From: a bacterium
GTDB taxonomy: Bacteria > UBA8248
DNA length: 64,000 nt
Direction of reading: 5' to 3'
NCBI GenBank assembly: GCA_965207065.1
Contig: OZ242260.1
Coordinates: 1,728,001 to 1,792,000 of the forward strand
Shown: positions 1-64,000 of the stretch, piece after piece
How the letters are laid out: each line of letters starts with the position of its first letter
How positions within the stretch are numbered: the first letter of the stretch is position 1
Notes under the pieces: generated by a model
What the model was told of the DNA's origin: nothing
Databases searched by the model: none
The model's input: only the letters and a program-made list of their open reading frames with translations
Program-made: the position numbers and the translations under genes

Positions 1-341
1 GTCTCGCTCCATGCGCTGGGCTGGTAGGCGGGGAGCTTGGGGAGGCCGGGCTCCTTGCCCGAGTAGGAGGTGTCGATATGTCCGCAGAAGAGGAACTCGA
101 TTCCGGTGCCGTCGCCCTGCAGGGTGCCCAGCGCGTTGAACCGATCCGTCTCGAACTCCTGGAGTCGCGAGGCGAGCCCGATAGACTCGTAGCGTTCACC
201 CAGGAAGTGGGCGATCTCGCTCTCCTCCCCCGTGGGACTCCAGATGTCGACCAGGTCCATTCCCAGCTTCTTGAGGCGCCCCTTGTCGATCGCAGCAAAG
301 ACCTTCTCTCGATGCTCGCCCATGCCCGTCGCCTGCTCCAT
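1..341 (-). CDS. M20/ArgE-DapE family metallopeptidase/deacylase, N-terminal part (runs off the window)
   Basis: Not in the ORF track; my translation is MEQATGMGEHREKVFAAIDKGRLKKLGMDLVDIWSPTGEESEIAHFL...NALGTLQGDGTGIEFLFCGHIDT. SPTGEE and GHxDT are M20 motifs; AGGAG RBS upstream. Confidence 0.8.
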   Translation of the reverse strand, partial: MEQATGMGEHREKVFAAIDKGRLKKLGMDLVDIWSPTGEESEIAHFLGERYESIGLASRLQEFETDRFNALGTLQGDGTGIEFLFCGHIDTSYSGKEPGLPKLPAYQPSAWSE

Positions 342-429
342 ATCTCGACTCCCTCTCCTGGCCGGGCCGCAGCCCGGCGAACACAGCCCGCGTAGAAATG
401 ACGGCGAAAGTGGAAACCTGCCGCGTCAA

Positions 430-538
430 ATCGAATCAATACGAACAATCGCGTTCCTGATTCGATGCCTCATCGGTCACCCGAAATCTCAAGCGCGCTT
501 TATCTTATGTATATTAGTGATTTATGTATGTTAGTGAT
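430..538. promoter_or_regulatory. Putative operator sites upstream of the M20 gene
   Basis: Inverted repeat ATCGAATCA...TGATTCGAT (430-466) and 17-bp tandem direct repeat TTATGTATRTTAGTGAT (505-521, 522-538) in an AT-rich stretch. Confidence 0.4.
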
Positions 539-606
539 CCTAGCAGATAATATGCGCAGAACAAACCACGCGCGAAGCATCTTTCCCTCCCGGAATACCG
601 GATCAT

Positions 607-835
607 GGGGGCTTTTGAAAAAGCCCCAAAGAGAGAGCGCGCTGAATTTCACTCCCCCCTTGAGGGGGAGTCAACGAGACAAGGGCGAAGCCCGCAGGCG
701 AGTTGGTGGGGGGAGCTTTTATCCGTGGCATGTCCCCCCACCGAATCGGCCTTCGCCCAAGGGCTTGGCCTCTTCGACTCCCCCTCAAGGGGGGAGTGGT
801 TTGGTTCGACCCGCAAGGTCTTTTTCAACGCTCCC
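607..835. mobile_element. MITE-like element (family A) with GGGGYTGTTGAAAAAG-type ends and a palindromic CACTCCCCCCTTGAGGG...CCCTCAAGGGGGGAGTG core
   Basis: Ends GGGGCTTTTGAAAAAGCC and GGTCTTTTTCAACGCTCCC; core inverted repeat 650-798; the core recurs at 6 other full-length sites in the window. Confidence 0.7.
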
Positions 836-875
836 TTGAGGGAAAGGCAATGTCTTGCCGCTTCAGGTGGACGGG

Positions 876-1082
876 CCCTTCGATACGCGGCTTCGCCGCT
901 ACTCAGGGTGAGGAAAGAGGCGTTGACGGTTTGTGGAGGTCGCAGACGGGGACATCGTTTTTACCCCCAGATAAGGGGGCCAGGGGGGTTGGTTTCAAGC
1001 CGAGGGAGGGCGAATGAAGCATGATACCCTCCGAACCCCTCATCCCGAGTAGGCGCGCTTGCGCGCCGTATCGAGGGAGCGC
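876..1082. repeat. REP-like palindromes, family B (CCCTTCGATACG...TACTCAGG and its inverse)
   Basis: CCCTTCGATACGCGGCTTCGCCGCTACTCAGG at ~876 and GAGTAGGCGCGCTTGCGCGCCGTATCGAGGG at ~1047; near-identical pair at 61300-61400 and related copies at ~9600-9740. Confidence 0.65.
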
Positions 1083-1118
1083 CCGGCTCCGCCGCCGGGC
1101 AGTGCGAGGTTTCTTTTC

Positions 1119-2390
1119 TCAATCCGGGATGTAGGCCGCAAGCGACGCCAGGATCCGGCATCCGGGCACGGGCATCGGCGTAGCGGTCTGCGCGCTCATG
1201 TTCACCGGCGGCGCGTCCGTGAATGCGCCGCCCCATACTTCGAATGCGCCGTGCAGATCGCTCATGTCGTGGAACACGGTCTGGCTTCTGACGACGTCGG
1301 AGAGGCTGCCTCCCGCCGCGCGGCAGATGGCGTCCGCGTTCTCGAGTATGTATTCGGTCTGGAGTCTGATCGGCGAGGAATGCCAGGGGAGCCCGGGGTT
1401 CACGCGAACCTCGGGCGCAAGGCCGCTTTCGCCTGCGGCGATTTGCGTCGAGAGCCAGAGATACGGGCCCGTCTTGACGGCGTGCGGCTCATGGAAGAGG
1501 GGAGGCGGAGCGTCGGGCGACATAATCGTTCGGCGCTCAAGTCCGCCGTCCGGGCGCAGGGAGACGGAACTGACCTCGATGCGGGAGCCGCCGATGGCCA
1601 GATCGTCGCAGGGAATGACGCTGCGCGCGGGCGGGTCGTCTGCAAAGAACTCGCGCCACACGTGATCGACCGCCGGAAGATCCTCCATGTGGGTGAGATA
1701 AACCGAAGTCTGAACGATGTTCTCGAGGTCGAGGCCCAGTTCGTTCAGCACCTTCTGTTTGGTGCGGAGGATGTACTCGGTCTGACGCTTGATGGCGGAC
1801 TGGTGCCAGAATGTCGGGTCGACGCGGGCGTCGGGATGAATCCCGGTCGCGTAATCGGTGGCGATCATGCCCGGCATGAGCACGAAAGGCCCGGCGGACA
1901 TGGCCGCAGGGTAGCCGGTCAGGGAGCCGGGCACGATTTCGAGGTCGTGCGTTTGTTTTTTCCATCCCGACTCAGGTCTGAGCGCGAACCCGTCGCATGC
2001 GATGAGCGCATCGGGCACTTCCAGGCCTTTCGCCACCACCCGCGTGCTGGTCGGGTGCGCCTTGGACATATAGCTTTGCCTCGTCGCGGAATACCACGCG
2101 GCCTGCTCGCGGCCGGTGATGAACTGCTCGATGCGGATCAGGTCCTCGAACCCGAGACCCGCGCTTTCGAGTATCTCCCCCATCCGCTGGAGTATCACAT
2201 GGGTCTGCCGCGCCATCGGCGGCGGGCCGGCGAACGGATTCTCGGGGTCCACGGCGGCCTCAGGCGCGACGCCGGTGGCGTAGTCCGTCGCTATTTGTCC
2301 GGCGAAGAAGAGCAGGTGTTCGGTCTCGATCGCTTCTGACTGCGCTTTCGGGGAGGCCGGGCAGTCTCCTGGAACGATCACGCGCTTCAT
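1119..2390 (-). CDS. RidA/YjgF/YER057c/UK114 family protein with three tandem domains
   Basis: Three repeats of GQIA/GMIA/TQIA...QTxxIL...L.D(L/I/V)(I/V)...P(T/A/P) pattern. Start set at MKRVIV with AGGAG RBS (the track start at 2648 overlaps the GNAT gene). Confidence 0.85.
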   Translation of the reverse strand: MKRVIVPGDCPASPKAQSEAIETEHLLFFAGQIATDYATGVAPEAAVDPENPFAGPPPMARQTHVILQRMGEILESAGLGFEDLIRIEQFITGREQAAWYSATRQSYMSKAHPTSTRVVAKGLEVPDALIACDGFALRPESGWKKQTHDLEIVPGSLTGYPAAMSAGPFVLMPGMIATDYATGIHPDARVDPTFWHQSAIKRQTEYILRTKQKVLNELGLDLENIVQTSVYLTHMEDLPAVDHVWREFFADDPPARSVIPCDDLAIGGSRIEVSSVSLRPDGGLERRTIMSPDAPPPLFHEPHAVKTGPYLWLSTQIAAGESGLAPEVRVNPGLPWHSSPIRLQTEYILENADAICRAAGGSLSDVVRSQTVFHDMSDLHGAFEVWGGAFTDAPPVNMSAQTATPMPVPGCRILASLAAYIPD

Positions 2391-2577
2391 GGTGTCTCCT
2401 CGAATGGATCTTGTGAAAATCCATATTACCACGCCGCAGACGTGCGCGACACGGCACCGGGCGCGGCCTATATGGCGGGCAGCGCTCATCCCGTGTATAT
2501 ACTCCGGCATCCGACCGCCGCGCGCCGGGAACGCCCCGCTCGCGGAATCCAGGGCTTGACGATAACGGGGAGCGCCT

Positions 2578-3126
2578 ATGCCTGTGATGGCCGATTCGAA
2601 AGCGGAGCCGCTCGTCCGCGACGCCACGGAAGTCGACCTGCCCGCCATCTGCGAAATTTACGCCCATCACGTGCTGCACGGGACGGCCTCGTTCGAGGAG
2701 CAGCCTCCTGATGTCGAGGAGATGCGCCGCCGCTTCCGCGCCGCAAGGGAGAGGGGCCTCCCCTGGTTCGTCGCGGAGGTCGAAGGCGTCGTGCGGGGTT
2801 ACGCTTACGCGGCGCCTTACCACCAAAGGCCCGCCTACCGCCATACCGTCGAAAACTCGGTCTACGTCGATGGCGGCGCCTTGCGCCGGGGCCTCGGTGC
2901 GGCGCTGCTCGACAGGCTGGTCGATTCATGCGCTCAATCGGGCTTGCGCCAGATGGTCGCCGTCATCGGCGACTCGGCGAATGCGGCTTCCGTCAAGTTG
3001 CACGAGCGAGCCGGCTTCCGGCTCGCGGGCGTCCTTCAATCGGTCGGCTTCAAGCACGGCCGATGGCTCGACTGCGTGATCATGCAACGCACTCTCGGCG
3101 AGGGTGACGAGACTTCCCCCGCCTGA
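2578..3126 (+). CDS. GNAT N-acetyltransferase, phosphinothricin/methionine-sulfoximine (Pat/YncA) type
   Basis: IYAHHVLHGTASFEE, TVENSVYV, GLGAALL, N.ASVKLHE..GF, VGFKHGRWLD motifs. Confidence 0.9.
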   Translation: MPVMADSKAEPLVRDATEVDLPAICEIYAHHVLHGTASFEEQPPDVEEMRRRFRAARERGLPWFVAEVEGVVRGYAYAAPYHQRPAYRHTVENSVYVDGGALRRGLGAALLDRLVDSCAQSGLRQMVAVIGDSANAASVKLHERAGFRLAGVLQSVGFKHGRWLDCVIMQRTLGEGDETSPA

Positions 3127-3499
3127 ACCGCGCCGCGGGAATATCGAGCGGCGCGCCCCAAAACCACGATCTCCGGTTCCGCTCATCGAGACGAAGGCGC
3201 GTTTCCCCGAATTTCCCTTCCGCGCGGGTTCGGGGGGCTTTTCACCCCTCCCCGGTCGCGTCAAGCACACCCTCCCCGGTCGGGTTGAACGCTCATTCAT
3301 CAATCGCGTTTAATCCCCAACATCCTCAGGTTCTGTTACACCCCGCCCCGGTTGAATGCCGCCGCCGATGATTCGATCATGTAATAGGCGTGTGCGATAA
3401 TTATGTAGTATCATGTAATATATATATTGTATTTGGTATATAGCAGATTTTCCGTACACTGGACGAACAGCGCAGATACCCGAATGCGGCATCCGGGGT

Positions 3500-3631
3500 C
3501 CGAATCGTGTCCGCACTTTCGTCAAGCAGCTGCGCCGAAAGCTCGGCGACGACTCCGCCCGCCCGACCTATATCCTGAACGTACGGGGCGTCGGCTACCG
3601 CATGGAGAGGCCGGGCGCCGGGAGCGAATAA
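3500..3631 (+). pseudogene. Remnant C-terminus of an OmpR/KdpE-type winged-helix response regulator
   Basis: Frame reads PNRVRTFVKQLRRKLGDDSARPTYILNVRGVGYRMERPGAGSE* with no in-frame start; stop is 1 nt before the ABC ATPase ATG. Confidence 0.75.
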
Positions 3632-3632
3632 G

Positions 3633-4328
<696 letters not shown>

Positions 4329-4330
4329 CC

Positions 4331-5521
4331 GTGGTCTTGAAAGCCAACGCCAAAGAGGCGTTCGTTAGCCTCTACGCCTCGAAGCAGCGCAGCCTTCTCG
4401 CGTTGATCGGCATCGTGATCGGCATCGGCTCGGTCATCGGCATGGTCTCGGTCGGGGAGATCGCCAAGCACCAGGCGCTGAAGCAGTTCCGGGAGCTCGG
4501 CACCGAGTTTCTCACCATTTCGGCCAGATCGAGGGGGTCGAGATCGGGCTCCCCGCCCAGTATCCGCCTGTCGGACGCCTTGGCGCTGCCCGAGGAGACC
4601 TCGTCCATCCGGGCGACCGCCCCGTGGATCCAGGGCCACGGGCAGGCCGTCTATGGCGGGAAGAAGATCGCGGACGCTTCGGTCCTGGGGGTTACCGAGT
4701 CGTTCACCACCATCAACAAGTTGCGCATCGAGCGTGGCCGCAGCGTCTCGGACCTGGATTACCGCCGCTACTACTGCGTCATCGGGGCGAACATCGCCAC
4801 CGCCCTGCGGCGCGCCGGCGCGAAACGCCTGGTCGGGGAATCGATCCGGCTGAACGACCGCCTCTGCGCGATCATGGGGGTGCTCCGCAACTCCCCGAGG
4901 TGGGGCCTGCAGTCGTTCAACGCCAACAGGTCGATCCTGATTCCCCTGTCCACGGCGCAGCGCATGTACCCCGGGCGGGGCATCCGGCGGATCACCGCCC
5001 GCATGAAAGCGCAAGCGCAGCACAAGGCGGCGACCGAGGAGGTGCGGAGCTATTTCCGCCGCAAGGCGCCGGGTATCGGGATCAGGGTGCGCAGCGCCCA
5101 GAGGGTGATCGAGCAGATGCAGCGCCAGATGCAGACGTTCGCCCTGCTGCTGGCCGCGATAGGCAGCATCTCGCTGATCGTCGGAGGGATCGGGGTGATG
5201 AACGTCATGCTGGTCTCGGTAAGCGAGCGGCGCAAGGAGATCGGGATCAGACGGGCGCTCGGCGCGCGCCGCTTCGACATCCAGAGCCAGTTCCTGACCG
5301 AATCCCTCATCCTGTCGCTGATTGGCGGGGTGTTCGGCATCGGACTCGGCGTGGGCGGCACCTGGGTATTCTGCCGGTTCACGAACTGGACGTTCCTGGT
5401 CGATCCGGCCGCCGTGGCCATGGGGTTCGTCGTGGCCTGCGGCATCGGCGTCTTCTTCGGGCTCCAGCCCGCCGTCCAGGCCGCGCGGCTCGACCCCATC
5501 GAAGCACTGAGAGCGGGCTAG
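4331..5521 (+). CDS. ABC transporter permease, MacB/FtsX type
   Basis: RSLLALIGIVIGIGSV TM1, large periplasmic domain, ISLIVGGIGVMNVMLVSVSERRKEIGIRRALGA, PA..AARLDPIEAL. Confidence 0.95.
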   Translation: MVLKANAKEAFVSLYASKQRSLLALIGIVIGIGSVIGMVSVGEIAKHQALKQFRELGTEFLTISARSRGSRSGSPPSIRLSDALALPEETSSIRATAPWIQGHGQAVYGGKKIADASVLGVTESFTTINKLRIERGRSVSDLDYRRYYCVIGANIATALRRAGAKRLVGESIRLNDRLCAIMGVLRNSPRWGLQSFNANRSILIPLSTAQRMYPGRGIRRITARMKAQAQHKAATEEVRSYFRRKAPGIGIRVRSAQRVIEQMQRQMQTFALLLAAIGSISLIVGGIGVMNVMLVSVSERRKEIGIRRALGARRFDIQSQFLTESLILSLIGGVFGIGLGVGGTWVFCRFTNWTFLVDPAAVAMGFVVACGIGVFFGLQPAVQAARLDPIEALRAG

Positions 5522-5618
5522 CGCGGGTATCGGCGGTCCGTTGAACGCCGGAAGGCTGGGCCGCGGCGGTCCGGGAGACCGCATTACGGGGAACCGGGGT
5601 CCGGCCCTACGAACCGCC

Positions 5619-7463
5619 TTACAGGCTGGAGACGATCACCTCGTCTCCGGCCTTGAGCCCGCTCACGATCTCCACTTTGTTCAGGGTCGTCGCGCCGATT
5701 TCCACGGGAACACGCCGCACCGTTTCGTCTTCCTTGCTCCAGAGCCCGACCCAGTGCTTCCCCTGCTTTCCCTTCACTGCAGCCAGCGGCACGAGCAACG
5801 CCTTGGGCTCGTCCCGCACTACGACGACCACGTTCGCCGACATGCCCAGACGCAACCGTCGGCGAATCTCCTCGGAGACGCCGTCGATGACCGCCTTCAC
5901 CTCGTAGGTCGGCACTTTCCTTCCTCCGCTTCCCTTCGACTGCGAGGAGATGCGCTCGAGCTTCCCCTCCAGTTCGAGATCGGAGAACGCATCGCCGCTG
6001 ATCCGCACGCGCTGGCCCGGACGCAGACGCACCACGTCCACTTCGTCGACTGCCCCGGCAACCGACAGCCCGTCCAGGTCGCCCAGGGTCAGCAGATAGC
6101 CTCCCTCGCTCACCGTTCGTCCCGGCGCCAGCGGCTCCCCGTCGTTCCCTTCTCCTTTGCCCTGTTTCCCCCCGCCTCCGGGTTCGAGAACGATCCCCGA
6201 CACCGGCGCGTGGACGACCGCGTTCTTGATCGTCGCCTCGAGTTCCCGCATCCGCTCTTCGGCGTTATCGAGCTTGAGCCGGGCGATCTGCAGCGCGTCC
6301 GCGTCCGCCTTGGCCTGCGCCGCCTCCAGCGACTGGAGCGCCGCCTCGTGGTTCAGTTGCTGGGCGTTATACTGGCGCCGGGAAGCCTCATGTTCCGACG
6401 CCGGTATGATCCCCTTGTCGAGAAGCAGGGCCGTTTCGGCGATCTTGTTCTTGCGCGCATCGAGCTCGAGCCTGGACCGCACCACCGCGCGCCGCACGCG
6501 GGCCATCTCGGGGCTGTTCTCCCAATTCTCCAGTTCCCTCAGCCTGTCGCGCGCCTCGAGATAGTCGGCCCGCCCCGAACGGTACTGCCGCTCGTTCTTG
6601 GCGGTATCCAGTTCAACCAGCGGCGCGCCGGCCGAGACGCGGCCCCCGTACTCGAACAGCACCCGGGCCACCTTGCCCGAGATCGGGCTCGTCACCCGCA
6701 CCTCCTTCCGGGGCGCCAGCCGCCCGACGAACGAGAGCGTCATCTTGAACGGCCGCGGCGCGACGGTGACGGTCACCACATCCTCCGCATCCGTCGGCGC
6801 CGCCGACACTTTCGCGATTTCGGCCTGCAGCGATGCCCCCGTCTCGTCCCAGACGTACCATGCGGCGCCCCCGAACAGGACGGCGACGAGAACCATGGCG
6901 GCCCACCGCACCACCGCCACCTTCTTCAGCACCGAGCTCAGGGCCTTGTTCTTGTCTTCAATCTCGCGAAAGGCGTCGCGGAGCCTGACGTTCTGCTCCT
7001 CCGTCGACGCGGCGAACTCCTGCTCGGCCTTCCGCAGCGCCTCGATCTCGGTGATGTCGTTGAACACGGCGACGATGCCGATCCGCCGGGTTTCCCCGTC
7101 CTTGTGGTCGACCAGGTAGGAGGTCGTGACGGCGAGAGACCGCTCCGTACCGTCATCGAGGCGCACGCGAACCGTGGAGCGGGTCCCGACCGCTCTGTCG
7201 TAGACCGCCGCGAGCACGGTATCGCTGAATTCCTCCAGCCCGTCGAGATGGAGGAAGACCTCGGCGAACGCCTTCGACTCGACGTCGGCGCGGGCCAGCC
7301 CGAGCAGACGCGAAGCGGCGGGGTTGGCGATCCCGATGCGGCCGCCGGAATCGATGGTCATGACCCCGTCGTTCATGCTTTCCAGCACGTTGCGGTGAAG
7401 CAGCGAGTCCCGCGCCGCGCCCGCGCCGCCCCCCTCCGGGGGCGGGGATGCTTCGGTCATCAT
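5619..7463 (-). CDS. Periplasmic adaptor (MacA/HlyD-type membrane fusion protein) with an N-terminal cytoplasmic PAS domain
   Basis: N-terminal VLESMNDGVMTID..GRI..ANPAA..LLG...VAVFNDITE (PAS), then coiled coil, one TM, VTSPISGKV/VHAPVSGIV lipoyl halves, helical hairpin, LRLGMSANV, GLKAGDEVI. Confidence 0.9.
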   Translation of the reverse strand: MMTEASPPPEGGGAGAARDSLLHRNVLESMNDGVMTIDSGGRIGIANPAASRLLGLARADVESKAFAEVFLHLDGLEEFSDTVLAAVYDRAVGTRSTVRVRLDDGTERSLAVTTSYLVDHKDGETRRIGIVAVFNDITEIEALRKAEQEFAASTEEQNVRLRDAFREIEDKNKALSSVLKKVAVVRWAAMVLVAVLFGGAAWYVWDETGASLQAEIAKVSAAPTDAEDVVTVTVAPRPFKMTLSFVGRLAPRKEVRVTSPISGKVARVLFEYGGRVSAGAPLVELDTAKNERQYRSGRADYLEARDRLRELENWENSPEMARVRRAVVRSRLELDARKNKIAETALLLDKGIIPASEHEASRRQYNAQQLNHEAALQSLEAAQAKADADALQIARLKLDNAEERMRELEATIKNAVVHAPVSGIVLEPGGGGKQGKGEGNDGEPLAPGRTVSEGGYLLTLGDLDGLSVAGAVDEVDVVRLRPGQRVRISGDAFSDLELEGKLERISSQSKGSGGRKVPTYEVKAVIDGVSEEIRRRLRLGMSANVVVVVRDEPKALLVPLAAVKGKQGKHWVGLWSKEDETVRRVPVEIGATTLNKVEIVSGLKAGDEVIVSSL

Positions 7464-8968
7464 TTGTCCACCCCCCCGTCGACCGACGACTCGAACTCAA
7501 TCCGCCAGGTATCGAGCGTCGTCCCCAGCGTCCGGTCGAGCGACGTCAAAGCGTTGAGATACCCGATGACGGCTCCGACTTCACTGTTCTGGCTCCTGAC
7601 GAGGTCGTCCTCGAACCGGACCACGCGGAAGTTCGTGGTCAAGCCGGCGTGCAGCTTGACCTGCTCGATCTCGAGCTTCCGCTCGGTCAGCTCCCTGGCC
7701 CGACGGGCGAGCTCCGCGCGCCGGAACCGCACCTTGACGTCGTGCAGGGCGGCCCGCACATCGACCTCAATCGACTGGCGCAGCTCCGCGACCCGCAAGT
7801 GCGATCGCCGCAGGGCGAGCCTCGCCCTCTCGTAGCTGCGCTGCCGGGCGTCCGCGTTCGCTCCCACGGGGATGTCCACACTGAGCCCCGCCCCGTAGTT
7901 GTCGTCGAACCGGCGGTAGGCCTCCGAAAACGAGCGCCCGCTGTGTCCGAGCCTCGCAGACACGGAGAGGTCCAGGCCCCACTTGCGCGCGTTGTCGGCC
8001 AGCTTGAGAGCGTTCTCGGCGTTCTCGACGCCCAGCTGCGCCTGGAGATAGTCGGTACGGTTTTGCAGCGCCAGATGCACGGCGCGGTCGGCCTCGTGCT
8101 TCGCCTCCTCCATGCGCAACGGCTCCGTCAGCCGGATACGGGTCCGGCTGTCGATTTCCAGGATATTGATCAGGGCCAGGCGGGCGTCGTTCAGCGCGCC
8201 CTCCGCTTCGGTCAGGCCGAGCTCGCGCTCCGCGATATTCGCCTCGGTCTGTACGATATCCTGCCTGGCCATCCTGCCGGTCTCGATAAGGATCCGGTTC
8301 ACCTCCAGCAGTTCGCGGGCCCGCTGTACCGAGCGTTTGGCGATCTCCACCGCGCGCGTCGAACGGATGACGTTCCGGTAGGCGAGGACCGTCCGGGTGA
8401 CGAGCCCGATGACCGCCGACTTGAAGCCGAGGATGCTGCTCTGTTCCGCGCGCCGGGCCGTCACGACCCCGGAGGAGCCGACCTCGGTTCCGCCGCCCCT
8501 CAGCAACGGCTGGTTAAACTCGATCACCACGCTCTGGGCGTAGCGGTTGGCGATGTCCGCGCTCGTCACCCTGTTGTCCGCGCTCAGGGTGAAATTCCCC
8601 CCGGTGGGGATGCGCAGCGTCACCCGGGGCGAGACACTGATGGTGGAGGTGTCCTCGCGTCCGAGTGGGGACCCCGTCGAGTCCTGGTCCAGGGACAGGC
8701 CAAGCGAGGGAGACGGGCGGAACTCATCCTCGGCGTCCTGAAGGGACAGCTTCTGCGCCAGCCTGTCGAGACGGCCGGCGGCGAGATCCCGATTGTTCCG
8801 GACGGCCAGTGCGATGCATTCGGCCAACGTCAGCTCCCGTTCCAGCGAAGCGCTCGCGGGCTCGGCCGCGCCGCAAAATCCCAGCGCAAGGGCCGCCAGG
8901 ACGAAATACAGACCCAGCACCCGTTTGCCGAAGCGATCGGTCCCGACCTGGTATCCGAATCGGAGCAC
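7460..8968 (-). CDS. TolC-family outer membrane efflux protein
   Basis: LTLAECIALAVRNNRDL, QPLLRGGG, two helical repeats, EQVKLHAGLTTNFRV. GTG start with GGAGG RBS; ATGA overlap with the adaptor gene. Confidence 0.9.
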   Translation of the reverse strand: MLRFGYQVGTDRFGKRVLGLYFVLAALALGFCGAAEPASASLERELTLAECIALAVRNNRDLAAGRLDRLAQKLSLQDAEDEFRPSPSLGLSLDQDSTGSPLGREDTSTISVSPRVTLRIPTGGNFTLSADNRVTSADIANRYAQSVVIEFNQPLLRGGGTEVGSSGVVTARRAEQSSILGFKSAVIGLVTRTVLAYRNVIRSTRAVEIAKRSVQRARELLEVNRILIETGRMARQDIVQTEANIAERELGLTEAEGALNDARLALINILEIDSRTRIRLTEPLRMEEAKHEADRAVHLALQNRTDYLQAQLGVENAENALKLADNARKWGLDLSVSARLGHSGRSFSEAYRRFDDNYGAGLSVDIPVGANADARQRSYERARLALRRSHLRVAELRQSIEVDVRAALHDVKVRFRRAELARRARELTERKLEIEQVKLHAGLTTNFRVVRFEDDLVRSQNSEVGAVIGYLNALTSLDRTLGTTLDTWRIEFESSVDGGVDK

Positions 8969-9146
8969 TGTCTCGCGCCTCCTCGAGCCGCCAACACGGT
9001 AACGGTAAACCAGAATATCGCCGGCCCGATTCGTTTCATCATGCCGCCCTTTCCGTGAAGCAGGAATCCGACCAGGGCAGGCCGACACCATCGTTCGTGG
9101 TGAGGCTCGAAACCGAACTCCCGTCGCCGTTCCCCGCCGGCGCGCT

Positions 9147-9300
9147 TCAGGCCGATGCGTTCAGCGTGAATTCGGTCCGCCGCCAAACGACGCCGTGCTT
9201 CATGAACCGTCCTACGTGTCCTGTCCGCGCTTCGCCGGGAATCCGGATGCGCGCATGGCTTTCCTCTCCCGTCATTGCGGATGAATCCGTCTCGACGAAC
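9147..9300 (-). pseudogene. Collapsed ninth copy of the array gene (leader plus last codons only)
   Basis: Keeps the array leader (CGTCGAGACGGATTCATCCGC.ATGACGGGAGAGG) and the 3' end VWRRTEFTLNASA*; the coding body is missing. Confidence 0.75.
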
Positions 9301-9796
9301 CGATCTCGTGCGTCATGAATATTATCGAATCGATGCGTACTGCCCTCTACAAGCTATTATATTACCAATATATAACAATAAACAAGAAGCCCCCGGGTGA
9401 ATTCCGGGGGTTCCGATTTTTCCCCGGGTGCGGGACCGCCGCAGCCGCGCAGGGGCATCCGTCGAACCCTCCCCGGTCGGGGTTGTCTCCTCCCATGTCG
9501 TTTTGTCGTGAGCCTGATGCAGGGGACGACCCCTCGTCAGGTAGGTGTTTCCCCCTCAAGGGGGGAGTGATTTTTCACCCTCATCGGTTGAGAGCGCCCC
9601 TTCGACAGGCCCAGGAATGCAGCCCCTCCTTCCTCAGTCGGGGCTGACCTTCGATACGCGGCTTCGCCGCAACTGAATGTGAGGGAAGTGGGGGTCGGCG
9701 GAGCCAGCCCCGAGCGAAGTCGAGGGGCCGCTGCTCAGGGTGAGGAAAGTGGGGGGCGTCGCATATACCTGGCTGCCCTGACCCCGACGGCGCGCT

Positions 9797-10279
9797 TCAG
9801 GCCGATGCGTTCAGCGTGACTTCGGTCCACCGCCAAGTCTTATCATCATTTACAGGCCACATGGGGGATCCATCGTAATAGGGGGCCACTGACACCGAAT
9901 ACACCGTGGTCGGGCCGTCCCCGCCGATGCCCGTATCGACCACCAGGTCATCCTGGCTCGCGGCTTCGCTGGTGAAGCATGTGCTCGTATCCGCCCCTAC
10001 TACTCCGTCTGTCACCAAGGCCCAAATTACGCACACCTTCTCAGGCAGGTCGGTTGCGAATTTGACGCCTTCGGGCTCCGACTGGAGCGACCACGAGACC
10101 CTGATCTTCCCGCCGCCGTCGTCGGTGGCGGAATCGACATACGCCTGGGGTCCTGTTTGGACTGTTTGCCCTAAAACCACGCCCGACCACAGCACGGCGA
10201 GACCCAGGCCCAGGAGACCGGCGAGCAGCGCCCGCCGCGTTTTCGCGAGATCCGAAACTACCTGTTTCCATCCGTTCAT
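9797..10279 (-). CDS. Exported FN3/Ig-like small protein, tandem array copy 1
   Basis: GGAGGAAGAAGCC-ATG; signal peptide MNGWKQ...TRRALL + hydrophobic stretch; framework DSATDDGGGKIRVSW / VCVxWA / TCFT / DLVVDTG / TVYS / EVTLN. Confidence 0.85.
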   Translation of the reverse strand: MNGWKQVVSDLAKTRRALLAGLLGLGLAVLWSGVVLGQTVQTGPQAYVDSATDDGGGKIRVSWSLQSEPEGVKFATDLPEKVCVIWALVTDGVVGADTSTCFTSEAASQDDLVVDTGIGGDGPTTVYSVSVAPYYDGSPMWPVNDDKTWRWTEVTLNASA

Positions 10280-10346
10280 GGCTTCTTCCTCCATCCATTT
10301 GTCCATCCGGCGCCGCCTTTTTCGAAACCGCGCCGGAGATGAATCG

Positions 10347-10829
10347 TCAGGCCGATGCGTTCAGCGTGACTTTGGTCCGCCGCCAAGTATCATCATCATT
10401 TACAGGCCACATGGGGAGTCCATTGTAATAGGGGGCCACTGACACCGAATACACCGTTTTCGGGCCGTCCCCGCCGATGCCCGTATCGACCACTAGGTCA
10501 TCCTGGTTCGCGGCTTCGCTGGTGAAGCATGTGCTCGTATCCGCCCCTTTTACTCCGTCTGTCACCACGGCCCAAATTACGCACACCTTCTCAGGCAGGT
10601 CGTTTGCGAATTTGACGCCTTCGGTCTCCGACTGGAGCGACCACGAGACCCTGATCTTCCCGCCGCCGTCGTCGGTGGCGGAATCGATATTCGCTTGGGG
10701 TCCCCTCCGGAGTGATTGCCCTAAAACCACGCCCGAACACAGAATGACGAGACCCAGGCCCAGGAGACCGGCGCGCAGCGCCCGCCGCGTTTTCGCGAAG
10801 TCCGAAATTCCCTGCTTCCATCCGTTCAT
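10347..10829 (-). CDS. Exported FN3/Ig-like small protein, tandem array copy 2
   Basis: Paralog exactly 550 bp from copy 1; same framework. Confidence 0.85.
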   Translation of the reverse strand: MNGWKQGISDFAKTRRALRAGLLGLGLVILCSGVVLGQSLRRGPQANIDSATDDGGGKIRVSWSLQSETEGVKFANDLPEKVCVIWAVVTDGVKGADTSTCFTSEAANQDDLVVDTGIGGDGPKTVYSVSVAPYYNGLPMWPVNDDDTWRRTKVTLNASA

Positions 10830-10896
10830 GGCTTTTTCCTCCGTCCATTTGTCCATCCGGCGCCGCCTGTTTCGGAACAGCGCCGGAGATGAATCG

Positions 10897-11385
10897 TCAG
10901 ACCGATGCGTTCAGCGTGACTTCGGTCCGCCGCCAAACCCCATCCTCTTGAGGCCACAAGGGGAGACCATGGTAATAGGGGACCAAAGCCACCGAATACA
11001 CCGTTTTCGGGCCGTCCCCGCCGATGCCCGTATCGACCACCAGGTCATCCTGGCCCGAGACTTCGCTGGTGAAGCATGTGCTCGTATCCGCCCCTTTTAC
11101 TCCGTCTGTCACCACGGCCCAACGCACGCACACCTTTCCAGGCAGGTCGTTATCGAAAGCGACGCCGTCGGGCTCCGACTGGAGCGACCACGAGACACTG
11201 ATCTTCCCGCCGCCGTCGTCGGTGGCGGAATCGACATACGCGTGGGGTCCCACCTGTCTTAATTTACTTTCATTTGCGAAAACCGCGCCCGACCACAACA
11301 CGGCGAGGCCCAGGCCCAGTAGACCGGCGAGCAGCGCCCGCCGCGTCTTCGCGAGATCCGAAACTACCTGTTTCAAACTGTTCAT
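10897..11385 (-). CDS. Exported FN3/Ig-like small protein, tandem array copy 3
   Basis: Paralog with stop 550 bp from copy 2; first gene after an AT-rich promoter cassette. Confidence 0.85.
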   Translation of the reverse strand: MNSLKQVVSDLAKTRRALLAGLLGLGLAVLWSGAVFANESKLRQVGPHAYVDSATDDGGGKISVSWSLQSEPDGVAFDNDLPGKVCVRWAVVTDGVKGADTSTCFTSEVSGQDDLVVDTGIGGDGPKTVYSVALVPYYHGLPLWPQEDGVWRRTEVTLNASV

Positions 11386-11429
11386 GGCTTCTGCCTCCTC
11401 TCCCGTCATCGCGGATGAATCCGTCTCGA

Positions 11430-11540
11430 CGGACCGTTTCCTTATTTTCAAGTATTATTTAATCAATTCATATTGCTGTATAAGAGCTATATTATTACCA
11501 ATAAATATCAATACACAAGAATTTTCGTGTGAATTCAGGA
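11430..11540 (-). promoter_or_regulatory. AT-rich promoter cassette of the array (related copies at ~9300-9400 and ~14700-14790)
   Basis: Strongly AT-rich; TATTATTACC motif and GAATT..GG..ATTCCG..TTTTTTCC flank shared among the three copies. Confidence 0.55.
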
Positions 11541-11612
11541 AGATTCCGCTTTTTTTCCCGGACGCGGGACCGGCGCAGGAGGACAGGGGTATCCGCCGAC
11601 CCCTTCCCGGTC

Positions 11613-12010
11613 GGGGTTGTTGAAAAGTCCCAATCAATGAGGATTCGACGCGACCGACGAGAAAAGAGATATCACTCCCCCCTTGAGGGTCGGTCTATCC
11701 TCCTCGGGTAGACCGACGAAGAGCTGAGGGCGTAAGCCAGAAAGCGATTCGGTGGGGGGTACAACTCGGAGTGACGATAAAACGCGATTCACCCCCCACC
11801 GATTCAGCCTTCGCACAAACCGCTCGGCTTCATCGTCGGCTTTCCCCTCGGGAAGCCGACCCTCAAGGGGGGAGTGAACTTCAAAGGCGTTCGCGCAACC
11901 CAAATTCGCTTGCCGGGACTTTTTCTACAGACCTCTCAAGGGGGGAGTGGTTTTTCTCTCTCGTCGGTCGGTAATATACGACAAATCTAGAAATCAGGGC
12001 TTTTTCAACC
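11613..12010. mobile_element. MITE-like element (family A)
   Basis: Ends GGGGTTGTTGAAAAGTCCC and GGGCTTTTTCAACC; palindromic core 11673-11876. Confidence 0.7.
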
Positions 12011-12055
12011 TGAGGGGAAGTCCCGACCCCGCCGGAAGTTCTCCGCCGGCGGGCT

Positions 12056-12529
12056 TCAGGCCGATGCGTTCAGCGTGACTTCGGTCCACTCCCGCTTTTC
12101 AGGAAACAAGGGGACGCCATTGTAAAAGGGGATTATCGTCAGCGAATACACCGTTTTCGAGCCGTCCCCGCCGATGCCCGTATCGACCACCAGGTCATCC
12201 TGGTTCGAGGCTTCGTCGGTGAAGCATGTGTTCGTACCATATTTCCTTACTCCGTTTTCCACCTCGGCCCAATACACGCACACCTTGCCAGGCAGGTCGT
12301 TAGTGAAAGTGTGGTTGGGGGGAGGCTCCGACTGGAGCGACCACGAGACCCTGATCTTCCCGCCGCCGTCGTCGGTGGCGGAATCGACATACGCTTCGGG
12401 TCCCACCACACCTGTGGTTGCGAAAACCGCGCCCGGACACAGAATGAAGAGCCCCAGGCCCAGGAGACCGGCGAGCAGCGCCCGCCGCGTCTTCGCGAGG
12501 GCCGAAACTGCCTGTTTCCATCCGTTCAT
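12056..12529 (-). CDS. Exported FN3/Ig-like small protein, tandem array copy 4
   Basis: Same framework; divergent loops (PPPNHTF, VRKYGTN, short LFPEKREW). Confidence 0.85.
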   Translation of the reverse strand: MNGWKQAVSALAKTRRALLAGLLGLGLFILCPGAVFATTGVVGPEAYVDSATDDGGGKIRVSWSLQSEPPPNHTFTNDLPGKVCVYWAEVENGVRKYGTNTCFTDEASNQDDLVVDTGIGGDGSKTVYSLTIIPFYNGVPLFPEKREWTEVTLNASA

Positions 12530-12541
12530 GGCTTCTTCCTC

Positions 12542-13054
12542 CTATGGTTGCTGCGGTATTCCGATGCGCGTCCAGGTCATTGTGTTCAGCGTGACTTCGG
12601 TCCGCTGCCAAACGCCATCCACTAGAGGCCAAAAGGGTATACCACCGTAATAGGGGATCACAGACACCGAATACACCGTTTCCGGGTCGTCCACGCCGAG
12701 GCCTGTATCGACCACCAGGTCCTCCTGGCTCGAGACTTCGCTGGTGTAGCATGTGCTCGTAAACGACCCGAATACTCCGTCTTTCACCACGGCCCAATTC
12801 ACGCACACCTTTCCAGGCAGGTCGTTAGTGAAATAGTAGCCGGCGGGTGGCTCCGACTCGAGCGACCACGATATCCTGATCTTCCCGACGCCGTCGTCGG
12901 TGGCGGAATCGACATTCGCATGGGGTCCTATCTGCGTTGCGGCTGCGAAAACCACGCCCGGAAACAGAATGATGAGACCCAGGCCCAGGAGACCGGCGAG
13001 CAGCGCCCGCCGCGTCTTCGCGAAGTTTGAAACTCCCTGTTTCCAACTGTTCAT
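12542..13054 (-). CDS. Exported FN3/Ig-like small protein, tandem array copy 5 (C-terminal extension)
   Basis: Same framework; ends ...EVTLNTMTWTRIGIPQQP instead of NASA. Confidence 0.85.
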   Translation of the reverse strand: MNSWKQGVSNFAKTRRALLAGLLGLGLIILFPGVVFAAATQIGPHANVDSATDDGVGKIRISWSLESEPPAGYYFTNDLPGKVCVNWAVVKDGVFGSFTSTCYTSEVSSQEDLVVDTGLGVDDPETVYSVSVIPYYGGIPFWPLVDGVWQRTEVTLNTMTWTRIGIPQQP

Positions 13055-13095
13055 GGTTTCTTCCTTCTATGGCCCCTGCGTCCATCCGGCGCGCG

Positions 13096-13578
13096 TCAAT
13101 TATTTGCGTTCAGAGTGACTTTGGTCGTCTGCCAAACCCCATCCACTAGAGGCCACACGGGGAAACCGTTGTAATAGGGGACCAGCATCAGCGAATACAC
13201 CGTTTTCGAGCCGTCCCCGCCGATGCCCGTATCGACCACCAGGTCATCCTGGCTCGCGACTTCGCTGGTGAAGCATGTGCTCGTTTCCGCCCCATTTACT
13301 CCGTCTTCCACCACGGCCCAATCAACGCACACCTTTCCAGGCAGGTCGTTAATGAATTCGACTCCATCGGGCTCCGACTCGAGCGACCACGAAACCCTGA
13401 TCTTCCCGCCGCCGTCGTCGGTGGCGGAATCGACAATCGCATGGGGTCCCACCCTTTTTGCGGAAATTGCGAAAACCACGCCCGACCACAGAATGACGAG
13501 ACCCAGGCCCAGTAGACCGGCGAGCAGCGCCCGCCGCGTCTTCGCGAGGGCCGAAACTGCCTGCTTCCATCCGTTCAT
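13096..13578 (-). CDS. Exported FN3/Ig-like small protein, tandem array copy 6
   Basis: Mature region nearly identical to copy 7. Confidence 0.85.
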   Translation of the reverse strand: MNGWKQAVSALAKTRRALLAGLLGLGLVILWSGVVFAISAKRVGPHAIVDSATDDGGGKIRVSWSLESEPDGVEFINDLPGKVCVDWAVVEDGVNGAETSTCFTSEVASQDDLVVDTGIGGDGSKTVYSLMLVPYYNGFPVWPLVDGVWQTTKVTLNANN

Positions 13579-13629
13579 GGCTTCTTCCTCCTCCGGCCCA
13601 TGTCTCCATCCGGCGCCGGCCGGCGCGCG

Positions 13630-14112
13630 TCAGGCCGATGCGTTCAGCGTGACTTCGGTCCTTTGCCAAACCCCATCCACTAGAGGCCACACGGGGAAAC
13701 CGTTGTAATAGGGGACCAGCATCAGCGAATACACCGTTTTCGGGCCGTCGCCTCCGATGCCCGTATCGACCACCAGGTCATCCTGGCTCGCGACTTCGCT
13801 GGTGAAGCATGTGCTCGTTTCCGCCCCATATACTCCGTCTTCCACCACGGCCCAATCAACGCACACCTTTCCAGGCAGGTCGTTAATGAATTCGACTCCA
13901 TCGGGCTCCGACTGGAGCGACCACGAGACCCTGATCTTCCCGCCGCCGTCGTCGGTGGCGGAATCGACAATCGCATGGGGTCCCACCCTTTTTGCGGAAA
14001 TTGCGAAAACCACGCCCGACCATAGAATGACGAGCCCCAGGCCCAGGAGACCGGCGAGCAGCGCGCGCCGCGTCTTCGCGAGATCCGAAACTACCTGTTT
14101 CCAACTGTTCAT
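13630..14112 (-). CDS. Exported FN3/Ig-like small protein, tandem array copy 7
   Basis: 534 bp from copy 6; same framework. Confidence 0.85.
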   Translation of the reverse strand: MNSWKQVVSDLAKTRRALLAGLLGLGLVILWSGVVFAISAKRVGPHAIVDSATDDGGGKIRVSWSLQSEPDGVEFINDLPGKVCVDWAVVEDGVYGAETSTCFTSEVASQDDLVVDTGIGGDGPKTVYSLMLVPYYNGFPVWPLVDGVWQRTEVTLNASA

Positions 14113-14162
14113 GGCTTCTTCCTCCTCCGGCCCATGTCTCCATCCGGCGCCGCCGGCGCGCG

Positions 14163-14645
14163 TCAGGCCGATGCGTTCAGCGTGACTTCGGTCGTCAGCT
14201 GATTCCCATTTTCATCTGCAGGAAACGTAGGGAGACCATAGTAATAGGGGACCGGTATCACCGAATACACCGTTTTCGGGCCGTCCCCGCCGATGCCCGT
14301 ATCGACCACCAGGTCATCCTGGCTCGCGACTTCGCTGGTGAAGCATGTGTCCGTATACGACCCTTCTACTCCGTCTTCCACCACGGCCCAAAACACGCAC
14401 ACTTTCTCAGGCAGGTCTTTCTTGAAAGTGACGTCTTCGGGCTCCGACTGGAGCGACCACGATATCCTGATCTTCCCGCCGCCGTCGTCGGTGGCGGAAT
14501 CGATAATCACACGGGGGCCATACACAATTGTTGTTGCGAAAACCACGCCCGACCACAGCACGGCGAGCCCCAGGCCCAGTAGACCGGCGAGCAGCGCCCG
14601 CCGCGTCTTCGCGAAGTTTGAAACTCCCTGCTTCCATCCGTTCAT
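14163..14645 (-). CDS. Exported FN3/Ig-like small protein, tandem array copy 8
   Basis: First gene after the ~14700-14790 promoter cassette; divergent loops (TTIVYGPRV, PTFPADENGNQL). Confidence 0.85.
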   Translation of the reverse strand: MNGWKQGVSNFAKTRRALLAGLLGLGLAVLWSGVVFATTIVYGPRVIIDSATDDGGGKIRISWSLQSEPEDVTFKKDLPEKVCVFWAVVEDGVEGSYTDTCFTSEVASQDDLVVDTGIGGDGPKTVYSVIPVPYYYGLPTFPADENGNQLTTEVTLNASA

Positions 14646-14862
14646 GGCTTCTTCCTCCTCTCCCGTCATCGCGGATGAATCCGTCTCGACGGACCGTTTT
14701 TGTAATTCCCAAGTATTATCCAATAAATGTATATTGCCTACTAAAAGCTATAATATTACCAAGTATTATCATTAGACAAGAAAATTCCGGGGAGATTCCG
14801 TTTTTTTCCGGACGCGTGACTGGCGCAGCGGCACATGGGCATCCGCCGACCTCTTCCCGGTC

Positions 14863-15159
14863 GGGGTTGTTGAAAAAGTCCTTCAAGTGGGGGGAGTGTT
14901 CCCTTTCTTCTCGGTCGGGTTTCAAATTCACTCCCCCCTTGAGGGGGAGTCGATGAAGCCGAGCGTTTTGTGCGAAGGCTGAATCGGTGGGGGGTGAATC
15001 GCGTTTTATCGCCACTCCGAGTTATACCCCCCACCGAATCGCTTTCGGGCTTACGCCCTCAGCTCTTCGACTCCCCCTCAAGGGGGGAGTAATTGTTTGG
15101 CGCTCTGCAAGGTGAGGATGGTTTAACCCGACCCCAAAGGGGTCTTTTTCCACAGCCCC
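14863..15159. mobile_element. MITE-like element (family A)
   Basis: Ends GGGGTTGTTGAAAAAGTCC and GGTCTTTTTCCACAGCCCC; core 14929-15090 nearly identical to 38691-38853. Confidence 0.7.
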
Positions 15160-15285
15160 CTCAAGGGGGGAGTGATTTTTCACCCTCATCGGTTGAGAGC
15201 GCCCCTTCGTCAGGCTCAGGTCGAACCCCCGAAACGGCGCCTGCGCGCCCGCCCGGGACGAGGGGGAGCCGGTTCGCGTTGCGCG

Positions 15286-16284
15286 CTAGCGGGACCCTTC
15301 CGCCCGGAACTCATGGCTCAGGGCGTTGAATATGGCGGTGATGGTGGACTCGCTGCCGTCCTGCTCGATAAACGTCACCTTGTTGAATCCCGCCACGAGG
15401 CGCGGGTTGCCCGCCCCGTCGCGGCGGTTCGAGAGCCCCCCGCCCCAATACCCGGTGCGGATTCTTTCGACCGAACGCCCGGGATGCGTGACCGTTACGC
15501 CTTCGCCGGTCTGAAACGTGCCGTCGGGATTGAATTCCGTGGGCGCGTAGCGCACCTCGTAGTCCCTGGGATGCGCCAGCAGCGCGACCGGCTCGGTCTC
15601 GAACCTGTTGAAAGCGCTCGCGAGGTGTAAGCGCTGCACGGTGAGGTCGCCCTCACACCCCAGGCAGCCTTCGATGGTCCCGGCGGCGAAATCCGCCGTG
15701 AACGTGGCGACGCCCGCGAACTCCTCGGAGGAAATCTTGCCCTTCGCATCTCCCCAGCCGTCCCCGTAAGTGTAGAGGTAGCGCCCGCCCGCCCCGCCGC
15801 TGTAGGACGCCGTGCCCGTTGCGGGCAGGGGCGGCTGGAAATTCGGGTCGAGCTCGGGGCCGTCTATGAACAGGACGGTCTGGCTGTCGTCATGTTTCGG
15901 GTCGATGTCGGGATAGCGCTGGTTGATGAAACGGATCCACCAGCCCGCCGCGAGATAATCCTCCGGGTCGTCCTCATTCCAGCTCACCACCACGTAGCCC
16001 AGGATGGGGTCTTCCCCGTCTTCGCCCTTCTGCAGGAGCGTCCACGCGCGCCCCGCATGAGCGGGCATCTCCGTGGCGAAGGGGGCCGTGCTCTCCGCGT
16101 CACGCTGCGTGTCGAGCACCACCCTGGCGCCATCGCGATGCGTATAATCGATGGTGAGGACGTCGTTTTCGAACGTGGTGGCGCGCGTATGGTCGATCCG
16201 GGGCGCGGTTTTCCCGCCGCCGCCGCCGAGGCTGCACCCCAGAACCAGGAAAGCCGATAGAATCAAAAACAAATGCCGCGTCAT
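15286..16284 (-). CDS. Surface lipoprotein with a transferrin-binding-protein (TbpB/fHbp)-like beta-barrel
   Basis: Lipobox LVLG-C followed by SLGGGGG linker; LPATGTASYSG and F.G...FTADFAAGTIEG resemble the TbpB-like barrel. Confidence 0.65.
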   Translation of the reverse strand: MTRHLFLILSAFLVLGCSLGGGGGKTAPRIDHTRATTFENDVLTIDYTHRDGARVVLDTQRDAESTAPFATEMPAHAGRAWTLLQKGEDGEDPILGYVVVSWNEDDPEDYLAAGWWIRFINQRYPDIDPKHDDSQTVLFIDGPELDPNFQPPLPATGTASYSGGAGGRYLYTYGDGWGDAKGKISSEEFAGVATFTADFAAGTIEGCLGCEGDLTVQRLHLASAFNRFETEPVALLAHPRDYEVRYAPTEFNPDGTFQTGEGVTVTHPGRSVERIRTGYWGGGLSNRRDGAGNPRLVAGFNKVTFIEQDGSESTITAIFNALSHEFRAEGSR

Positions 16285-16885
16285 GCTGAAATCCCCCGTG
16301 CAAGTAAAGGCCCGTGAACCGACGATGAAATCGGCGGCCGAAAATTCCGGGCCGAACCGTTCGCTCCCGGTCGCCGCTGTCGGCGAAAGAAGGATCCGTA
16401 ATGATACCAATTATAAGCATTTTAATACGTGATTATTGTGATGTATTACGCATAAATCGTGCTTTTATCGTGAGAATTTGCGTCTAAATGCATTTTTTTC
16501 GATGCCGGCGCCAGGAACGGGGGCGTCCGCCATCAAGTCAACGGACATTCGGGCGGGGAATGATGCGCTTCGCTCCACGGCGGGATCCGAAAAGCGGCGA
16601 TGAAACCACTCCCCTTACGAGGGTCACCGGCGCATGATGAATGGGGAGGAAACACTCCCCGCATGGAGTTGGTGAAAAAGCCTTCATCAATCGCGTTTGA
16701 TCAGCAGGTGGCGGTTCCTCCTTCGTCGGAACCTGCTCCCCGGGAGCGCCCCGCATGCCACGAACCGGACGGGCCGCACATATGAGTGGGGCGGCTCAGA
16801 AGACGGACCGCCACCTGCACCAGGCTCACGACCGAAACGACGTGCGGGATGTGGTTTTGAAAGAGACGAAAAGGCAAAGTCAAAA

Positions 16886-16912
16886 TGGATTCCGGCATTC
16901 GCCGGAATGACG
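16886..16912. repeat. REP-like palindrome, family C (TGGATTCCGGC..CGCCGGAATGACG)
   Basis: Second copy at ~43145-43171. Confidence 0.6.
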
Positions 16913-17011
16913 AACAAAACCGCATCGCGTCTTGTAGTGACAGCACCTCCTCGGAGTTGTCCCACAGGCCGCGACCTGTCCCTGCGGACTTTTTCAGCAA
17001 CCCCACCCCGC

Positions 17012-17100
17012 TCGCGTCAATCACTCCCGTATTGGTCGCGTCAATCACTCCCGTATGGGTCGCGTTAATCACTCCCGCATTGGTCGTGATTAATCATCCG
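17012..17100. repeat. 24-bp tandem repeat (TCGCGTYAATCACTCCCGYATKGG), 3 copies plus a degenerate one
   Basis: Units at 17012, 17036, 17060; degenerate unit at 17084. Confidence 0.85.
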
Positions 17101-17606
17101 CATTTGCCCGCAGTTGCGCGTCGCGCCGAAAAATCATCGTCTCCGGCTACGCGCCCCCATCGAGACGAAGGCGCATCTGCCCGCATTTGCCGTCGGGGGA
17201 ATTTCGCGTCGGTGGGGTATGCTGGAGAGGCCGCCCGCCGGCCTTTGTTTTTCAGGCCGCGGAAGGGGCGCTGCCCGCAGGGATCGGGCCGCCGCCCGGG
17301 CGAGGCGCGGGAGGCGCGAAATGCAAATTATCATTTCCGTAAATTTCGATAAATTCAGATAAATTCACGGGGTTTTTCGACAAATTTCCATAAATTTTTT
17401 CGGTGGGATAAGACGCCGCGGAATCCGGGCGCAGGGGAATTCTGCCATGACCCGCGCATCTCAAGATAACGGCAAATGCGCGGATTTGCGGGGAGCTGCG
17501 GGCGTGATATTCCTTCGCGCGCGCCTTGCGCCGGCGCGCGCGAATTGTAAGAATGCGGGTGGGCGCAAGGGCCTGATTTCACTGGGGTTTTCGGGGAGAA
17601 ACGAAA

Positions 17607-18302
17607 ATGGCGCGGCGCATGATTCTGGTGTTGACTCTGGGAGTTCTCGTCGGTCTGGCGGGCGCGCCCGCGTGGCGCTGGCTCGAGAGAAGCTTCTTCG
17701 AGAGCCTGCCCGTATACTCGCAACTACCTGATTTTGCGCTGCTTGACGCATCGGGGCGGAAGTTTGCGAGGGAGCGCTTAAGCGGTAAGGTCTGGGTGGC
17801 GGACTTCATCTACACGCGGTGTGAGGATACCTGCCCCTTGCAGAGCGTCGAGATGAGAAGGCTTCAGCAGGACTTCGCCGCGCACGAGGATTTCCGTCAG
17901 CTCTCCATCACCACCGACCCCGCGTACGATAAGGCGGCGACGCTGGCCGCCTATGCGCGCAAGTTCGGCGCGGACAGGGCGCGGTGGTTTTTTCTGACGG
18001 GTAAAGAAAAGGAAATCAAAGAGTTAGCGCTCAAGGGCTTTCGCCTGAGCTACGCCACCAAACGAGCCATGCGCTCTCCGGGCAGCATCGGCGGGCGGGC
18101 TTTCCGGCTTCTGCTACCCAGCGCGCACGCCCATCATCCCGGGCATGAAGAGGGCGGGAAGACGCCGGGAATCCTGATCTCCCACAGCTCGCGATTCGTG
18201 CTCATCGACAGGAACTTCACCATCCGCGGCTATTACCACAGCAACGACACGGAATCACTCGAGAAGCTGAGGAAGGATTTGAAGGTCCTGCTAAATAGTT
18301 GA
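17607..18302 (+). CDS. SCO1/SenC family copper chaperone
   Basis: N-terminal TM, FIYTRCEDTCP (CxxxC), SITTDP..D, HSSRFVLID...IRGYY. Confidence 0.92.
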   Translation: MARRMILVLTLGVLVGLAGAPAWRWLERSFFESLPVYSQLPDFALLDASGRKFARERLSGKVWVADFIYTRCEDTCPLQSVEMRRLQQDFAAHEDFRQLSITTDPAYDKAATLAAYARKFGADRARWFFLTGKEKEIKELALKGFRLSYATKRAMRSPGSIGGRAFRLLLPSAHAHHPGHEEGGKTPGILISHSSRFVLIDRNFTIRGYYHSNDTESLEKLRKDLKVLLNS

Positions 18303-18314
18303 TTTGTATATCAT

Positions 18315-19199
18315 TTACGTGGATTTCACCTCTTTGATCATTTCGGCGTAGCCCTCCCGGTAGGACGGATAGAGAAAGCGGTAGCCGCTGGATTTGAGCC
18401 TGGCGTTCGAGCACCTCTTGTTCGTCGCCGCGCGCGCGGAGGGTGCTTCACCGCCCCCGGTTTCACGCGGGTGCGGGACGCCCATACGTTCGGCCAGCCA
18501 AATCAACACTTTACGCCGGTCGGCGGGCTCATCGTCGACGCCGACGTATATCTCATCCGGCGCGTCCAGCTTCATGAGGTGGGCCAGCGCGCCCGCGCAG
18601 TCGTCGCGGTGGATGCGGTTCGTGAAGTGGGGCGGACCCTTGTGGACTACGGCCCGGCCCGCCCGGACGGAATCTATCAGGCGCGTGCGTCCGGGGCCGT
18701 AAATGCCTGAAAGACGGAGGATTGTGGCGGCGTAGCCACTCTCCAGCAATATCAGCTCGCCTTCCAGCAGGATGCGGCCCGCGTAATGGGTCGGCAGCGT
18801 GGGTGATTCCTCATCCACCCGGCTGCCGTCTGTTTGCGCGTAGACGGCCGTGCTCGATGTGAAGAAGATTCGTCTGGGCCTTTCTCCTTTATTATCAAGC
18901 GCTTTGATGAGATTTTTCGGGCCGTCGACATACGCCGCCCGGTAACCGGACTCGCCGCCGCCGCCCGAGGAGAGGGTGTAGAAGATGTAATCGAGGCCAC
19001 CTGGGAGGAGGCCGCCCAGGTCTTTGTCGTGAACGTCCGCGCTCAGCGGCTTGATGGATTCGGGCAGATTTTCGGGATTCCGGCGCATGCCCCAGACGAG
19101 ATGGCCCTCACCTGCGAGCGCCGCGCCGAGCGCCGCGCCGACATAGCCGCATCCTACGATGAGAACGTTCGCCATGAGGGGCCTGTTCTTTGAAATCAT
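18315..19199 (-). CDS. NAD-dependent epimerase/dehydratase (atypical SDR, YeeZ-like)
   Basis: GCGYVG Rossmann motif, TSSTAVY, LRLSGIYGPGR, NRIHRDD; true start may be ATG at 19175. Confidence 0.88.
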   Translation of the reverse strand: MISKNRPLMANVLIVGCGYVGAALGAALAGEGHLVWGMRRNPENLPESIKPLSADVHDKDLGGLLPGGLDYIFYTLSSGGGGESGYRAAYVDGPKNLIKALDNKGERPRRIFFTSSTAVYAQTDGSRVDEESPTLPTHYAGRILLEGELILLESGYAATILRLSGIYGPGRTRLIDSVRAGRAVVHKGPPHFTNRIHRDDCAGALAHLMKLDAPDEIYVGVDDEPADRRKVLIWLAERMGVPHPRETGGGEAPSARAATNKRCSNARLKSSGYRFLYPSYREGYAEMIKEVKST

Positions 19200-19204
19200 T
19201 CGCC

Positions 19205-20053
19205 TTACGGCGATTCGAGGGAGGGAACCTTGCCGCGGAATATGCTTTTCAGATGATGGGGCATGACGCGCAGACCGGCGTAGAACGGGCCGAACTCGCC
19301 ATACCAGACGCTGGCCTCATCGAAGCGCATTTCGTATACGAGGCGCTTGAATACGAGCGGGTCTTGCGAGAAAAGATACACCCCCCACTCCCAATCGTCG
19401 AAGCCGATGCTGCCCGTGATGATTTGCTGGACGCGGCCGGCGTACCGCCTGCCGACGAAGCCGTGTTCGCGCATCATCTGCTGACGCTCCTCGATGGGCA
19501 GGCCGTACCAGTTCTTCTCCTCGCCCCTGCGCTTGTTCATCGGGTAGAAGCACAGGTACCTCGTATTCGGGATGTCCATGTAGAGGCGCTCTTTCATGCG
19601 TTCTCGCTGGTTGTCCATCTCTTCGGACCATTTCGACTTCCACTCGTCGCTTCCCGGCTCGAGACCCTCATCGACGAACCGGGCGTGGAGTTTCACGGTC
19701 ATTTCGTAGAGGCCGAGTTCCAGGAACGATAGGTAGGACGTGGACTCGTCCATATATTCCGCAAGCGCCAGCCGCCGCAGCCCCAGTTCGACCTCATTCA
19801 GGGCATCGAGCGTGGGCCTGAAATGCAGGAACAGCAGATCGCCTTTGTGGCCCAACAGGCTGAACAGGGCGCTCTCGCCGGATTCGGGACGGGCGATGGA
19901 GGTGAAGAATTCCGTCGCTTCATCCAGGATGCGGTGCTGCCGGGCGCTCTCCAGACGGTTCCAGGCGGGCCAGTCGACCTTGAAGATATGGTGCAGAATG
20001 GCCCATCCATCGAGGGTTTCGGGCATCTTGGCGTCTTTTAGGTTCGGATTCAC
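19205..20053 (-). CDS. chdC: Coproheme decarboxylase / heme-dependent peroxidase (ChdC/HemQ, chlorite dismutase-like)
   Basis: ETLDGW.ILH, LGHKGDL, YPMNKRRG..NWY.LP.EER..MM.EHG..GRRYAG.V.QIITGSIGFDDWEWGV, YEMRFDEAS. Confidence 0.85.
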   Translation of the reverse strand: MNPNLKDAKMPETLDGWAILHHIFKVDWPAWNRLESARQHRILDEATEFFTSIARPESGESALFSLLGHKGDLLFLHFRPTLDALNEVELGLRRLALAEYMDESTSYLSFLELGLYEMTVKLHARFVDEGLEPGSDEWKSKWSEEMDNQRERMKERLYMDIPNTRYLCFYPMNKRRGEEKNWYGLPIEERQQMMREHGFVGRRYAGRVQQIITGSIGFDDWEWGVYLFSQDPLVFKRLVYEMRFDEASVWYGEFGPFYAGLRVMPHHLKSIFRGKVPSLESP

Positions 20054-20462
20054 AGTTTACTCCCGGAAAATCAATCATATCGGCCATAAGTCGGCTTTCA
20101 AAAGAGATACCCCAGAGTCCGCCATGTTGCAAACATCACGGCAGTGGGGTCGCTTGCGCTAGCGAGATGGATTTGCCTCTTCTGACGGCGGGACCTACGC
20201 TTTCATTCATGGCGGTATTCGGCTTGTTTGCGTAATGAATTCGGGTGAATTCCGAAGTCTGCCACCAAGAGGGTTGACTAAAAGTGAAAGGTGCATTACT
20301 TGAATGGATCAGGTGTTAGTTCCTGACGGTTCCGATCTGATTAGAAGTCATTTTTAAAAGGTTTTGCATCTGAAATCACAGATATTTCGTGTGCGAATGG
20401 TTGCGGCGCACGCTTTTAAAACAGTAGCTGCCAATCAGAAAAATTCTTTGAGAGGAGTAGGT

Positions 20463-21203
20463 ATGATTCCCAAACACTTTCAATTGTGCTGGATGTTTGC
20501 GGTGATGTTGAGCATCGCCTTTGCTGGATCGGCGAATGCTTACAAGGAAGGAAAAGTAAGCGGCGGAGGTTCGATTACCGGAGCGATCAAGTTTGAAGGC
20601 ATGGCTCCGAAATCCAAAACGTTATCCGTGAATAAAGATAAAAAAGTTTGCGGCAAAAAATCGATTAAGGATGAAAGTCTGGTCGTGAAGGACGGCGGCG
20701 TGGTCTGGGCCGTCGTGTCTTTGAAAGGCGTGAAATCCGGCAAGAAGTGGTCGAAAAGCCAGAAAAAAGCGACTGTCGACCAAAAAGGATGCGTCTACCT
20801 GCCCCGCGTGGTGGTGATGAAGCAAAAGTCGAAACTGTTGATGAAGAACAGCGACAAAGTTCTCCACAACGTTCATACCCATCCTGGCAAGACGGGAAAC
20901 TCGGTAGCCAATATAGCGCAGCCCAAGTTCAAGAAAAAACTGAGAATGTCGACACGCTACTTCAAGAAACCCGGCATCCTGAAAGTGACTTGTGACGTTC
21001 ATGACTGGATGAGGGGGTATATTGTCGTTGCGGAGAATCCATATGTGAGCATCACGGGCGGCGGGGGGAAATTCGAGATAAAAGACGTCCCCGCAGGCTC
21101 TTATACCCTCGAGATTTGGCACGAGGTTTTGGGCAAGAAATCCATGAAAGTGTCAGTGAAGGGTGGCGCCGCCACGGCGGTGAACGTTACGCTGAAAAAA
21201 TAA
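20463..21203 (+). CDS. Secreted protein with carboxypeptidase-regulatory-like / cupredoxin-like domains
   Basis: Signal peptide ending ANA, DQKGCVY.P, N.D.VLHNVH, CDVHDWM, VPAGSYTLEIWHE; GAGGAG RBS. Confidence 0.8.
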   Translation: MIPKHFQLCWMFAVMLSIAFAGSANAYKEGKVSGGGSITGAIKFEGMAPKSKTLSVNKDKKVCGKKSIKDESLVVKDGGVVWAVVSLKGVKSGKKWSKSQKKATVDQKGCVYLPRVVVMKQKSKLLMKNSDKVLHNVHTHPGKTGNSVANIAQPKFKKKLRMSTRYFKKPGILKVTCDVHDWMRGYIVVAENPYVSITGGGGKFEIKDVPAGSYTLEIWHEVLGKKSMKVSVKGGAATAVNVTLKK

Positions 21204-21219
21204 TTACGAGCCTAACACT

Positions 21220-21253
21220 AATAGGCGGCGATAATCTCATCGCCGCCTATTTT
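21220..21253. terminator. Bidirectional intrinsic terminator
   Basis: AATAGGCGGCGAT-loop-ATCGCCGCCTATTTT between convergent genes. Confidence 0.75.
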
Positions 21254-21274
21254 GTTAGGAATTGCAATTTCCGT

Positions 21275-22462
21275 TTATCCCTTTTTCCTGCCGGCCGCGA
21301 TCGCGTCTATCGCATTTGCTATCGAATCCATTTCATCTTCCGTGTTCAAATAATGTATGGATACTCTCACGGCGGGAGGCTCCGTTACCACCGCCCTGAG
21401 AATGATTTGGTATTTCCTGTAGAGTCTGTCCACCACTTTTTGAGATTCGACGCCCTGAATCCTAAAAGAAACCAGGCCAGACTGAGCATCTCCTTCAGGT
21501 GTAATGACTTCAACATTCTTGATTGGACGTATCTGGGACAGCAGGCGATTCGCCAGCGCCAGAATTCTTTTTTCGATTGAAATAGGTCCTGTTCTTTTGA
21601 ATTGTTCGACCGCAGTCCGAAATCCAATGAACCCGGGTGTATTGAGAGTTCCGACTTCATAGCGCATTGCGCTCGGCTCAGGGGTGAAAGACAGGGTTTT
21701 CAAACTCTTTTTTTGTGCTGAGCGGAAACTTGCAGATGAAAGCTGAATCTTTTTGCCTGCTCCACGCCTTATATACACGGCGCCCGTGCCATCCGGACCC
21801 ATCAGCCATTTCTGGCCTGATATGGTGTAGACATCTACGCCGGTGTCTTTGATTTTGACTGGTATATGCCCTACGGACTGGGCGCCATCCACGATGAGGA
21901 GGGCGCCTGCGGAGACGCAAATTTCTCCGATTGCTTCAAGAGGAAGTCTCCTGCCATTGAGCCACGTAATATGACTCACGCAAACCACCCTTGTTTTTAG
22001 CGTGATAGCCTTTTCTAAGTTTCTGAGAAGCTGGTCATCATTTTGACCGGTTTTGAATAGTTTCACCTTGATGGGATTTCTCTTCCGCCATACCAACCAG
22101 GGGAGGTAGCCGCCCGGATGCTCCAAATCCGAGACGATCACCTCGTCTCCTGGGTTCCAAGTTAGTCCTGCTGCCGCTAAATTGATTCCGACCGTTGTGT
22201 TGTTGGTCAGGGCTATTTCCGACACTTCTGCGCCGATGAGTTTCGCACAGCTCTCTCGGGTGCGTTTTAGGGCCTTGGAGGTTTCATTTCTGATTGTCGG
22301 ATGAAACGAGCCGAGTTCCAAATCGCGTTTTGTGAACTTGTCCATTTCACGAAGAATCGATTTCGACGATGGTCCTCCGCCACCCCAATTTACGTAAATT
22401 TGATTTTTTAGGGCCGGGACATCTGAACGCAGCCGTTGGATTTTATTATTATCGAGAGGCAT
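21275..22462 (-). CDS. Class V PLP aminotransferase (cysteine desulfurase / selenocysteine-lyase-like fold)
   Basis: NTTVGIN, SDLEHP, VDGAQSVG, SGQKWLMGP (PLP Lys), RYEVGT, RVSIHYLNT. Confidence 0.85.
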   Translation of the reverse strand: MPLDNNKIQRLRSDVPALKNQIYVNWGGGGPSSKSILREMDKFTKRDLELGSFHPTIRNETSKALKRTRESCAKLIGAEVSEIALTNNTTVGINLAAAGLTWNPGDEVIVSDLEHPGGYLPWLVWRKRNPIKVKLFKTGQNDDQLLRNLEKAITLKTRVVCVSHITWLNGRRLPLEAIGEICVSAGALLIVDGAQSVGHIPVKIKDTGVDVYTISGQKWLMGPDGTGAVYIRRGAGKKIQLSSASFRSAQKKSLKTLSFTPEPSAMRYEVGTLNTPGFIGFRTAVEQFKRTGPISIEKRILALANRLLSQIRPIKNVEVITPEGDAQSGLVSFRIQGVESQKVVDRLYRKYQIILRAVVTEPPAVRVSIHYLNTEDEMDSIANAIDAIAAGRKKG

Positions 22463-22485
22463 TTTTTATTCCTTATATAGGGATT

Positions 22486-24396
22486 TTATCTCGCGTCTGG
22501 TCGAAGCACTCTTTTATCTTCCACCCGCAGTGTAATCCGCGCAGTATCAAAATATTCAAGTAAAGGTATGGCGTGTTTTCTGGTTATACCCAGGAGATCC
22601 CGGAATTCGGCAGCCGTAATTTCGTTGTTTTGCGATAGATGCTCTCTAAGAAGGTTTTCTGCTTCTCTCAATGCGATCTGATGATAGATAATATTGTCCT
22701 TCAGTCGCAATAATGCACCCTGGTCGATTAGGATTTGCAGGGCATTACGATTCGAATTGCCTTTGCCGCCACTTTGTGAGAATGCGTCTTCGACGGATGG
22801 CGGTTGAAAATGGGCATTCTTGTAAACGGACTCCAGTTTCGTTTTCACTTCTCCGAGTTTTTCATCAATTTCTACTGAATGGGAGGCGAGTCTTAATATG
22901 GCGCCATTTTCAACGATTTCGTTTGATTCGCTTAAGTGTTTGAGTGCGGCGGCAAAGATTTTTTCATTGATTTCGCCCGCCTTACCGCGAACTTCTTCCC
23001 TGGGCGCCCCTGTGCGAAGAGGGTTCTCAGCATGATATTCACACAAAAAAGAGAGAATATTTTTCTGGGAGGTGTTGAAATGCGCTGTAGTCATGGAGAA
23101 AAAATTGGTTTGGTCGATAATTTGCACTTCTCTTTGGGACGATAATTCCTGAATGGTTTTCTGGATGTCGCTCGGCTTTAGTGTGAGACGACCTGTGAGG
23201 TCAGCAAGTTCGACTCCGTTCAACCGTGAGTCCCGGAGCAATATGAGCAGTCTTTCCGTCTCATCCCCTTGATGAAGTGATTTCAGGTGCTCCAGGGATG
23301 AACTCCGCAATCGCCTATGCTTGCGAGGCATTATATCCAGGATTTCCCCACCACCTATCGTGATGATTGGCGAATAGCTCCGGATGACGAATCGATCTCT
23401 GGGCAGTACGACAATAGGCTCCTCCAACCGAATTTGTGCAAATGAGCTATCTCCCGGTTCAAGCGCATCTCGTCCGATGAGAGATATCCTGCCCATGATT
23501 TCGGCTGTACCCGCATGGAACCGAATGCGGTTCCGGGTTTTCAGCGGGCGGGGCGCGTCGGCCAGATGTTCCAGATGCACGTCGAGCATATATGTTGTTT
23601 TCAGTTCACCACGATGACCGATGATGTCTCCTCTGAACACCTCGGCGCGTTCGAGACCCTGTAGATTCACGGCAGTTCTGAGGCCGGCAGTTGATTTTCC
23701 AACAGACTCCCCATGAACTTGCAAGCCACGAACGCGCGCCTGAAGGGCCTTGGGATAAACTTCAACCTGTTCTCCTACTGCCACACTTCCACTGAACAGG
23801 GTTCCCGTTATCACGACCCCGAATCCCCTCATCGTGAAGACGCGGTCAATCGGAATTCGAAAGATACCCGTTTCGCTTTTTGTGGGTGTTTGATCAGCGA
23901 TTTCGTTCAATATTTTTTTGAGATTTTCCAGACCATCACCGGTGTGAGCCGAAACCGGCACAATTGGTTTTTCTTCCAGGAATGTGTCTTTTACGAAGTC
24001 CTGTATGTCGTCCGTGACAAGTTCGACCCATTCCGGTTCGACCAGATCAGTCTTGGTGAGCACAATAAGGCCGGATTTTATGCCGAGAAGTCGACAAATC
24101 GACAAATGCTCCCTCGTTTGCGGCATGACGCCTTCATCGGCAGCAACGATCAGCATGACCAAATCGATGCCGCCGACTCCAGCCAGCATATTTTTTACGA
24201 ATCGCTCATGGCCAGGAACGTCCACAATACCTGCGTAGACGTTATCGAGAATCAACTCGGCGAACCCGAGTTCGATGGTGATGCCGCGCTCTTTTTCCTC
24301 TTTGAGGCGGTCGGTATCTGTGCCGGTCAATGCCTTGACGAGAGAGGTTTTGCCATGATCGATGTGGCCGGCGGTTCCGATGACAACATGCTTCAT
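22486..24396 (-). CDS. selB: Selenocysteine-specific translation elongation factor
   Basis: [37 protein letters not shown]-terminal winged helix [20 protein letters not shown]. Confidence 0.97.
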
Positions 24397-24444
24397 AAGG
24401 TGATATCGCCTTCGTGGTTGATAGGCGAGTAATGGAAAAATCGA

Positions 24445-25248
24445 TTAGTCATGACGTTGGATGAATTCCAGGATGGCCTCATTGAATTCAACCGGTTTCT
24501 CGATATATACGAAATGACCACCTTCATCAAAAATTTTCAATTCAGCCTCAGGGATGGCATCACACAATTGATGAGAATAGTACGGTGGAGTTACTACGTC
24601 GTCTCTTGCGACGGCCACCAGCACCGGACATGTAATTTGGCCTAAGCGGTCCAACTGATCATGCGCAATGATGCAGTCGATTCTCTCAGCCATTATCTCA
24701 GCTGGAGGCGCGTTGGCGATCGATTGGTTTTCCTGCATTTGAATTCCTTGAAAATTGTCGGTGAAAAACTTTGGGCTATGCAAGGTGAATGTGGAGAATC
24801 TCGTGTAAGTTTCCCATCCCATATTGAGTAAAACTTCTTTGCGTACGCTGAACTGGCGGGTGAAATATGCGTCGCTCCTGGGCCAGGAACTAACGATAGA
24901 CCCGCTTTTGACACGATCGTGATAGTCAATACACATAACCTGGATGATGGCGCCCCCCGTTGAACTGCCGACGAGATGCGCTTTTTCTATTTCAAGGTCA
25001 TCCATGATGGCGGTGATGTCTTTCGCCATGTTGGGAACGCTGTATACTCCGCTTGGTTTAGCGCTTTTCCCCGTTCCTCTGTGGTCATGAAGGATAAGAG
25101 GCCTCGTAGCAGAAAATGCTTCGATTTGATTTGCCCATACTGAGCGGATGCCACCCAGCCCGGTGATCAAGAATACAGGCGTATCGGTATGCTGGGGATT
25201 AATGAATTCGTAATCTATTGCAACACCTTCGGAATTAACGGTTGGCAT
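24445..25248 (-). CDS. Alpha/beta hydrolase (RutD/PcaD-like)
   Basis: DHRGTGKS, GSSTGG nucleophile elbow, DDVVTP, GGHF. Confidence 0.88.
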   Translation of the reverse strand: MPTVNSEGVAIDYEFINPQHTDTPVFLITGLGGIRSVWANQIEAFSATRPLILHDHRGTGKSAKPSGVYSVPNMAKDITAIMDDLEIEKAHLVGSSTGGAIIQVMCIDYHDRVKSGSIVSSWPRSDAYFTRQFSVRKEVLLNMGWETYTRFSTFTLHSPKFFTDNFQGIQMQENQSIANAPPAEIMAERIDCIIAHDQLDRLGQITCPVLVAVARDDVVTPPYYSHQLCDAIPEAELKIFDEGGHFVYIEKPVEFNEAILEFIQRHD

Positions 25249-25309
25249 CGGAATATTGCCCCCTGTTTTCGTTTTGACGAGAGAAATAAAATATAGACAA
25301 GGCTGTCGA

Positions 25310-26752
25310 CTAATTTGTGAATTCGTTGAGAATCACGCCAAGCTGATACATTTCATCTTCTTGAATACATCTCAGATCCAGAATTACTTTATCCTCATGA
25401 ATACGCGCCACTACCGGTGGAGTACCATGGCGCAACTTGGTTTCCAAGGATTTGGCGGAAGATTTTTTGGGCGATAATGTAACGGCGAAGCTATCGAGTT
25501 TCGCCAGGGGCATCGCCCCGCCGCCTACCATCCCCGAAGTTTCTTCCACCCTGGCGCCAAGCAAAGAACAAGTATGTTTCCCCATCAGATTCATCAGACG
25601 TTCAGCCTGTTTTTTCAGTTTTTCTCGGTTGGTGGACAACATTTGAAGAGTCGGGATATGGGTGTAGGCGGTATCCGGGTCGAGATATACCTTGAGTGTC
25701 GCCTCCAAGGCGGCGAGCGTAAGCTTGTCGAGCCTGAGAATGCGCATGAGCGGGTGTTTTTTCATTTTCTCCACCCATATCGCCTTTCCTACAACAATGC
25801 CTGCCTGTGGCCCACCAAGAAGCTTGTCCCCGGAGAAGGTAACGACATCGATTCCTGCTCGAATTGATTCTATGACAGTGGGTTCATGCGGAAGACCGTC
25901 TACATGAAGAAGTGAGCCGCTACCGAGATCTTCCAGCGTGGGTATACTAGTTTCTTTGCCTAGTTCAGAGAGTTCATCGCGAGATGCTTCTTCTGTGAAG
26001 CCGACAATCCTGTAATTACTTGTATGCGCTTTCAGCAGCAATGCCGTATCTTGGGTAATGGCGTTGCGGTAATCGGAAATCCTCGTTTTGTTCGTTGTCC
26101 CTACTTCTACTAATTTTGCGCCGCTTTGGCGCATGATATCTGGAATTCGGAATGAACCGCCAATTTCAACCAACTCACCTCTTGAAACGATCACTTCGGC
26201 GGCATTTGCCATCGTGTGAATCGCGAACATAACGGCCGCAGCGTTATTGTTGACCACTAATGCCGACTCCGCACCAGTAAGTTGGCAAAGGAGAGATTCC
26301 ACATCGGACCCTCTTTTACCTCTCTTCCCAAGGTGCAAATCGAATTCCAGATTTGAATATCCTTGTGCCATATTATTGAGGGCGGCTCTTGCGGCTTCAC
26401 TTAAGGGTGCTCGACCCAGATTTGTGTGTAGGACGATTCCTGTGGCGTTGATGACTTTTTTCAAGCCGAGTTGTTTATTCGAGGAAAGGATTTGTTTTGC
26501 TTCATCTAGAACGATATCGCGAATTGTTTGCTCGGACAGCGATGCGTTTTCCGTAGTTTTCGGGAAATCCTGGCTCATTTGTTCAAGCAGGAGCTGTCTT
26601 CTCGTTCCGATTGCTTTTCTGACGGCATCGGATAGGGCAGTGTCTGATGAGCCGTTGACACCGTCATCTTTAAGACGGGTAACGATTTCATCCACCGAAG
26701 GCAATAATCGAAGAAGCTTGGATTGAAGATTTCGAGCGTCTGGAGAAGTCAT
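25310..26752 (-). CDS. selA: L-seryl-tRNA(Sec) selenium transferase
   Basis: LPSVD, VINATGIVLHTNLGRA, VNNNAAA, SRGELVEIGGSFRIPD, EDLGSG, FSGDKLLGGPQAG. Confidence 0.97.
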   Translation of the reverse strand: MTSPDARNLQSKLLRLLPSVDEIVTRLKDDGVNGSSDTALSDAVRKAIGTRRQLLLEQMSQDFPKTTENASLSEQTIRDIVLDEAKQILSSNKQLGLKKVINATGIVLHTNLGRAPLSEAARAALNNMAQGYSNLEFDLHLGKRGKRGSDVESLLCQLTGAESALVVNNNAAAVMFAIHTMANAAEVIVSRGELVEIGGSFRIPDIMRQSGAKLVEVGTTNKTRISDYRNAITQDTALLLKAHTSNYRIVGFTEEASRDELSELGKETSIPTLEDLGSGSLLHVDGLPHEPTVIESIRAGIDVVTFSGDKLLGGPQAGIVVGKAIWVEKMKKHPLMRILRLDKLTLAALEATLKVYLDPDTAYTHIPTLQMLSTNREKLKKQAERLMNLMGKHTCSLLGARVEETSGMVGGGAMPLAKLDSFAVTLSPKKSSAKSLETKLRHGTPPVVARIHEDKVILDLRCIQEDEMYQLGVILNEFTN

Positions 26753-27035
26753 GCCGCATCCCTTATATGAATACGATTGTCGACTATAAGATTGCAGGTT
26801 TTGAATGGTCAAGTCGTTAATATCAAGGTTGGCTTAAGAGTCAATATTCTATGGATGGAGGTAATCGCCCGAAAGGGGGATGGGGGGATTTCCCCGATTT
26901 GAATTCATCTTGACACTCGTTGAACCCCTTGGTAGTGTTCGCGCACAAATCCCGGCATGCCTATGATTTTTAACAAGCTGTTTACATTTCGTTCAATTTG
27001 ATTTGTACTTTGAAACTTTAAAAGCAGGGTAGTAC

Positions 27036-27980
27036 ATGAACACCCGCCAGAATGAGCTTTCGATTTTCGTTCCTGAGAAAAATAAAGTTGTCGTTCCTTT
27101 TATGCGCGATGTTTTTACGATTCCCAGGAATTCTCGTCATAAGCCCAAGCTCATCGGGTCCGTCTGCAGGGAATGCGAGGAGTATTTTTTCCCGAAGACC
27201 GGCTCGAAAACCACTTGCGATAATCCCGTCTGTCCTCGCAGCACAAGCGAGGTGTTTTTGAGCGGGAAGGGAAAGCTTCTTTCGGCCACGATCACGCACT
27301 CTTCTGTAGATGGTAATGTGGAATATGCTTCTGCGGTCATACTCCTGAATGAGGGGATAAAGATAAATTCCCATTTGATCGGATGGGAAGGATATCGGGA
27401 CATGCTGATTCCGGGCTCTCCGGTGGAACTCGTGTTGCAGGATCTCGGAGAGAATGAATGGCGCGAAACGCAGGTGGGGTATGCTTTTCGATTGATAACG
27501 GGGCGCAGAAAACCCGTTTTCCCGCCAACTGAAGAAGAGAAACGGGCGGCCGAGGCGGCACGGGCGGAAAGTGAGAAAAGGTCGAAAAGACAACAGGCGC
27601 GGCAGAAGAAAGCAGCCCCTAAGAAAGCACAGGCGCAGAAAAAGCGAACGGCGGCCAGGAAAAAAGCCTCCGTTTTGAAGAAAAAATCAGCTGCCACCCC
27701 CAGGAAAACCGCTTCGGCGAAGAGCAAAGCGCAGAGTACACGGGGGAAAGCGGTTACCGCGAAGAAAAAATCGGCGGCGACGCGGAAAACGGCGGCGAAA
27801 AAGAAAACGAGCACCGCCCAGGCCGCGAATCCTGCGAACAGGAGCGCCACCGCCAAGAAAGCCGCTGCAGGCAAGGCGTCCCGGGCGAAGGCGCCTCAGA
27901 AAACAGCGTCCAGGAAAGCAGCCCCGAAAAAAACCACGCAGAAGAAAACGGCCGTCAAAACCACCAGAAAACGCCGCTAG
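27036..27980 (+). CDS. DUF35/ChsH2-type Zn-ribbon + OB-fold protein with a Lys/Ala-rich histone-H1-like tail
   Basis: CRECEEYFFP...CDNPVC, SGKGKL, GSPVELV; C-terminal ~140 aa of KKAA/AKKK repeats. Confidence 0.8.
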   Translation: MNTRQNELSIFVPEKNKVVVPFMRDVFTIPRNSRHKPKLIGSVCRECEEYFFPKTGSKTTCDNPVCPRSTSEVFLSGKGKLLSATITHSSVDGNVEYASAVILLNEGIKINSHLIGWEGYRDMLIPGSPVELVLQDLGENEWRETQVGYAFRLITGRRKPVFPPTEEEKRAAEAARAESEKRSKRQQARQKKAAPKKAQAQKKRTAARKKASVLKKKSAATPRKTASAKSKAQSTRGKAVTAKKKSAATRKTAAKKKTSTAQAANPANRSATAKKAAAGKASRAKAPQKTASRKAAPKKTTQKKTAVKTTRKRR

Positions 27981-27998
27981 AGAGCTCTCCCGCACCCG

Positions 27999-29165
27999 AT
28001 GCCACTCCTCCAGGGTCTGAAGGTCATCGACGCCAGCCAGTTCAACGCCGGTCCCATCGTTTCCCTATATCTTGCGGGCTATGGCGCCGAGGTCATCAAG
28101 GTGGAGCGTCCCGGCGGGGAGGACAGCCGCGCCATCGGTCCATATAAAAACGGCGAGAGCAGCTATTTCATGAGCTTAAACCGCGGCAAGCGCTCCATCA
28201 CGCTGGACCTCAAAAAACCAGAAGGCGTGGAGGTATTCAGGAATCTCTGCCGGGAGGCGGACGTTCTGGTGGAAAACCTCCTCCCGGGCGTGATGGACCG
28301 CCTGGGCGTCGGCTGGGAGGCCCTGAGGGCGGATAACCCCCGGCTCGTATACGCCGCGGTGTCCGGCTTCGGCCAGAGCGGGAAAAACGCCAAGCGCCCC
28401 GCCTTCGACAGCCTCTTACAAGCCGCGGGCGGCCTCATCAGCGTGACGGGGCCTGCGGGCGGGGAACCCGTGCGCGTGGGCGTCTCGATTGTCGACGTAA
28501 CCAGCGGACTTTACTTGCTTTCCGGGATTCTCACCGCGCTCCTCCAGAGGGAGCGCACCGGTGAGGGCGCCCGCGTGGACGCCTCGATGATGGGCGCGAC
28601 CGTCAACATCATGGAAAACCCCGTGTCGCGCCACGCCTTCACCGGCCAAGTGCCTGAACCGGAAGGACTTTCCCACCCGGTGGTCTCTCCCTTCTCGGGC
28701 TACCGCACAAGGGACGGCCTCATATACGTGGCCATCTCGAACACGAACCGCTACCGCGTATTCGTCGAAGCCATTGATAAACCTGCGCTTGCGGACGATC
28801 CCCGCTTCCGCGAAAATAAGGATCGCGTGGCGAACGACGCCGCCCTGCGCGAAATTCTCGAGGACGTCCTTACCCGGAAGACGACCGCCGAGTGGGAGGA
28901 ACTCCTTATTCCTCAAGGGGTTACGGTCAGCGCCATCAACGACGTCGCCCAGGTCAAGGAGCGCTTCCCCGAGGCCTTCGTCGAGGTCGACCACCCCGTT
29001 GCGGGGCCGGGCCTCCTGCCCGCTTCCCCGGTTGCGTTCGGCGGCGTAACGCCTGATTTATCAAAGCCTTCGCCGGTGCTGGGCGAGCACACCGGGGAGA
29101 TTCTGGCCGAGGTCGGCTACGCTGCGGACGAAATCGCCCGCCTGCGCGCCGATGGTGTCGTGTAA
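27999..29165 (+). CDS. Family III CoA-transferase (CaiB/BaiF)
   Basis: GAEVIKVE.P.GE, NRGKRSITLDLK, ADVLVEN, VSGFGQSG, DPRF, LGEHT. Confidence 0.95.
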   Translation: MPLLQGLKVIDASQFNAGPIVSLYLAGYGAEVIKVERPGGEDSRAIGPYKNGESSYFMSLNRGKRSITLDLKKPEGVEVFRNLCREADVLVENLLPGVMDRLGVGWEALRADNPRLVYAAVSGFGQSGKNAKRPAFDSLLQAAGGLISVTGPAGGEPVRVGVSIVDVTSGLYLLSGILTALLQRERTGEGARVDASMMGATVNIMENPVSRHAFTGQVPEPEGLSHPVVSPFSGYRTRDGLIYVAISNTNRYRVFVEAIDKPALADDPRFRENKDRVANDAALREILEDVLTRKTTAEWEELLIPQGVTVSAINDVAQVKERFPEAFVEVDHPVAGPGLLPASPVAFGGVTPDLSKPSPVLGEHTGEILAEVGYAADEIARLRADGVV

Positions 29166-29703
29166 TCGCGGTAACCCATCAGTAAACAACCATTTGTCGA
29201 AGAACGCCCCTGGCCTCTGACGGGCGGGGGGAGCAGACTCATCCGCGCATCCTGCCCCGCAACTGCCCGCATTTGCGCACACCCCGCCTCCGCTGTTCCC
29301 CGCATTTGCGCGCATTTGCCCTCGTTAATTTTCAGGTATTTACGGAAAAACCCCGTGAATTTATCGATATTTACGGAATTGTTTGCTTATTCCTGAGGGC
29401 GTTGCAGAGGTGTTCCTGTGCGCTGCGGCCGAGCTCTTTGGATGCCGGTTCTTCTCATGGTTCTTCCCGATTCGATTTGCGGTGCCGGGTGTGGCTTCCC
29501 GGATCATTCATGCTGCAAGCTCATACAGGCCGTCCGCCAGCGCGTCCTTTCTCAGGGCGCTGGCCGTGGTGTATTCTGCACGCGCGCGCGGATTCGGCGC
29601 GACGCGCAACTGCGGGCAAATGCGGACACGAACCCGACGGAGGAGGGAGGGTTCAAGGCAGGGAAGGATGAGGCGGTTCTCTCGCATCAACCGGGCTTTC
29701 ACC

Positions 29704-29775
29704 TGTAGGGGCCGCATATATGCGGCCCATGACGGGCGGCGAAAAAAGGCCGGGTCGCATGTATGCGACCCCTAC
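29704..29775. repeat. GTAG-type REP doublet (REPIN-like), family D
   Basis: TGTAGGGGCCGCATATATGCGGCCC...GGGTCGCATGTATGCGACCCCTACA; near-identical doublet at 40956-41027; related GTAGGG units at ~36072, 38548, 46557, 52433, 53087, 53242. Confidence 0.75.
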
Positions 29776-29822
29776 ACCCCCGCTCCTCAGGGGGAAAGAA
29801 CGCCGCCCCCGGGAGTATCAAC

Positions 29823-30236
29823 ATGCTCATCGTGAACGAGAGGCTCCGCATCCCCTTGCGCGAAATCCACTTCCAGTTCGCGCGAAGCTCCGGCCCCGGC
29901 GGGCAGAACGTCAACAAGGTCTCCTCCAAGGCGGTGCTGCGCTGGAACATGGCCGCCTCGCCGAGCGCGCCCGAGGGCGTGAAGGCGAGGCTCCGCGCGC
30001 TCCACCCGCGCCGCGTGACGCGCGAGGGCCACGTGGTCATCGCGAGCAGCCGCTTCCGCGACCAGGGCCGGAACGTCGCCGACTGCCTTGAGAAGCTGCG
30101 CGCCGCCCTCGCCGCCGCCGCCGACCCGCCCCGGCCGCGCCGCCCCACGCGCCCCACCCGCGGGTCGCAAGAAAAACGCTTGCAGGATAAACGCGCCCGC
30201 AGCGATAAGAAGAAGATGAGAGGGAAGGTGGAGTAG
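29823..30236 (+). CDS. arfB: Alternative ribosome rescue peptidyl-tRNA hydrolase
   Basis: FARSSGPGGQNVNKVSSK (GGQ), R.Q..N, basic tail RRPTRPTRGSQEKRL..K. Confidence 0.95.
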   Translation: MLIVNERLRIPLREIHFQFARSSGPGGQNVNKVSSKAVLRWNMAASPSAPEGVKARLRALHPRRVTREGHVVIASSRFRDQGRNVADCLEKLRAALAAAADPPRPRRPTRPTRGSQEKRLQDKRARSDKKKMRGKVE

Positions 30237-30242
30237 GGGGTG

Positions 30243-33200
30243 TTAGGGTAAAGGCGTCTCGTCACCGTTTAACATTTCATCGACATATGGAAATTGGCGT
30301 TCTAGGATTTCAAGTAGTCTCACGCCAACACTTGTTGTGAGTCGACGCAAGTCATAGAAATCAAGTACGATTCTCAAATGATCTTCCGAACCATGTTTGA
30401 TATCATCTATTCGGTCTTCAAGTAAGCGGCGCGCGACAAGTTGTAGTTCACTCGGTGGTATTTCATTAAACTCCCGGGTTCCTCGTTCGCGAACGACGAC
30501 TGGGGACACATCCGGTAACCGAACAATAGAATAAAGTAAACCACCTTTACTTGACTCATCCTCTTTGATTATTAGCTTATTTCGAATCGCGTGTTGAAGA
30601 GATCGATTCATTACTTTTTTCAGTTCTCCTCCCATCCTTTTTATTCCACAACCGCGCAAGTAAATGTCGTAGGTGCGTTTTGCGAGAACCGGTCCCTCAT
30701 CCTTGATGATTCGACATAGCCCTTCGGCCACTTGAGAGGGGTTTGTATAACGTGGGTCGGGTCCAGCCACGCCTTCAAAATTGACATACGGCGCAGGAAA
30801 ATTTTCAAACTGGATTTCTATCTTTTCATCCGGCACATCAGACTGTGTTGATACTTTCAGTTCTGTTTCATTAAGCCCTGGATAAAACGGAGAGGGGATT
30901 GATTTCTCAGGTTTCAGGTCTGTTGTCTCCGGCGCTTTTTCGTCAGGGTAATCCGCGGGCGGAGGAATGCGCGGTTCTATAGGTAACGGGGCCGGTGGCT
31001 CTGCCGCTTTTAGTTCGATCCCTCCCGGGCGGATTCCTAAACCTTCGAGTTCAGTCCATAAAGGATCCAAGGCTTGGCGTTTATTTCTGTAGAAGTCACC
31101 GCCGCGAACTCGTACGAACTGCCAGCCTGCTCGCTCCAAATCGCGTTGGCGAGCCATGTCTTGTTCGTATCGGTCAGGGCCATGCCATTGTTCGCCATCG
31201 CATTCAACGGCAAGCCGCCCCTGCATTCCCTCAACAACGAGGTCGATACGGTAGCGATGATTCGTAGTATCACCAACGCCGACTTGGGTGCGCACATGAA
31301 AGCCTCGTTCTGTAATCTCATCGAATACATCCCGCTCGAAATTAGAGTCGAAACTCAGGTTCTCATGGAGATTGGGTTGACGTGTAGGATCATGCACGTA
31401 TTGAAGCAGTTTGTAGCGCATACATTGAGGACTCAGGACATCAAGTTGAGCAGTGTGAAAGAGCCAAAGCTGGTCCATAGCTCGACTCGCGGCTACGTTG
31501 AATCGTTGACGGGCGGAATCGTTTGACAATGTCCCAATTCGGGTTTCTCCTGGTGCCGCTACCATGCTTAGGAAAATAACATTGCGTTCATCCCCCTGAA
31601 ACGCATAGGCGTCGCCACAAATCAGGAGTCGCTCGTCGATTTCCTCAAGCTCCAACTCTTCCAACAGCGCTTGTTCAATCAACTTTGCTTGAGCCTCTCC
31701 TTGTAGGCTGATAACGCCCATAGTGAGTCCTTGGTAGCGTGGATCCTTTATACAGGCTGCAACCTGAGCGACGATTGCATTGGCCTCCGGACGGTTAATG
31801 GCGCGTTGGGGACTGCCTTCTCTATAACCTTCTGAAACATGACGAAGCACAAGCGGTTCGAGACGATTCCCTTGGTAAGCACGTATTGGGTCAAGAGGTG
31901 TTCCGTTGCTCGCATAGCAGAGATCATTTGAGAACTGGATAATCTCGGGCATACAGCGAAAATGTTCACGTAGCACGATATTGGAGTTGAAACGAATTTT
32001 TGCGTTGGAGTACAAGCTGCTTTGTGCGGAGAACGCGATGCGGTGCGGAATCCCGCCTAAAAATCGTTGTTGCAGGCTGGAGATTTGATCGTCACGGATT
32101 CCTACCCCGTAAGGACTGATTTGTTGATCATCTCCGACCACCAGAATTTTCTTGGCTATATAGAACAGAAACAGGCTCTCGATTCCGAGTTGACTTGCTT
32201 CGTCCGCGATGACGAGATCGAATCGATTTGGTTCTGGATTGAGCATTTCGGCGACCAGATAGCGGGGCATGATCCAAGCCGGAATTGCATCACGACACTT
32301 GTCCATATATATTCGCGCTTCCCGGCGCAGACGAGCTAATCTGTTGGATCGCCCTGTTCCTCTCCCTATGGCTCTGATAGTTTCGCGCCAGCCTTTTAAA
32401 GCCTCGGCTTCTTGCTGGGACAAGCGGTCAAAAAAATGTCGCCATGCACGCAAAGCTGCTAAATCAGCCGTCAACTTACGAATCTGTTGTTCGATTGTAT
32501 GCCAATTCTGCCCAAGTTCTTCTTGGTAATCGAAATCTAAGCGTTTATCGAGCCAAGCATCGGCAATACCCCATCGCCAAGCTTTTTCCCAATTCGCAAA
32601 TCGCTCATCCCAAGCATTATCATTTATTGTCGAAACAATGCTTTCCACAAGATAAGGGACTGCCTCACGGAGGATTCGTTCAATGGATATTTGTTTTTCA
32701 TGCTCGATTCTAGTTTGAACAATATCCCGAACTTGGTCATAGCATTTGCTGTATGCTCTTACATCCCGCTCATTGACGGCATGGATCAATGTCTGGACGA
32801 CTGGATGTGCATTTTGAATATCGTTTAGGTTGTTCACTGCCTGGGTTGTGGAATCGACCGAATGAACGGCCTTTATGTAGTGCTCTTCGATTTCCACTAC
32901 AGCAATCAGCCGAAGCCAATGTTCGATATCGCCGTCTAGCCAGTCTGGTGAAGGGATTGACGGGATTGCAGCCGCCATCTTTTGCCCAATGCGTAGACAT
33001 GCAACAGCAAATTTTGAACTTTGCTCTAAGGCTAATAATTGCTCTTCGAATGCCGCGATACACAAATCTCGATCTTCAGAAACGGGCACGGCGTCGATGT
33101 CGCTCCATACCGATCGCAGTTTCTCAAGTGCAAAATTTGCATCAAGGTGATCGCAAACAGCATATAAATGCTCGATATCCTCTGAGCCGATACCGTCGAC

Positions 33201-35450
33201 TAACACTCTCTCTTTGAGATAAGAGCGTTCACGGAGCAGCTTTGGTGTAAACAGGCCCCACTTTTTCCTCTTGCCGCCTGCACGTAAATAGGAAAGCACT
33301 GCTTCGGCGTCGGCACGGACCTTGCGTGGATTGAGGTCATTCGGAATTGTTACACTACGTCCAGACAATTTTGTGAGTTTGGTCTTCGACTCCTGAAGTC
33401 GATCTCGGCTTAATTTGATGATCGTTTCCCACTGCGCAGGTTGACCTGTGAGGTAATCACGTATGACGTTCCTCAACCATTTTTTTCGCTCTAGTATTTC
33501 TGCTTGTAGTTTTAGCTCTCTTAAGTCATTTTCTAATTCCGAGCGAGCATCAGGTGTCTGTGCGCGAAGAGGCGTATATGCCTTATGATTTTGAAGTGCC
33601 GCTTCTTTTTCTAGGTTAGATGCCGCTTCTTTTTCCTTTTCGACTATCTCGCTAAAAGCGCTAGGTGTGAGCAGGTTTTCAGGCAAAGGGATTTGAAGTT
33701 TAGATTGATTGATCTGTTCATCAGTGTAGCGGCGTTTGATCTCCAGCCAGCTTATGATTTCTTCTCTTGAGATCGCTGGTTCCTCAGATGCCTCTCGGGG
33801 CAATTTTAACCAGCCATAGAGTTCTTTTTCTTCAGAAACGCGCTTGGCAATTATTGAAGCCGTTCCGAGATATGTTCCACCCGAGACTGTTTGGGAAGTC
33901 GTTTCGCCTTCTCTTAAACTTCGCAACTCTGAAGCAGTTTTCGACAATTTCTGGTTAGCTTCTTTTAGCTCCTGAACGATTTCGTCAATACGGACATCAT
34001 AATTGCCTTTTGAGTAAGAGTTATATCGAGTCGTAATATCCTGAACAACACTGTTCAATTCCGCGAAAGCGTCGCCGCCTTGACCGAGTAAGCTCACGCA
34101 AAGCGGCTGAATTTCTTTTGGGAGTTTTTCTTTAAGCACTCTGAGTGCTCGAGGAGTTTCGGCCGTTACAACTACACGTTTTCCGGTTGCTAACAAATGG
34201 CAAATCAGATTAGCGATTGTTTGACTTTTCCCTGTTCCGGGTGGTCCCTGAACCAAGACACCCCGATTATTTTCGATTGCTTCAACAATTCGTTTTTGTT
34301 CATTGTTTGCAGACAGCGGGAAAAATACTTCGCTAGGCGGTAATGAAATAGAGGTTGGTGAATTCCATATGTCATGATTTGAACCACTGCCAATATCTTC
34401 ACTCATAAGGTCGTTGGTTAGTTTACGCCATCCCATAGGGATTTCTTCTGAGGAATCTGATAGTTGCTCGATAAGTTTGTCATAGACTCTGACCATTCCT
34501 GTTTGAGGACGTGACCTCAGGATTAAGGCTGGCGCTAAACTGATTGTCGGGCCCGAGACGCGGGAGTTTTCTTTGTTCAAGCTGGGAAGCCACTGCATGT
34601 TGGGACTAAAGGATGCTGCCCAAGCCTGAAGAGCGGTACAAATCTGTTCCTTGTCCCAAACATTGTTATCAATCTCATCCAGTTGTTCTTTGAGAACTTC
34701 GTAATGGTTGTGCTCTGGCCGTAAATCAGCTTCAAGCATGTCGTCCTCGATCCGAAGCTCTGCTCCTTCACCGGGTGGCTCAACTTGAATTACACTTCTG
34801 GTAGCATCAAATTTTAGTTCGACACTTGCCACTACAGTATGGCGTTTAATTTGTACCGAGGGTCCATTTTGTTGGGTTGGCCAATTGAGGAGCCCGATCC
34901 CGAGACATACTTCTTTTATTTCGCCCTGTTTCCGCACTTGGGTATGTAAGTTGAATAATTCTGCATAGACTTTCTGAATGGTTTGACGGCGTCGGTGCTC
35001 TTGCGACCAAGCTTCCCACTTCGGACGATATTTCTCGTAAGCACTGCGAACGTCGGGATAATCCGCGATATTTCGCTCAACTAATGGAGGAGATTCTCCC
35101 TCCAGCAAGACAACTTCATTGTCTTCCATGTGTATCGTTTGAAGGAGCGGTGGGATTTCCGGTGTAGCACGTTCAAGGGCTTGTTCGTTCACCCATGGGC
35201 GGGTTATTTCTGGCGGTTCTGGTTTCGGTTTGAACACTTGTTTCTTGACTTCAAGCCAAGGCTCATTGGGACTCCAATCGTCGGTCCATGCCCCGCTTCG
35301 GCAATCCTTGTCCTGTGGCATGTCCCCAAACCAAACGACCGTATCGTATTTGTCCACATCTCTGACGGTTTTTGTTCGAAGACCTACGAACTCTTTCAGG
35401 TAGCGGGCGAGTCGCAGTTCGGGATGTTCTGTTTCTGTGTCGTTTGACAT
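30243..35450 (-). CDS. Large SF1 (Upf1/Dna2-like AAA_11/AAA_12) helicase fused to a Vsr/DUF559-like (MTES_1575-type) endonuclease
   Basis: QGPPGTGKSQT, long helical insert, DEASQ, GDDQQ, LREHFRC, FQGDER, RFNVAASRA; then FDSNFERDV...YRIDLVV...LAVECDG..WH...D..RQ..LE..GW.F.RV. Confidence 0.9.
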   Translation of the reverse strand: MSNDTETEHPELRLARYLKEFVGLRTKTVRDVDKYDTVVWFGDMPQDKDCRSGAWTDDWSPNEPWLEVKKQVFKPKPEPPEITRPWVNEQALERATPEIPPLLQTIHMEDNEVVLLEGESPPLVERNIADYPDVRSAYEKYRPKWEAWSQEHRRRQTIQKVYAELFNLHTQVRKQGEIKEVCLGIGLLNWPTQQNGPSVQIKRHTVVASVELKFDATRSVIQVEPPGEGAELRIEDDMLEADLRPEHNHYEVLKEQLDEIDNNVWDKEQICTALQAWAASFSPNMQWLPSLNKENSRVSGPTISLAPALILRSRPQTGMVRVYDKLIEQLSDSSEEIPMGWRKLTNDLMSEDIGSGSNHDIWNSPTSISLPPSEVFFPLSANNEQKRIVEAIENNRGVLVQGPPGTGKSQTIANLICHLLATGKRVVVTAETPRALRVLKEKLPKEIQPLCVSLLGQGGDAFAELNSVVQDITTRYNSYSKGNYDVRIDEIVQELKEANQKLSKTASELRSLREGETTSQTVSGGTYLGTASIIAKRVSEEKELYGWLKLPREASEEPAISREEIISWLEIKRRYTDEQINQSKLQIPLPENLLTPSAFSEIVEKEKEAASNLEKEAALQNHKAYTPLRAQTPDARSELENDLRELKLQAEILERKKWLRNVIRDYLTGQPAQWETIIKLSRDRLQESKTKLTKLSGRSVTIPNDLNPRKVRADAEAVLSYLRAGGKRKKWGLFTPKLLRERSYLKERVLVDGIGSEDIEHLYAVCDHLDANFALEKLRSVWSDIDAVPVSEDRDLCIAAFEEQLLALEQSSKFAVACLRIGQKMAAAIPSIPSPDWLDGDIEHWLRLIAVVEIEEHYIKAVHSVDSTTQAVNNLNDIQNAHPVVQTLIHAVNERDVRAYSKCYDQVRDIVQTRIEHEKQISIERILREAVPYLVESIVSTINDNAWDERFANWEKAWRWGIADAWLDKRLDFDYQEELGQNWHTIEQQIRKLTADLAALRAWRHFFDRLSQQEAEALKGWRETIRAIGRGTGRSNRLARLRREARIYMDKCRDAIPAWIMPRYLVAEMLNPEPNRFDLVIADEASQLGIESLFLFYIAKKILVVGDDQQISPYGVGIRDDQISSLQQRFLGGIPHRIAFSAQSSLYSNAKIRFNSNIVLREHFRCMPEIIQFSNDLCYASNGTPLDPIRAYQGNRLEPLVLRHVSEGYREGSPQRAINRPEANAIVAQVAACIKDPRYQGLTMGVISLQGEAQAKLIEQALLEELELEEIDERLLICGDAYAFQGDERNVIFLSMVAAPGETRIGTLSNDSARQRFNVAASRAMDQLWLFHTAQLDVLSPQCMRYKLLQYVHDPTRQPNLHENLSFDSNFERDVFDEITERGFHVRTQVGVGDTTNHRYRIDLVVEGMQGRLAVECDGEQWHGPDRYEQDMARQRDLERAGWQFVRVRGGDFYRNKRQALDPLWTELEGLGIRPGGIELKAAEPPAPLPIEPRIPPPADYPDEKAPETTDLKPEKSIPSPFYPGLNETELKVSTQSDVPDEKIEIQFENFPAPYVNFEGVAGPDPRYTNPSQVAEGLCRIIKDEGPVLAKRTYDIYLRGCGIKRMGGELKKVMNRSLQHAIRNKLIIKEDESSKGGLLYSIVRLPDVSPVVVRERGTREFNEIPPSELQLVARRLLEDRIDDIKHGSEDHLRIVLDFYDLRRLTTSVGVRLLEILERQFPYVDEMLNGDETPLP

Positions 35451-35680
35451 TAACCAATCAACCTAAAGCGCTTATGACAAGGGTAGGGATGTTCAGTGTT
35501 TACTAGGCATCAGCTTAACAGAGATGCTCTTCCCATTCCGTTGGGTTTTATATTTTTCAAATTGAGTGCAATGTTATAGTAAATAACCCTGCTCGATCAA
35601 TATTGGAGTAATAAGTTATTTCTGTGCTGTAAGAAAGTTCGAACTTGGTCGAGAAAGCATCTCCTCCAAAATACATGCAC

Positions 35681-35711
35681 TTGACAACATATGTCCCGCA
35701 CAACATATCAT
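35681..35711 (+). promoter_or_regulatory. Sigma70-like promoter with probable autoregulatory operator
   Basis: TTGACA at 35681, TATCAT at 35706; overlapping ACATATGT palindrome and CAACATAT direct repeat. Confidence 0.5.
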
Positions 35712-35743
35712 GCGACCAAACCCAACTTTCAAAAGAGAGAACC

Positions 35744-36070
35744 ATGCCTGCAAACGTAAACAAGAAAATCAAAAAGCTAAGCCCCGCGCAACGCAAGAAG
35801 GTCGAGGCGCGGGCGGCGGAGTTGATCGCCGAGGAGATGACGCTGCGCGATCTCAGGAAGGCGCGGGAGTTGACGCAGGCGCGGATGGCGGAGGAGTTGG
35901 GGATCACGCAGGACGGCGTATCGAGGCTCGAGAAGCGAAGCGACCTCCTGCTCTCCACGCTCAGAAAATCCGTCGAGGCGATGGGCGGGCGCCTCTCGCT
36001 CGTGGCCGAATTTCCCGACCGCGCCCCGGTCGTGCTCACCGGCATCGCGGAGGATGAATCACGCGGGTGA
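35744..36070 (+). CDS. XRE-family HTH protein (HigA-like antitoxin)
   Basis: LRDLRKARELTQARMAEELGITQDGVSRLEKRSDLLLSTLRKSVEAMGGRLSLVAEFP. Confidence 0.9.
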   Translation: MPANVNKKIKKLSPAQRKKVEARAAELIAEEMTLRDLRKARELTQARMAEELGITQDGVSRLEKRSDLLLSTLRKSVEAMGGRLSLVAEFPDRAPVVLTGIAEDESRG

Positions 36071-36261
36071 CTGTAGGGGCCGCTCGCGAGCGACCCGGAT
36101 TCGCGAGCAGTATCAGCCGCAATCAGCCAAAGAGATCGTCCAACCCCTCCCGCCGCTGAACGCGGTCCGGCAGCTTCAGGAACATTCCGCTGTCTCAATT
36201 TGTATTCCTTGGAATATTTTTTTATATTCTTTGGAATGCAAATCAAGCGAATAGTGAAACC

Positions 36262-36528
36262 ATGTCGAATCTCACAGGCCCGCCGGTTTCCGAATGTGCA
36301 ACCTGGCTGTCCCATGTCAGCCGGCTTTTCGGAACACGCATGACCATTTTGCTGGAACCCCACGGTCTGACGTTGGGTCAGTCCGGCATCCTGCATCACA
36401 TCGTCAGGCGACGATCACGGCGAGGGAGCCGCATATCGGACATCGCGGCGGCTGTGGAAGTCGGCCGGCCTGCCGTTACGAAGACGCTCGAGACGCTTGG
36501 CGGGTGGCTCGACGGACAGGAACGATGA
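36262..36528 (+). pseudogene. Truncated MarR-family regulator
   Basis: LEPHGLTLGQ.GIL.H, ISDIAAAVEV.RPAVTKTL..L; stops before the wing (D.R motif) and C-terminal helix, overlapping the amidase start. Confidence 0.65.
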
Positions 36529-37940
36529 GCGATTTCGCGTTCATGACGGCAATCGAGTTGAAAGACCTGATCGCGCGCGGCGACATCTCGCCGGTCGAAC
36601 TCGTCGGGTCGTCCCTGGAGCGCATGGACGGGCTGGAGCCGACGCTCAACTGTTTCGTCCAGACCTCGCCCGACCTCGCCCTCGAAGCGGCGCGGCAGGC
36701 CGAAAAGGCCGTCATGTCCGGCGAAGAGCTCGGACTGCTGCACGGCCTGCCTGTCTCGGTGAAGGACATGATCGCCGTGGACGGCCTGAAGCTGACCTTC
36801 GGCTCCCGGGTGATGGCGGACAATGTCGCGGCGGTCGACGCGCCCTCGGTGGATCGGGTGCGGCGGCAGGGCGGCTGCATCGTCGGCAAGTCGACGACCA
36901 GCGAGTTCGGCTGCAAGGCGGTCGGCGACAGCCCGCTGACCGGGGTGACGCCGAACGCCTGGAATCTCGCCAAGACGCCGGGCGGATCGAGCTGCGGCGC
37001 CGCGACCAGCGTTGCCGCCGGGGTCACGCCGTTCGCGCTCGGAACCGACGGCGGCGGGTCCGTCCGCATCCCGAGTTCGCTCAGCGGCCTTTTCGGCATC
37101 AAGGCGCAGTTCGCGCGCGTCGGGGTCTACCCGGCGAGCGCCACGCCGACGCTCGGCCATGTTGGCCCGCTCACCCGCACCGTGCGCGACGGGGCGCTCC
37201 TGCTGAGCGCTATCGCCGGGCACGACCGACGGGATCCCTTCAGCGTCGCGCAGCCCGTGCCCGACTTCCTGGCCGCCTGCGAGCGTCCGGTCGAGGGCAT
37301 GCGCCTGGCCTGGAGCCCGACGCTCGGCTACGCGCAGCCTACCGGCGAGGTGGTCCGGATCGTCGAGGAGGCCGTCAGGGTGTTCGAGGATCTCGGCTGC
37401 ACCGTGGACCTGGTCGAACAAGTCATGGAAGAGGATCCGCTCCCCATCTGGATGGCCGAGTTCTACGCCGGCGTCGGAACCCGGCTCAAGGATGTGCTCG
37501 CCGACAAGCCGGACCTGCTCGACCCGGCGGTTGCCGACGTGCTTGCCGGCGCCCTCGATCAGGAACTGGACGAGTATTACGGCAAGGTTTTCCGGCGCTA
37601 CGACTTACGCGAGAAGATGCGCCTCTTCTTCGAGGACTACGATCTGCTCCTGACGCCGACGCTTCCCGTCCCGGCTTTCGACGTGAACTGCAACGCGCCC
37701 CCGGAGCTGCCCGACCGCAACATCGTATCCTGGGTCTACTACACCTATCCGTTCAACCTGACGGGCCAGCCGGCCGCCTCGGTGCCGGCGGGATGGACCT
37801 GGGACGGCCTGCCCGTAGGCATGCAGATGGTTTCGAAAATCCTGCGCGAGGAAGACATCTTCCGCGCCGCCGCCGCATTCGAGGCCGCCAGACCGTGGGC
37901 CGACCGAAGGCCCGATCTGGCCGCACCGGCCCAGGAATAG
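36525..37940 (+). CDS. Amidase (amidase-signature family)
   Basis: LHGLPVSVKD, TPGGSSCGA, GTDGGGSVRIP, PFNLTGQPAASVP; start MSDFAF. Confidence 0.93.
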   Translation: MSDFAFMTAIELKDLIARGDISPVELVGSSLERMDGLEPTLNCFVQTSPDLALEAARQAEKAVMSGEELGLLHGLPVSVKDMIAVDGLKLTFGSRVMADNVAAVDAPSVDRVRRQGGCIVGKSTTSEFGCKAVGDSPLTGVTPNAWNLAKTPGGSSCGAATSVAAGVTPFALGTDGGGSVRIPSSLSGLFGIKAQFARVGVYPASATPTLGHVGPLTRTVRDGALLLSAIAGHDRRDPFSVAQPVPDFLAACERPVEGMRLAWSPTLGYAQPTGEVVRIVEEAVRVFEDLGCTVDLVEQVMEEDPLPIWMAEFYAGVGTRLKDVLADKPDLLDPAVADVLAGALDQELDEYYGKVFRRYDLREKMRLFFEDYDLLLTPTLPVPAFDVNCNAPPELPDRNIVSWVYYTYPFNLTGQPAASVPAGWTWDGLPVGMQMVSKILREEDIFRAAAAFEAARPWADRRPDLAAPAQE

Positions 37941-37944
37941 CTCC

Positions 37945-38050
37945 ATTGAGCGGCTGTCTCGGCAGCCACACGGCGATTTCCGGAAATGCCACTATAAGCG
38001 CCAGTCCGGTCAGTTGCATAAGTACGAACGGAATGATTCCGGTGTAGATC
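37945..38050 (-). pseudogene. C-terminal remnant of a TRAP transporter large permease (DctM)
   Basis: Reads IYTGIIPFVLMQLTGLALIVAFPEIAVWLPRQ, the typical DctM last helix; cut exactly at the repeat end starting at 38051. Confidence 0.7.
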
Positions 38051-38320
38051 GGGGCTGTTGGAAAAGTTCTGGTTTCGAGACCAGGCGTATATTACCTGCC
38101 GAGGAGAGAGAAGAATCACTCCCCCCTTGAGGGTCGGTCTCCCTCGGGGAAGACCGACAGTGAACTGAGGGCGTAAGCCCGAAAGTGAACTGGTGGGGGG
38201 TATGATTCGGAATGGCAATAAAACGCATTTTACCCCCCACCGAATCGGCCTTCGCATAAATCGCTCGGCCTCTTCGTCGGTCTACCCGAGGAGGATAGAC
38301 CGACCCTCAAGGGGGGAGTG
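38051..38320. mobile_element. MITE-like element (family A)
   Basis: End GGGGCTGTTGGAAAAG at 38051; palindromic core 38117-38320. Confidence 0.65.
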
Positions 38321-38625
38321 AATTGTCCTTCTCCTTGGAATGCCCGATCCTCAAAGGGTCAATCCCGACCAAGGCGGGAGGGGTTGCTTTCCAGGCGAGA
38401 GGGTCGCCCCCTTTGCCGTGTTCCGTCAGGGACCGCTCACGAGGGGTTGTTGACGAAATCGTTAAATGCTGACAGGGGGTGTTTGTGTATGTAGCGCTCC
38501 CTTCTTGGGAGCGCTACATACATGCGTCCCACATGCCACAATCGGTCGGGTCGCATATTATGCGACCCCTACAACAGAAAAGGCGATGCGCCCCCGCCGG
38601 GCAGAGGAGGCTTTGCTTTTTCTTG

Positions 38626-38853
38626 CCCCCCTGACAAGGGGGGGTAGGGGGGGTTGCTTTTTAAGCCTGCAGAGGGAGCGCGCTGAATTTCACTCCCCCC
38701 TTGAGGGGGAGTCGATGAAGCCGAGCGGTTTGTGCGAAGGCTGAATCGGTGGGGGGTGAATCGCGTTTTATCGCCACTCCGGGTTATACCCCCCACCGAA
38801 TCGCTTTCGGGCTTACGCCCTCAGCTCTTCGACTCCCCCTCAAGGGGGGAGTG
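38626..38853. repeat. Family E palindrome (CCCCCCTGACAAGGGGGG) followed by a family A core
   Basis: Family E also at ~41155-41295 and ~43050-43080; A core at 38691-38853. Confidence 0.7.
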
Positions 38854-39094
38854 GTTGGTTGGCGTTCTGCAAGGGGATTGCGTAATCTTCTCCCTCCCCG
38901 GTCGGCTCCATAGCCAAATCACGAAATCAGGAATCTCTCAAAATCCCTTTATTAAAACTTACCCCATAACCCTTAATAACGAATTCCCTTATGAAGCGTT
39001 CGCGCAATATAACTGCAAAACGCACACTCTTATGAAGTTTTTGCTGTTAAGTCTTAATAGCGCTGTTTCTTATGAAACTTCGAGCCATACGCCC

Positions 39095-39973
39095 CTAGTA
39101 CCGATCCGGCACGAACGTCTGCTCGCTCAGGGGAGGGCGCACGTAGGCCTTGGAATCACGCCTGGGGGGGAGTTCGATGGGCGAGGGCGTCAGGTCCTTG
39201 TAGGGGATGAGGGAGAGCAGGTGGCTGATGCAGTTGAGCCGCGCGCGGCGCTTCGAGTCCGCGTCCACCACGTACCAGGGCGCCTGCTTGATGTCGGTGT
39301 AGGCGAACATCTCGTCCTTCGCCCTGGAATACTCCACCCAGCGGGTGCGCGATTCGAGGTCCATCGGCGAGAGCTTCCAGCGCCGCGTGCGGTCTTGCAG
39401 GCGCGCCTGAAAGCGGCGTTCCTGTTCCTCGTCGCTCACCGAGAACCAGTATTTGATGAGGACGATCCCCGAGCGCACGAGCATCCGCTCGAACGTGGGG
39501 CATGAGTAGAGAAACTCGCGGTATTCCTCCTCGGTGCAGAACCCCATCACCCGCTCCACGCCCGCGCGGTTGTACCAGGAGCGGTCCAGGAGCACCATCT
39601 CGCCCGCGGCGGGAAGGTGGGCCGCGTAGCGCTGGAAGTACCACTGCGTCTGCTCGCGCTCGGTGGGCGCGGCGAGCGCCACGACACGGCACACCCTCGG
39701 GTTGAGTCTCAGCGTGATGCGCTTGATGACGCCGCCCTTGCCGGCCGCGTCCCGCCCCTCGAATATGACGATCACTTTCAGGCCCTGGTCCTTTATCCAC
39801 TCCTGGAGCTTTACGAGCTCTTCCTGGAGCCTCAAGAGTTCGGCCTCATACATCTTTTTGGGCAGCTTCTGGCGCGGGGCTTTCTCGGCGTCTCCCGCCC
39901 GGGTGTAGGCGAGGGCGCTCTCGTCTTGTGATTGATCGGTTTGGGGTGTCGTCTCTTCGCTCATCTCGGTCAT
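39095..39973 (-). CDS. ppk2: Polyphosphate kinase 2
   Basis: FEGRDAAGKGG.IKRI, LNPR, QWYFQRY, DRSWYNRAGVERVMGF, WKLSPMD; start 39973 or 39964. Confidence 0.96.
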   Translation of the reverse strand: MTEMSEETTPQTDQSQDESALAYTRAGDAEKAPRQKLPKKMYEAELLRLQEELVKLQEWIKDQGLKVIVIFEGRDAAGKGGVIKRITLRLNPRVCRVVALAAPTEREQTQWYFQRYAAHLPAAGEMVLLDRSWYNRAGVERVMGFCTEEEYREFLYSCPTFERMLVRSGIVLIKYWFSVSDEEQERRFQARLQDRTRRWKLSPMDLESRTRWVEYSRAKDEMFAYTDIKQAPWYVVDADSKRRARLNCISHLLSLIPYKDLTPSPIELPPRRDSKAYVRPPLSEQTFVPDRY

Positions 39974-40818
39974 TCCTTCGCGCTGAGGTCGAAGCCGAAC
40001 CACTTAAGGGAGAGTCTGGACAGCGTCCCCTCCTCGATGGCGGCGGTGATGGCCTTGGAGAACATATCCGCGAGCGCGCGGTCTTCTTTTCTGATGCCGA
40101 CCCCGATTCCCTCGCCCAGGGAACCGCCCGTGAAGCCGGGGCCGACGACTTTCAGCTTTTCCTTCGCTTTGTCGAGCACGGGCTTCAGGTAGGAGGTTTG
40201 GGCGAAGAGCGCGTCCACGCGGCCGGCGAGCAGGGCGGCGTCGACGTCGCCCTGGTACTTGAAGGTGCGTATCCCGGCCCGGTCGGCCATGTGGATTCTC
40301 AGGAAATTCACGAATACGGTGCCGGCCTGCGCGCCGATCTTCTTGCCGGCGAAGGCTCTCCGGAGCGTCTCGATGGCGGCCTTCTCCCCGGCGTCCAGGC
40401 TTCCCAGCGTGACCGAGGCGGCTTTGGTCGATACGCCCGCGAGGGGGCCGCCCGCCCGCACGACGAAGACGTGGGGAGACGCGGCGAACGGACGCGAGTA
40501 GGTGATGAGCTTCTTTCGCTTCCCGGTGATCGCCATGCCCGACATGATGGCGTCGAACTCCCCCGCCCGGAGCGCGGGTATGATGCCCTCCCAGGCGCGC
40601 GGTATCATCCTGCACGTCACCTTCATGCGCCGGCACAGGTCGGCCGCGAGGTCGATCTCGAAGCCGACGAGTTTTCCCGACGCGTCCGTGTCGTTCCAGG
40701 GGGGGTATGCGCCCTCGGTGGCGATCCGCACCTTGGCCCCCTCTTTCCAGTCCGCAGCCCCCGCCGGAGCAAAAAAAGCGATCGCGGCGACGGCCATAAT
40801 CGCCGGAAACATCCTCAT
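39970..40818 (-). CDS. Polar amino-acid ABC transporter substrate-binding protein (SBP family 3)
   Basis: Signal peptide, IATEGAYPPWN, GFEIDLA, W.GIIPAL..G.FDAIMSGM.IT..R, LSLKWFG; no cognate permease adjacent. Confidence 0.92.
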   Translation of the reverse strand: MRMFPAIMAVAAIAFFAPAGAADWKEGAKVRIATEGAYPPWNDTDASGKLVGFEIDLAADLCRRMKVTCRMIPRAWEGIIPALRAGEFDAIMSGMAITGKRKKLITYSRPFAASPHVFVVRAGGPLAGVSTKAASVTLGSLDAGEKAAIETLRRAFAGKKIGAQAGTVFVNFLRIHMADRAGIRTFKYQGDVDAALLAGRVDALFAQTSYLKPVLDKAKEKLKVVGPGFTGGSLGEGIGVGIRKEDRALADMFSKAITAAIEEGTLSRLSLKWFGFDLSAKE

Positions 40819-41506
40819 GCGCGCCTCCTGTTTCGTTTCGCCGATGGTTTCGATTATGAGCGTCTGACGCCCTGGCGTGCAAGCAATAAAGGGATGTTGA
40901 AAAAGCCCTGCAGCGCCGGGATGACGGCTAAGGGATACCGCCTTGCCGGATTGTGTGTAGGGGCCGCATATATGCGGCCCATGGTCGGCAGGTGTAAAAG
41001 GCAGGGTCGCATATATGCAACCCCTACAAAAACATGACATTCGCCTGACCCGTCAATCCCATGAAGAATTGCAAAGGTAGGGAACCATTCCTCCCGGAAG
41101 GGTCAATTCCGAGCGAGAAGGACTTGCTCAACAACCCTCCCTCTTCGGAAGCAACCCCCCCTACCCCCCCTTGTCAGGGTCAAAACCGACCGAAGAGGGA
41201 GGTTTTGCGAGCCGATGCGTTTCCCGCCAATGGCTTATGCAAACGCTCGTTCCTCACTCGCGTTTGACCCCTGACAAGGGGGGGTAGGGGGGGTTGGTTT
41301 TGTAGCTGTCCCGCAGGTCGCGACCTGTCCCTGCGGCGGCGTCTTTCAATATTTTTTCCATTCAGATTCCCCCCGCAAAAAACGAGACATTGCCCACCGG
41401 AATATTGCTTGGTACTATTTTCGTTATGGGATGGCGTCCGCCGCCCGCGCCAATGGGACTCCATCATGCCGCCTGCATCGTAGTACGGGAAAGGGGGGTA
41501 GATGCG

Positions 41507-42868
41507 ATGGATTGGCTGAATTCCATGATTAGTTCCGTGAACGCCTTCGCCTGGGGGCCGCCGATGCTCGGTATGCTGGGGGTGACGGGCGTGCTGCTCA
41601 CGCTGGGGATGGTCTTCATGCCCTGGCGCAAGGTGGGGTACGGCTTCAAGCTCTTGTACGACACCGACGGGGAGGTCGGCGAGGGTGAGGTCAAGCCCTT
41701 CAACGCGCTGATGACGGCGCTATCGGCCACCGTCGGCACCGGGAACATCGCCGGCGTCGCCACCGCCATCGCCCTGGGCGGACCGGGGGCCATCTTCTAC
41801 ATGTGGCTCATCGCGCTCTTCGGCATGGCGACGAAATACGCCGAAGCCGTCTGCGCGGTCACCTACCGCGAGGTGGACGCGGCGGGCAAGTACGTGGGCG
41901 GTCCCATGTATTATCTCAGGAACGGCGTGGGCGAATTCGCGCCCGAACTCGCCAAGTGGCTGGGGCTCGCGTTCGCCGTGTTCGGCGCGGTGGCGGCTTT
42001 CGGCATCGGGAACGCCGTGCAGGTGAACTCGATGGCGACCGCGCTGCAGGGCAGCTTCCTGATCCCCACCTGGATTACGGGGGTCGTCGTGGCCGCGCTG
42101 GTGGGCTTCGTCATCCTGGGCGGCATCCAGCGGATCGGCGAGGTGGCGGGCAAGCTCGTGCCGGCCATGATCGCGCTCTACGTGGGCGCCGCGCTCATCA
42201 TCATCCTCATCAACATCGCCGCAGTGCCGGCGGCCATCGCCTTGATCTTCAAGCACGCCTTCACCCCGGCGGCGGCGGCGGGCGGTTTCGCGGGTGCGGC
42301 GGTGGCGGCGGCGGTTCGCTTCGGCGTCGCGCGCGGCGTGTTCTCGAACGAATCGGGTCTGGGCTCGGCGGCCATCGCGCACGCGGCGGCGCAGACGAAC
42401 AGCCCGGTGCGCCAGGGCGTCATCGCCATGCTCGGCACCTTCATCGACACCATCGTGGTCTGCACGATGACGGCGCTGGTCATCCTGACGTCGGGCGCAT
42501 GGGTGCTCAAGGATGCGGCCGGTAAGGGCTTGACGGGCGTCCTGCTCACCTCGGCGGGCTTCCAGAGCACCATCGCGGGCGGGAACTACATCGTCACCTT
42601 AGCGCTGGCCGTATTCGCCTTCACCACCATCCTGGGCTGGTCGTACTACGGCGAGCGGTGCTGGCAGTATCTCTTCAGCGAGAACAGCCTCATGGTCTAC
42701 CGCGGCCTTTGGGTGCTGGCGGCGCTCGGCTTCGCGAACGTCAAGGTGGACTTCGTCTGGAATCTCTCGGACACGCTGAACGGGCTGATGGCGGTGCCCA
42801 ACCTCATCGGCCTGCTCCTACTCGCGCCGATGGTCTTCAAGGTCACGCGCGAGTATTTCGACGCCTAG
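41507..42868 (+). CDS. Sodium:alanine/glycine symporter (AGCS/AlsT family)
   Basis: ALSATVGTGNIAGVA, GGPGAIFYMW, GGPMYYL, RGVFSNESGLGS, FTTILGWSYYGE, NGLMAVPNLI. Confidence 0.95.
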   Translation: MDWLNSMISSVNAFAWGPPMLGMLGVTGVLLTLGMVFMPWRKVGYGFKLLYDTDGEVGEGEVKPFNALMTALSATVGTGNIAGVATAIALGGPGAIFYMWLIALFGMATKYAEAVCAVTYREVDAAGKYVGGPMYYLRNGVGEFAPELAKWLGLAFAVFGAVAAFGIGNAVQVNSMATALQGSFLIPTWITGVVVAALVGFVILGGIQRIGEVAGKLVPAMIALYVGAALIIILINIAAVPAAIALIFKHAFTPAAAAGGFAGAAVAAAVRFGVARGVFSNESGLGSAAIAHAAAQTNSPVRQGVIAMLGTFIDTIVVCTMTALVILTSGAWVLKDAAGKGLTGVLLTSAGFQSTIAGGNYIVTLALAVFAFTTILGWSYYGERCWQYLFSENSLMVYRGLWVLAALGFANVKVDFVWNLSDTLNGLMAVPNLIGLLLLAPMVFKVTREYFDA

Positions 42869-43332
42869 CAGTTTCACCAACCAGGGGCCGTCCTCGCGGG
42901 TTCGATACCGCCCGCCAGGGCGGCCCTTCCTGTAGGGGTTGCGCTCTGTAGCAGGGGCTGTTGAAAAAGCCTTAGCCAAGGGAATTTTTTTCTTGCCCCC
43001 TGTCAAGGGGGCGTTTCTTTCACCCCCTTATCGGGGGGGCTCCGCCTTTACCCCCCTGACAAGGGGGGGTAGGGGGGGTTGCTTTTCCAGTCGAGAGGAG
43101 CGTCCCTGCTACCCCCTGAAAAGGAACCCGCATTCGTTACATTCTGGATTCCGGCATGCGCCGGAATGACGAACCAAAGACACGTTGAAACATCCGGCTT
43201 GAGGGGTTCAGACGCCCTGCATTTGCTTTCCTGCGCGTCCGGCAAATAGTATTATATAGCCAGACTCGTATCTCACATCCGTAAGATATTCAAATAGGCG
43301 TGAACGAGAGGCGAGTATCACACGAGGGGAGT

Positions 43333-44340
43333 ATGGCCATGAAAATCGCAAAATCAGGTTTCGCTGTTTCCCTGCTCGTCTTTGCGCTGTTTCAGGCGGC
43401 GGGGCCGGCCATCGCCGAAGAATCCGGCGGATTCATGAAAAAGGGCGCCTACGTATTCGCGAAGCAGACCGGCATGTGCGGTTTTCAGTCGCTCGGCGGC
43501 GCTGGTCAATGCCCCGTATGGCGGTCCAAGGCGCCGAAGGGGAAGCCCGCGCCGGATAGTACCCTCGTCGCCGAGATGCCTCGCCCAAAAGGACTGGGCA
43601 AGCGCGGACGCAAAAGATGGCGCCGCTACCTCAAAGCCAAGAAACACAAGGCTTTCGCCCGTGGGTCGGGCAAGCGGTACGGATGGTCCTCCGGCCGGTC
43701 CTCCGTCGAGAAGGCGAAAAGGGCCGCAATGCGAAAGTGCGAGAAAAAGGGCGACACGTGCCGGATTATCTCGGTCGACGGGAAGCCTTTTGCCCCGGCC
43801 CCGGTAGCCAAACAAGTCCCGGCCCCGGCAGCCAAACCGGCCCCGGCTCCGGTTGCCAGACAAGCCCCGGCCCCGGTTGCCGGGTTGAAGGTCTCCTTCG
43901 CCGATTCGGCCTGGAACGGCGACACAATTCCCGATGGCCAGCAGTGCACGAAATTCTATGGAGAGGGGGGGACGCCGTCCTTGCGGGTCGAGAACATCCC
44001 CGCCGGGGCGAACGCGATCATCGTGGAGTTCAACGATCGGGACTACCCGCCTCTCTCTGAAGACGGCGGACACGGCAAGATCGGCTTCTGGGTCACGGAG
44101 GGTTCGAACAGCGCAGTCCTACCCCCGGTTCCGGGCGAAACGGATTCCCTGCCGAAGGGCAGTTTCGTGGAAGAGCCCAATCAGGCGACCGGCAGCTATG
44201 CGACGGACGGCTATCTCCCGCCGTGCTCGGGCGGCAACGATCACGCGTACTTCGCCGTGGTGAAGGCGGTGCGGAAGATGAAGGGAGAAGGAAAGCCCAA
44301 AGTGCTCGCCACGACGAAAATCGAACTGGGTTCCTATTGA
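43333..44340 (+). CDS. Secreted two-domain protein: basic DUF4189-like domain, Pro/Ala linker, PEBP/YbhB-like domain
   Basis: Signal peptide; KAFA...YGWS...A...A...C....C.I pattern; PAPVAKQ-type repeats; TPSL.V.NIP.GA..I...D.D...H...YLPPC..G..H.Y. Confidence 0.6.
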   Translation: MAMKIAKSGFAVSLLVFALFQAAGPAIAEESGGFMKKGAYVFAKQTGMCGFQSLGGAGQCPVWRSKAPKGKPAPDSTLVAEMPRPKGLGKRGRKRWRRYLKAKKHKAFARGSGKRYGWSSGRSSVEKAKRAAMRKCEKKGDTCRIISVDGKPFAPAPVAKQVPAPAAKPAPAPVARQAPAPVAGLKVSFADSAWNGDTIPDGQQCTKFYGEGGTPSLRVENIPAGANAIIVEFNDRDYPPLSEDGGHGKIGFWVTEGSNSAVLPPVPGETDSLPKGSFVEEPNQATGSYATDGYLPPCSGGNDHAYFAVVKAVRKMKGEGKPKVLATTKIELGSY

Positions 44341-44467
44341 CCACAGGGCCGAGCATGACTGAGCGCTAGCGGCGAAGTAGTAAAGGGATGGGTGCTTAGA
44401 ATACTTGGCGCAGAGAATGGCGCCTTGCGGAACAGGCCCGCGTCTCAAGCCAGGGACTGCTACTCCC

Positions 44468-45145
44468 TCACAGCCTTCCCGCCGCCTCTTTCACCGCCGC
44501 TTCCCGCTCGTTCTGGCGCGCGGCGGCGCCTTCCTGCACGGCGGCGACCATCGCCGGGTCCGCCCGTTCGGGCGAGCCGGAATCGAACGGCGGCTGCGGG
44601 TCGTACTCCATGCCGAGCTGGATCTTCCGCGCGGCTTCAGCTCCGAGCACCTCGCCCGCCACCGTCAGGGCGAAATCGATGCCCGCCGTCACCCCGCCGC
44701 CGGTGATCACGTTCCCGTCCACGACCACGCGCTCGGCCACGGGCTCGCAGCCGAAGGCGGCCAGCATCGCGTGCGACATCCAGTGCGAGGTCGCGCGTTT
44801 TCCTTTCAGAAGCCCCGCCGCGCCCAGCACGAGCGACCCTGTGCAAACGGAAGTGACGTAGCGCGCCCCCGCCGCCTGCCTGCGCACGAAGTCGAGCGTC
44901 TCCTCATCGTTCAAGAGCGCGTTCATGCCCGCCCCGCCCGGTACGCAGATGAGGTCGAGCTGCGGACAATCTTCGAACGTCATGCCCGGCAGGAGCTCCA
45001 TGCCGCCGCCGGCCTTGACCGGGTCGAGCGTCTTCCAGACGAGGTGCACGTCCGAGTCGGGGAACTTGGTGAAGACCTCGTAGGGTCCGGTCATGTCGAG
45101 CTGGGTGAGGTTCGGGAAGAGAAGAAGGCCGATCTGGAATCGCAT
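44468..45145 (-). CDS. DJ-1/PfpI family protein (isonitrile-hydratase-like)
   Basis: LTQLDMTGPYEVF, VPGG.G, SVCTGSL.LGAAGLL.G, GGVTAGIDF, EYDPQPPF. Confidence 0.92.
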   Translation of the reverse strand: MRFQIGLLLFPNLTQLDMTGPYEVFTKFPDSDVHLVWKTLDPVKAGGGMELLPGMTFEDCPQLDLICVPGGAGMNALLNDEETLDFVRRQAAGARYVTSVCTGSLVLGAAGLLKGKRATSHWMSHAMLAAFGCEPVAERVVVDGNVITGGGVTAGIDFALTVAGEVLGAEAARKIQLGMEYDPQPPFDSGSPERADPAMVAAVQEGAAARQNEREAAVKEAAGRL

Positions 45146-45291
45146 GGCGCCTCGATGCCTCCGCTGTTTGGGTGTGGAGTCAGGGTATGGGCGGCTGGTT
45201 GAAGTGTCAAGGTGAACCCTCTCCGCCATATCCGCTCCCATGCTATACTGCGCCTCGTATCGAAACCCCTGCTCCTTCATGAAGGCCGCCA

Positions 45292-46518
45292 TTGGAATAT
45301 CTCTCCTTCGCGTGGAATAACCGCCGTTTCCTGTCATTCGGGCTTCTGCTCACGTTTTTTTCGTTCTTCGGGCAATCCTATTTCATCGCCGTGTTCAACA
45401 CCGATATCCGCGCCGCCTTCGCACTCTCCCACGGAGAGTTCGGCCTCGCCTACGCCGTCGCCACCGTCTCGAGCGCCATGTGCCTGATATGGATTGGCCG
45501 GATGATCGACAGGACGAGGCTCAAGGTTTTCGCCCTGTGCGTCTGCGGGGGGTTGATCGCCTCCTGCGTCCTGATGGCGGCGGCGCCCGTTTTTCCGGCG
45601 CTTCTCTTCGCCCTGTTCGCACTGCGTCTCACGGGGCAGGGGTTGATGGTCCACACCTCGGTGACGAGCATCGGCCGGCATTTCACGGCGGAGCGCGGGC
45701 GCGCCGTCAGCATCATCTCGATGGGCGGACCCTCCGGCCAGGCGGTGATGGCGCTCGTGGCCGTGGCGCTCACCGCGTGGCTCTCCTGGCGGCAGGTCTG
45801 GCTGGTGATGGCGGCCTTCTCCGCCCTGGTGCTGATTCCCGCCGTCGCCTGGCTGCTTTCGGATCATCAAGACGAGCATCTGGCTCGTGCGGCGCGCACG
45901 GGGGAGGCGGCTTCCGCCGCGAGACCCAAAGGGGTGTGGGGAAGGAGGGAAGTGCTCAAGGACCTGCGGTTTTATCTCATCATGCCCGTCTCTCTCGCGC
46001 CCTCGTTCATCGGCACCGGCTTTTTCTTTCACATGGGGCATCTGGTGGAGGCCAAGGGGTGGAGCCTCGCCTTTTTCACGGGCGCGTACACGCTCTACAC
46101 GCTTTTCTCCGTCACGTTGACGCTGTTCACCGGCCCCCTCGTCGACCGCGTCGGCGCGGTCCGGATTCTCCCCTGGCATCTCGCGCCCATGTGCGTCGCG
46201 CTTCTGGCGCTGGCGAGTTCCGACCACTGGGTCGTGGCCCTCATCTACATGGTCATGACGGGCGTCACCGTCGGCGTGCGCATCACCATCGGCGGGGCCA
46301 TCTGGGCGGAAATCTACGGCGTGGAGAACCTGGGGGCCATCCGCTCGCTCGCCACCTCGTTCATGGTGGTGTCGACCGCGCTCTCGCCCGTCGTCATGGG
46401 CTGGCTGATCGACTCCGGCGTGAGTATGGACAGCATCGCGCTCATGTGCCTGGTCTACGCGGCGGGGGCGTCGGTCCTGAGCGGCGCGTCCCTCGGGATG
46501 CGGGTCAATCCCGAATGA
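45292..46518 (+). CDS. MFS transporter
   Basis: About 12 hydrophobic segments; GRMIDR and GPLVDRVG motif-A loops; FGQSYFI. Confidence 0.9.
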   Translation: MEYLSFAWNNRRFLSFGLLLTFFSFFGQSYFIAVFNTDIRAAFALSHGEFGLAYAVATVSSAMCLIWIGRMIDRTRLKVFALCVCGGLIASCVLMAAAPVFPALLFALFALRLTGQGLMVHTSVTSIGRHFTAERGRAVSIISMGGPSGQAVMALVAVALTAWLSWRQVWLVMAAFSALVLIPAVAWLLSDHQDEHLARAARTGEAASAARPKGVWGRREVLKDLRFYLIMPVSLAPSFIGTGFFFHMGHLVEAKGWSLAFFTGAYTLYTLFSVTLTLFTGPLVDRVGAVRILPWHLAPMCVALLALASSDHWVVALIYMVMTGVTVGVRITIGGAIWAEIYGVENLGAIRSLATSFMVVSTALSPVVMGWLIDSGVSMDSIALMCLVYAAGASVLSGASLGMRVNPE

Positions 46519-46588
46519 ACAAGAAGGAATTGCGCCTTTTTGGGGAAGATTTTTCTTGTAGGGACAGGTCGCGACCTGTCCCTACGGG

Positions 46589-46951
46589 CTAACCGGTTCG
46601 CTCGATGAGTTCGCGCAGGGCCATGCGGCTTTCGGCCTGTCCGTCGATGAGCGCGCGTAAAGAGTCGCGGCTTTCGGCATGGGTCGTCATTCTCTCCTCA
46701 TGCCTGCGCCTGGAATTTGTGGACTCTTCATCATGCTTGCGCATCCACTCGTCGTGCCTGCGGTTCGCTTCTTCGTCCCTGCGCCGGGACTCCGCCATCC
46801 TTTCATTGTGCTTGCGCTCGGAGTCCGCCGCCCGTATTTCCGCGCCGCGCGCCATCACGCGGATGCCGTAGTAGAGCAGCCCGAGGCCGCCGAAGGAAGC
46901 GATGAGGTTGAGATAGGCGGCGAGGAGACTCCAACTTTCAAAGGTCGTCAT
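46589..46951 (-). CDS. Hypothetical membrane-anchored coiled-coil protein
   Basis: AAGGAG RBS; one TM then repeated RRHDE/RKHDE/RRHEE units. Confidence 0.7.
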   Translation of the reverse strand: MTTFESWSLLAAYLNLIASFGGLGLLYYGIRVMARGAEIRAADSERKHNERMAESRRRDEEANRRHDEWMRKHDEESTNSRRRHEERMTTHAESRDSLRALIDGQAESRMALRELIERTG

Positions 46952-47130
46952 GTGCTTTCTCCTTTGAGTTGGGTCCCCTGGCGGCTGTGGTTGATTTCAT
47001 TATATCCGATCGCCCACCCTCCGCAATCAACCGGGAGAGGACGGGCGCACAAATCCGCACTTGCAATCATGTGCTCTTTATCTGTAGTCGCGACCTGTGG
47101 GGCAACCCCGAGGAGGGGAGGCTAGCGCCC

Positions 47131-47439
47131 TCACCGCCCCCGGCGTTTTGCGGGCGCGAAGCGTCGCCGCCAGCTCGCCGTCTGGGAGCGCGTGATGCGG
47201 TAGAGCATGTAGCCCCCCGCCGTCACCGAGACGAGGATGAGCGCGAAGCCAATCGTCATCGCCCGCTGGAACGGCGTGGCGCGCCTGGTTTTATCCTGAG
47301 CGGAGCTTGCCGCTTTTTCACCAATTGCGGGAGGTTTCTCCGGCGGCGCGACCTCGGGCAGCCAGACGAAGGGAATCGCCACCATCCCCGCCACGAAGAC
47401 GATGGGCAGAATCAGGCGCGTGAAGTAAAGACGGAACAA
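47131..47439 (-). CDS. Hypothetical two-TM membrane protein
   Basis: GGAGG RBS before TTG; two hydrophobic helices. Confidence 0.5.
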   Translation of the reverse strand: MFRLYFTRLILPIVFVAGMVAIPFVWLPEVAPPEKPPAIGEKAASSAQDKTRRATPFQRAMTIGFALILVSVTAGGYMLYRITRSQTASWRRRFAPAKRRGR

Positions 47440-47736
47440 GTGTGATAAACCTCCATACAGTCTCGAACAAAAAGGTCCGCATCCGGCGCGGGATTTGTCC
47501 GGCGGCGAGTCATTGACCACTCGCTTCGGACTATAAAGTGCGCGGACGCCGGAATCCACCCCGGAGCCGCAGCAGGCCTGAGGCATAACTCGTTTTTGGC
47601 TTTCGGGGGCGGGCGGTTTTCGTTTCGCCCAAAATGTGGTGATATTTGCTTTTCGCCTGTGGTGCGCAGCGCGTGTATTTTTTTTGAGCGTTTTCGCTTG
47701 GTATTTTTATGTTTTTTGCAAGGGAGGCGGCAACGG

Positions 47737-48492
47737 ATGAAACGGCCCAGAATCGGAATCACCTGTGACGTTGGCAAGCGGAATTACCCCGAAGAACCCA
47801 AGGTGCGCCCGCGCCACGTGCTCATGGACGCTTATGTGGAGTGCGTTATCAAGGCGGGCGGCGCGCCCCTGCTGCTCCCCGCGGTGGAGGATGAGCAGGC
47901 GAGCGTCTCCTTGCTCACCGGCATCCACGGGCTGATCATCTCGGGCGGCGGGCACGACATCGACCCCATGCTCTACGGCGAGGAGCGCATTCCCGAATGC
48001 AGCCCCACGAACCCCAAGCGCGAGACGGCGGAGATGGCGGCCTGCCGGGGAGCCATGTCGCGCGACATGCCCGTGCTCGGCATCTGCGGCGGCATGCAGG
48101 TCATCAACATCGCGGCGGGCGGCACGCTCTATCAGGACATCCCCTCCCAGGTGCCGGACGCGCTCACGCACCGGCCCGATAACACGGACGAGAACACCTA
48201 CACGTTCCACGAGATAGAGATCGGCGATTCCATCCTGGGCGAGGTGCTGGGTGCTTCGTCGGTGGTGAACAGCCACCATCACCAGAGCGCGCGCGAGGTG
48301 GGGCCGGGCGTGCGCGTTTCGGCCAAAACCGGGGACGGCATCATCGAGGCCATCGAGTCCCCCTCGCACCAGTTCGTCGTGGGCGTGCAGTGGCACCCCG
48401 AATCCATGTCGGCCTACGGCTACGCCGACATGGACGGAGCGGCGCAGCTCTTCTCCCGCTTCGTGGACGAGGCCCGCATCTACGGGGACTAG
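47737..48492 (+). CDS. Gamma-glutamyl-GABA hydrolase family (peptidase C26, PuuD-like)
   Basis: P.IGIT, SGGG.DIDP..YGE, LGICGGMQ, VNSHHHQ, GVQWHPE. Confidence 0.93.
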   Translation: MKRPRIGITCDVGKRNYPEEPKVRPRHVLMDAYVECVIKAGGAPLLLPAVEDEQASVSLLTGIHGLIISGGGHDIDPMLYGEERIPECSPTNPKRETAEMAACRGAMSRDMPVLGICGGMQVINIAAGGTLYQDIPSQVPDALTHRPDNTDENTYTFHEIEIGDSILGEVLGASSVVNSHHHQSAREVGPGVRVSAKTGDGIIEAIESPSHQFVVGVQWHPESMSAYGYADMDGAAQLFSRFVDEARIYGD

Positions 48493-48552
48493 GAAGCGCG
48501 GGGCGGGGGCGATTACTTTCTTGAACATCACAAACCCTGAGGAACCATCCTG

Positions 48553-50778
48553 ATGGACAAGCGACTCGACCCTTACCGATTCGACGTGGGCGCGGCCCGC
48601 GTGGAGCCTGAAACCCCCATCGTGGCGGGGGCGTTCTTCACCCGGAAGATCATCTTCACGGCGGGCAGGTACGGGGTGGACGAGGGCGCGCAGATACTGG
48701 TCTGCAAGCGCCTCTCGAGCGACATGGAGATCCCCCAGTTCGAAGACCCGGCAGCGTCCGGCTACGTGAGCGTCACGTGTTCGAACGAAGATGTGGGCCT
48801 TGCGCTCTCCTACCAGGAACAGGGCTATCTGGACGATTGGCGCTCCGGCGTCGCGGTCCGCGTGGCGAAGGGTTATCTCTGCCAGGACGATGAAGTAACG
48901 CTCGTCCTGGGCGACACCAGCGGCGGCGGCCCCGGCATTCGCGCGCAGACGTTTCCCGAAACGCGCCACACGTTCAAGATCGTGGTGGACACATTCAACC
49001 GCAAGCATTTCTACGAGCTGGCCGAAGACCCGGACATCCGCGTCGTGGGCGGCGCGCCTGAAACCTGGCATCTCGCCTGCCCCCAGACGCCGAAGCAAGG
49101 AGAGTCGTTCTCCGCCATCGTGCGCGGCGTGGACAGCTGGGGGAACCCGGCGGAGGAATTCACCGGCGAGGTAACGGTCAACAAGAGTCTTACGCGGTGG
49201 CGCGAGGAGGATGAGGCCCCAGGTAAAGTGGAATTCACCTCAGGCGACGGCGGCGTGAAGCGCGCCGGCGGCGCGCGGCTGACGGGCGAGGGGCCTTATC
49301 GACTGCGCTTGGAAGACCCGGCGGGGCTGGTCTCTTTAAGTCCGCCGATTCTGCCCAAAGCGCCGGACGATCCCTACTCGCTTTTCTGGGGGGACATCCA
49401 CGGCCAGACGCGCTCCACGGTCGGCACGGGCACGGTGGAGGAATACTTCCGCTTCGCGCGCGACAAGGCGGGTGTGGACGTCGCCGCGTGGCAGGGCAAC
49501 GATTTCAGGGTCCGCAAGGAGGACTGGGCGGAGGTCGTGCGCGAGTGCAAGGCGTTCAACGAGCCGGGCCGCTTCGTCACGCTTCTGGGCTATGAGTGGT
49601 CGGGCACGCGCTCAGGCGGGGGCGATTACAACATCTACTACGCGGGCGACGAAGGAACCATCCACAGGAGTTCCCACGCGGGCGTGGACGACCTATCAGA
49701 CGTCGCCGACGACAGGTTCCCCATCTCGGCCTTGTGGGAGACCTTCAGAGGCCGTGCGGACGTGATGAGCGTCGCCCACGTGGGCGGACGTGCGTGCAAC
49801 CTCGATTTCTTCGACCCCGAATTCGTTCACCTGGCGGAAATCCACTCCCATCACGGCACTTTCGAGTGGTTCGCGGAAGAAGTGCTCGCGCGCGGCTTTA
49901 GGGTCGGCTTCATCGGCGGGAGCGACGATCACACGGGCCGCCAGGGGCTGGTCTACCCCAACCGCCGCTCGAACAACGTCGTCACCTTCGACGTGAAGGG
50001 CGGCTTGATGGGCCTCTATGCCCGTGAACTCACGCGCGAGGCCGTCTGGGAGGCGATGCGCGCGAGGAGGACCTACGCCACGAACGGCGAGCGTATTTTC
50101 TTGAAGACCGCGTGCGGCGAGGCTCTCATGGGCGGGGAGGTCGAGGCGCAAGGCCCGCCCACCATCAAGGTCGAGATCCACGGAACGGCGCCGCTTCTGG
50201 ACGTGGATCTGATACGCGGCGGTGAGACCATCCACCGCCATCCGGTGAACGCAGTCGAAGCCGGTGGCCGCGCGCGGCGAATCCGCGTCCAGTGGAGCGG
50301 GGTGACGCAGAAAAGCGGGCGCGACAAGAAGGTCGAATGGCGCGGCGGCATCGCGCTCGACAAGGGCGCAATGCTCGCACACACGCCCTACGCGCTCGAT
50401 CAGTACGACGACGCGGTCACCCGCGTATCGAACAAGCTGCTCCGCTTCGCCACGGCGACCTCGGGCGACCCCGACGGCGTGCTCATCGACCTGGACGCAC
50501 CCGATGACGCCACGCTCTCTTTCTTCAGCAACGTCAAGAGTTTCACGCTGCCAATCGGTGATATTTCTACAGAGCCGACAATTATCGAAGCCGGCGGCGT
50601 GAACATCCGCGTTTTAGTCTGCGAACTCGCCCCGACCCTCAAAGACTGGAGCGCGCGCTTCCAGTTCACCGACGAAACAGCCTCCCCAAATGCCGTCAAC
50701 CCCTACTGGGTGCGCGTCCTCCAGGTCGACGGCGGCCAGGCCTGGTCGAGTCCGGTGTATGTGAGGTGTAGGAAGTGA
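48553..50778 (+). CDS. DUF3604-type PHP-like metallohydrolase
   Basis: FWGDIHGQT, FVTLLGYEWS, EIHSHHG, GFIGGSDDH.G, R.TYATNG.RI, AWSSPV. Confidence 0.8.
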   Translation: MDKRLDPYRFDVGAARVEPETPIVAGAFFTRKIIFTAGRYGVDEGAQILVCKRLSSDMEIPQFEDPAASGYVSVTCSNEDVGLALSYQEQGYLDDWRSGVAVRVAKGYLCQDDEVTLVLGDTSGGGPGIRAQTFPETRHTFKIVVDTFNRKHFYELAEDPDIRVVGGAPETWHLACPQTPKQGESFSAIVRGVDSWGNPAEEFTGEVTVNKSLTRWREEDEAPGKVEFTSGDGGVKRAGGARLTGEGPYRLRLEDPAGLVSLSPPILPKAPDDPYSLFWGDIHGQTRSTVGTGTVEEYFRFARDKAGVDVAAWQGNDFRVRKEDWAEVVRECKAFNEPGRFVTLLGYEWSGTRSGGGDYNIYYAGDEGTIHRSSHAGVDDLSDVADDRFPISALWETFRGRADVMSVAHVGGRACNLDFFDPEFVHLAEIHSHHGTFEWFAEEVLARGFRVGFIGGSDDHTGRQGLVYPNRRSNNVVTFDVKGGLMGLYARELTREAVWEAMRARRTYATNGERIFLKTACGEALMGGEVEAQGPPTIKVEIHGTAPLLDVDLIRGGETIHRHPVNAVEAGGRARRIRVQWSGVTQKSGRDKKVEWRGGIALDKGAMLAHTPYALDQYDDAVTRVSNKLLRFATATSGDPDGVLIDLDAPDDATLSFFSNVKSFTLPIGDISTEPTIIEAGGVNIRVLVCELAPTLKDWSARFQFTDETASPNAVNPYWVRVLQVDGGQAWSSPVYVRCRK

Positions 50779-50788
50779 GGAGAGTGAG

Positions 50789-52120
50789 GTGAGAGGATTT
50801 TCGAGTAGGCGGATTCCGGCTGTTCTCGTCGTGGCCTTGGTGTTTAGTTTTTGGGCGCAGACGGACGTGGCTCTCGCTCAAGCGGCAACGGAGAAGCTGG
50901 TGGTGAAGGAAGTTCCTCCGGTGAAGGTTGAGAAGAAAGCGGTGAAAGAGATAGTCCAGCCCTTAATTTCCAAGGAAGTGAAAGAAAGTGTCATTAATGA
51001 ACTCAGGCGCGAACTACTGGATCAGCGGGCGGATTACATCGACCGCTGGCTGGCCGTCGTCGCTATCTTCCTTACTTTCTTCGGTATCATCGTCGCTATT
51101 CTCGGTATCATCGGCTTCAGAAGATTCCAGGGCATAGAGAAAGAGGCGCGAGAAAGTACTGGAGCTGCCAAAAAGCATGTCGATGAGGCTAAGAAACTTG
51201 TCGAGGAGATTGTAGAGTTTCGAGACCAAGTAAAAGACATCCGAGATGAGACTGCAGAGACCGCTGCAAATGAACCTGAAAGGGTGAAACAGGTTGCCGA
51301 GGATGTCCGTGAAAATCCGCAAGCACCTCTTACAATTCAGGCTATTGCTGACGCACTTTCACTTCAACAAGTGGAAAAATTTGATGAAGCTGTTGAAAAA
51401 TGGCTAGCTATCGCAAAGGTTGCTGAAGGGCATGACAATGATCTTGCCGCAAGAGCTTGGTTTTCTGTCGGTTATTTGCATAGTCTACAGAAAAAACACG
51501 GAGAAGCGATTGACGCCTATAGTAAGTCGATTGCTCTAAATCCTAACGTGGCCGTAACTTATAACAACCGGGGTGCTGCGAGAAACGAGTTAGGCCTGTA
51601 TGAGGACGCAAGCAATGATTGCAACCAAGCGATCAATATCGACTCAGTCTATGCACCAGCTTACATCAATCGGGGGGTTGCAAAGTCTGCTCTAGGGCAA
51701 TACGAAAGCGCAATTGCAGATTACGACAATGCCATCCATTTGGATTCGAATTTGACTAATGCTTTTAACAACCGCGGTATTGTGATGGGTAAATTAGATC
51801 GTTATGAAGAAGCCATTTCAGATTATGATAAGGCCATTAGCCTAAAGCCAGATAATGCCGAAGCTTACAACAATCGTGGTGTTGCGCAAATGAATTTGAG
51901 TCGGTTCGAAGCAGCTATAACAGATTACCGCGAAGCGCTAAATCTGGGATTTGATAAAACCAAAGCCTATTTTAACTTGGGTGAGGCGCAGGCCAAGTTG
52001 GGTCAAAAAGATGAGGCTAGGAGAGATCTAAAGACGTCTCTCCAACTGGCGCGGGCAGCTGACAATCAGAAAGTCATCAGCCAAGTGGAGTTGGAACTAA
52101 ACAAACTCGATGAGCAATAA
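50789..52120 (+). CDS. Membrane-anchored tetratricopeptide repeat protein
   Basis: Signal-like N-terminus, TM, coiled coil, about six AYNNRG...AI.DY..AI.L.P TPR repeats. Confidence 0.9.
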   Translation: MRGFSSRRIPAVLVVALVFSFWAQTDVALAQAATEKLVVKEVPPVKVEKKAVKEIVQPLISKEVKESVINELRRELLDQRADYIDRWLAVVAIFLTFFGIIVAILGIIGFRRFQGIEKEARESTGAAKKHVDEAKKLVEEIVEFRDQVKDIRDETAETAANEPERVKQVAEDVRENPQAPLTIQAIADALSLQQVEKFDEAVEKWLAIAKVAEGHDNDLAARAWFSVGYLHSLQKKHGEAIDAYSKSIALNPNVAVTYNNRGAARNELGLYEDASNDCNQAINIDSVYAPAYINRGVAKSALGQYESAIADYDNAIHLDSNLTNAFNNRGIVMGKLDRYEEAISDYDKAISLKPDNAEAYNNRGVAQMNLSRFEAAITDYREALNLGFDKTKAYFNLGEAQAKLGQKDEARRDLKTSLQLARAADNQKVISQVELELNKLDEQ

Positions 52121-52229
52121 GACACGCGATTCCTTATAAGAGAAAACGCATCATTAATCCCCCATATTTCCGCGAAGGCAAATCTTCTTTCCTTGAGAAG
52201 CCCGACGTCAAAACGAGTCAAGCAAGAAC

Positions 52230-52411
52230 CACTCCCCCTTGAGGGGGAGTCGATGAGCTAAGGGCGTAGCCCGCAAGCGAGTCGGTGGGGGGTATAATTC
52301 GAATTGTGTCACAATTCAGGACACACCCCCCACCCAGTCAGCCTTCACCTGTCGGTTCGGCTTCCTCGTCGGGCTTTCCCCTCGGAAAGATCGACCCTCA
52401 CGGGGGGAGTG
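52230..52411. repeat. Family A palindromic core
   Basis: CACTCCCCCTTGAGGGGGAGTCG...CGACCCTCACGGGGGGAGTG. Confidence 0.7.
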
Positions 52412-52646
52412 GTTTTAGAAACTGCGTTCTTCGTAGGGACAACCATTCGGGTTGTCCTGCCTCCTGTGGTTGTCGGACAAGTCGCGACCTATCCCTACAG
52501 ACCCCCTCCTCAGTCGAGTTTGACCCAACAACAAAACCCCTTCCGGCTCATACCGGAAGGGGCCGATCCAGTGCTGCGGGATGTTCAGGTGCAAAAACCC
52601 TGTTATGCGGAGGGACGCGCGGGGTCGATTTCCACTCACTAGTCCC

Positions 52647-52892
52647 CTATTTCTTCTTCATGGGCGTTGCCGTTTTTTCCAGGTGCATGTGCGTGTCGCA
52701 GTTCGCGGGACCGCACGAGGTGGGGTAGCAGATTATGCGGCCGTCGAGTTTGCCGCAGGTGATTTTCTCCAGACAGACCTTCGCTTTGTCGCATCCTTTG
52801 TGCTCGTTCTTGACGTCGTGCGCGAATCCTGGGTTCGCGGCGCCGATCGCCATTCCCGTCGCAACCAGTGCGGCGAACAGTATCTTTTTCAT
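52647..52892 (-). CDS. Small secreted cysteine-rich protein
   Basis: AAGGA RBS; signal peptide ending GFA; mature ~57 aa with 6 Cys. Confidence 0.7.
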   Translation of the reverse strand: MKKILFAALVATGMAIGAANPGFAHDVKNEHKGCDKAKVCLEKITCGKLDGRIICYPTSCGPANCDTHMHLEKTATPMKKK

Positions 52893-53406
52893 CGCTGTTT
52901 CCTTTTTCGGCGGCGATGACGTCTGATTGTAGGATTGCTTTGCTGAACGTCCTGCTTGGTTGAATTGATGTATCCCTCCTCATGACGAAATATAGGTCTT
53001 GCGCGGCGAAAGCGCCATATTTTTTTCGGGGGAAAACCGTAAGGCGCCTGACGGTATACGCTGCGAATGACGGATTCATCTATTTCGTAGGGACAGGCCC
53101 CCGTGCCTGTCCTGGTCCTTTCCGCCCCCGAATGGACAACTACGGGGGGTTGTCCCTACGGCCAATCATGCCAGAGTCCGTATATCATCAGGGCGAACAC
53201 ATAGGTTCTCCCCTACGAAACCTTGGCGCATTGATGCCTCCGTAGGGGCGGACCTGTGTGTTCGCCCGCACTTTGTGCTCAAAATTCTTTTCTCTCATCA
53301 TTCGGCAGCCCCTCCCTCCTCGGTCAGGGCTGACCCTTTTGACCTCGCACCCCCCTCTCTGTACACTCCCGCGCGTTTGTTCATGGTTCATTCAGGAGCG
53401 TAATAC

Positions 53407-54462
53407 GTGAAGATAGGCATCATCGGCCCCGCCGCCAGCGGCAAGACGACCCTGTTCAACGCGCTCACGGGCGGCGCGGCCTCCACGGGTGGATATGGCG
53501 CCGCGCGCGTGAACATCGGCGCGGCGGCGGTGGCGGACGCGCGGGTGGACGCCCTGAGCGGGGTCTTCAATCCGAAAAAGACGACATACGCGGGCGTCAA
53601 TTTCGTGGACGCGGGCGTGGGAGACGGGGGCGCTGCGAAGAGCGGCGAGGCCATCCCGCAGGCGCTGGAGGGTGCGGATGCGCTGCTTGTCGTCGTGCGC
53701 GCATTCGAGGACGCGGGCGTTCCCCATCCCAGGGAAAGCATCGACCCCGCGCGCGATCTGGCCGACGTTCGCTTCGACCTGATGCTGCGCGACTTGTCGG
53801 TCGTAGAGCGCCGCATGGAGCGGCTTGCGAAGCTGGTGCGCGTCAAGAAAGACGCGGCGGAAGCAGCGGAGTTCGCCCTGCTGGGCCGAATCCGCGAGGT
53901 GCTCGAAGAGGGCCGACCTGTCCGTTCTTTGGATATGAGTGAGGAGGAAACGCGTATCATTAAAGGGTTCGGGTTTCTCTCCGCCAAGCCGCTCCTGGTT
54001 GTGGTGAACGTCGGCGAGGATCAACTGGGAGAGGCGGACGCGTTCGCCAGACTGAAAGGCGAGACGCCCGTCGCCCTCGCCGCGCGTCTGGAGGAAGAAC
54101 TCGCGCAGTTGCCCGGTGAGGAGCAGGCGGAGTTTCTGGCGGATTACGACCTCGAATCCTCAGCGCTCGACAAGGTGGTTCAGGCGTCGTTCGATCTGCT
54201 CAATCTCAGGTGTTTCTTCACCGTGGGGGAGGATGAGGTGCGCTCCTGGCCGGTCCGCGCGGGCACGGTCGCGCTCCACGCGGCGGGGACGATTCACTCC
54301 GATCTCGAGCGCGGCTTCATTCGCGCGGAGGTGATCTCATATCCCGACTTCATGGCGGCGGGTTCGCTCTCTGCCGCGCGGGACAGGGGAACCTTGAGAC
54401 TGGAAGGCAAGGACTACGTCGTCAAGGACGGCGACATCTTCCACGTGCGCTTCAACGTGTAG
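53407..54462 (+). CDS. ychF: YchF/Obg-like ATPase (DUF933 C-terminus), divergent
   Basis: G....GKTTLFNALT, D.RVD.LS..F.PKKTTYA, LSAKP, FFTVGEDEVRSW, AG.IHSDLERGFIRAEV, EGKDYVVKDGD. Confidence 0.9.
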   Translation: MKIGIIGPAASGKTTLFNALTGGAASTGGYGAARVNIGAAAVADARVDALSGVFNPKKTTYAGVNFVDAGVGDGGAAKSGEAIPQALEGADALLVVVRAFEDAGVPHPRESIDPARDLADVRFDLMLRDLSVVERRMERLAKLVRVKKDAAEAAEFALLGRIREVLEEGRPVRSLDMSEEETRIIKGFGFLSAKPLLVVVNVGEDQLGEADAFARLKGETPVALAARLEEELAQLPGEEQAEFLADYDLESSALDKVVQASFDLLNLRCFFTVGEDEVRSWPVRAGTVALHAAGTIHSDLERGFIRAEVISYPDFMAAGSLSAARDRGTLRLEGKDYVVKDGDIFHVRFNV

Positions 54463-54466
54463 TGTT

Positions 54467-55558
54467 TCAGGCTTGTCCGATAGCGGCGAGTATCCTCTCT
54501 CTCGCCTTCCGGTGCGCCTCACACCCGATAACCTCGAGCATCTCCGCGCGCCAGTTCGGCCGGCAGTAGCTCTCCTTCAATCTGCGAATCCGGTCCGATG
54601 AGGCCGCCTCCTGTTCGGGGGGTAGGTCCCTATCTCTGATGGCCCCTGCGATGGCGTCGCAGGCGCTTTCCTGCGCCTCTTCCGAATGACAGATGAGGGC
54701 GATGTCGGCCCCGGCGAGGATGCTTTGAAGGGCGGCCTCTGCGGCGTCGTCTATCGCGCCCATGTCCAGGTCATCCGTGATCGCGACGCCCCGGAAACCG
54801 AGTTCCCCGCGCAATAGTTCTTGAAGAAAGACGTGAGAGAGGCTCGCGGGCGCGGCTTCGTCTATCAGTTGAAAGTCCGCGTGGGCGACCATGACGCAGG
54901 CGGGCGGTGCGCGGCGGATAAGGTGCCGGAAGGGCATCAGTTCACGCGCCCGAAGGTCTTCGAGCGTGAGGCGGGAGGTCGGCAGTTCGTCGTGGGGGTC
55001 GGGGGTCATGTCGCCGATGCCGGGGAAATGCTTGGCGCAGGCGGCGACGCCTTCCTCCTGAAGGCCGGTGGCAGCGGCCGCGCCCATCAGGCCGACGACT
55101 TCGGCAGTCTCCCCAAAGGCGCGGTCGCCGATGACGGCGCATTCGGGGTTCGTGAGTATGTCCACGGCGGGTGCGAAGTTAAGGTTCACGCCGACCACTT
55201 CGAGTTCCGTCCCCGTGACCTTGGCGGCTTCCCTTGCGAGAGCGGGGTCGCCCGCGTCCCCGAAACCCCGCGCCGCCGGGAAGGTGGTGAAGTCACCAGA
55301 GAGCCTGCTCACGCGCCCGCCCTCCTGATCGATTCCCACGAGCAGGGGCGCTTCGAGCGGGGAGGCGAGTGCGGCAGTTTGCAAGGATGCGATGAGCGAG
55401 GCGGTCTGGCGGGCGGATCCGATGTTCCGCTGGAAGAAGATGACGCCGCCGATTCTGCCCGCGCGGACGCGCTGGATGAGCGAGGGCGGCGCTTCGGTTC
55501 CCTCGAAACCGGCCATGATGTGCTGACCGGCCCGGACTTCGGGCGCCTCTTCGTTCAT
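54467..55558 (-). CDS. nagZ: Beta-N-acetylhexosaminidase (GH3)
   Basis: IDQEGGRVSRL, NFAPAVD, IGDRAFG, KHFPG.G....D.H, ITDDLDMGA. Confidence 0.9.
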   Translation of the reverse strand: MNEEAPEVRAGQHIMAGFEGTEAPPSLIQRVRAGRIGGVIFFQRNIGSARQTASLIASLQTAALASPLEAPLLVGIDQEGGRVSRLSGDFTTFPAARGFGDAGDPALAREAAKVTGTELEVVGVNLNFAPAVDILTNPECAVIGDRAFGETAEVVGLMGAAAATGLQEEGVAACAKHFPGIGDMTPDPHDELPTSRLTLEDLRARELMPFRHLIRRAPPACVMVAHADFQLIDEAAPASLSHVFLQELLRGELGFRGVAITDDLDMGAIDDAAEAALQSILAGADIALICHSEEAQESACDAIAGAIRDRDLPPEQEAASSDRIRRLKESYCRPNWRAEMLEVIGCEAHRKARERILAAIGQA

Positions 55559-55565
55559 GCGCGCC

Positions 55566-56258
55566 CTAGCCCTCGCGCATCCGCGTGATGACGAAAGACT
55601 CCGCTACCGGAAAACCGGCCGCGCGGCCCGCGTCTTCTAATCGGTGGCGCGTGCGTTTCTCGAACGCTTTCGGATTCTTGATCTGGCACTTGTGCGCGCA
55701 TACCGCGCGGACTTTCACGTCGAAGGTCTCCGTTATATCCACGTAGAAGTTGGGTACGCGCGTATTGATAAAGAGGAGGTTGTTCGTGTGGTGCGCGCCG
55801 ATGCCGGCGTAGGTGAGTTCGGGCAGGAAATGGTGATCCCGCGCGTAGACCACCGCCTTGAACGTGGCGTGGCCGATGGCCTGGTGGTCGGGGTGCTGGT
55901 AGTAGGTGCGCCAGGGGTCGTGGGTCAGGATGGTATCTGGCCTGAAGTGGCGGATCAGGAAGGCGATCTGGTTCCTGAACGCGCGCGTGTCCTCGAGTTC
56001 CCCGTCGCGGTGGCGCAGGAAAAGGGTCTCCGCAACGCCCAGTATGCGGGAGGCTTCGAGCTGTTCCGCCTCGCGGATCTTGGCGAGGTCGAAGGGGCTG
56101 ACCTCGTCCTTCGTGCCCTTGTCCCCGTTCGTGCAGACGACCGTGCGAACGGTCGCGCCCTCCCGCGTCCAGCGGGCGATGCTCCCTCCCGAGGATAGTT
56201 CCGCATCGTCGGGGTGGGCGACGACGACGAGTATGTTTCTGAATTCCGTGTGACTCAC
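55566..56258 (-). CDS. PIG-L/LmbE family deacetylase (MshB/BshB-like)
   Basis: AHPDDAE, TNGDKG, R..E...A..ILG, HPDH, H.CQ. Confidence 0.9.
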   Translation of the reverse strand: MSHTEFRNILVVVAHPDDAELSSGGSIARWTREGATVRTVVCTNGDKGTKDEVSPFDLAKIREAEQLEASRILGVAETLFLRHRDGELEDTRAFRNQIAFLIRHFRPDTILTHDPWRTYYQHPDHQAIGHATFKAVVYARDHHFLPELTYAGIGAHHTNNLLFINTRVPNFYVDITETFDVKVRAVCAHKCQIKNPKAFEKRTRHRLEDAGRAAGFPVAESFVITRMREG

Positions 56259-56276
56259 TTGCGTTTCCTTCCGTGT

Positions 56277-57581
56277 CTATGATGCGTGTGGTGAGGTAAG
56301 CGCCGCTCCCTGTCGCAGCCGCGCCCAGATGTCGAGTTCCGCCTCCGCGATCCGCCTCCAGGCGAATAATTCCGCCCATTCAAGCGTCGCGCGATGGGGG
56401 CGCTCAGGAGGGTTTTCGAGCATCGCAATCATCTTCTTTGCGTAGGCTGTTATGTCACCGTCCGCGATGAGATGTCCGCTCACACCCTCGCTTACCGCCT
56501 GGGAGAGGCCGCCCACGTCGAAGGCGAGCGTCGGCGCCCCGCACGCGGCCGCCTCGATAGCCGTCATGCCGAAGCTCTCATAGCGCGAGGGCAGCGCGAA
56601 GATGTCGGCTGCGGAATAATAAAGAGGTAAATCCTCCTGAGGCTTCGCGCCTGAGAAGATCATGGCGTCCGCCACGCCGAGCCCCTGCGCCAATTCTTCC
56701 AGACACGCGACTTCGGCTCCCTGTGCGGGAGAGGCGAAATCTCCTGCGTGATAACTCCTCTCGACTTTTTGCGCGCCCTCTCTTATTTCACCGCCTAAGT
56801 GAAGGAGGCGCGCATCCAGCTCCGGTCGTTCCCGGCGCATGACGGCGAAGGCCTCGACGAGGCGGTCGAGACCCTTCACGCGCTCGATGCGGCCCACGCT
56901 CAGGATGTGTGCGAGGTCAGGCTTCAGGCCCAGCCGCGCGTGCGCCTCGGATTTGGGATGCGGCCGGAAGGTCTCCAGGTCCACACCGCAGGGGACGACG
57001 TGGACTTCCGTCGCGCCCGATATCTCGTCAATCGCGCGCGCCTCGGTGGGCGATGAGGTGAGAACCGCATCCGCCGCTTGTGCGAGCGCAGGCTCTCTCT
57101 CGAGCCGCACGTCTGACTCATGTCTGGTGTCTGCAGGCAGGGCGTCGTTTTTGAGCGCGGCCAGGGTGTGGAAGCGAACCGCGAGGGGAACGCCCCATGC
57201 TCTGGCCAGAATCTCGCCGGCAAGGCCCGAGAGCCAGTAATGCGCGGAAACGCCGTCATAACGCGCTCCGTCATTCTCCGCGAAGGCGAGAATCCCCTCG
57301 GCGAAGGCGTCCGCCCATTCGACTTGCGCGTCCTTGTCGAGTCTTTCCTTTGGTCCCGCCTCGACGCGGATGAGGCGCGCGCCGTCGGCGATTGTGACCT
57401 GGCGCTCGCTTGAGACCGATTCCAGTCGGGTGAAGATATCCGCTCCGACGCCCAGGCTTGCGAGCGCCTTCGCGACCTCGCGGGCGTAGACGTTCATGCC
57501 GCCCGTGAAGTCCCCTCCCAGGGGAGCGAGGGGGTCGGTGTGCATCGAGAGGATCGCGAGACGGGTGGGCTCGGCAATCAT
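56277..57581 (-). CDS. GT4 glycosyltransferase, MshA-like
   Basis: SMHTDPLA.LG...TGGMNVY, HYWLSG, FHTLA.LK, VGRI...KG, PSRYESFGM.AIEA.ACG.P. Confidence 0.88.
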   Translation of the reverse strand: MIAEPTRLAILSMHTDPLAPLGGDFTGGMNVYAREVAKALASLGVGADIFTRLESVSSERQVTIADGARLIRVEAGPKERLDKDAQVEWADAFAEGILAFAENDGARYDGVSAHYWLSGLAGEILARAWGVPLAVRFHTLAALKNDALPADTRHESDVRLEREPALAQAADAVLTSSPTEARAIDEISGATEVHVVPCGVDLETFRPHPKSEAHARLGLKPDLAHILSVGRIERVKGLDRLVEAFAVMRRERPELDARLLHLGGEIREGAQKVERSYHAGDFASPAQGAEVACLEELAQGLGVADAMIFSGAKPQEDLPLYYSAADIFALPSRYESFGMTAIEAAACGAPTLAFDVGGLSQAVSEGVSGHLIADGDITAYAKKMIAMLENPPERPHRATLEWAELFAWRRIAEAELDIWARLRQGAALTSPHAS

Positions 57582-58597
57582 CGCGCGCTCCTCTCGATTC
57601 GCACGCGCATCACGCGTTCATCCTGCGCGCCGTAGCGGTATTTGTAGGCCTCATCGCCCCTCAGCATGTCGAAGGATGCCCGCCCCGCCTGAATCGCCTC
57701 TTCCACGTTGTGGGCGAGCAGCACCAGGCCCGCGCTCAGTTCGTGCTCCACCGGGTCGAAGCCCGAGTTGTATAGATAAATCCTGTCTCCGTAATCGAAC
57801 GATAGGTTGGCTGCGACGGGATGGCCGTCCACGCGCATGACGCTCAGGTCCAGACAGCCGAGCGCGAGCATCGCCCGGGTCACGTCACCGAAGAAGGCTC
57901 TTCTGTCGGCGTTCCAGAAGTCCGCCTTTTCTTGCTGGCTCAGCGCGTGGAGGGTGATGAAGTCTTCGAGATCGGCGGCCAGTGCGTCCGCCGATTCCGT
58001 CCGTTCATACTCCAGCCCCGCCTCCATGTTGGCCTTTCGAATCTTTCGCCTCAAGTCACGCTCGTCCCGGGGAGCGAGCATCCCGGTGTATTCATCCCAC
58101 GAATCGGGAAGCGCGATGACGGGGCAGACTTCTTCCTCGGATATCGAGGCCGCCCCGCCCGTCAACTCCTCTATCGCCGCGACCGTGGGGGAGGTTTCGG
58201 GAATCCCGCGCAGGGAGAGTTCGCGCCAGGCGGGCGCGTCCGCTTCTTCGAGGGCGGCGAGAACCGCCCGCCAGCAGGCCAGGTGCGCTCCGTCGGCGGC
58301 GATGATGTCGAGGTAGTCCGAGAGGTCGTCCCCTCCCGTCAGGCGCAGGCGTCCGCCCTCGCTCAGGACGAAGGGCGCCACGCCGGAGAGTGCGCCGTTC
58401 TCATCGCGCAGGGCGTAGACGCGCAGTTCGCCCGCGCCGAAGTTCCGCCACCACGCGGCGTGCCACGCGGGGTCGTAAAAGGGATGCGCGTGGGCGGAGC
58501 GCGCCATCAGCGCGCGCCACTCGGCTTCCAGGCCTGTGAACGCCTCGGGCGAGGTGAAGGCTTCTAGCTGCAATGAAGAACATGAACTTTGCGACAT
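57578..58597 (-). CDS. GNAT family protein, CelD/BcsL (Acetyltransf_6) type
   Basis: PF..P.W..AWW..F, SDYLDII, LP.SWDEY...L, YLYNSGFD, FDMLRGDE.YK.R.G. Confidence 0.85.
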   Translation of the reverse strand: MSQSSCSSLQLEAFTSPEAFTGLEAEWRALMARSAHAHPFYDPAWHAAWWRNFGAGELRVYALRDENGALSGVAPFVLSEGGRLRLTGGDDLSDYLDIIAADGAHLACWRAVLAALEEADAPAWRELSLRGIPETSPTVAAIEELTGGAASISEEEVCPVIALPDSWDEYTGMLAPRDERDLRRKIRKANMEAGLEYERTESADALAADLEDFITLHALSQQEKADFWNADRRAFFGDVTRAMLALGCLDLSVMRVDGHPVAANLSFDYGDRIYLYNSGFDPVEHELSAGLVLLAHNVEEAIQAGRASFDMLRGDEAYKYRYGAQDERVMRVRIERSAR

Positions 58598-58648
58598 CGG
58601 GATTCCTTCGCATCCATCGCGCCTGTGGGCGCGCGTTGATTTTGTCCG

Positions 58649-59242
58649 CTACGCGAACTCCAGCCCGACAAACGTGGCCGTCGGGTGTCCCTCCAGGGGG
58701 TCCGAAAGGTTCGAGCGGGTGAAGACGAAAAACCGGTTGTGGTAGAGCGTCTGAAACTGGATGAAGCCCGCCTTGTCCACCCCGCGCCTCGAAGCCATGT
58801 TCTTCGCTTCCACGAAAATGAGAGAGCGCGTAAGACCCAGCTTCTCGCCGTATTCGAGCGCGCGCCTGAGCACGGATGGATAGAGATTTTTCCCCCGCCA
58901 GGGCTCCAGCGTGAAGGCGTCGTAGAGGTAGATCTCCTTGGCCTCGGGTTTCACGGCCTTGTCGATTTCCTCCACGCCCACCACGCCGCGCGCGCCCCAG
59001 ATGTAGCTCACCGCCTTGCCGTCTTCCAGCGCGACGAAACACTTCTCGCCCCGCTCGAAGCGCCTCCCCGTCAGGCTCTCGCCCTGCACGTCGGTTATCA
59101 GGTGGCGATTCGGCGACGCCTCGTCGAGGATGATGTGCTCCACCTCGATTCTCGCATCGCTCGGCGGTATTTCGGTGGGATGCGGAAAATCGTACAGACA
59201 AAGCTCCACCGACGTGAGAAATGTCGTTTTCAGGAAATCCAA
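58649..59242 (-). CDS. GNAT family N-acetyltransferase
   Basis: YLYDAFT...WRGKNLY, N.AS.RG..KAGF. Confidence 0.75.
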   Translation of the reverse strand: MDFLKTTFLTSVELCLYDFPHPTEIPPSDARIEVEHIILDEASPNRHLITDVQGESLTGRRFERGEKCFVALEDGKAVSYIWGARGVVGVEEIDKAVKPEAKEIYLYDAFTLEPWRGKNLYPSVLRRALEYGEKLGLTRSLIFVEAKNMASRRGVDKAGFIQFQTLYHNRFFVFTRSNLSDPLEGHPTATFVGLEFA

Positions 59243-59257
59243 CGGGGAATGACTCCT

Positions 59258-60280
59258 TTATTTGAGAAGCGCGTCGAGGAAATGTCCGAGCGAAGCTTGG
59301 AGAGGCCCGAAATCCCTCCTCTTTTCGAAATGCGCCCGCACCATCCTGGCGGTATGCGGAATGCTCGCCAGATAGCGCTCCGCTCCGCGCACCGCCTTTT
59401 GATAGGCGAAAGTGCCGATGGCCTTCAGGTTTCTCTGTATGGCGGTAGCCCGCAGGGCGCGTTCGTATTCTTCTTTATCCGAGAAGAGGCGGTGGCCGCA
59501 AGTCTCCCAGTAGCGGGCGGTGAGGTATTCCCGCGCCGAATCTCCCAGGTCGACGTAGCTGTCGAAGGCCAAAGACACCAGATCGTAAGTGGCGGGCCCC
59601 ATGCGCGCGTCCTGAAAATCGATGGCGATCACCGCCTCATCCAGGACCATCAGGTTCCTGCTGTGGTAGTCACGGTGCGTAAGGCGAAAGGGAATCCGGC
59701 AGATCTCTTCGCACAGTTTCCGGAACGCCGCATTAAGAATACGCTCATCCGTTTCCATCCCCAGGAGGCTCTCGAAAGCGTATTTGCGCGTGTGGTGAAG
59801 CTCGTTCGTGAAAAATTGAGCGTCGAATCGCCGCGTGAGCGCAATCCTCTCGCCAGCGGGCGCGCTCGGAGCCTCCTGCATGGCGGCCATCATGTCCATG
59901 GCGGCGTCGTAATGCGGCCCCGCTTCCTCCCATCCGCCGCCCCGCCATGTGTCTTCGAGCGATTCATCGCCGCAGTCTTCCAGCAGAATGACGCCCGCCT
60001 CCTCATCCACCGCGTAAATTTCTGGAACTCTGACGCCGATTTCCTTCAAATGCGCCTGCACGTCAATGAAGGGAAGGGTCTCTTTTACAAACGGCTCCGG
60101 CATAACCATGCCGATAGAACTCGGTCTCGCGCCATCTGCATGGGTGAGCCGGGCGTAGTCGCGCGTCGAGGCGTCACCCGCAAGGGGCGTGAGAGAAGAC
60201 ACGACGCCGCCGAAATGCGCACGCGCCAGGGTTTTCAGGCGCTCATGGGCTCGTGTCTGCTCCGCGAGGCTCGCCTTCAT
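59258..60280 (-). CDS. APH-family phosphotransferase, AmgK-like (anomeric MurNAc/GlcNAc kinase)
   Basis: LAGDASTR.Y.R, HRDYHSRNLM, IDFQDARMGP..YDLVSL, QRNLKAIG.F; ATGA overlap with the upstream gene. Confidence 0.85.
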   Translation of the reverse strand: MKASLAEQTRAHERLKTLARAHFGGVVSSLTPLAGDASTRDYARLTHADGARPSSIGMVMPEPFVKETLPFIDVQAHLKEIGVRVPEIYAVDEEAGVILLEDCGDESLEDTWRGGGWEEAGPHYDAAMDMMAAMQEAPSAPAGERIALTRRFDAQFFTNELHHTRKYAFESLLGMETDERILNAAFRKLCEEICRIPFRLTHRDYHSRNLMVLDEAVIAIDFQDARMGPATYDLVSLAFDSYVDLGDSAREYLTARYWETCGHRLFSDKEEYERALRATAIQRNLKAIGTFAYQKAVRGAERYLASIPHTARMVRAHFEKRRDFGPLQASLGHFLDALLK

Positions 60281-61128
60281 GCGGGACTCGACTTGATCTG
60301 TGAGGCGAGGGACTTCATGGCGCGCGCTGCGTCTGCGAGCGTATTGGCGTAAGGTTCCTCTTTTCTTCTGAGTTCGAGCACGAGGGTTCCCGAATAGCGG
60401 TGGGCGTCGAGCGTCGTGAAGAAAGAGGGCCACTCGAACGCGCCCTCGCCGGGGATAAGATGCGCGTCGTTTCGCCCGTCGTTGTCGTGCAGGTGCGTAG
60501 CGGCGCAAAGGGGCGCCAGCCGCTCGACCCCGCTTCGCGTGTTTTCTCCCTCGGTGATGAGGGCGTGGCCGGTGTCGATGCAGATATTGAGTCTCGGATG
60601 ATCGATGCGTTCGACGAACGCCGCGAGAGGCTCCGCGCGGCCCAGGGCGGAGGGTATGTTCTCGAGTGTCAAAACCGCGTCGGTTTCCTCGGCCACGGGC
60701 AGGAGCCGCTCGATGCTATCTTCCAGCGCCTCGTAGGTATCCCCATCTCCCGCCTTGCCCGGCGCGCTCGGATGGATGACGACGATGCGCGCGCCCAGGG
60801 GGCGGAATGCGCGAAGAGCCTGAATCGTTTTCTCGATGGCCGCCTCCCGCGCATCCTTATCGGCCGCGGCGAGGGAGAGCCAGCGCCCCGCTCTCGCCTC
60901 GCTCAGATCGGCGTAAAAAGGCGCATGGAAAGAAGGCGCTTCGAGAGAGAGGTCCGCCAGCCAGTCTTGGAGGGTTTTGAGCTTCGCGATATCGCTCACG
61001 TCGAAATGGGGCGTCATCGCCCACAACTCGATTTTCCGGAAACCGGCGTCGGCCGCCTCTTTCAGGTGTTCGAAGCGGAGTGGCTCATAGGCGAACAGAT
61101 GCGCCGAGAGGGCGTAGTCGAGTCTCAA
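60277..61128 (-). CDS. Sugar phosphate isomerase/epimerase (xylose-isomerase-like TIM barrel)
   Basis: SFHAPF, LENI, DTGHA, HLHDNDG..D.HL.PGEG, LEL. Confidence 0.85.
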   Translation of the reverse strand: MRLDYALSAHLFAYEPLRFEHLKEAADAGFRKIELWAMTPHFDVSDIAKLKTLQDWLADLSLEAPSFHAPFYADLSEARAGRWLSLAAADKDAREAAIEKTIQALRAFRPLGARIVVIHPSAPGKAGDGDTYEALEDSIERLLPVAEETDAVLTLENIPSALGRAEPLAAFVERIDHPRLNICIDTGHALITEGENTRSGVERLAPLCAATHLHDNDGRNDAHLIPGEGAFEWPSFFTTLDAHRYSGTLVLELRRKEEPYANTLADAARAMKSLASQIKSSPA

Positions 61129-61456
61129 AACCTCATCCTTGGTGAGCGGGGGTCGTAGCGCGCGCTTGATGGGGGGCGATTATACGCTCTTCAAGATGAG
61201 AGCGGCAACGCGGGGCCGGATGCGGGGTTGTTAATAAAGTTATCCTCATGGGTGAACTACCTGTGGCGCATTCAACGCCCTTTCCCGTACTCTTCATCAC
61301 GAGTAGGCGCGCTTGCACGCCGTATCGAGGGAGCGCCTCTTCGACAGGCAAATGTCAGGCTCCTTCGATACGCCGCCTTCGGCGGCTACTCAGGATGAGG
61401 CAGATATGTGGGTATGCAAGACGAAGATTTGACGCGACAGATGAAAGAGCAAGAAT

Positions 61457-61646
61457 CACTCCCCCCTTGAGGGGGAGTCGATGAAGCCGAGCGGTTTATG
61501 CGAAGGCTGAATCGGTGGGGGGAGCTTTTGGGTGGCATATCCCCCCACCGATTCGCTTGCGGGCTTACGCCCTTACCTCATCGACTCCCCCTCAAGGGGG
61601 GAGTGAAATTCAGCGCGCTCCTTCTGTGGACTTTTTCAACAACCCC
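61457..61646. mobile_element. Family A palindromic core with one MITE-type end
   Basis: Core 61457-61605; GACTTTTTCAACAACCCC at 61629-61646. Confidence 0.65.
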
Positions 61647-61818
61647 CCTCAAGGGGAGAGTGATTCTTCCTCCTTCATCAGCACCCAGTGGCCCCCAAGA
61701 GGGGAGAACCAATTCATAAGCGCATGCAGGTTGAGAAATTCATTCCCTGTGTTTTGGGGTGACTTCTTCAACAAACCCATGCGCGCGGCTCACAAGACGA
61801 AAAATCGCCTCACACCTG

Positions 61819-61864
61819 TTGACAAAGGGGCGTGCGGGCTGGTAGTGGTCATACCATCTGACCA
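61819..61864 (+). promoter_or_regulatory. Promoter with FadR/GntR-type operator
   Basis: TTGACA at 61819; TGGTCATACCA (61846-61856) nested in TGGTCA...TGACCA (61846-61864), matching the TGGT-N3-ACCA FadR-subfamily box. Confidence 0.7.
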
Positions 61865-61954
61865 GGACTTCCGGTCTCGTACAAAAAAAATGACAGTCCC
61901 AGCGTGGTTTTCCCTCATCGCTCGGGATGGTTTGCGTCACCAGGAGGCGGTTTC

Positions 61955-62686
61955 TTGCTTAAGCCGGTGAGAAAAACGAGGCTTTACGAAGACGTGGTGG
62001 AGCAGATTCAGCAGCTCATCCGCAAGCGAAAGCTCACGCCCGGAGACAGGCTGCCGTCTGAGCGTGAACTCGCGGCGACGCTCGGAATCGGCAGGCCTTC
62101 GGTGCGCGAAGCCCTGCGCGCGCTCGACACCACGGGCCTGATCGAAGTCAGAAGCGGCCAGGGCGCATATCTCCGCAACCTCACGGTCGACCCCTATCTC
62201 GCCACGGTGCGCGAGAGCCTGGCGTTTCTTCTCGACGTGAAGGAAGACACCCTGCTCGAACTCTGGGAGGTGCGGCAGGGGCTGGAAGAACAGATTGCGC
62301 GCCTCACGGCCGAGCGCAGAACCGGAGAGCAGATAGAGCGCCTGCGCGGCCACACCGAGGAGATGCGAAAGCGCATCGACAAGCCCGAAGCCTTCGTGCG
62401 CGCGGGCGTGGCCTGGCACCGCGCGCTTTGCGAAGCGGCGGAAAACGCCGTTTTGCGGACGGTGTGGGAGGCTATCGCGGGTCTCATCGAAAAGAGCCAG
62501 CGCCGGATCATCGGAACCCCCGGCCAGCCGGACGAGGCGCTGCGCCAGCACGAGAAGCTACTTGCGGCGGTCGAAGCGGGCGATCCGGAAGAAGCCGCGC
62601 TCGCCATGCGCGAGCACATGGCGGCCGAGGGCGCGCGGCTCAAAGAGGCGCTGGCCGTATCGCGAAACGGAGCAATGCGCGTCTGA
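61955..62686 (+). CDS. GntR/FadR family transcriptional regulator
   Basis: PGDRLPSERELA..LGIGRPSVREAL..L, G.GAY, FCD domain; TTG start after AGGAGG. Confidence 0.93.
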   Translation: MLKPVRKTRLYEDVVEQIQQLIRKRKLTPGDRLPSERELAATLGIGRPSVREALRALDTTGLIEVRSGQGAYLRNLTVDPYLATVRESLAFLLDVKEDTLLELWEVRQGLEEQIARLTAERRTGEQIERLRGHTEEMRKRIDKPEAFVRAGVAWHRALCEAAENAVLRTVWEAIAGLIEKSQRRIIGTPGQPDEALRQHEKLLAAVEAGDPEEAALAMREHMAAEGARLKEALAVSRNGAMRV

Positions 62687-62772
62687 GAAAGAGCGGGCGC
62701 GTTTTTTTGTTGGGCTATTTTGACCTCATTTTTTGAACGCTTCACACCCATTTCCGTATAGGAGGAATCTTG

Positions 62773-64000
62773 ATGGTGGAAATGAGCAAACAAGGCATGC
62801 CGATGGACTTTCTGCAGAAAGAGCACTACCAGTCCCCCCGGCGCGTCTTCAGCCAGACGGGCAGCGATTGGCAGCGCCGCGTGGACTTCGAGCAGATGCG
62901 CAAGGACAGGCTCGCCCGCGCCAAGGCGATGATGGAGAAGCACGACATGGACGCCATCATCATGTACAAGGGCGAGAACATCCGCTACACCGCGTCGGTC
63001 TTCCAGGGCAACTGGAAGAACAACATCTTCATCCGCTACGCCGTGCTCTGCCGCGGCGCGGAAACGCCCGTTCTCTTCGAGACCGCCGGATCGGACTACG
63101 AGTGCGCACGGATCGACGCGCCTTGGCTCGAGGGCAACATCCGTCCCGCCATCACCTGGAAGTGGTCCGAGACCGCCGAGCAGATGATGGTGAACCGCAT
63201 GGCGGATTCGGTCATCGACGTTCTCAAGGAGAACAACATCCCGCTGAACGGGCGGATCGGCATCGACATCATGGACATGCAGGCCTACAGCGCCTTCACC
63301 GAGAAGGGCGTGAACCTGGTGAACGCGTGGCCGGCGATGAGCGAGGCGCGCGTCATCAAGACGCCCGAGGAGATCGAGTGTCTCAAGATCAGCTCGACCA
63401 TCGGCGACACCTGCATGTGGAAGATCAGGAACGAATGGCTCAAGCCCGGCATCCGCGAGTGCGACCTCACCGCGTGGGTCAACAATCTGCTCTATGAAGA
63501 GGGCTTCGACTTCGTCTACGACATCATCGTCGCCTCGGGCGGAAACACGAGCCCCTACCGCCGCTGGCACACCGACAAGATGATCCGGGACGGAGACCTC
63601 GTCGTCGTCGACATCAACGCCATCGGCCCCGGCGGCTACTTCGTCGACTACGTGCGCTGCTTCAAGTGCGGCGGCGGCTGGACGAAGAAGGAAAAAGAGC
63701 TCTACAGGGAGGTCTACGACACGATGTACGCGGGCATGAGCCAGCTCGTGCCGGGCAAGACCTCCAAGGACGTGGCCGAGCAGTTCCCCGTCTACGCCGA
63801 TGACAAGTACGGCACGGTGACGCTCCAGCAGTTCGCGCACTCCATCGGCCTGGACTTGTATGAGGGCATGTGGATCAGCCGGGCATACAGCCTCGATTAT
63901 CCGGTGGAAATCAAGGAGAACATGTACTTCGCCATCGAGACGTTCGCAGGACACCCGGGGCTGCCCCAGACGGTGCGCCTGGAAGAGAACGTCCTCGTCG
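62773..64000 (+). CDS. M24 family (Xaa-Pro) peptidase, truncated by the window end
   Basis: Not in the ORF track; reads MVEMSKQ...ENIRY...ARVIKTPEEIE...KPGIRE...GDLVVVD...GYFVDYVR...HSIGLDLYE...FAIET...VRLEENVLV; GGAGG RBS. Confidence 0.92.
   Translation, partial: MVEMSKQGMPMDFLQKEHYQSPRRVFSQTGSDWQRRVDFEQMRKDRLARAKAMMEKHDMDAIIMYKGENIRYTASVFQGNWKNNIFIRYAVLCRGAETPVLFETAGSDYECARIDAPWLEGNIRPAITWKWSETAEQMMVNRMADSVIDVLKENNIPLNGRIGIDIMDMQAYSAFTEKGVNLVNAWPAMSEARVIKTPEEIECLKISSTIGDTCMWKIRNEWLKPGIRECDLTAWVNNLLYEEGFDFVYDIIVASGGNTSPYRRWHTDKMIRDGDLVVVDINAIGPGGYFVDYVRCFKCGGGWTKKEKELYREVYDTMYAGMSQLVPGKTSKDVAEQFPVYADDKYGTVTLQQFAHSIGLDLYEGMWISRAYSLDYPVEIKENMYFAIETFAGHPGLPQTVRLEENVLV

Follow-up and report, generated by a model that had tools for sequence, protein, structure and literature searches.

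Surveys of sponge symbionts reportedly find eukaryotic-like proteins (FN3, cadherin, ankyrin, LRR) that are presumed to serve in dealings with the host. These are mostly large multidomain proteins, and the surveys count domains that Pfam can detect. In diversity-generating retroelements (Mtd/TvpA type), the variable proteins carry a localized, ligand-binding hypervariable surface on a constant scaffold. Among engineered FN3 binders (monobodies, adnectins, Tencon/centyrins), the "side-and-loop" monobody library is described as placing diversity in the CD and FG loops and in neighboring strand residues (PMC5417323). In the tandem lipoprotein cluster of Staphylococcus aureus, neighbors are reported to exchange segments, so that the ORF is not the unit of evolution (PMC2568036). 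Both Sec-delivered STII and dispersin, a beta-protein of 10 kDa, leave the periplasm through tripartite pumps of the MacB type, and this two-step route is presented as established for both Aat cargo and STII (PMC7943197, PMC5985334).

The tandem gene array described here, within a window of 64,000 nucleotides (the whole stretch of DNA analyzed), shares features with each of these systems. Like the sponge-symbiont proteins, its products have an Ig-like/FN3-type domain in apparently sponge-associated bacteria, but the family is missed by Pfam and NCBIfam and is single-domain, tandem, positively selected, and pump-linked. Like the retroelement proteins, they combine a constant scaffold with a localized hypervariable surface, whereas the window holds neither a reverse transcriptase nor a template repeat (six RVT_1 matches occur genome-wide, the nearest about 250 kb away) and the variation includes indels, is fixed between paralogs, and involves homologous exchange. 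The array evolves by segment exchange between neighbors as the S. aureus cluster does, but with another fold, organism, and export route, the exchanged units being loop-bearing segments of an FN3 scaffold. As in dispersin (Aap)/CexE-Aat and STII-MacAB-TolC, small signal-peptide proteins are encoded beside a MacB-type ABC transporter, an adaptor, and a TolC-like duct. Unlike dispersin/CexE and STII, the array proteins show no sequence similarity to those cargoes and no conserved N-terminal glycine; unlike Aat, no AatD-like acyltransferase is found in the gene annotation of 1119–22462; and unlike both Aat and MacAB-TolC, the adaptor has a cytoplasmic PAS domain and the putative cargo, which would be exported, is multicopy and hypervariable.

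The array, its leaders, and a relic

A preliminary description had placed the array at 9797–14645, and eight co-oriented minus-strand ORFs lie in tandem exactly there. With starts set by the conserved MN(G/S)(W/L)KQ, the products are 157–170 aa long, each a signal peptide plus one domain of ~115 aa, and these are the only paralogs of the family in the 4.48 Mb genome. The features, with their evidence in brackets, are:

9797–10279, minus strand: paralog 1, 160 aa, signal peptide and FN3-like domain (ORF, start and Shine-Dalgarno [SD] sequence, alignment)
10347–10829, minus strand: paralog 2, 160 aa (ORF, alignment, start and SD)
10897–11385, minus strand: paralog 3, 162 aa, the first gene after leader B (ORF, alignment, SD, leader blastn)
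11386–11630, minus strand: leader B, 5′ of paralog 3, sigma-70-like site at 11533–11504 (promoter scan)
12056–12529, minus strand: paralog 4, 157 aa, with the shortest FG loop (ORF, alignment, SD)
12542–13054, minus strand: paralog 5, 170 aa, with a C-terminal extension (ORF, alignment, SD)
13096–13578, minus strand: paralog 6, 160 aa (ORF, alignment, SD)
13630–14112, minus strand: paralog 7, 160 aa, the copy used for the structure model (ORF, AlphaFold2, structural matches)
14163–14645, minus strand: paralog 8, 160 aa, the first gene after leader A (ORF, alignment, SD, leader blastn)
14646–14881, minus strand: leader A, AT-rich, 5′ of paralog 8, sigma-70-like site at 14779–14750 (promoter scan)
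9147–9486, minus strand: leader C (itself 9262–9486) and relic of a ninth paralog (blastn)

Leaders A, B, and C are mutually homologous by blastn, leader B being 81% identical to leader A. The ninth-paralog relic (family D5, 9147–9254) is deleted: it retains an SD sequence and an ATG at about 9254, followed by an early stop, and its last 13 codons (WRRTEFTLNASA*) are still present at 9147–9186. A purine-rich SD-like run precedes the start in all eight paralogs and contains GGAGG in seven of them. Because only two promoter-like leaders serve them, the eight paralogs are probably co-expressed.

Constant framework and variable regions on a predicted FN3 fold

The eight paralogs are 67–85% identical to copy 1, and 84 alignment columns are invariant. 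The near-invariant blocks first noted (DSATDDG.GKI..SWSL, DLP.KVCV.WA, TC.T.E, and Q.DLVVDTG.G) all fall among these columns, and each variable string said to alternate with them is found in the array (EGVKFAT, DGVAFDN, PPNHTFTN, PAGYYFTN, and EDVTFKK; VVGAD, VRKYG, VFGSF, and VEGSY; MWPVNDDKTW, LFPEKREW, and TFPADENGNQ). All eight begin with a signal peptide (positive n-region, hydrophobic core, VFA or VLG end), in which the clade carries a T-R-R-A-L-L motif.

The AlphaFold2 model of paralog 7, built on a 52-sequence alignment, is a beta-sandwich (mean pLDDT 84.1; 92–98 in the ten-residue blocks of 41–150 and 90 in block 151–160) with strands A 47–54, B 59–66, C 82–91, C′ 99–103, E 113–116, F 126–136, and G 152–156. 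The FN3 fold proposed earlier from the strand pattern is also what structural searches return. Every Foldseek match listed at E <= 0.001 is an FN3 domain (best E 3.8e-4), with Tencon and monobody/adnectin chains among the matches listed, and in an independent all-against-representatives search (VIA) FN3 domains fill nearly all of the best 50 rows (NCAM FN3: Z 11.1, rmsd 2.4, 100 residues aligned). By sequence profile, Pfam gave no match at E <= 1, to bacteriocin or other families, for the four of eight paralogs scanned, and no NCBIfam model matches the FN3-like paralogs. Since the model has KIRVSWSL as strand B and TVYSLMLVPYY as strand F, just as had been guessed, the variable blocks fall at the BC (67–81), CC′ (92–98), and FG (137–151) loops and, by strand alternation, on one sheet face.

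Site entropy was computed over residues 38–157 for the 47 full-length distinct family members among the 52 aligned. Entropy is at least 1.5 bits at 44 sites, 32 of them in the N-terminus and the BC, CC′, and FG regions, 7 in strands C/C′/F/G, and 1 in A-B-E. The mean is 1.99 bits in the four variable regions vs. 0.75 bits elsewhere (P = 2e-10 Mann-Whitney), so constant and variable blocks do not alternate by chance, and when mapped on the predicted strands the variability gathers in the N-terminus, BC, CC′, and FG, together with the strand C/F face. Almost no change is seen in the A-B-E sheet or in the AB and EF turns, homologues of other phyla included, and the constant blocks stay invariant even in homologues that are only 30–50% identical. 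Along strands C and F, variable residues alternate with conserved hydrophobic ones (86, 88; 129, 131, 133), a pattern that suggests one exposed sheet face. W64 is invariant (47/47), position 128 is Y or F in 46/47, and a P-x-T-x-Y stretch is present; Cys84 and Cys102 occur together in 45/47 members, are both absent from 2/47, and never occur singly (0/47).

The likeness to engineered binders rests on this predicted fold, the array being a set of natural germline paralogs rather than a synthetic library. It shares the CD (= CC′) and FG loops and adjoining strand residues with the library of the side-and-loop type and varies the BC loop in addition; since the DE (C′E) loop, which loop-only monobody libraries vary, is fairly conserved, the array comes closest to the side-and-loop design as described in that source (PMC5417323). 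Unlike monobodies, it has a 15-residue BC loop with a short strand, a hypervariable mature N-terminus, and a co-varying Cys pair.

Selection and segment exchange

Whole-gene omega is 1.09 in the array vs. 0.04–0.37 for seven flanking genes, compared with a sister strain. In codon tests of 16 sequences drawn from two close strains, with the synonymous rate fitted per region and under three tree choices, beta/alpha was 2.2–2.8 in the N-terminus (P = 0.002–0.025), 3.8–6.8 in the CC′ loop (P = 0.004–0.014), and 2.1–2.5 in the FG loop (P = 0.003–0.013), as against 0.49–0.54 in the signal peptide; the four variable regions pooled gave P = 5e-4. Site 144 (LRT 18.5) is the sole site that would remain significant after correcting for about 160 sites. 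Such tests can be inflated by recombination, and also by the many indels in the alignments of the N-terminus and FG loop. The expectation of dN/dS above 1 at variable sites thus holds for the N-terminus, CC′, and FG on all three trees but not for BC, the longest variable loop, where codon models found no significant nonsynonymous excess (ratio 1.1–1.35). A conservative tree-free count over all variable regions reached a ratio of only 1.23 (P = 0.11), so the preliminary description survives for the most part and falls short at the BC loop and in this count.

Loop segments are shuffled between copies. Three partition trees of the array are mutually discordant, and loop cassettes recur in fresh combinations (e.g., P0014, P0003, and R7). 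At the sister-strain locus (L012) the flanks are 95–97% identical, while the best array alignments reach only 77–89%, and the copies are laid out as 3 + 5 there and 5 + 3 in the window.

The adjoining pump and a proposed role of the proteins

The genes flanking the array are:

3633–5521, plus strand: MacB-type ABC exporter, ATPase 3633–4328 and MacB_PCD/FtsX permease 4331–5521 (Pfam, NCBIfam MacB/LolD-like)
5619–7463, minus strand: periplasmic adaptor, HlyD/RND_mfp type, with N-terminal PAS (Pfam, NCBIfam)
7460–9091, minus strand: TolC-like outer-membrane duct (OEP), adjoining the array downstream (Pfam OEP E 1.6e-33, NCBIfam TolC family)
15286–16410, minus strand: lipoprotein of 374 aa, weakly similar to the TbpB/Slam-lipoprotein type, encoded upstream of the array (Pfam TbpB_B_D E 0.047; NCBIfam slam_lipo E 2e-4, under cut-off)

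The lipoprotein gene is syntenic in L012, and its membership in the system is uncertain. The pump linkage recurs: in three lineages FN3-like genes adjoin those for an outer-membrane duct, an adaptor with a PAS domain, and an ABC transporter of the MacB type. In a Gammaproteobacteria MAG (L010) one co-directional run reads OEP, PAS-adaptor, FN3-like, FN3-like, ABC ATPase, MacB permease, and in a Gammaproteobacteria bin (L009) an FN3-like gene lies about 2.7 kb from the adaptor, followed by OEP, ATPase, and MacB. In both, the sole family copies sit at the pump locus, and a single pump is accompanied by 1 to 8 copies. The window adaptor is 64–65% identical to those of L009 and L010; for the permease, identity to the L010 protein is 69%. 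Pump proteins (64–69%) are better conserved across phyla than the FN3-like proteins (44–51%). The FN3-like family is tiny, with 37 cluster representatives among 1.84 billion, and occurs in 0/50 other genomes of the phylum searched. In G000 and three same-genus genomes, other pumps of the same type, paralogous to this one, are flanked by genes for different small proteins with signal-peptide-like N-termini. These are single Calx-beta domains and members of a six-Cys family of ~100 aa; the L009 locus, too, has the six-Cys family, next to its orthologous pump.

With confidence that is about even, we favor a germline repertoire of secreted FN3-fold binding modules whose export would take two steps, as does that of dispersin through Aat. 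Each protein would be made with a signal peptide, pass the inner membrane, and fold in the periplasm, where one disulfide (C to C′ strand) would probably form. The duct, the PAS-bearing adaptor, and the MacB-type ABC transporter would most likely pick up the folded ~12.5 kDa proteins there and then expel them or display them outside the cell. Against this reading count the ABC genes of the window, which are divergent from the array and not in one operon with it, and a twin-arginine-like motif, which would suit Tat export of pre-folded protein and so fits poorly with a periplasmic disulfide. A 12.5 kDa FN3 domain would also be at or over the likely size ceiling for folded cargo given in a MacB review (PMC5985334).

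It is unlikely that the proteins are instead a surface coat or exposed antigens, with a variable face that changes to escape phages or host receptors and a diversity that reflects escape rather than specificities. The signal peptide, the linkage to a pump, and the pattern of dN/dS would be the same in either case, array content turns over fast between strains whose flanks are 95–97% identical, and dispersin and CexE are coat proteins, Aat cargo being described as finishing on the cell surface (PMC7943197). However, frames, SD sequences, and signal peptides are intact in all eight copies, and the probable co-expression from two promoter-like leaders defeats one-at-a-time antigenic variation. 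Moreover, none of the eight sequences has a lipobox or anchoring motif, and no switch was found for the array, the sole inverted element being a dispersed MITE.

We regard as improbable a neutral drift of redundant duplicates, in which gene conversion homogenizes the framework and fails in diverged loops and the variation has no adaptive meaning. The loops do show more synonymous divergence (pS 0.13–0.26) than the framework (pS about 0.05), and neither the tree-free count nor the BC loop omega departs clearly from this account, but in three regions beta/alpha significantly exceeds 1 under a region-fitted synonymous rate and three trees. Conversion within one array also cannot explain constant blocks that are unchanged across phyla, and the eight genes are intact; neutral loss has its local example in the lone decayed copy.

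Lactococcin 972, a beta-sandwich with a MacB/FtsX-like ABC transporter, is the model for a further, very improbable explanation: secreted bacteriocin-like antimicrobials diversified in an arms race with competitors' receptors, the pump being exporter and/or self-protection. Small secreted beta-proteins beside a MacB/FtsX-type transporter, a dense microbial community as habitat, and ATPase scores against the NCBIfam bacteriocin and darobactin export ABC transporter models, albeit under cut-offs, are consistent with it. Against it stand the lack of Pfam bacteriocin matches in the four paralogs scanned, the lack of an evident immunity gene, and best structural matches to adhesion/receptor-type FN3 domains rather than toxins. 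Least probable of all are periplasmic accessory subunits (substrate adaptors or plugs) rather than cargo, since, although the L010 genes lie inside the pump operon between adaptor and ATPase and the strictly conserved face could dock on the pump, copy number per pump varies from 1 to 8, positive selection would not be expected on the exposed face of a fixed machine part, and paralogous pumps have other small proteins with signal-peptide-like N-termini in place of the FN3-like family.

In a repertoire of secreted binding modules, the constant side (A-B-E sheet and Asp/Gly-rich AB and EF turns) would serve folding, possibly with Ca2+, and recognition by a common partner. The other side (mature N-terminus, BC and FG loops, CC′ hairpin, and exposed strand C/F face) would have been diversified by positive selection and by loop-segment exchange between tandem copies. 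On such a scaffold the eight proteins would therefore offer eight different binding surfaces, and in a habitat that is probably a sponge their candidate ligands may include host matrix or cells, phages, and other bacteria.

The gene array and its predicted fold

Eight co-oriented genes, located by ORF finding and numbered here by rising coordinate, occupy positions 9797–14645 of the minus strand and are the only copies of their family in the whole 4.48 Mb genome. All share the start M-N-(G/S)-(W/L)-K-Q after a purine-rich Shine-Dalgarno-like run (8/8; GGAGG in 7/8), and the longer ORF-finder calls in the array are upstream extensions of the true genes. Their products are 157–170 aa long and 67–85% identical to copy 1. 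The array consists of two blocks, copies 8–4 and copies 3–1, and an AT-rich leader precedes each; the two leaders are homologous, and a sigma-70-like site occupies the equivalent place in both (promoter scan: 14779–14750 and 11533–11504). A third leader copy (9262–9486) lies upstream of the relic of a deleted ninth gene, of which the Shine-Dalgarno run and ATG, followed by an early stop, and the last 13 codons survive; a TolC-like gene comes directly after. The constant blocks and variable strings quoted in the preliminary description all occur in the eight proteins. The array itself is confirmed, and the structural interpretation offered there is supported.

The gene upstream of the array (15286–16410, minus strand) encodes a 374 aa lipoprotein with an L-G-C lipobox and a Gly-rich linker. 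It is conserved in the sister-strain record L012, and its similarity to models of the TbpB beta-barrel and of Slam-dependent lipoproteins stays below threshold. Elsewhere, positions 20001–28000 and 30001–36000 have a G+C content of 0.47–0.52, against 0.58–0.68 in the rest of the window, and may be foreign islands.

Structure prediction agrees with the proposed beta-sandwich of fibronectin type III (FN3) kind. An AlphaFold2 model of copy 7, from a 52-sequence alignment, has a mean pLDDT of 84.1, with ten-residue blocks at 92–98 over residues 41–150 and at 90 for 151–160; residues 1–30 form a low-confidence helix, the signal peptide. Residue numbers below follow this copy.

Strands in the AlphaFold2 model of copy 7 (residues)
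47–54, strand A
59–66, strand B
82–91, strand C
99–103, strand C'
113–116, strand E
126–136, strand F
152–156, strand G

Foldseek against the PDB returned FN3 domains at the top (best NCAM FN1, E 3.8e-4); all seven matches at E <= 0.001 are FN3, and the matches include Tencon, centyrin, monobody and adnectin chains. The Foldseek-independent VIA scan of 48,161 representative chains gave the NCAM FN3 domain 3mtr_B (Z 11.1, rmsd 2.4, 100 residues aligned), with FN3 domains almost throughout its top 50 rows. The predicted model is thus a sandwich of seven strands and can be superposed on FN3 domains of known structure. FN3 sequences are marked by a Trp in strand B and by Pro-x-Thr-x-Tyr running into strand F. 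Among 47 full-length members, W64 is present in 47, Tyr or Phe at 128 in 46, P124 in 27 and T126 in 29. Curated sequence models detect none of this: no Pfam family, fn3 (PF00041) included, matched at E <= 1 in the four of eight paralogs scanned, and no NCBIfam family matches copy 7. We class the domain, from its strand-B Trp, its P-x-T-x-Y motif and the structural matches of the model, as a predicted FN3-fold domain of divergent sequence that escapes the curated models.

Other sequence relationships are local or weak. A profile search run exhaustively against 1.84 billion cluster representatives gave 37 matches at E <= 0.001, of which 33 are short proteins or fragments (57–173 aa; full-length members around 150–173 aa). 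The remaining four are long proteins with local matches only: P0070 matches the profile at the signal-peptide end, and P0072, P0073 and P0076 match the "SATDDG...W" stretch, with PKD and cadherin domains in P0072 and P0073. These weak local matches to bacterial cadherin and PKD repeats lack significance at domain level (hhalign against a PKD-repeat protein, 23.6% probability). Against PDB sequences the profile reached at best E 0.1, to a cohesin-type "cell-wall anchoring protein", and the nearest neighbours in the ESM Atlas were unnamed clusters (score up to 0.91) and uninformative.

Variability, selection and turnover

Sequence variation is concentrated where monobodies are diversified. Of 52 aligned members, 47 are full-length and distinct, and their per-site entropy was mapped onto the DSSP strand assignment of the model. 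Among 44 sites with entropy >= 1.5 bits within residues 38–157, 32 fall in the mature N-terminus (38–46) and the BC (67–81), CC' (92–98) and FG (137–151) loops, and seven in strands C, C', F and G (86, 88, 100, 129, 131, 133, 153). The variable sites of strands C and F alternate with conserved hydrophobic residues, a signature, judging from the pattern, of one predicted exposed sheet face. Diversity thus lies largely in the mature N-terminus, the BC and FG (plus CD) loops and one predicted sheet face, which supports the placement of variation at monobody-like positions.

The other side of the predicted sandwich is nearly constant. Strands A, B and E hold a single high-entropy site (48), mean entropy is 0.20 bits in the AB turn (DDGG, 55–58) and 0.68 bits in the EF loop (T-G-I-G-G-D-G-P-K, 117–125), and the constant blocks are invariant or nearly so even in members 30–50% identical to copy 7. 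Both faces of the A-B-E sheet are conserved, together with two Asp/Gly-rich turns at one pole. The role of this constant side may lie in folding, perhaps with Ca2+ bound, in contact with a partner common to the copies, for instance the pump described below, or in both. A homodimer prediction with two copies of residues 38–160 gave no support for a constant-face contact and no verdict, and is neutral evidence. Cys84 in strand C and Cys102 in the neighbouring strand C' occur together in 45/47 members, are both missing in 2/47 and never occur singly (0/47), a co-variation that suggests a disulfide.

Codon models were fitted to 16 genes, the eight of the window and eight from L012. Whole-gene omega (M0) is 1.09 across these genes; for seven flanking genes compared between the window and L012 it is 0.04–0.37, an eighth, only partially aligned, being left out. 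At synonymous sites, too, the framework is about fourfold less divergent, and each region was therefore given its own synonymous (alpha) and nonsynonymous (beta) rates, on three partition trees, the whole-gene tree and region-own trees.

Regional rates in the 16 array genes (region; beta/alpha; p)
mature N-terminus; 2.2–2.8; 0.002–0.025
CC' loop; 3.8–6.8; 0.004–0.014
FG loop; 2.1–2.5; 0.003–0.013
BC loop; 1.1–1.35; not significant
signal peptide; 0.49–0.54; 0.004–0.009

The expectation that dN/dS exceeds 1 at the variable loops thus holds for the N-terminus, CC' and FG (p <= 0.025), and BC shows no significant excess. Pooled, the four variable regions have alpha 1 and beta 3 (p = 5e-4); in the pooled framework alpha and beta both take the grid value 0.5 (beta/alpha 1), low rates without apparent purifying selection in this test. 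Eleven mature-domain sites have beta > alpha at p < 0.1 (39, 40, 48, 73, 74, 76, 86, 91, 98, 144, 148), and site 144 (LRT 18.5) alone would survive correction for about 160 sites. A deliberately conservative tree-free MST count put omega at 1.23 in the variable set (P = 0.11, not significant) and at 0.51 in the framework. Support for positive selection, exposed as it is to recombination and alignment artefacts, is moderate and not overwhelming.

Segments have also been shuffled between copies. Trees for codons 1–66, 67–125 and 126–158 disagree; L012 copy R7, for example, clusters with window copy W1 in the first two and with the group of W8, R2 and R4 in the third. In R2 and R4 the BC and CC' loops are of W4 type and the FG loop of W8 type. 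Among database proteins, P0014 has the front part of W2 and the back part of P0013, and P0003 is W3 carrying the CC' loop of W5. Between L012 and the window the flanks are 95–97% identical and the best array alignments only 77–89%, the layout is 3 + 5 copies as against 5 + 3, and three L012 copies have no counterpart in the window. Such comparisons are best read as birth-and-death evolution with segment exchange, in which the framework is homogenised and the loops are kept different.

Other sources of variation were considered and rejected. A 119-nt segment lies in opposed orientation in two leaders (11717–11835 and 14951–15069), as in an invertible fim-type promoter switch; it has 56 blastn hits genome-wide and is therefore part of a dispersed MITE of ~170 bp. 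The element comprises this 119-nt core, which alone gives the 56 hits, and ~25-bp terminal inverted repeats holding a CCCCCTCAAGGGGGG hairpin.

Copies of the MITE-like element (~170 bp)
645–798, MITE-like element
11671–11885, MITE-like element, in an array leader
14924–15097, MITE-like element, in an array leader, opposite in orientation to the preceding copy
38162–38276, MITE-like element
38686–38862, MITE-like element
52234–52346, MITE-like element
61451–61610, MITE-like element

A phase-variable cassette system was dismissed since the sole inverted element is this MITE. Mutagenesis by a DGR with the array as its target was also rejected: the window has no RVT_1 (reverse transcriptase) match, and the repeats found are the paralogs and the MITE.

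Distribution and linkage to a MacB-type pump

The family is sparsely distributed. A word-indexed search found 44 family proteins, several per contig, under the source names "Nitrospinae bacterium" and "Rhodospirillaceae bacterium". No member was found among 40 relatives with a single protein query (0/40) or in 50 other genomes of the phylum by profile search (0/50), and viral contigs searched for phage carriage held no relative. Two Gammaproteobacteria species representatives carry it, with one copy at locus L009 (genome G058) and two at L010 (G059); none occurs in 125 other genomes of the order of G059 (0/125). Five other small ORFs in L009 do not align with the family, and most are shadow frames of the adaptor gene. 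Among public sequencing runs, X5, labelled sponge metagenome, contains pieces of the locus, and other "sponge metagenome" runs (X6, X8, X9, X13, X15), with small shares, were left out as evidence of habitat; no RNA run was among those listed for the array. Contigs of X1, X3, X4 and X5 on 9000–15400 are short pieces broken at repeats; X5 has alternative joints between repeat units (e.g., 10315 to 10905) at 90% likeness with short sides, which may be other strains or repeats. A literature search found no description of this family or of such arrays, though supplementary gene lists for sponge symbionts might hold members as hypothetical proteins.

Genes for a tripartite pump follow the array, the TolC-like duct directly downstream and then a periplasmic adaptor of 614 aa whose N-terminal part is a PAS domain, presumably cytoplasmic; the ATPase and permease adjoin these two genes in divergent transcription.

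Pump genes of the window, and the adaptor at related loci
7460–9091 (minus), TolC-like duct (OEP)
5619–7463 (minus), PAS-bearing membrane-fusion adaptor
3633–5521 (plus), MacB-type ABC ATPase and permease
L010 7090–8931, PAS-bearing membrane-fusion adaptor
L009 9090–10934, PAS-bearing membrane-fusion adaptor

L010 has one co-directional run of OEP, PAS-adaptor, FN3-like, FN3-like, ATPase and MacB permease, and in L009 some 2.7 kb separate the FN3-like gene from the adaptor, after which come OEP, ATPase and MacB. Between Nitrospinota and Gammaproteobacteria the adaptors are 64–65% identical and the permease 69%. Recurrence of family and pump together at such identities points to transfer of the whole module between phyla, and conservation of the PAS architecture at 64–65% across phyla suggests that the pump is regulated by a sensed signal.

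Known cargo of related systems offers a model. MacB-type tripartite pumps are described as taking substrates from the periplasm and exporting the Sec-delivered enterotoxin STII, and the Aat system as exporting the 10–12 kDa proteins dispersin and CexE (PMC5985334 and PMC7943197). On this precedent we propose that the FN3-like proteins would be cargo of the neighbouring pump: they have a putative cleavable signal peptide, and their genes lie beside those for a MacB-type ABC protein, an adaptor and a TolC-like duct, in L010 and L009 as in the window. Two observations count against the proposal. The probable upper size limit for MacB cargo, as given in a review (PMC5985334), is about the size of a folded FN3 domain, and no AatD-like N-acyltransferase was found among the 12 neighbouring proteins scanned (1119–22462). 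As for membership of the Aat-type lipoprotein secretion systems, the sequence that follows the predicted cleavage site is hypervariable and lacks the invariant N-terminal Gly of Aat-type cargo. Tat signal peptides carry the motif S/T-R-R-x-F-L-K. T-R-R-A-L is present in 8/8 window copies and absent from several distant members (e.g., P0047, P0052, P0066), and the co-variation of the two Cys points to oxidation in the periplasm.

Paralogous pumps, with adaptors 38–42% identical, occur at a second locus in the genome of the window (G000) and in three genomes of the same genus. These loci are without the FN3-like family and are flanked by other small proteins with signal-peptide-like N-termini (judged by eye), a correlative support for the cargo proposal.

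Two groups of small proteins recur near such pumps. Single Calx-beta proteins of 110–198 aa, most with signal-peptide-like N-termini, flank paralogous pumps in G000, G014 and G019 and may be another cargo class. A family of ~100 aa with six Cys, five of the Cys columns invariant, and signal-peptide-like N-termini lies near PAS-adaptor/MacB pumps in several genomes; it has no Pfam match except a sub-threshold EGF_4 for the L026 form, which has three repeats, and the L009 gene adjoins the orthologous pump that accompanies the FN3-like gene.

Small-protein genes near the pumps
L023 14483–15585 (G000:C1:2257482–2258584), Calx-beta
L023 5671–6261 (G000:C1:2248670–2249260), Calx-beta
L026 9308–9661 and 15340–15858, Calx-beta
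L027 760–1724, Calx-beta
L024 12478–12789, six-Cys
L025 5901–6230, 6872–7234 and 12917–13252, six-Cys
L009 8490–9011, six-Cys
L026 14431–15258, six-Cys, three repeats

Locus L026 (G014, same genus) also holds a 2.25 kb fragment (6387–8640) that is 92% identical to window 9022–6771. It spans the OEP (91% protein identity) and the first part of the adaptor, now with stop codons, has no array or leader and adjoins the paralogous pump. Apparently it is a copy of the locus that decayed or was transferred only in part.

A putative secreted binding repertoire

The best-supported hypothesis for function, with about an even chance of being right, is that the array provides a binding repertoire that would be secreted through the neighbouring MacB-type pump. 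The array is comparable to secreted Ig-like paralog families under diversifying selection and belongs to no curated family. With its FN3-like scaffold, variable loops and putative paralog-specific binding, it would be a natural counterpart of monobody libraries. Its export route is modelled by analogy on dispersin and Aat, although, unlike Aat, no AatD-like gene lies among the scanned neighbors. Sponge-symbiont surveys count FN3 "eukaryotic-like proteins" that Pfam detects; this family differs from them in escaping Pfam.

A broader reading is tentative and rather unlikely as a whole. It would have bacteria of apparent sponge habitat carry a germline "monobody library" of single-FN3 arrays, with a paratope-like surface diversified by positive selection and cassette shuffling, moving between phyla as one module with a dedicated PAS-regulated MacB-type pump. 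The pump clade would then serve generally to secrete small folded proteins in two steps, with FN3-like, Calx-beta or six-Cys cargo depending on the locus, and the dispersin/STII paradigm would reach far past the enteric pathogens.

If the proteins are binders, they would represent a bacterial multigene system for diverse recognition, built on an FN3 scaffold and varied at just those positions that engineers picked for monobodies, with diversity arising through paralog arrays and recombination and not through retroelement mutagenesis. The array is a compact set of easily expressed natural variants for probing how symbionts recognize host, phages and neighbors. Its recurrent linkage to a PAS-bearing MacB-type pump makes a long-standing question, the size and foldedness of MacB cargo, testable and hints at a wider, unrecognized class of two-step protein exporters outside enteric pathogens.
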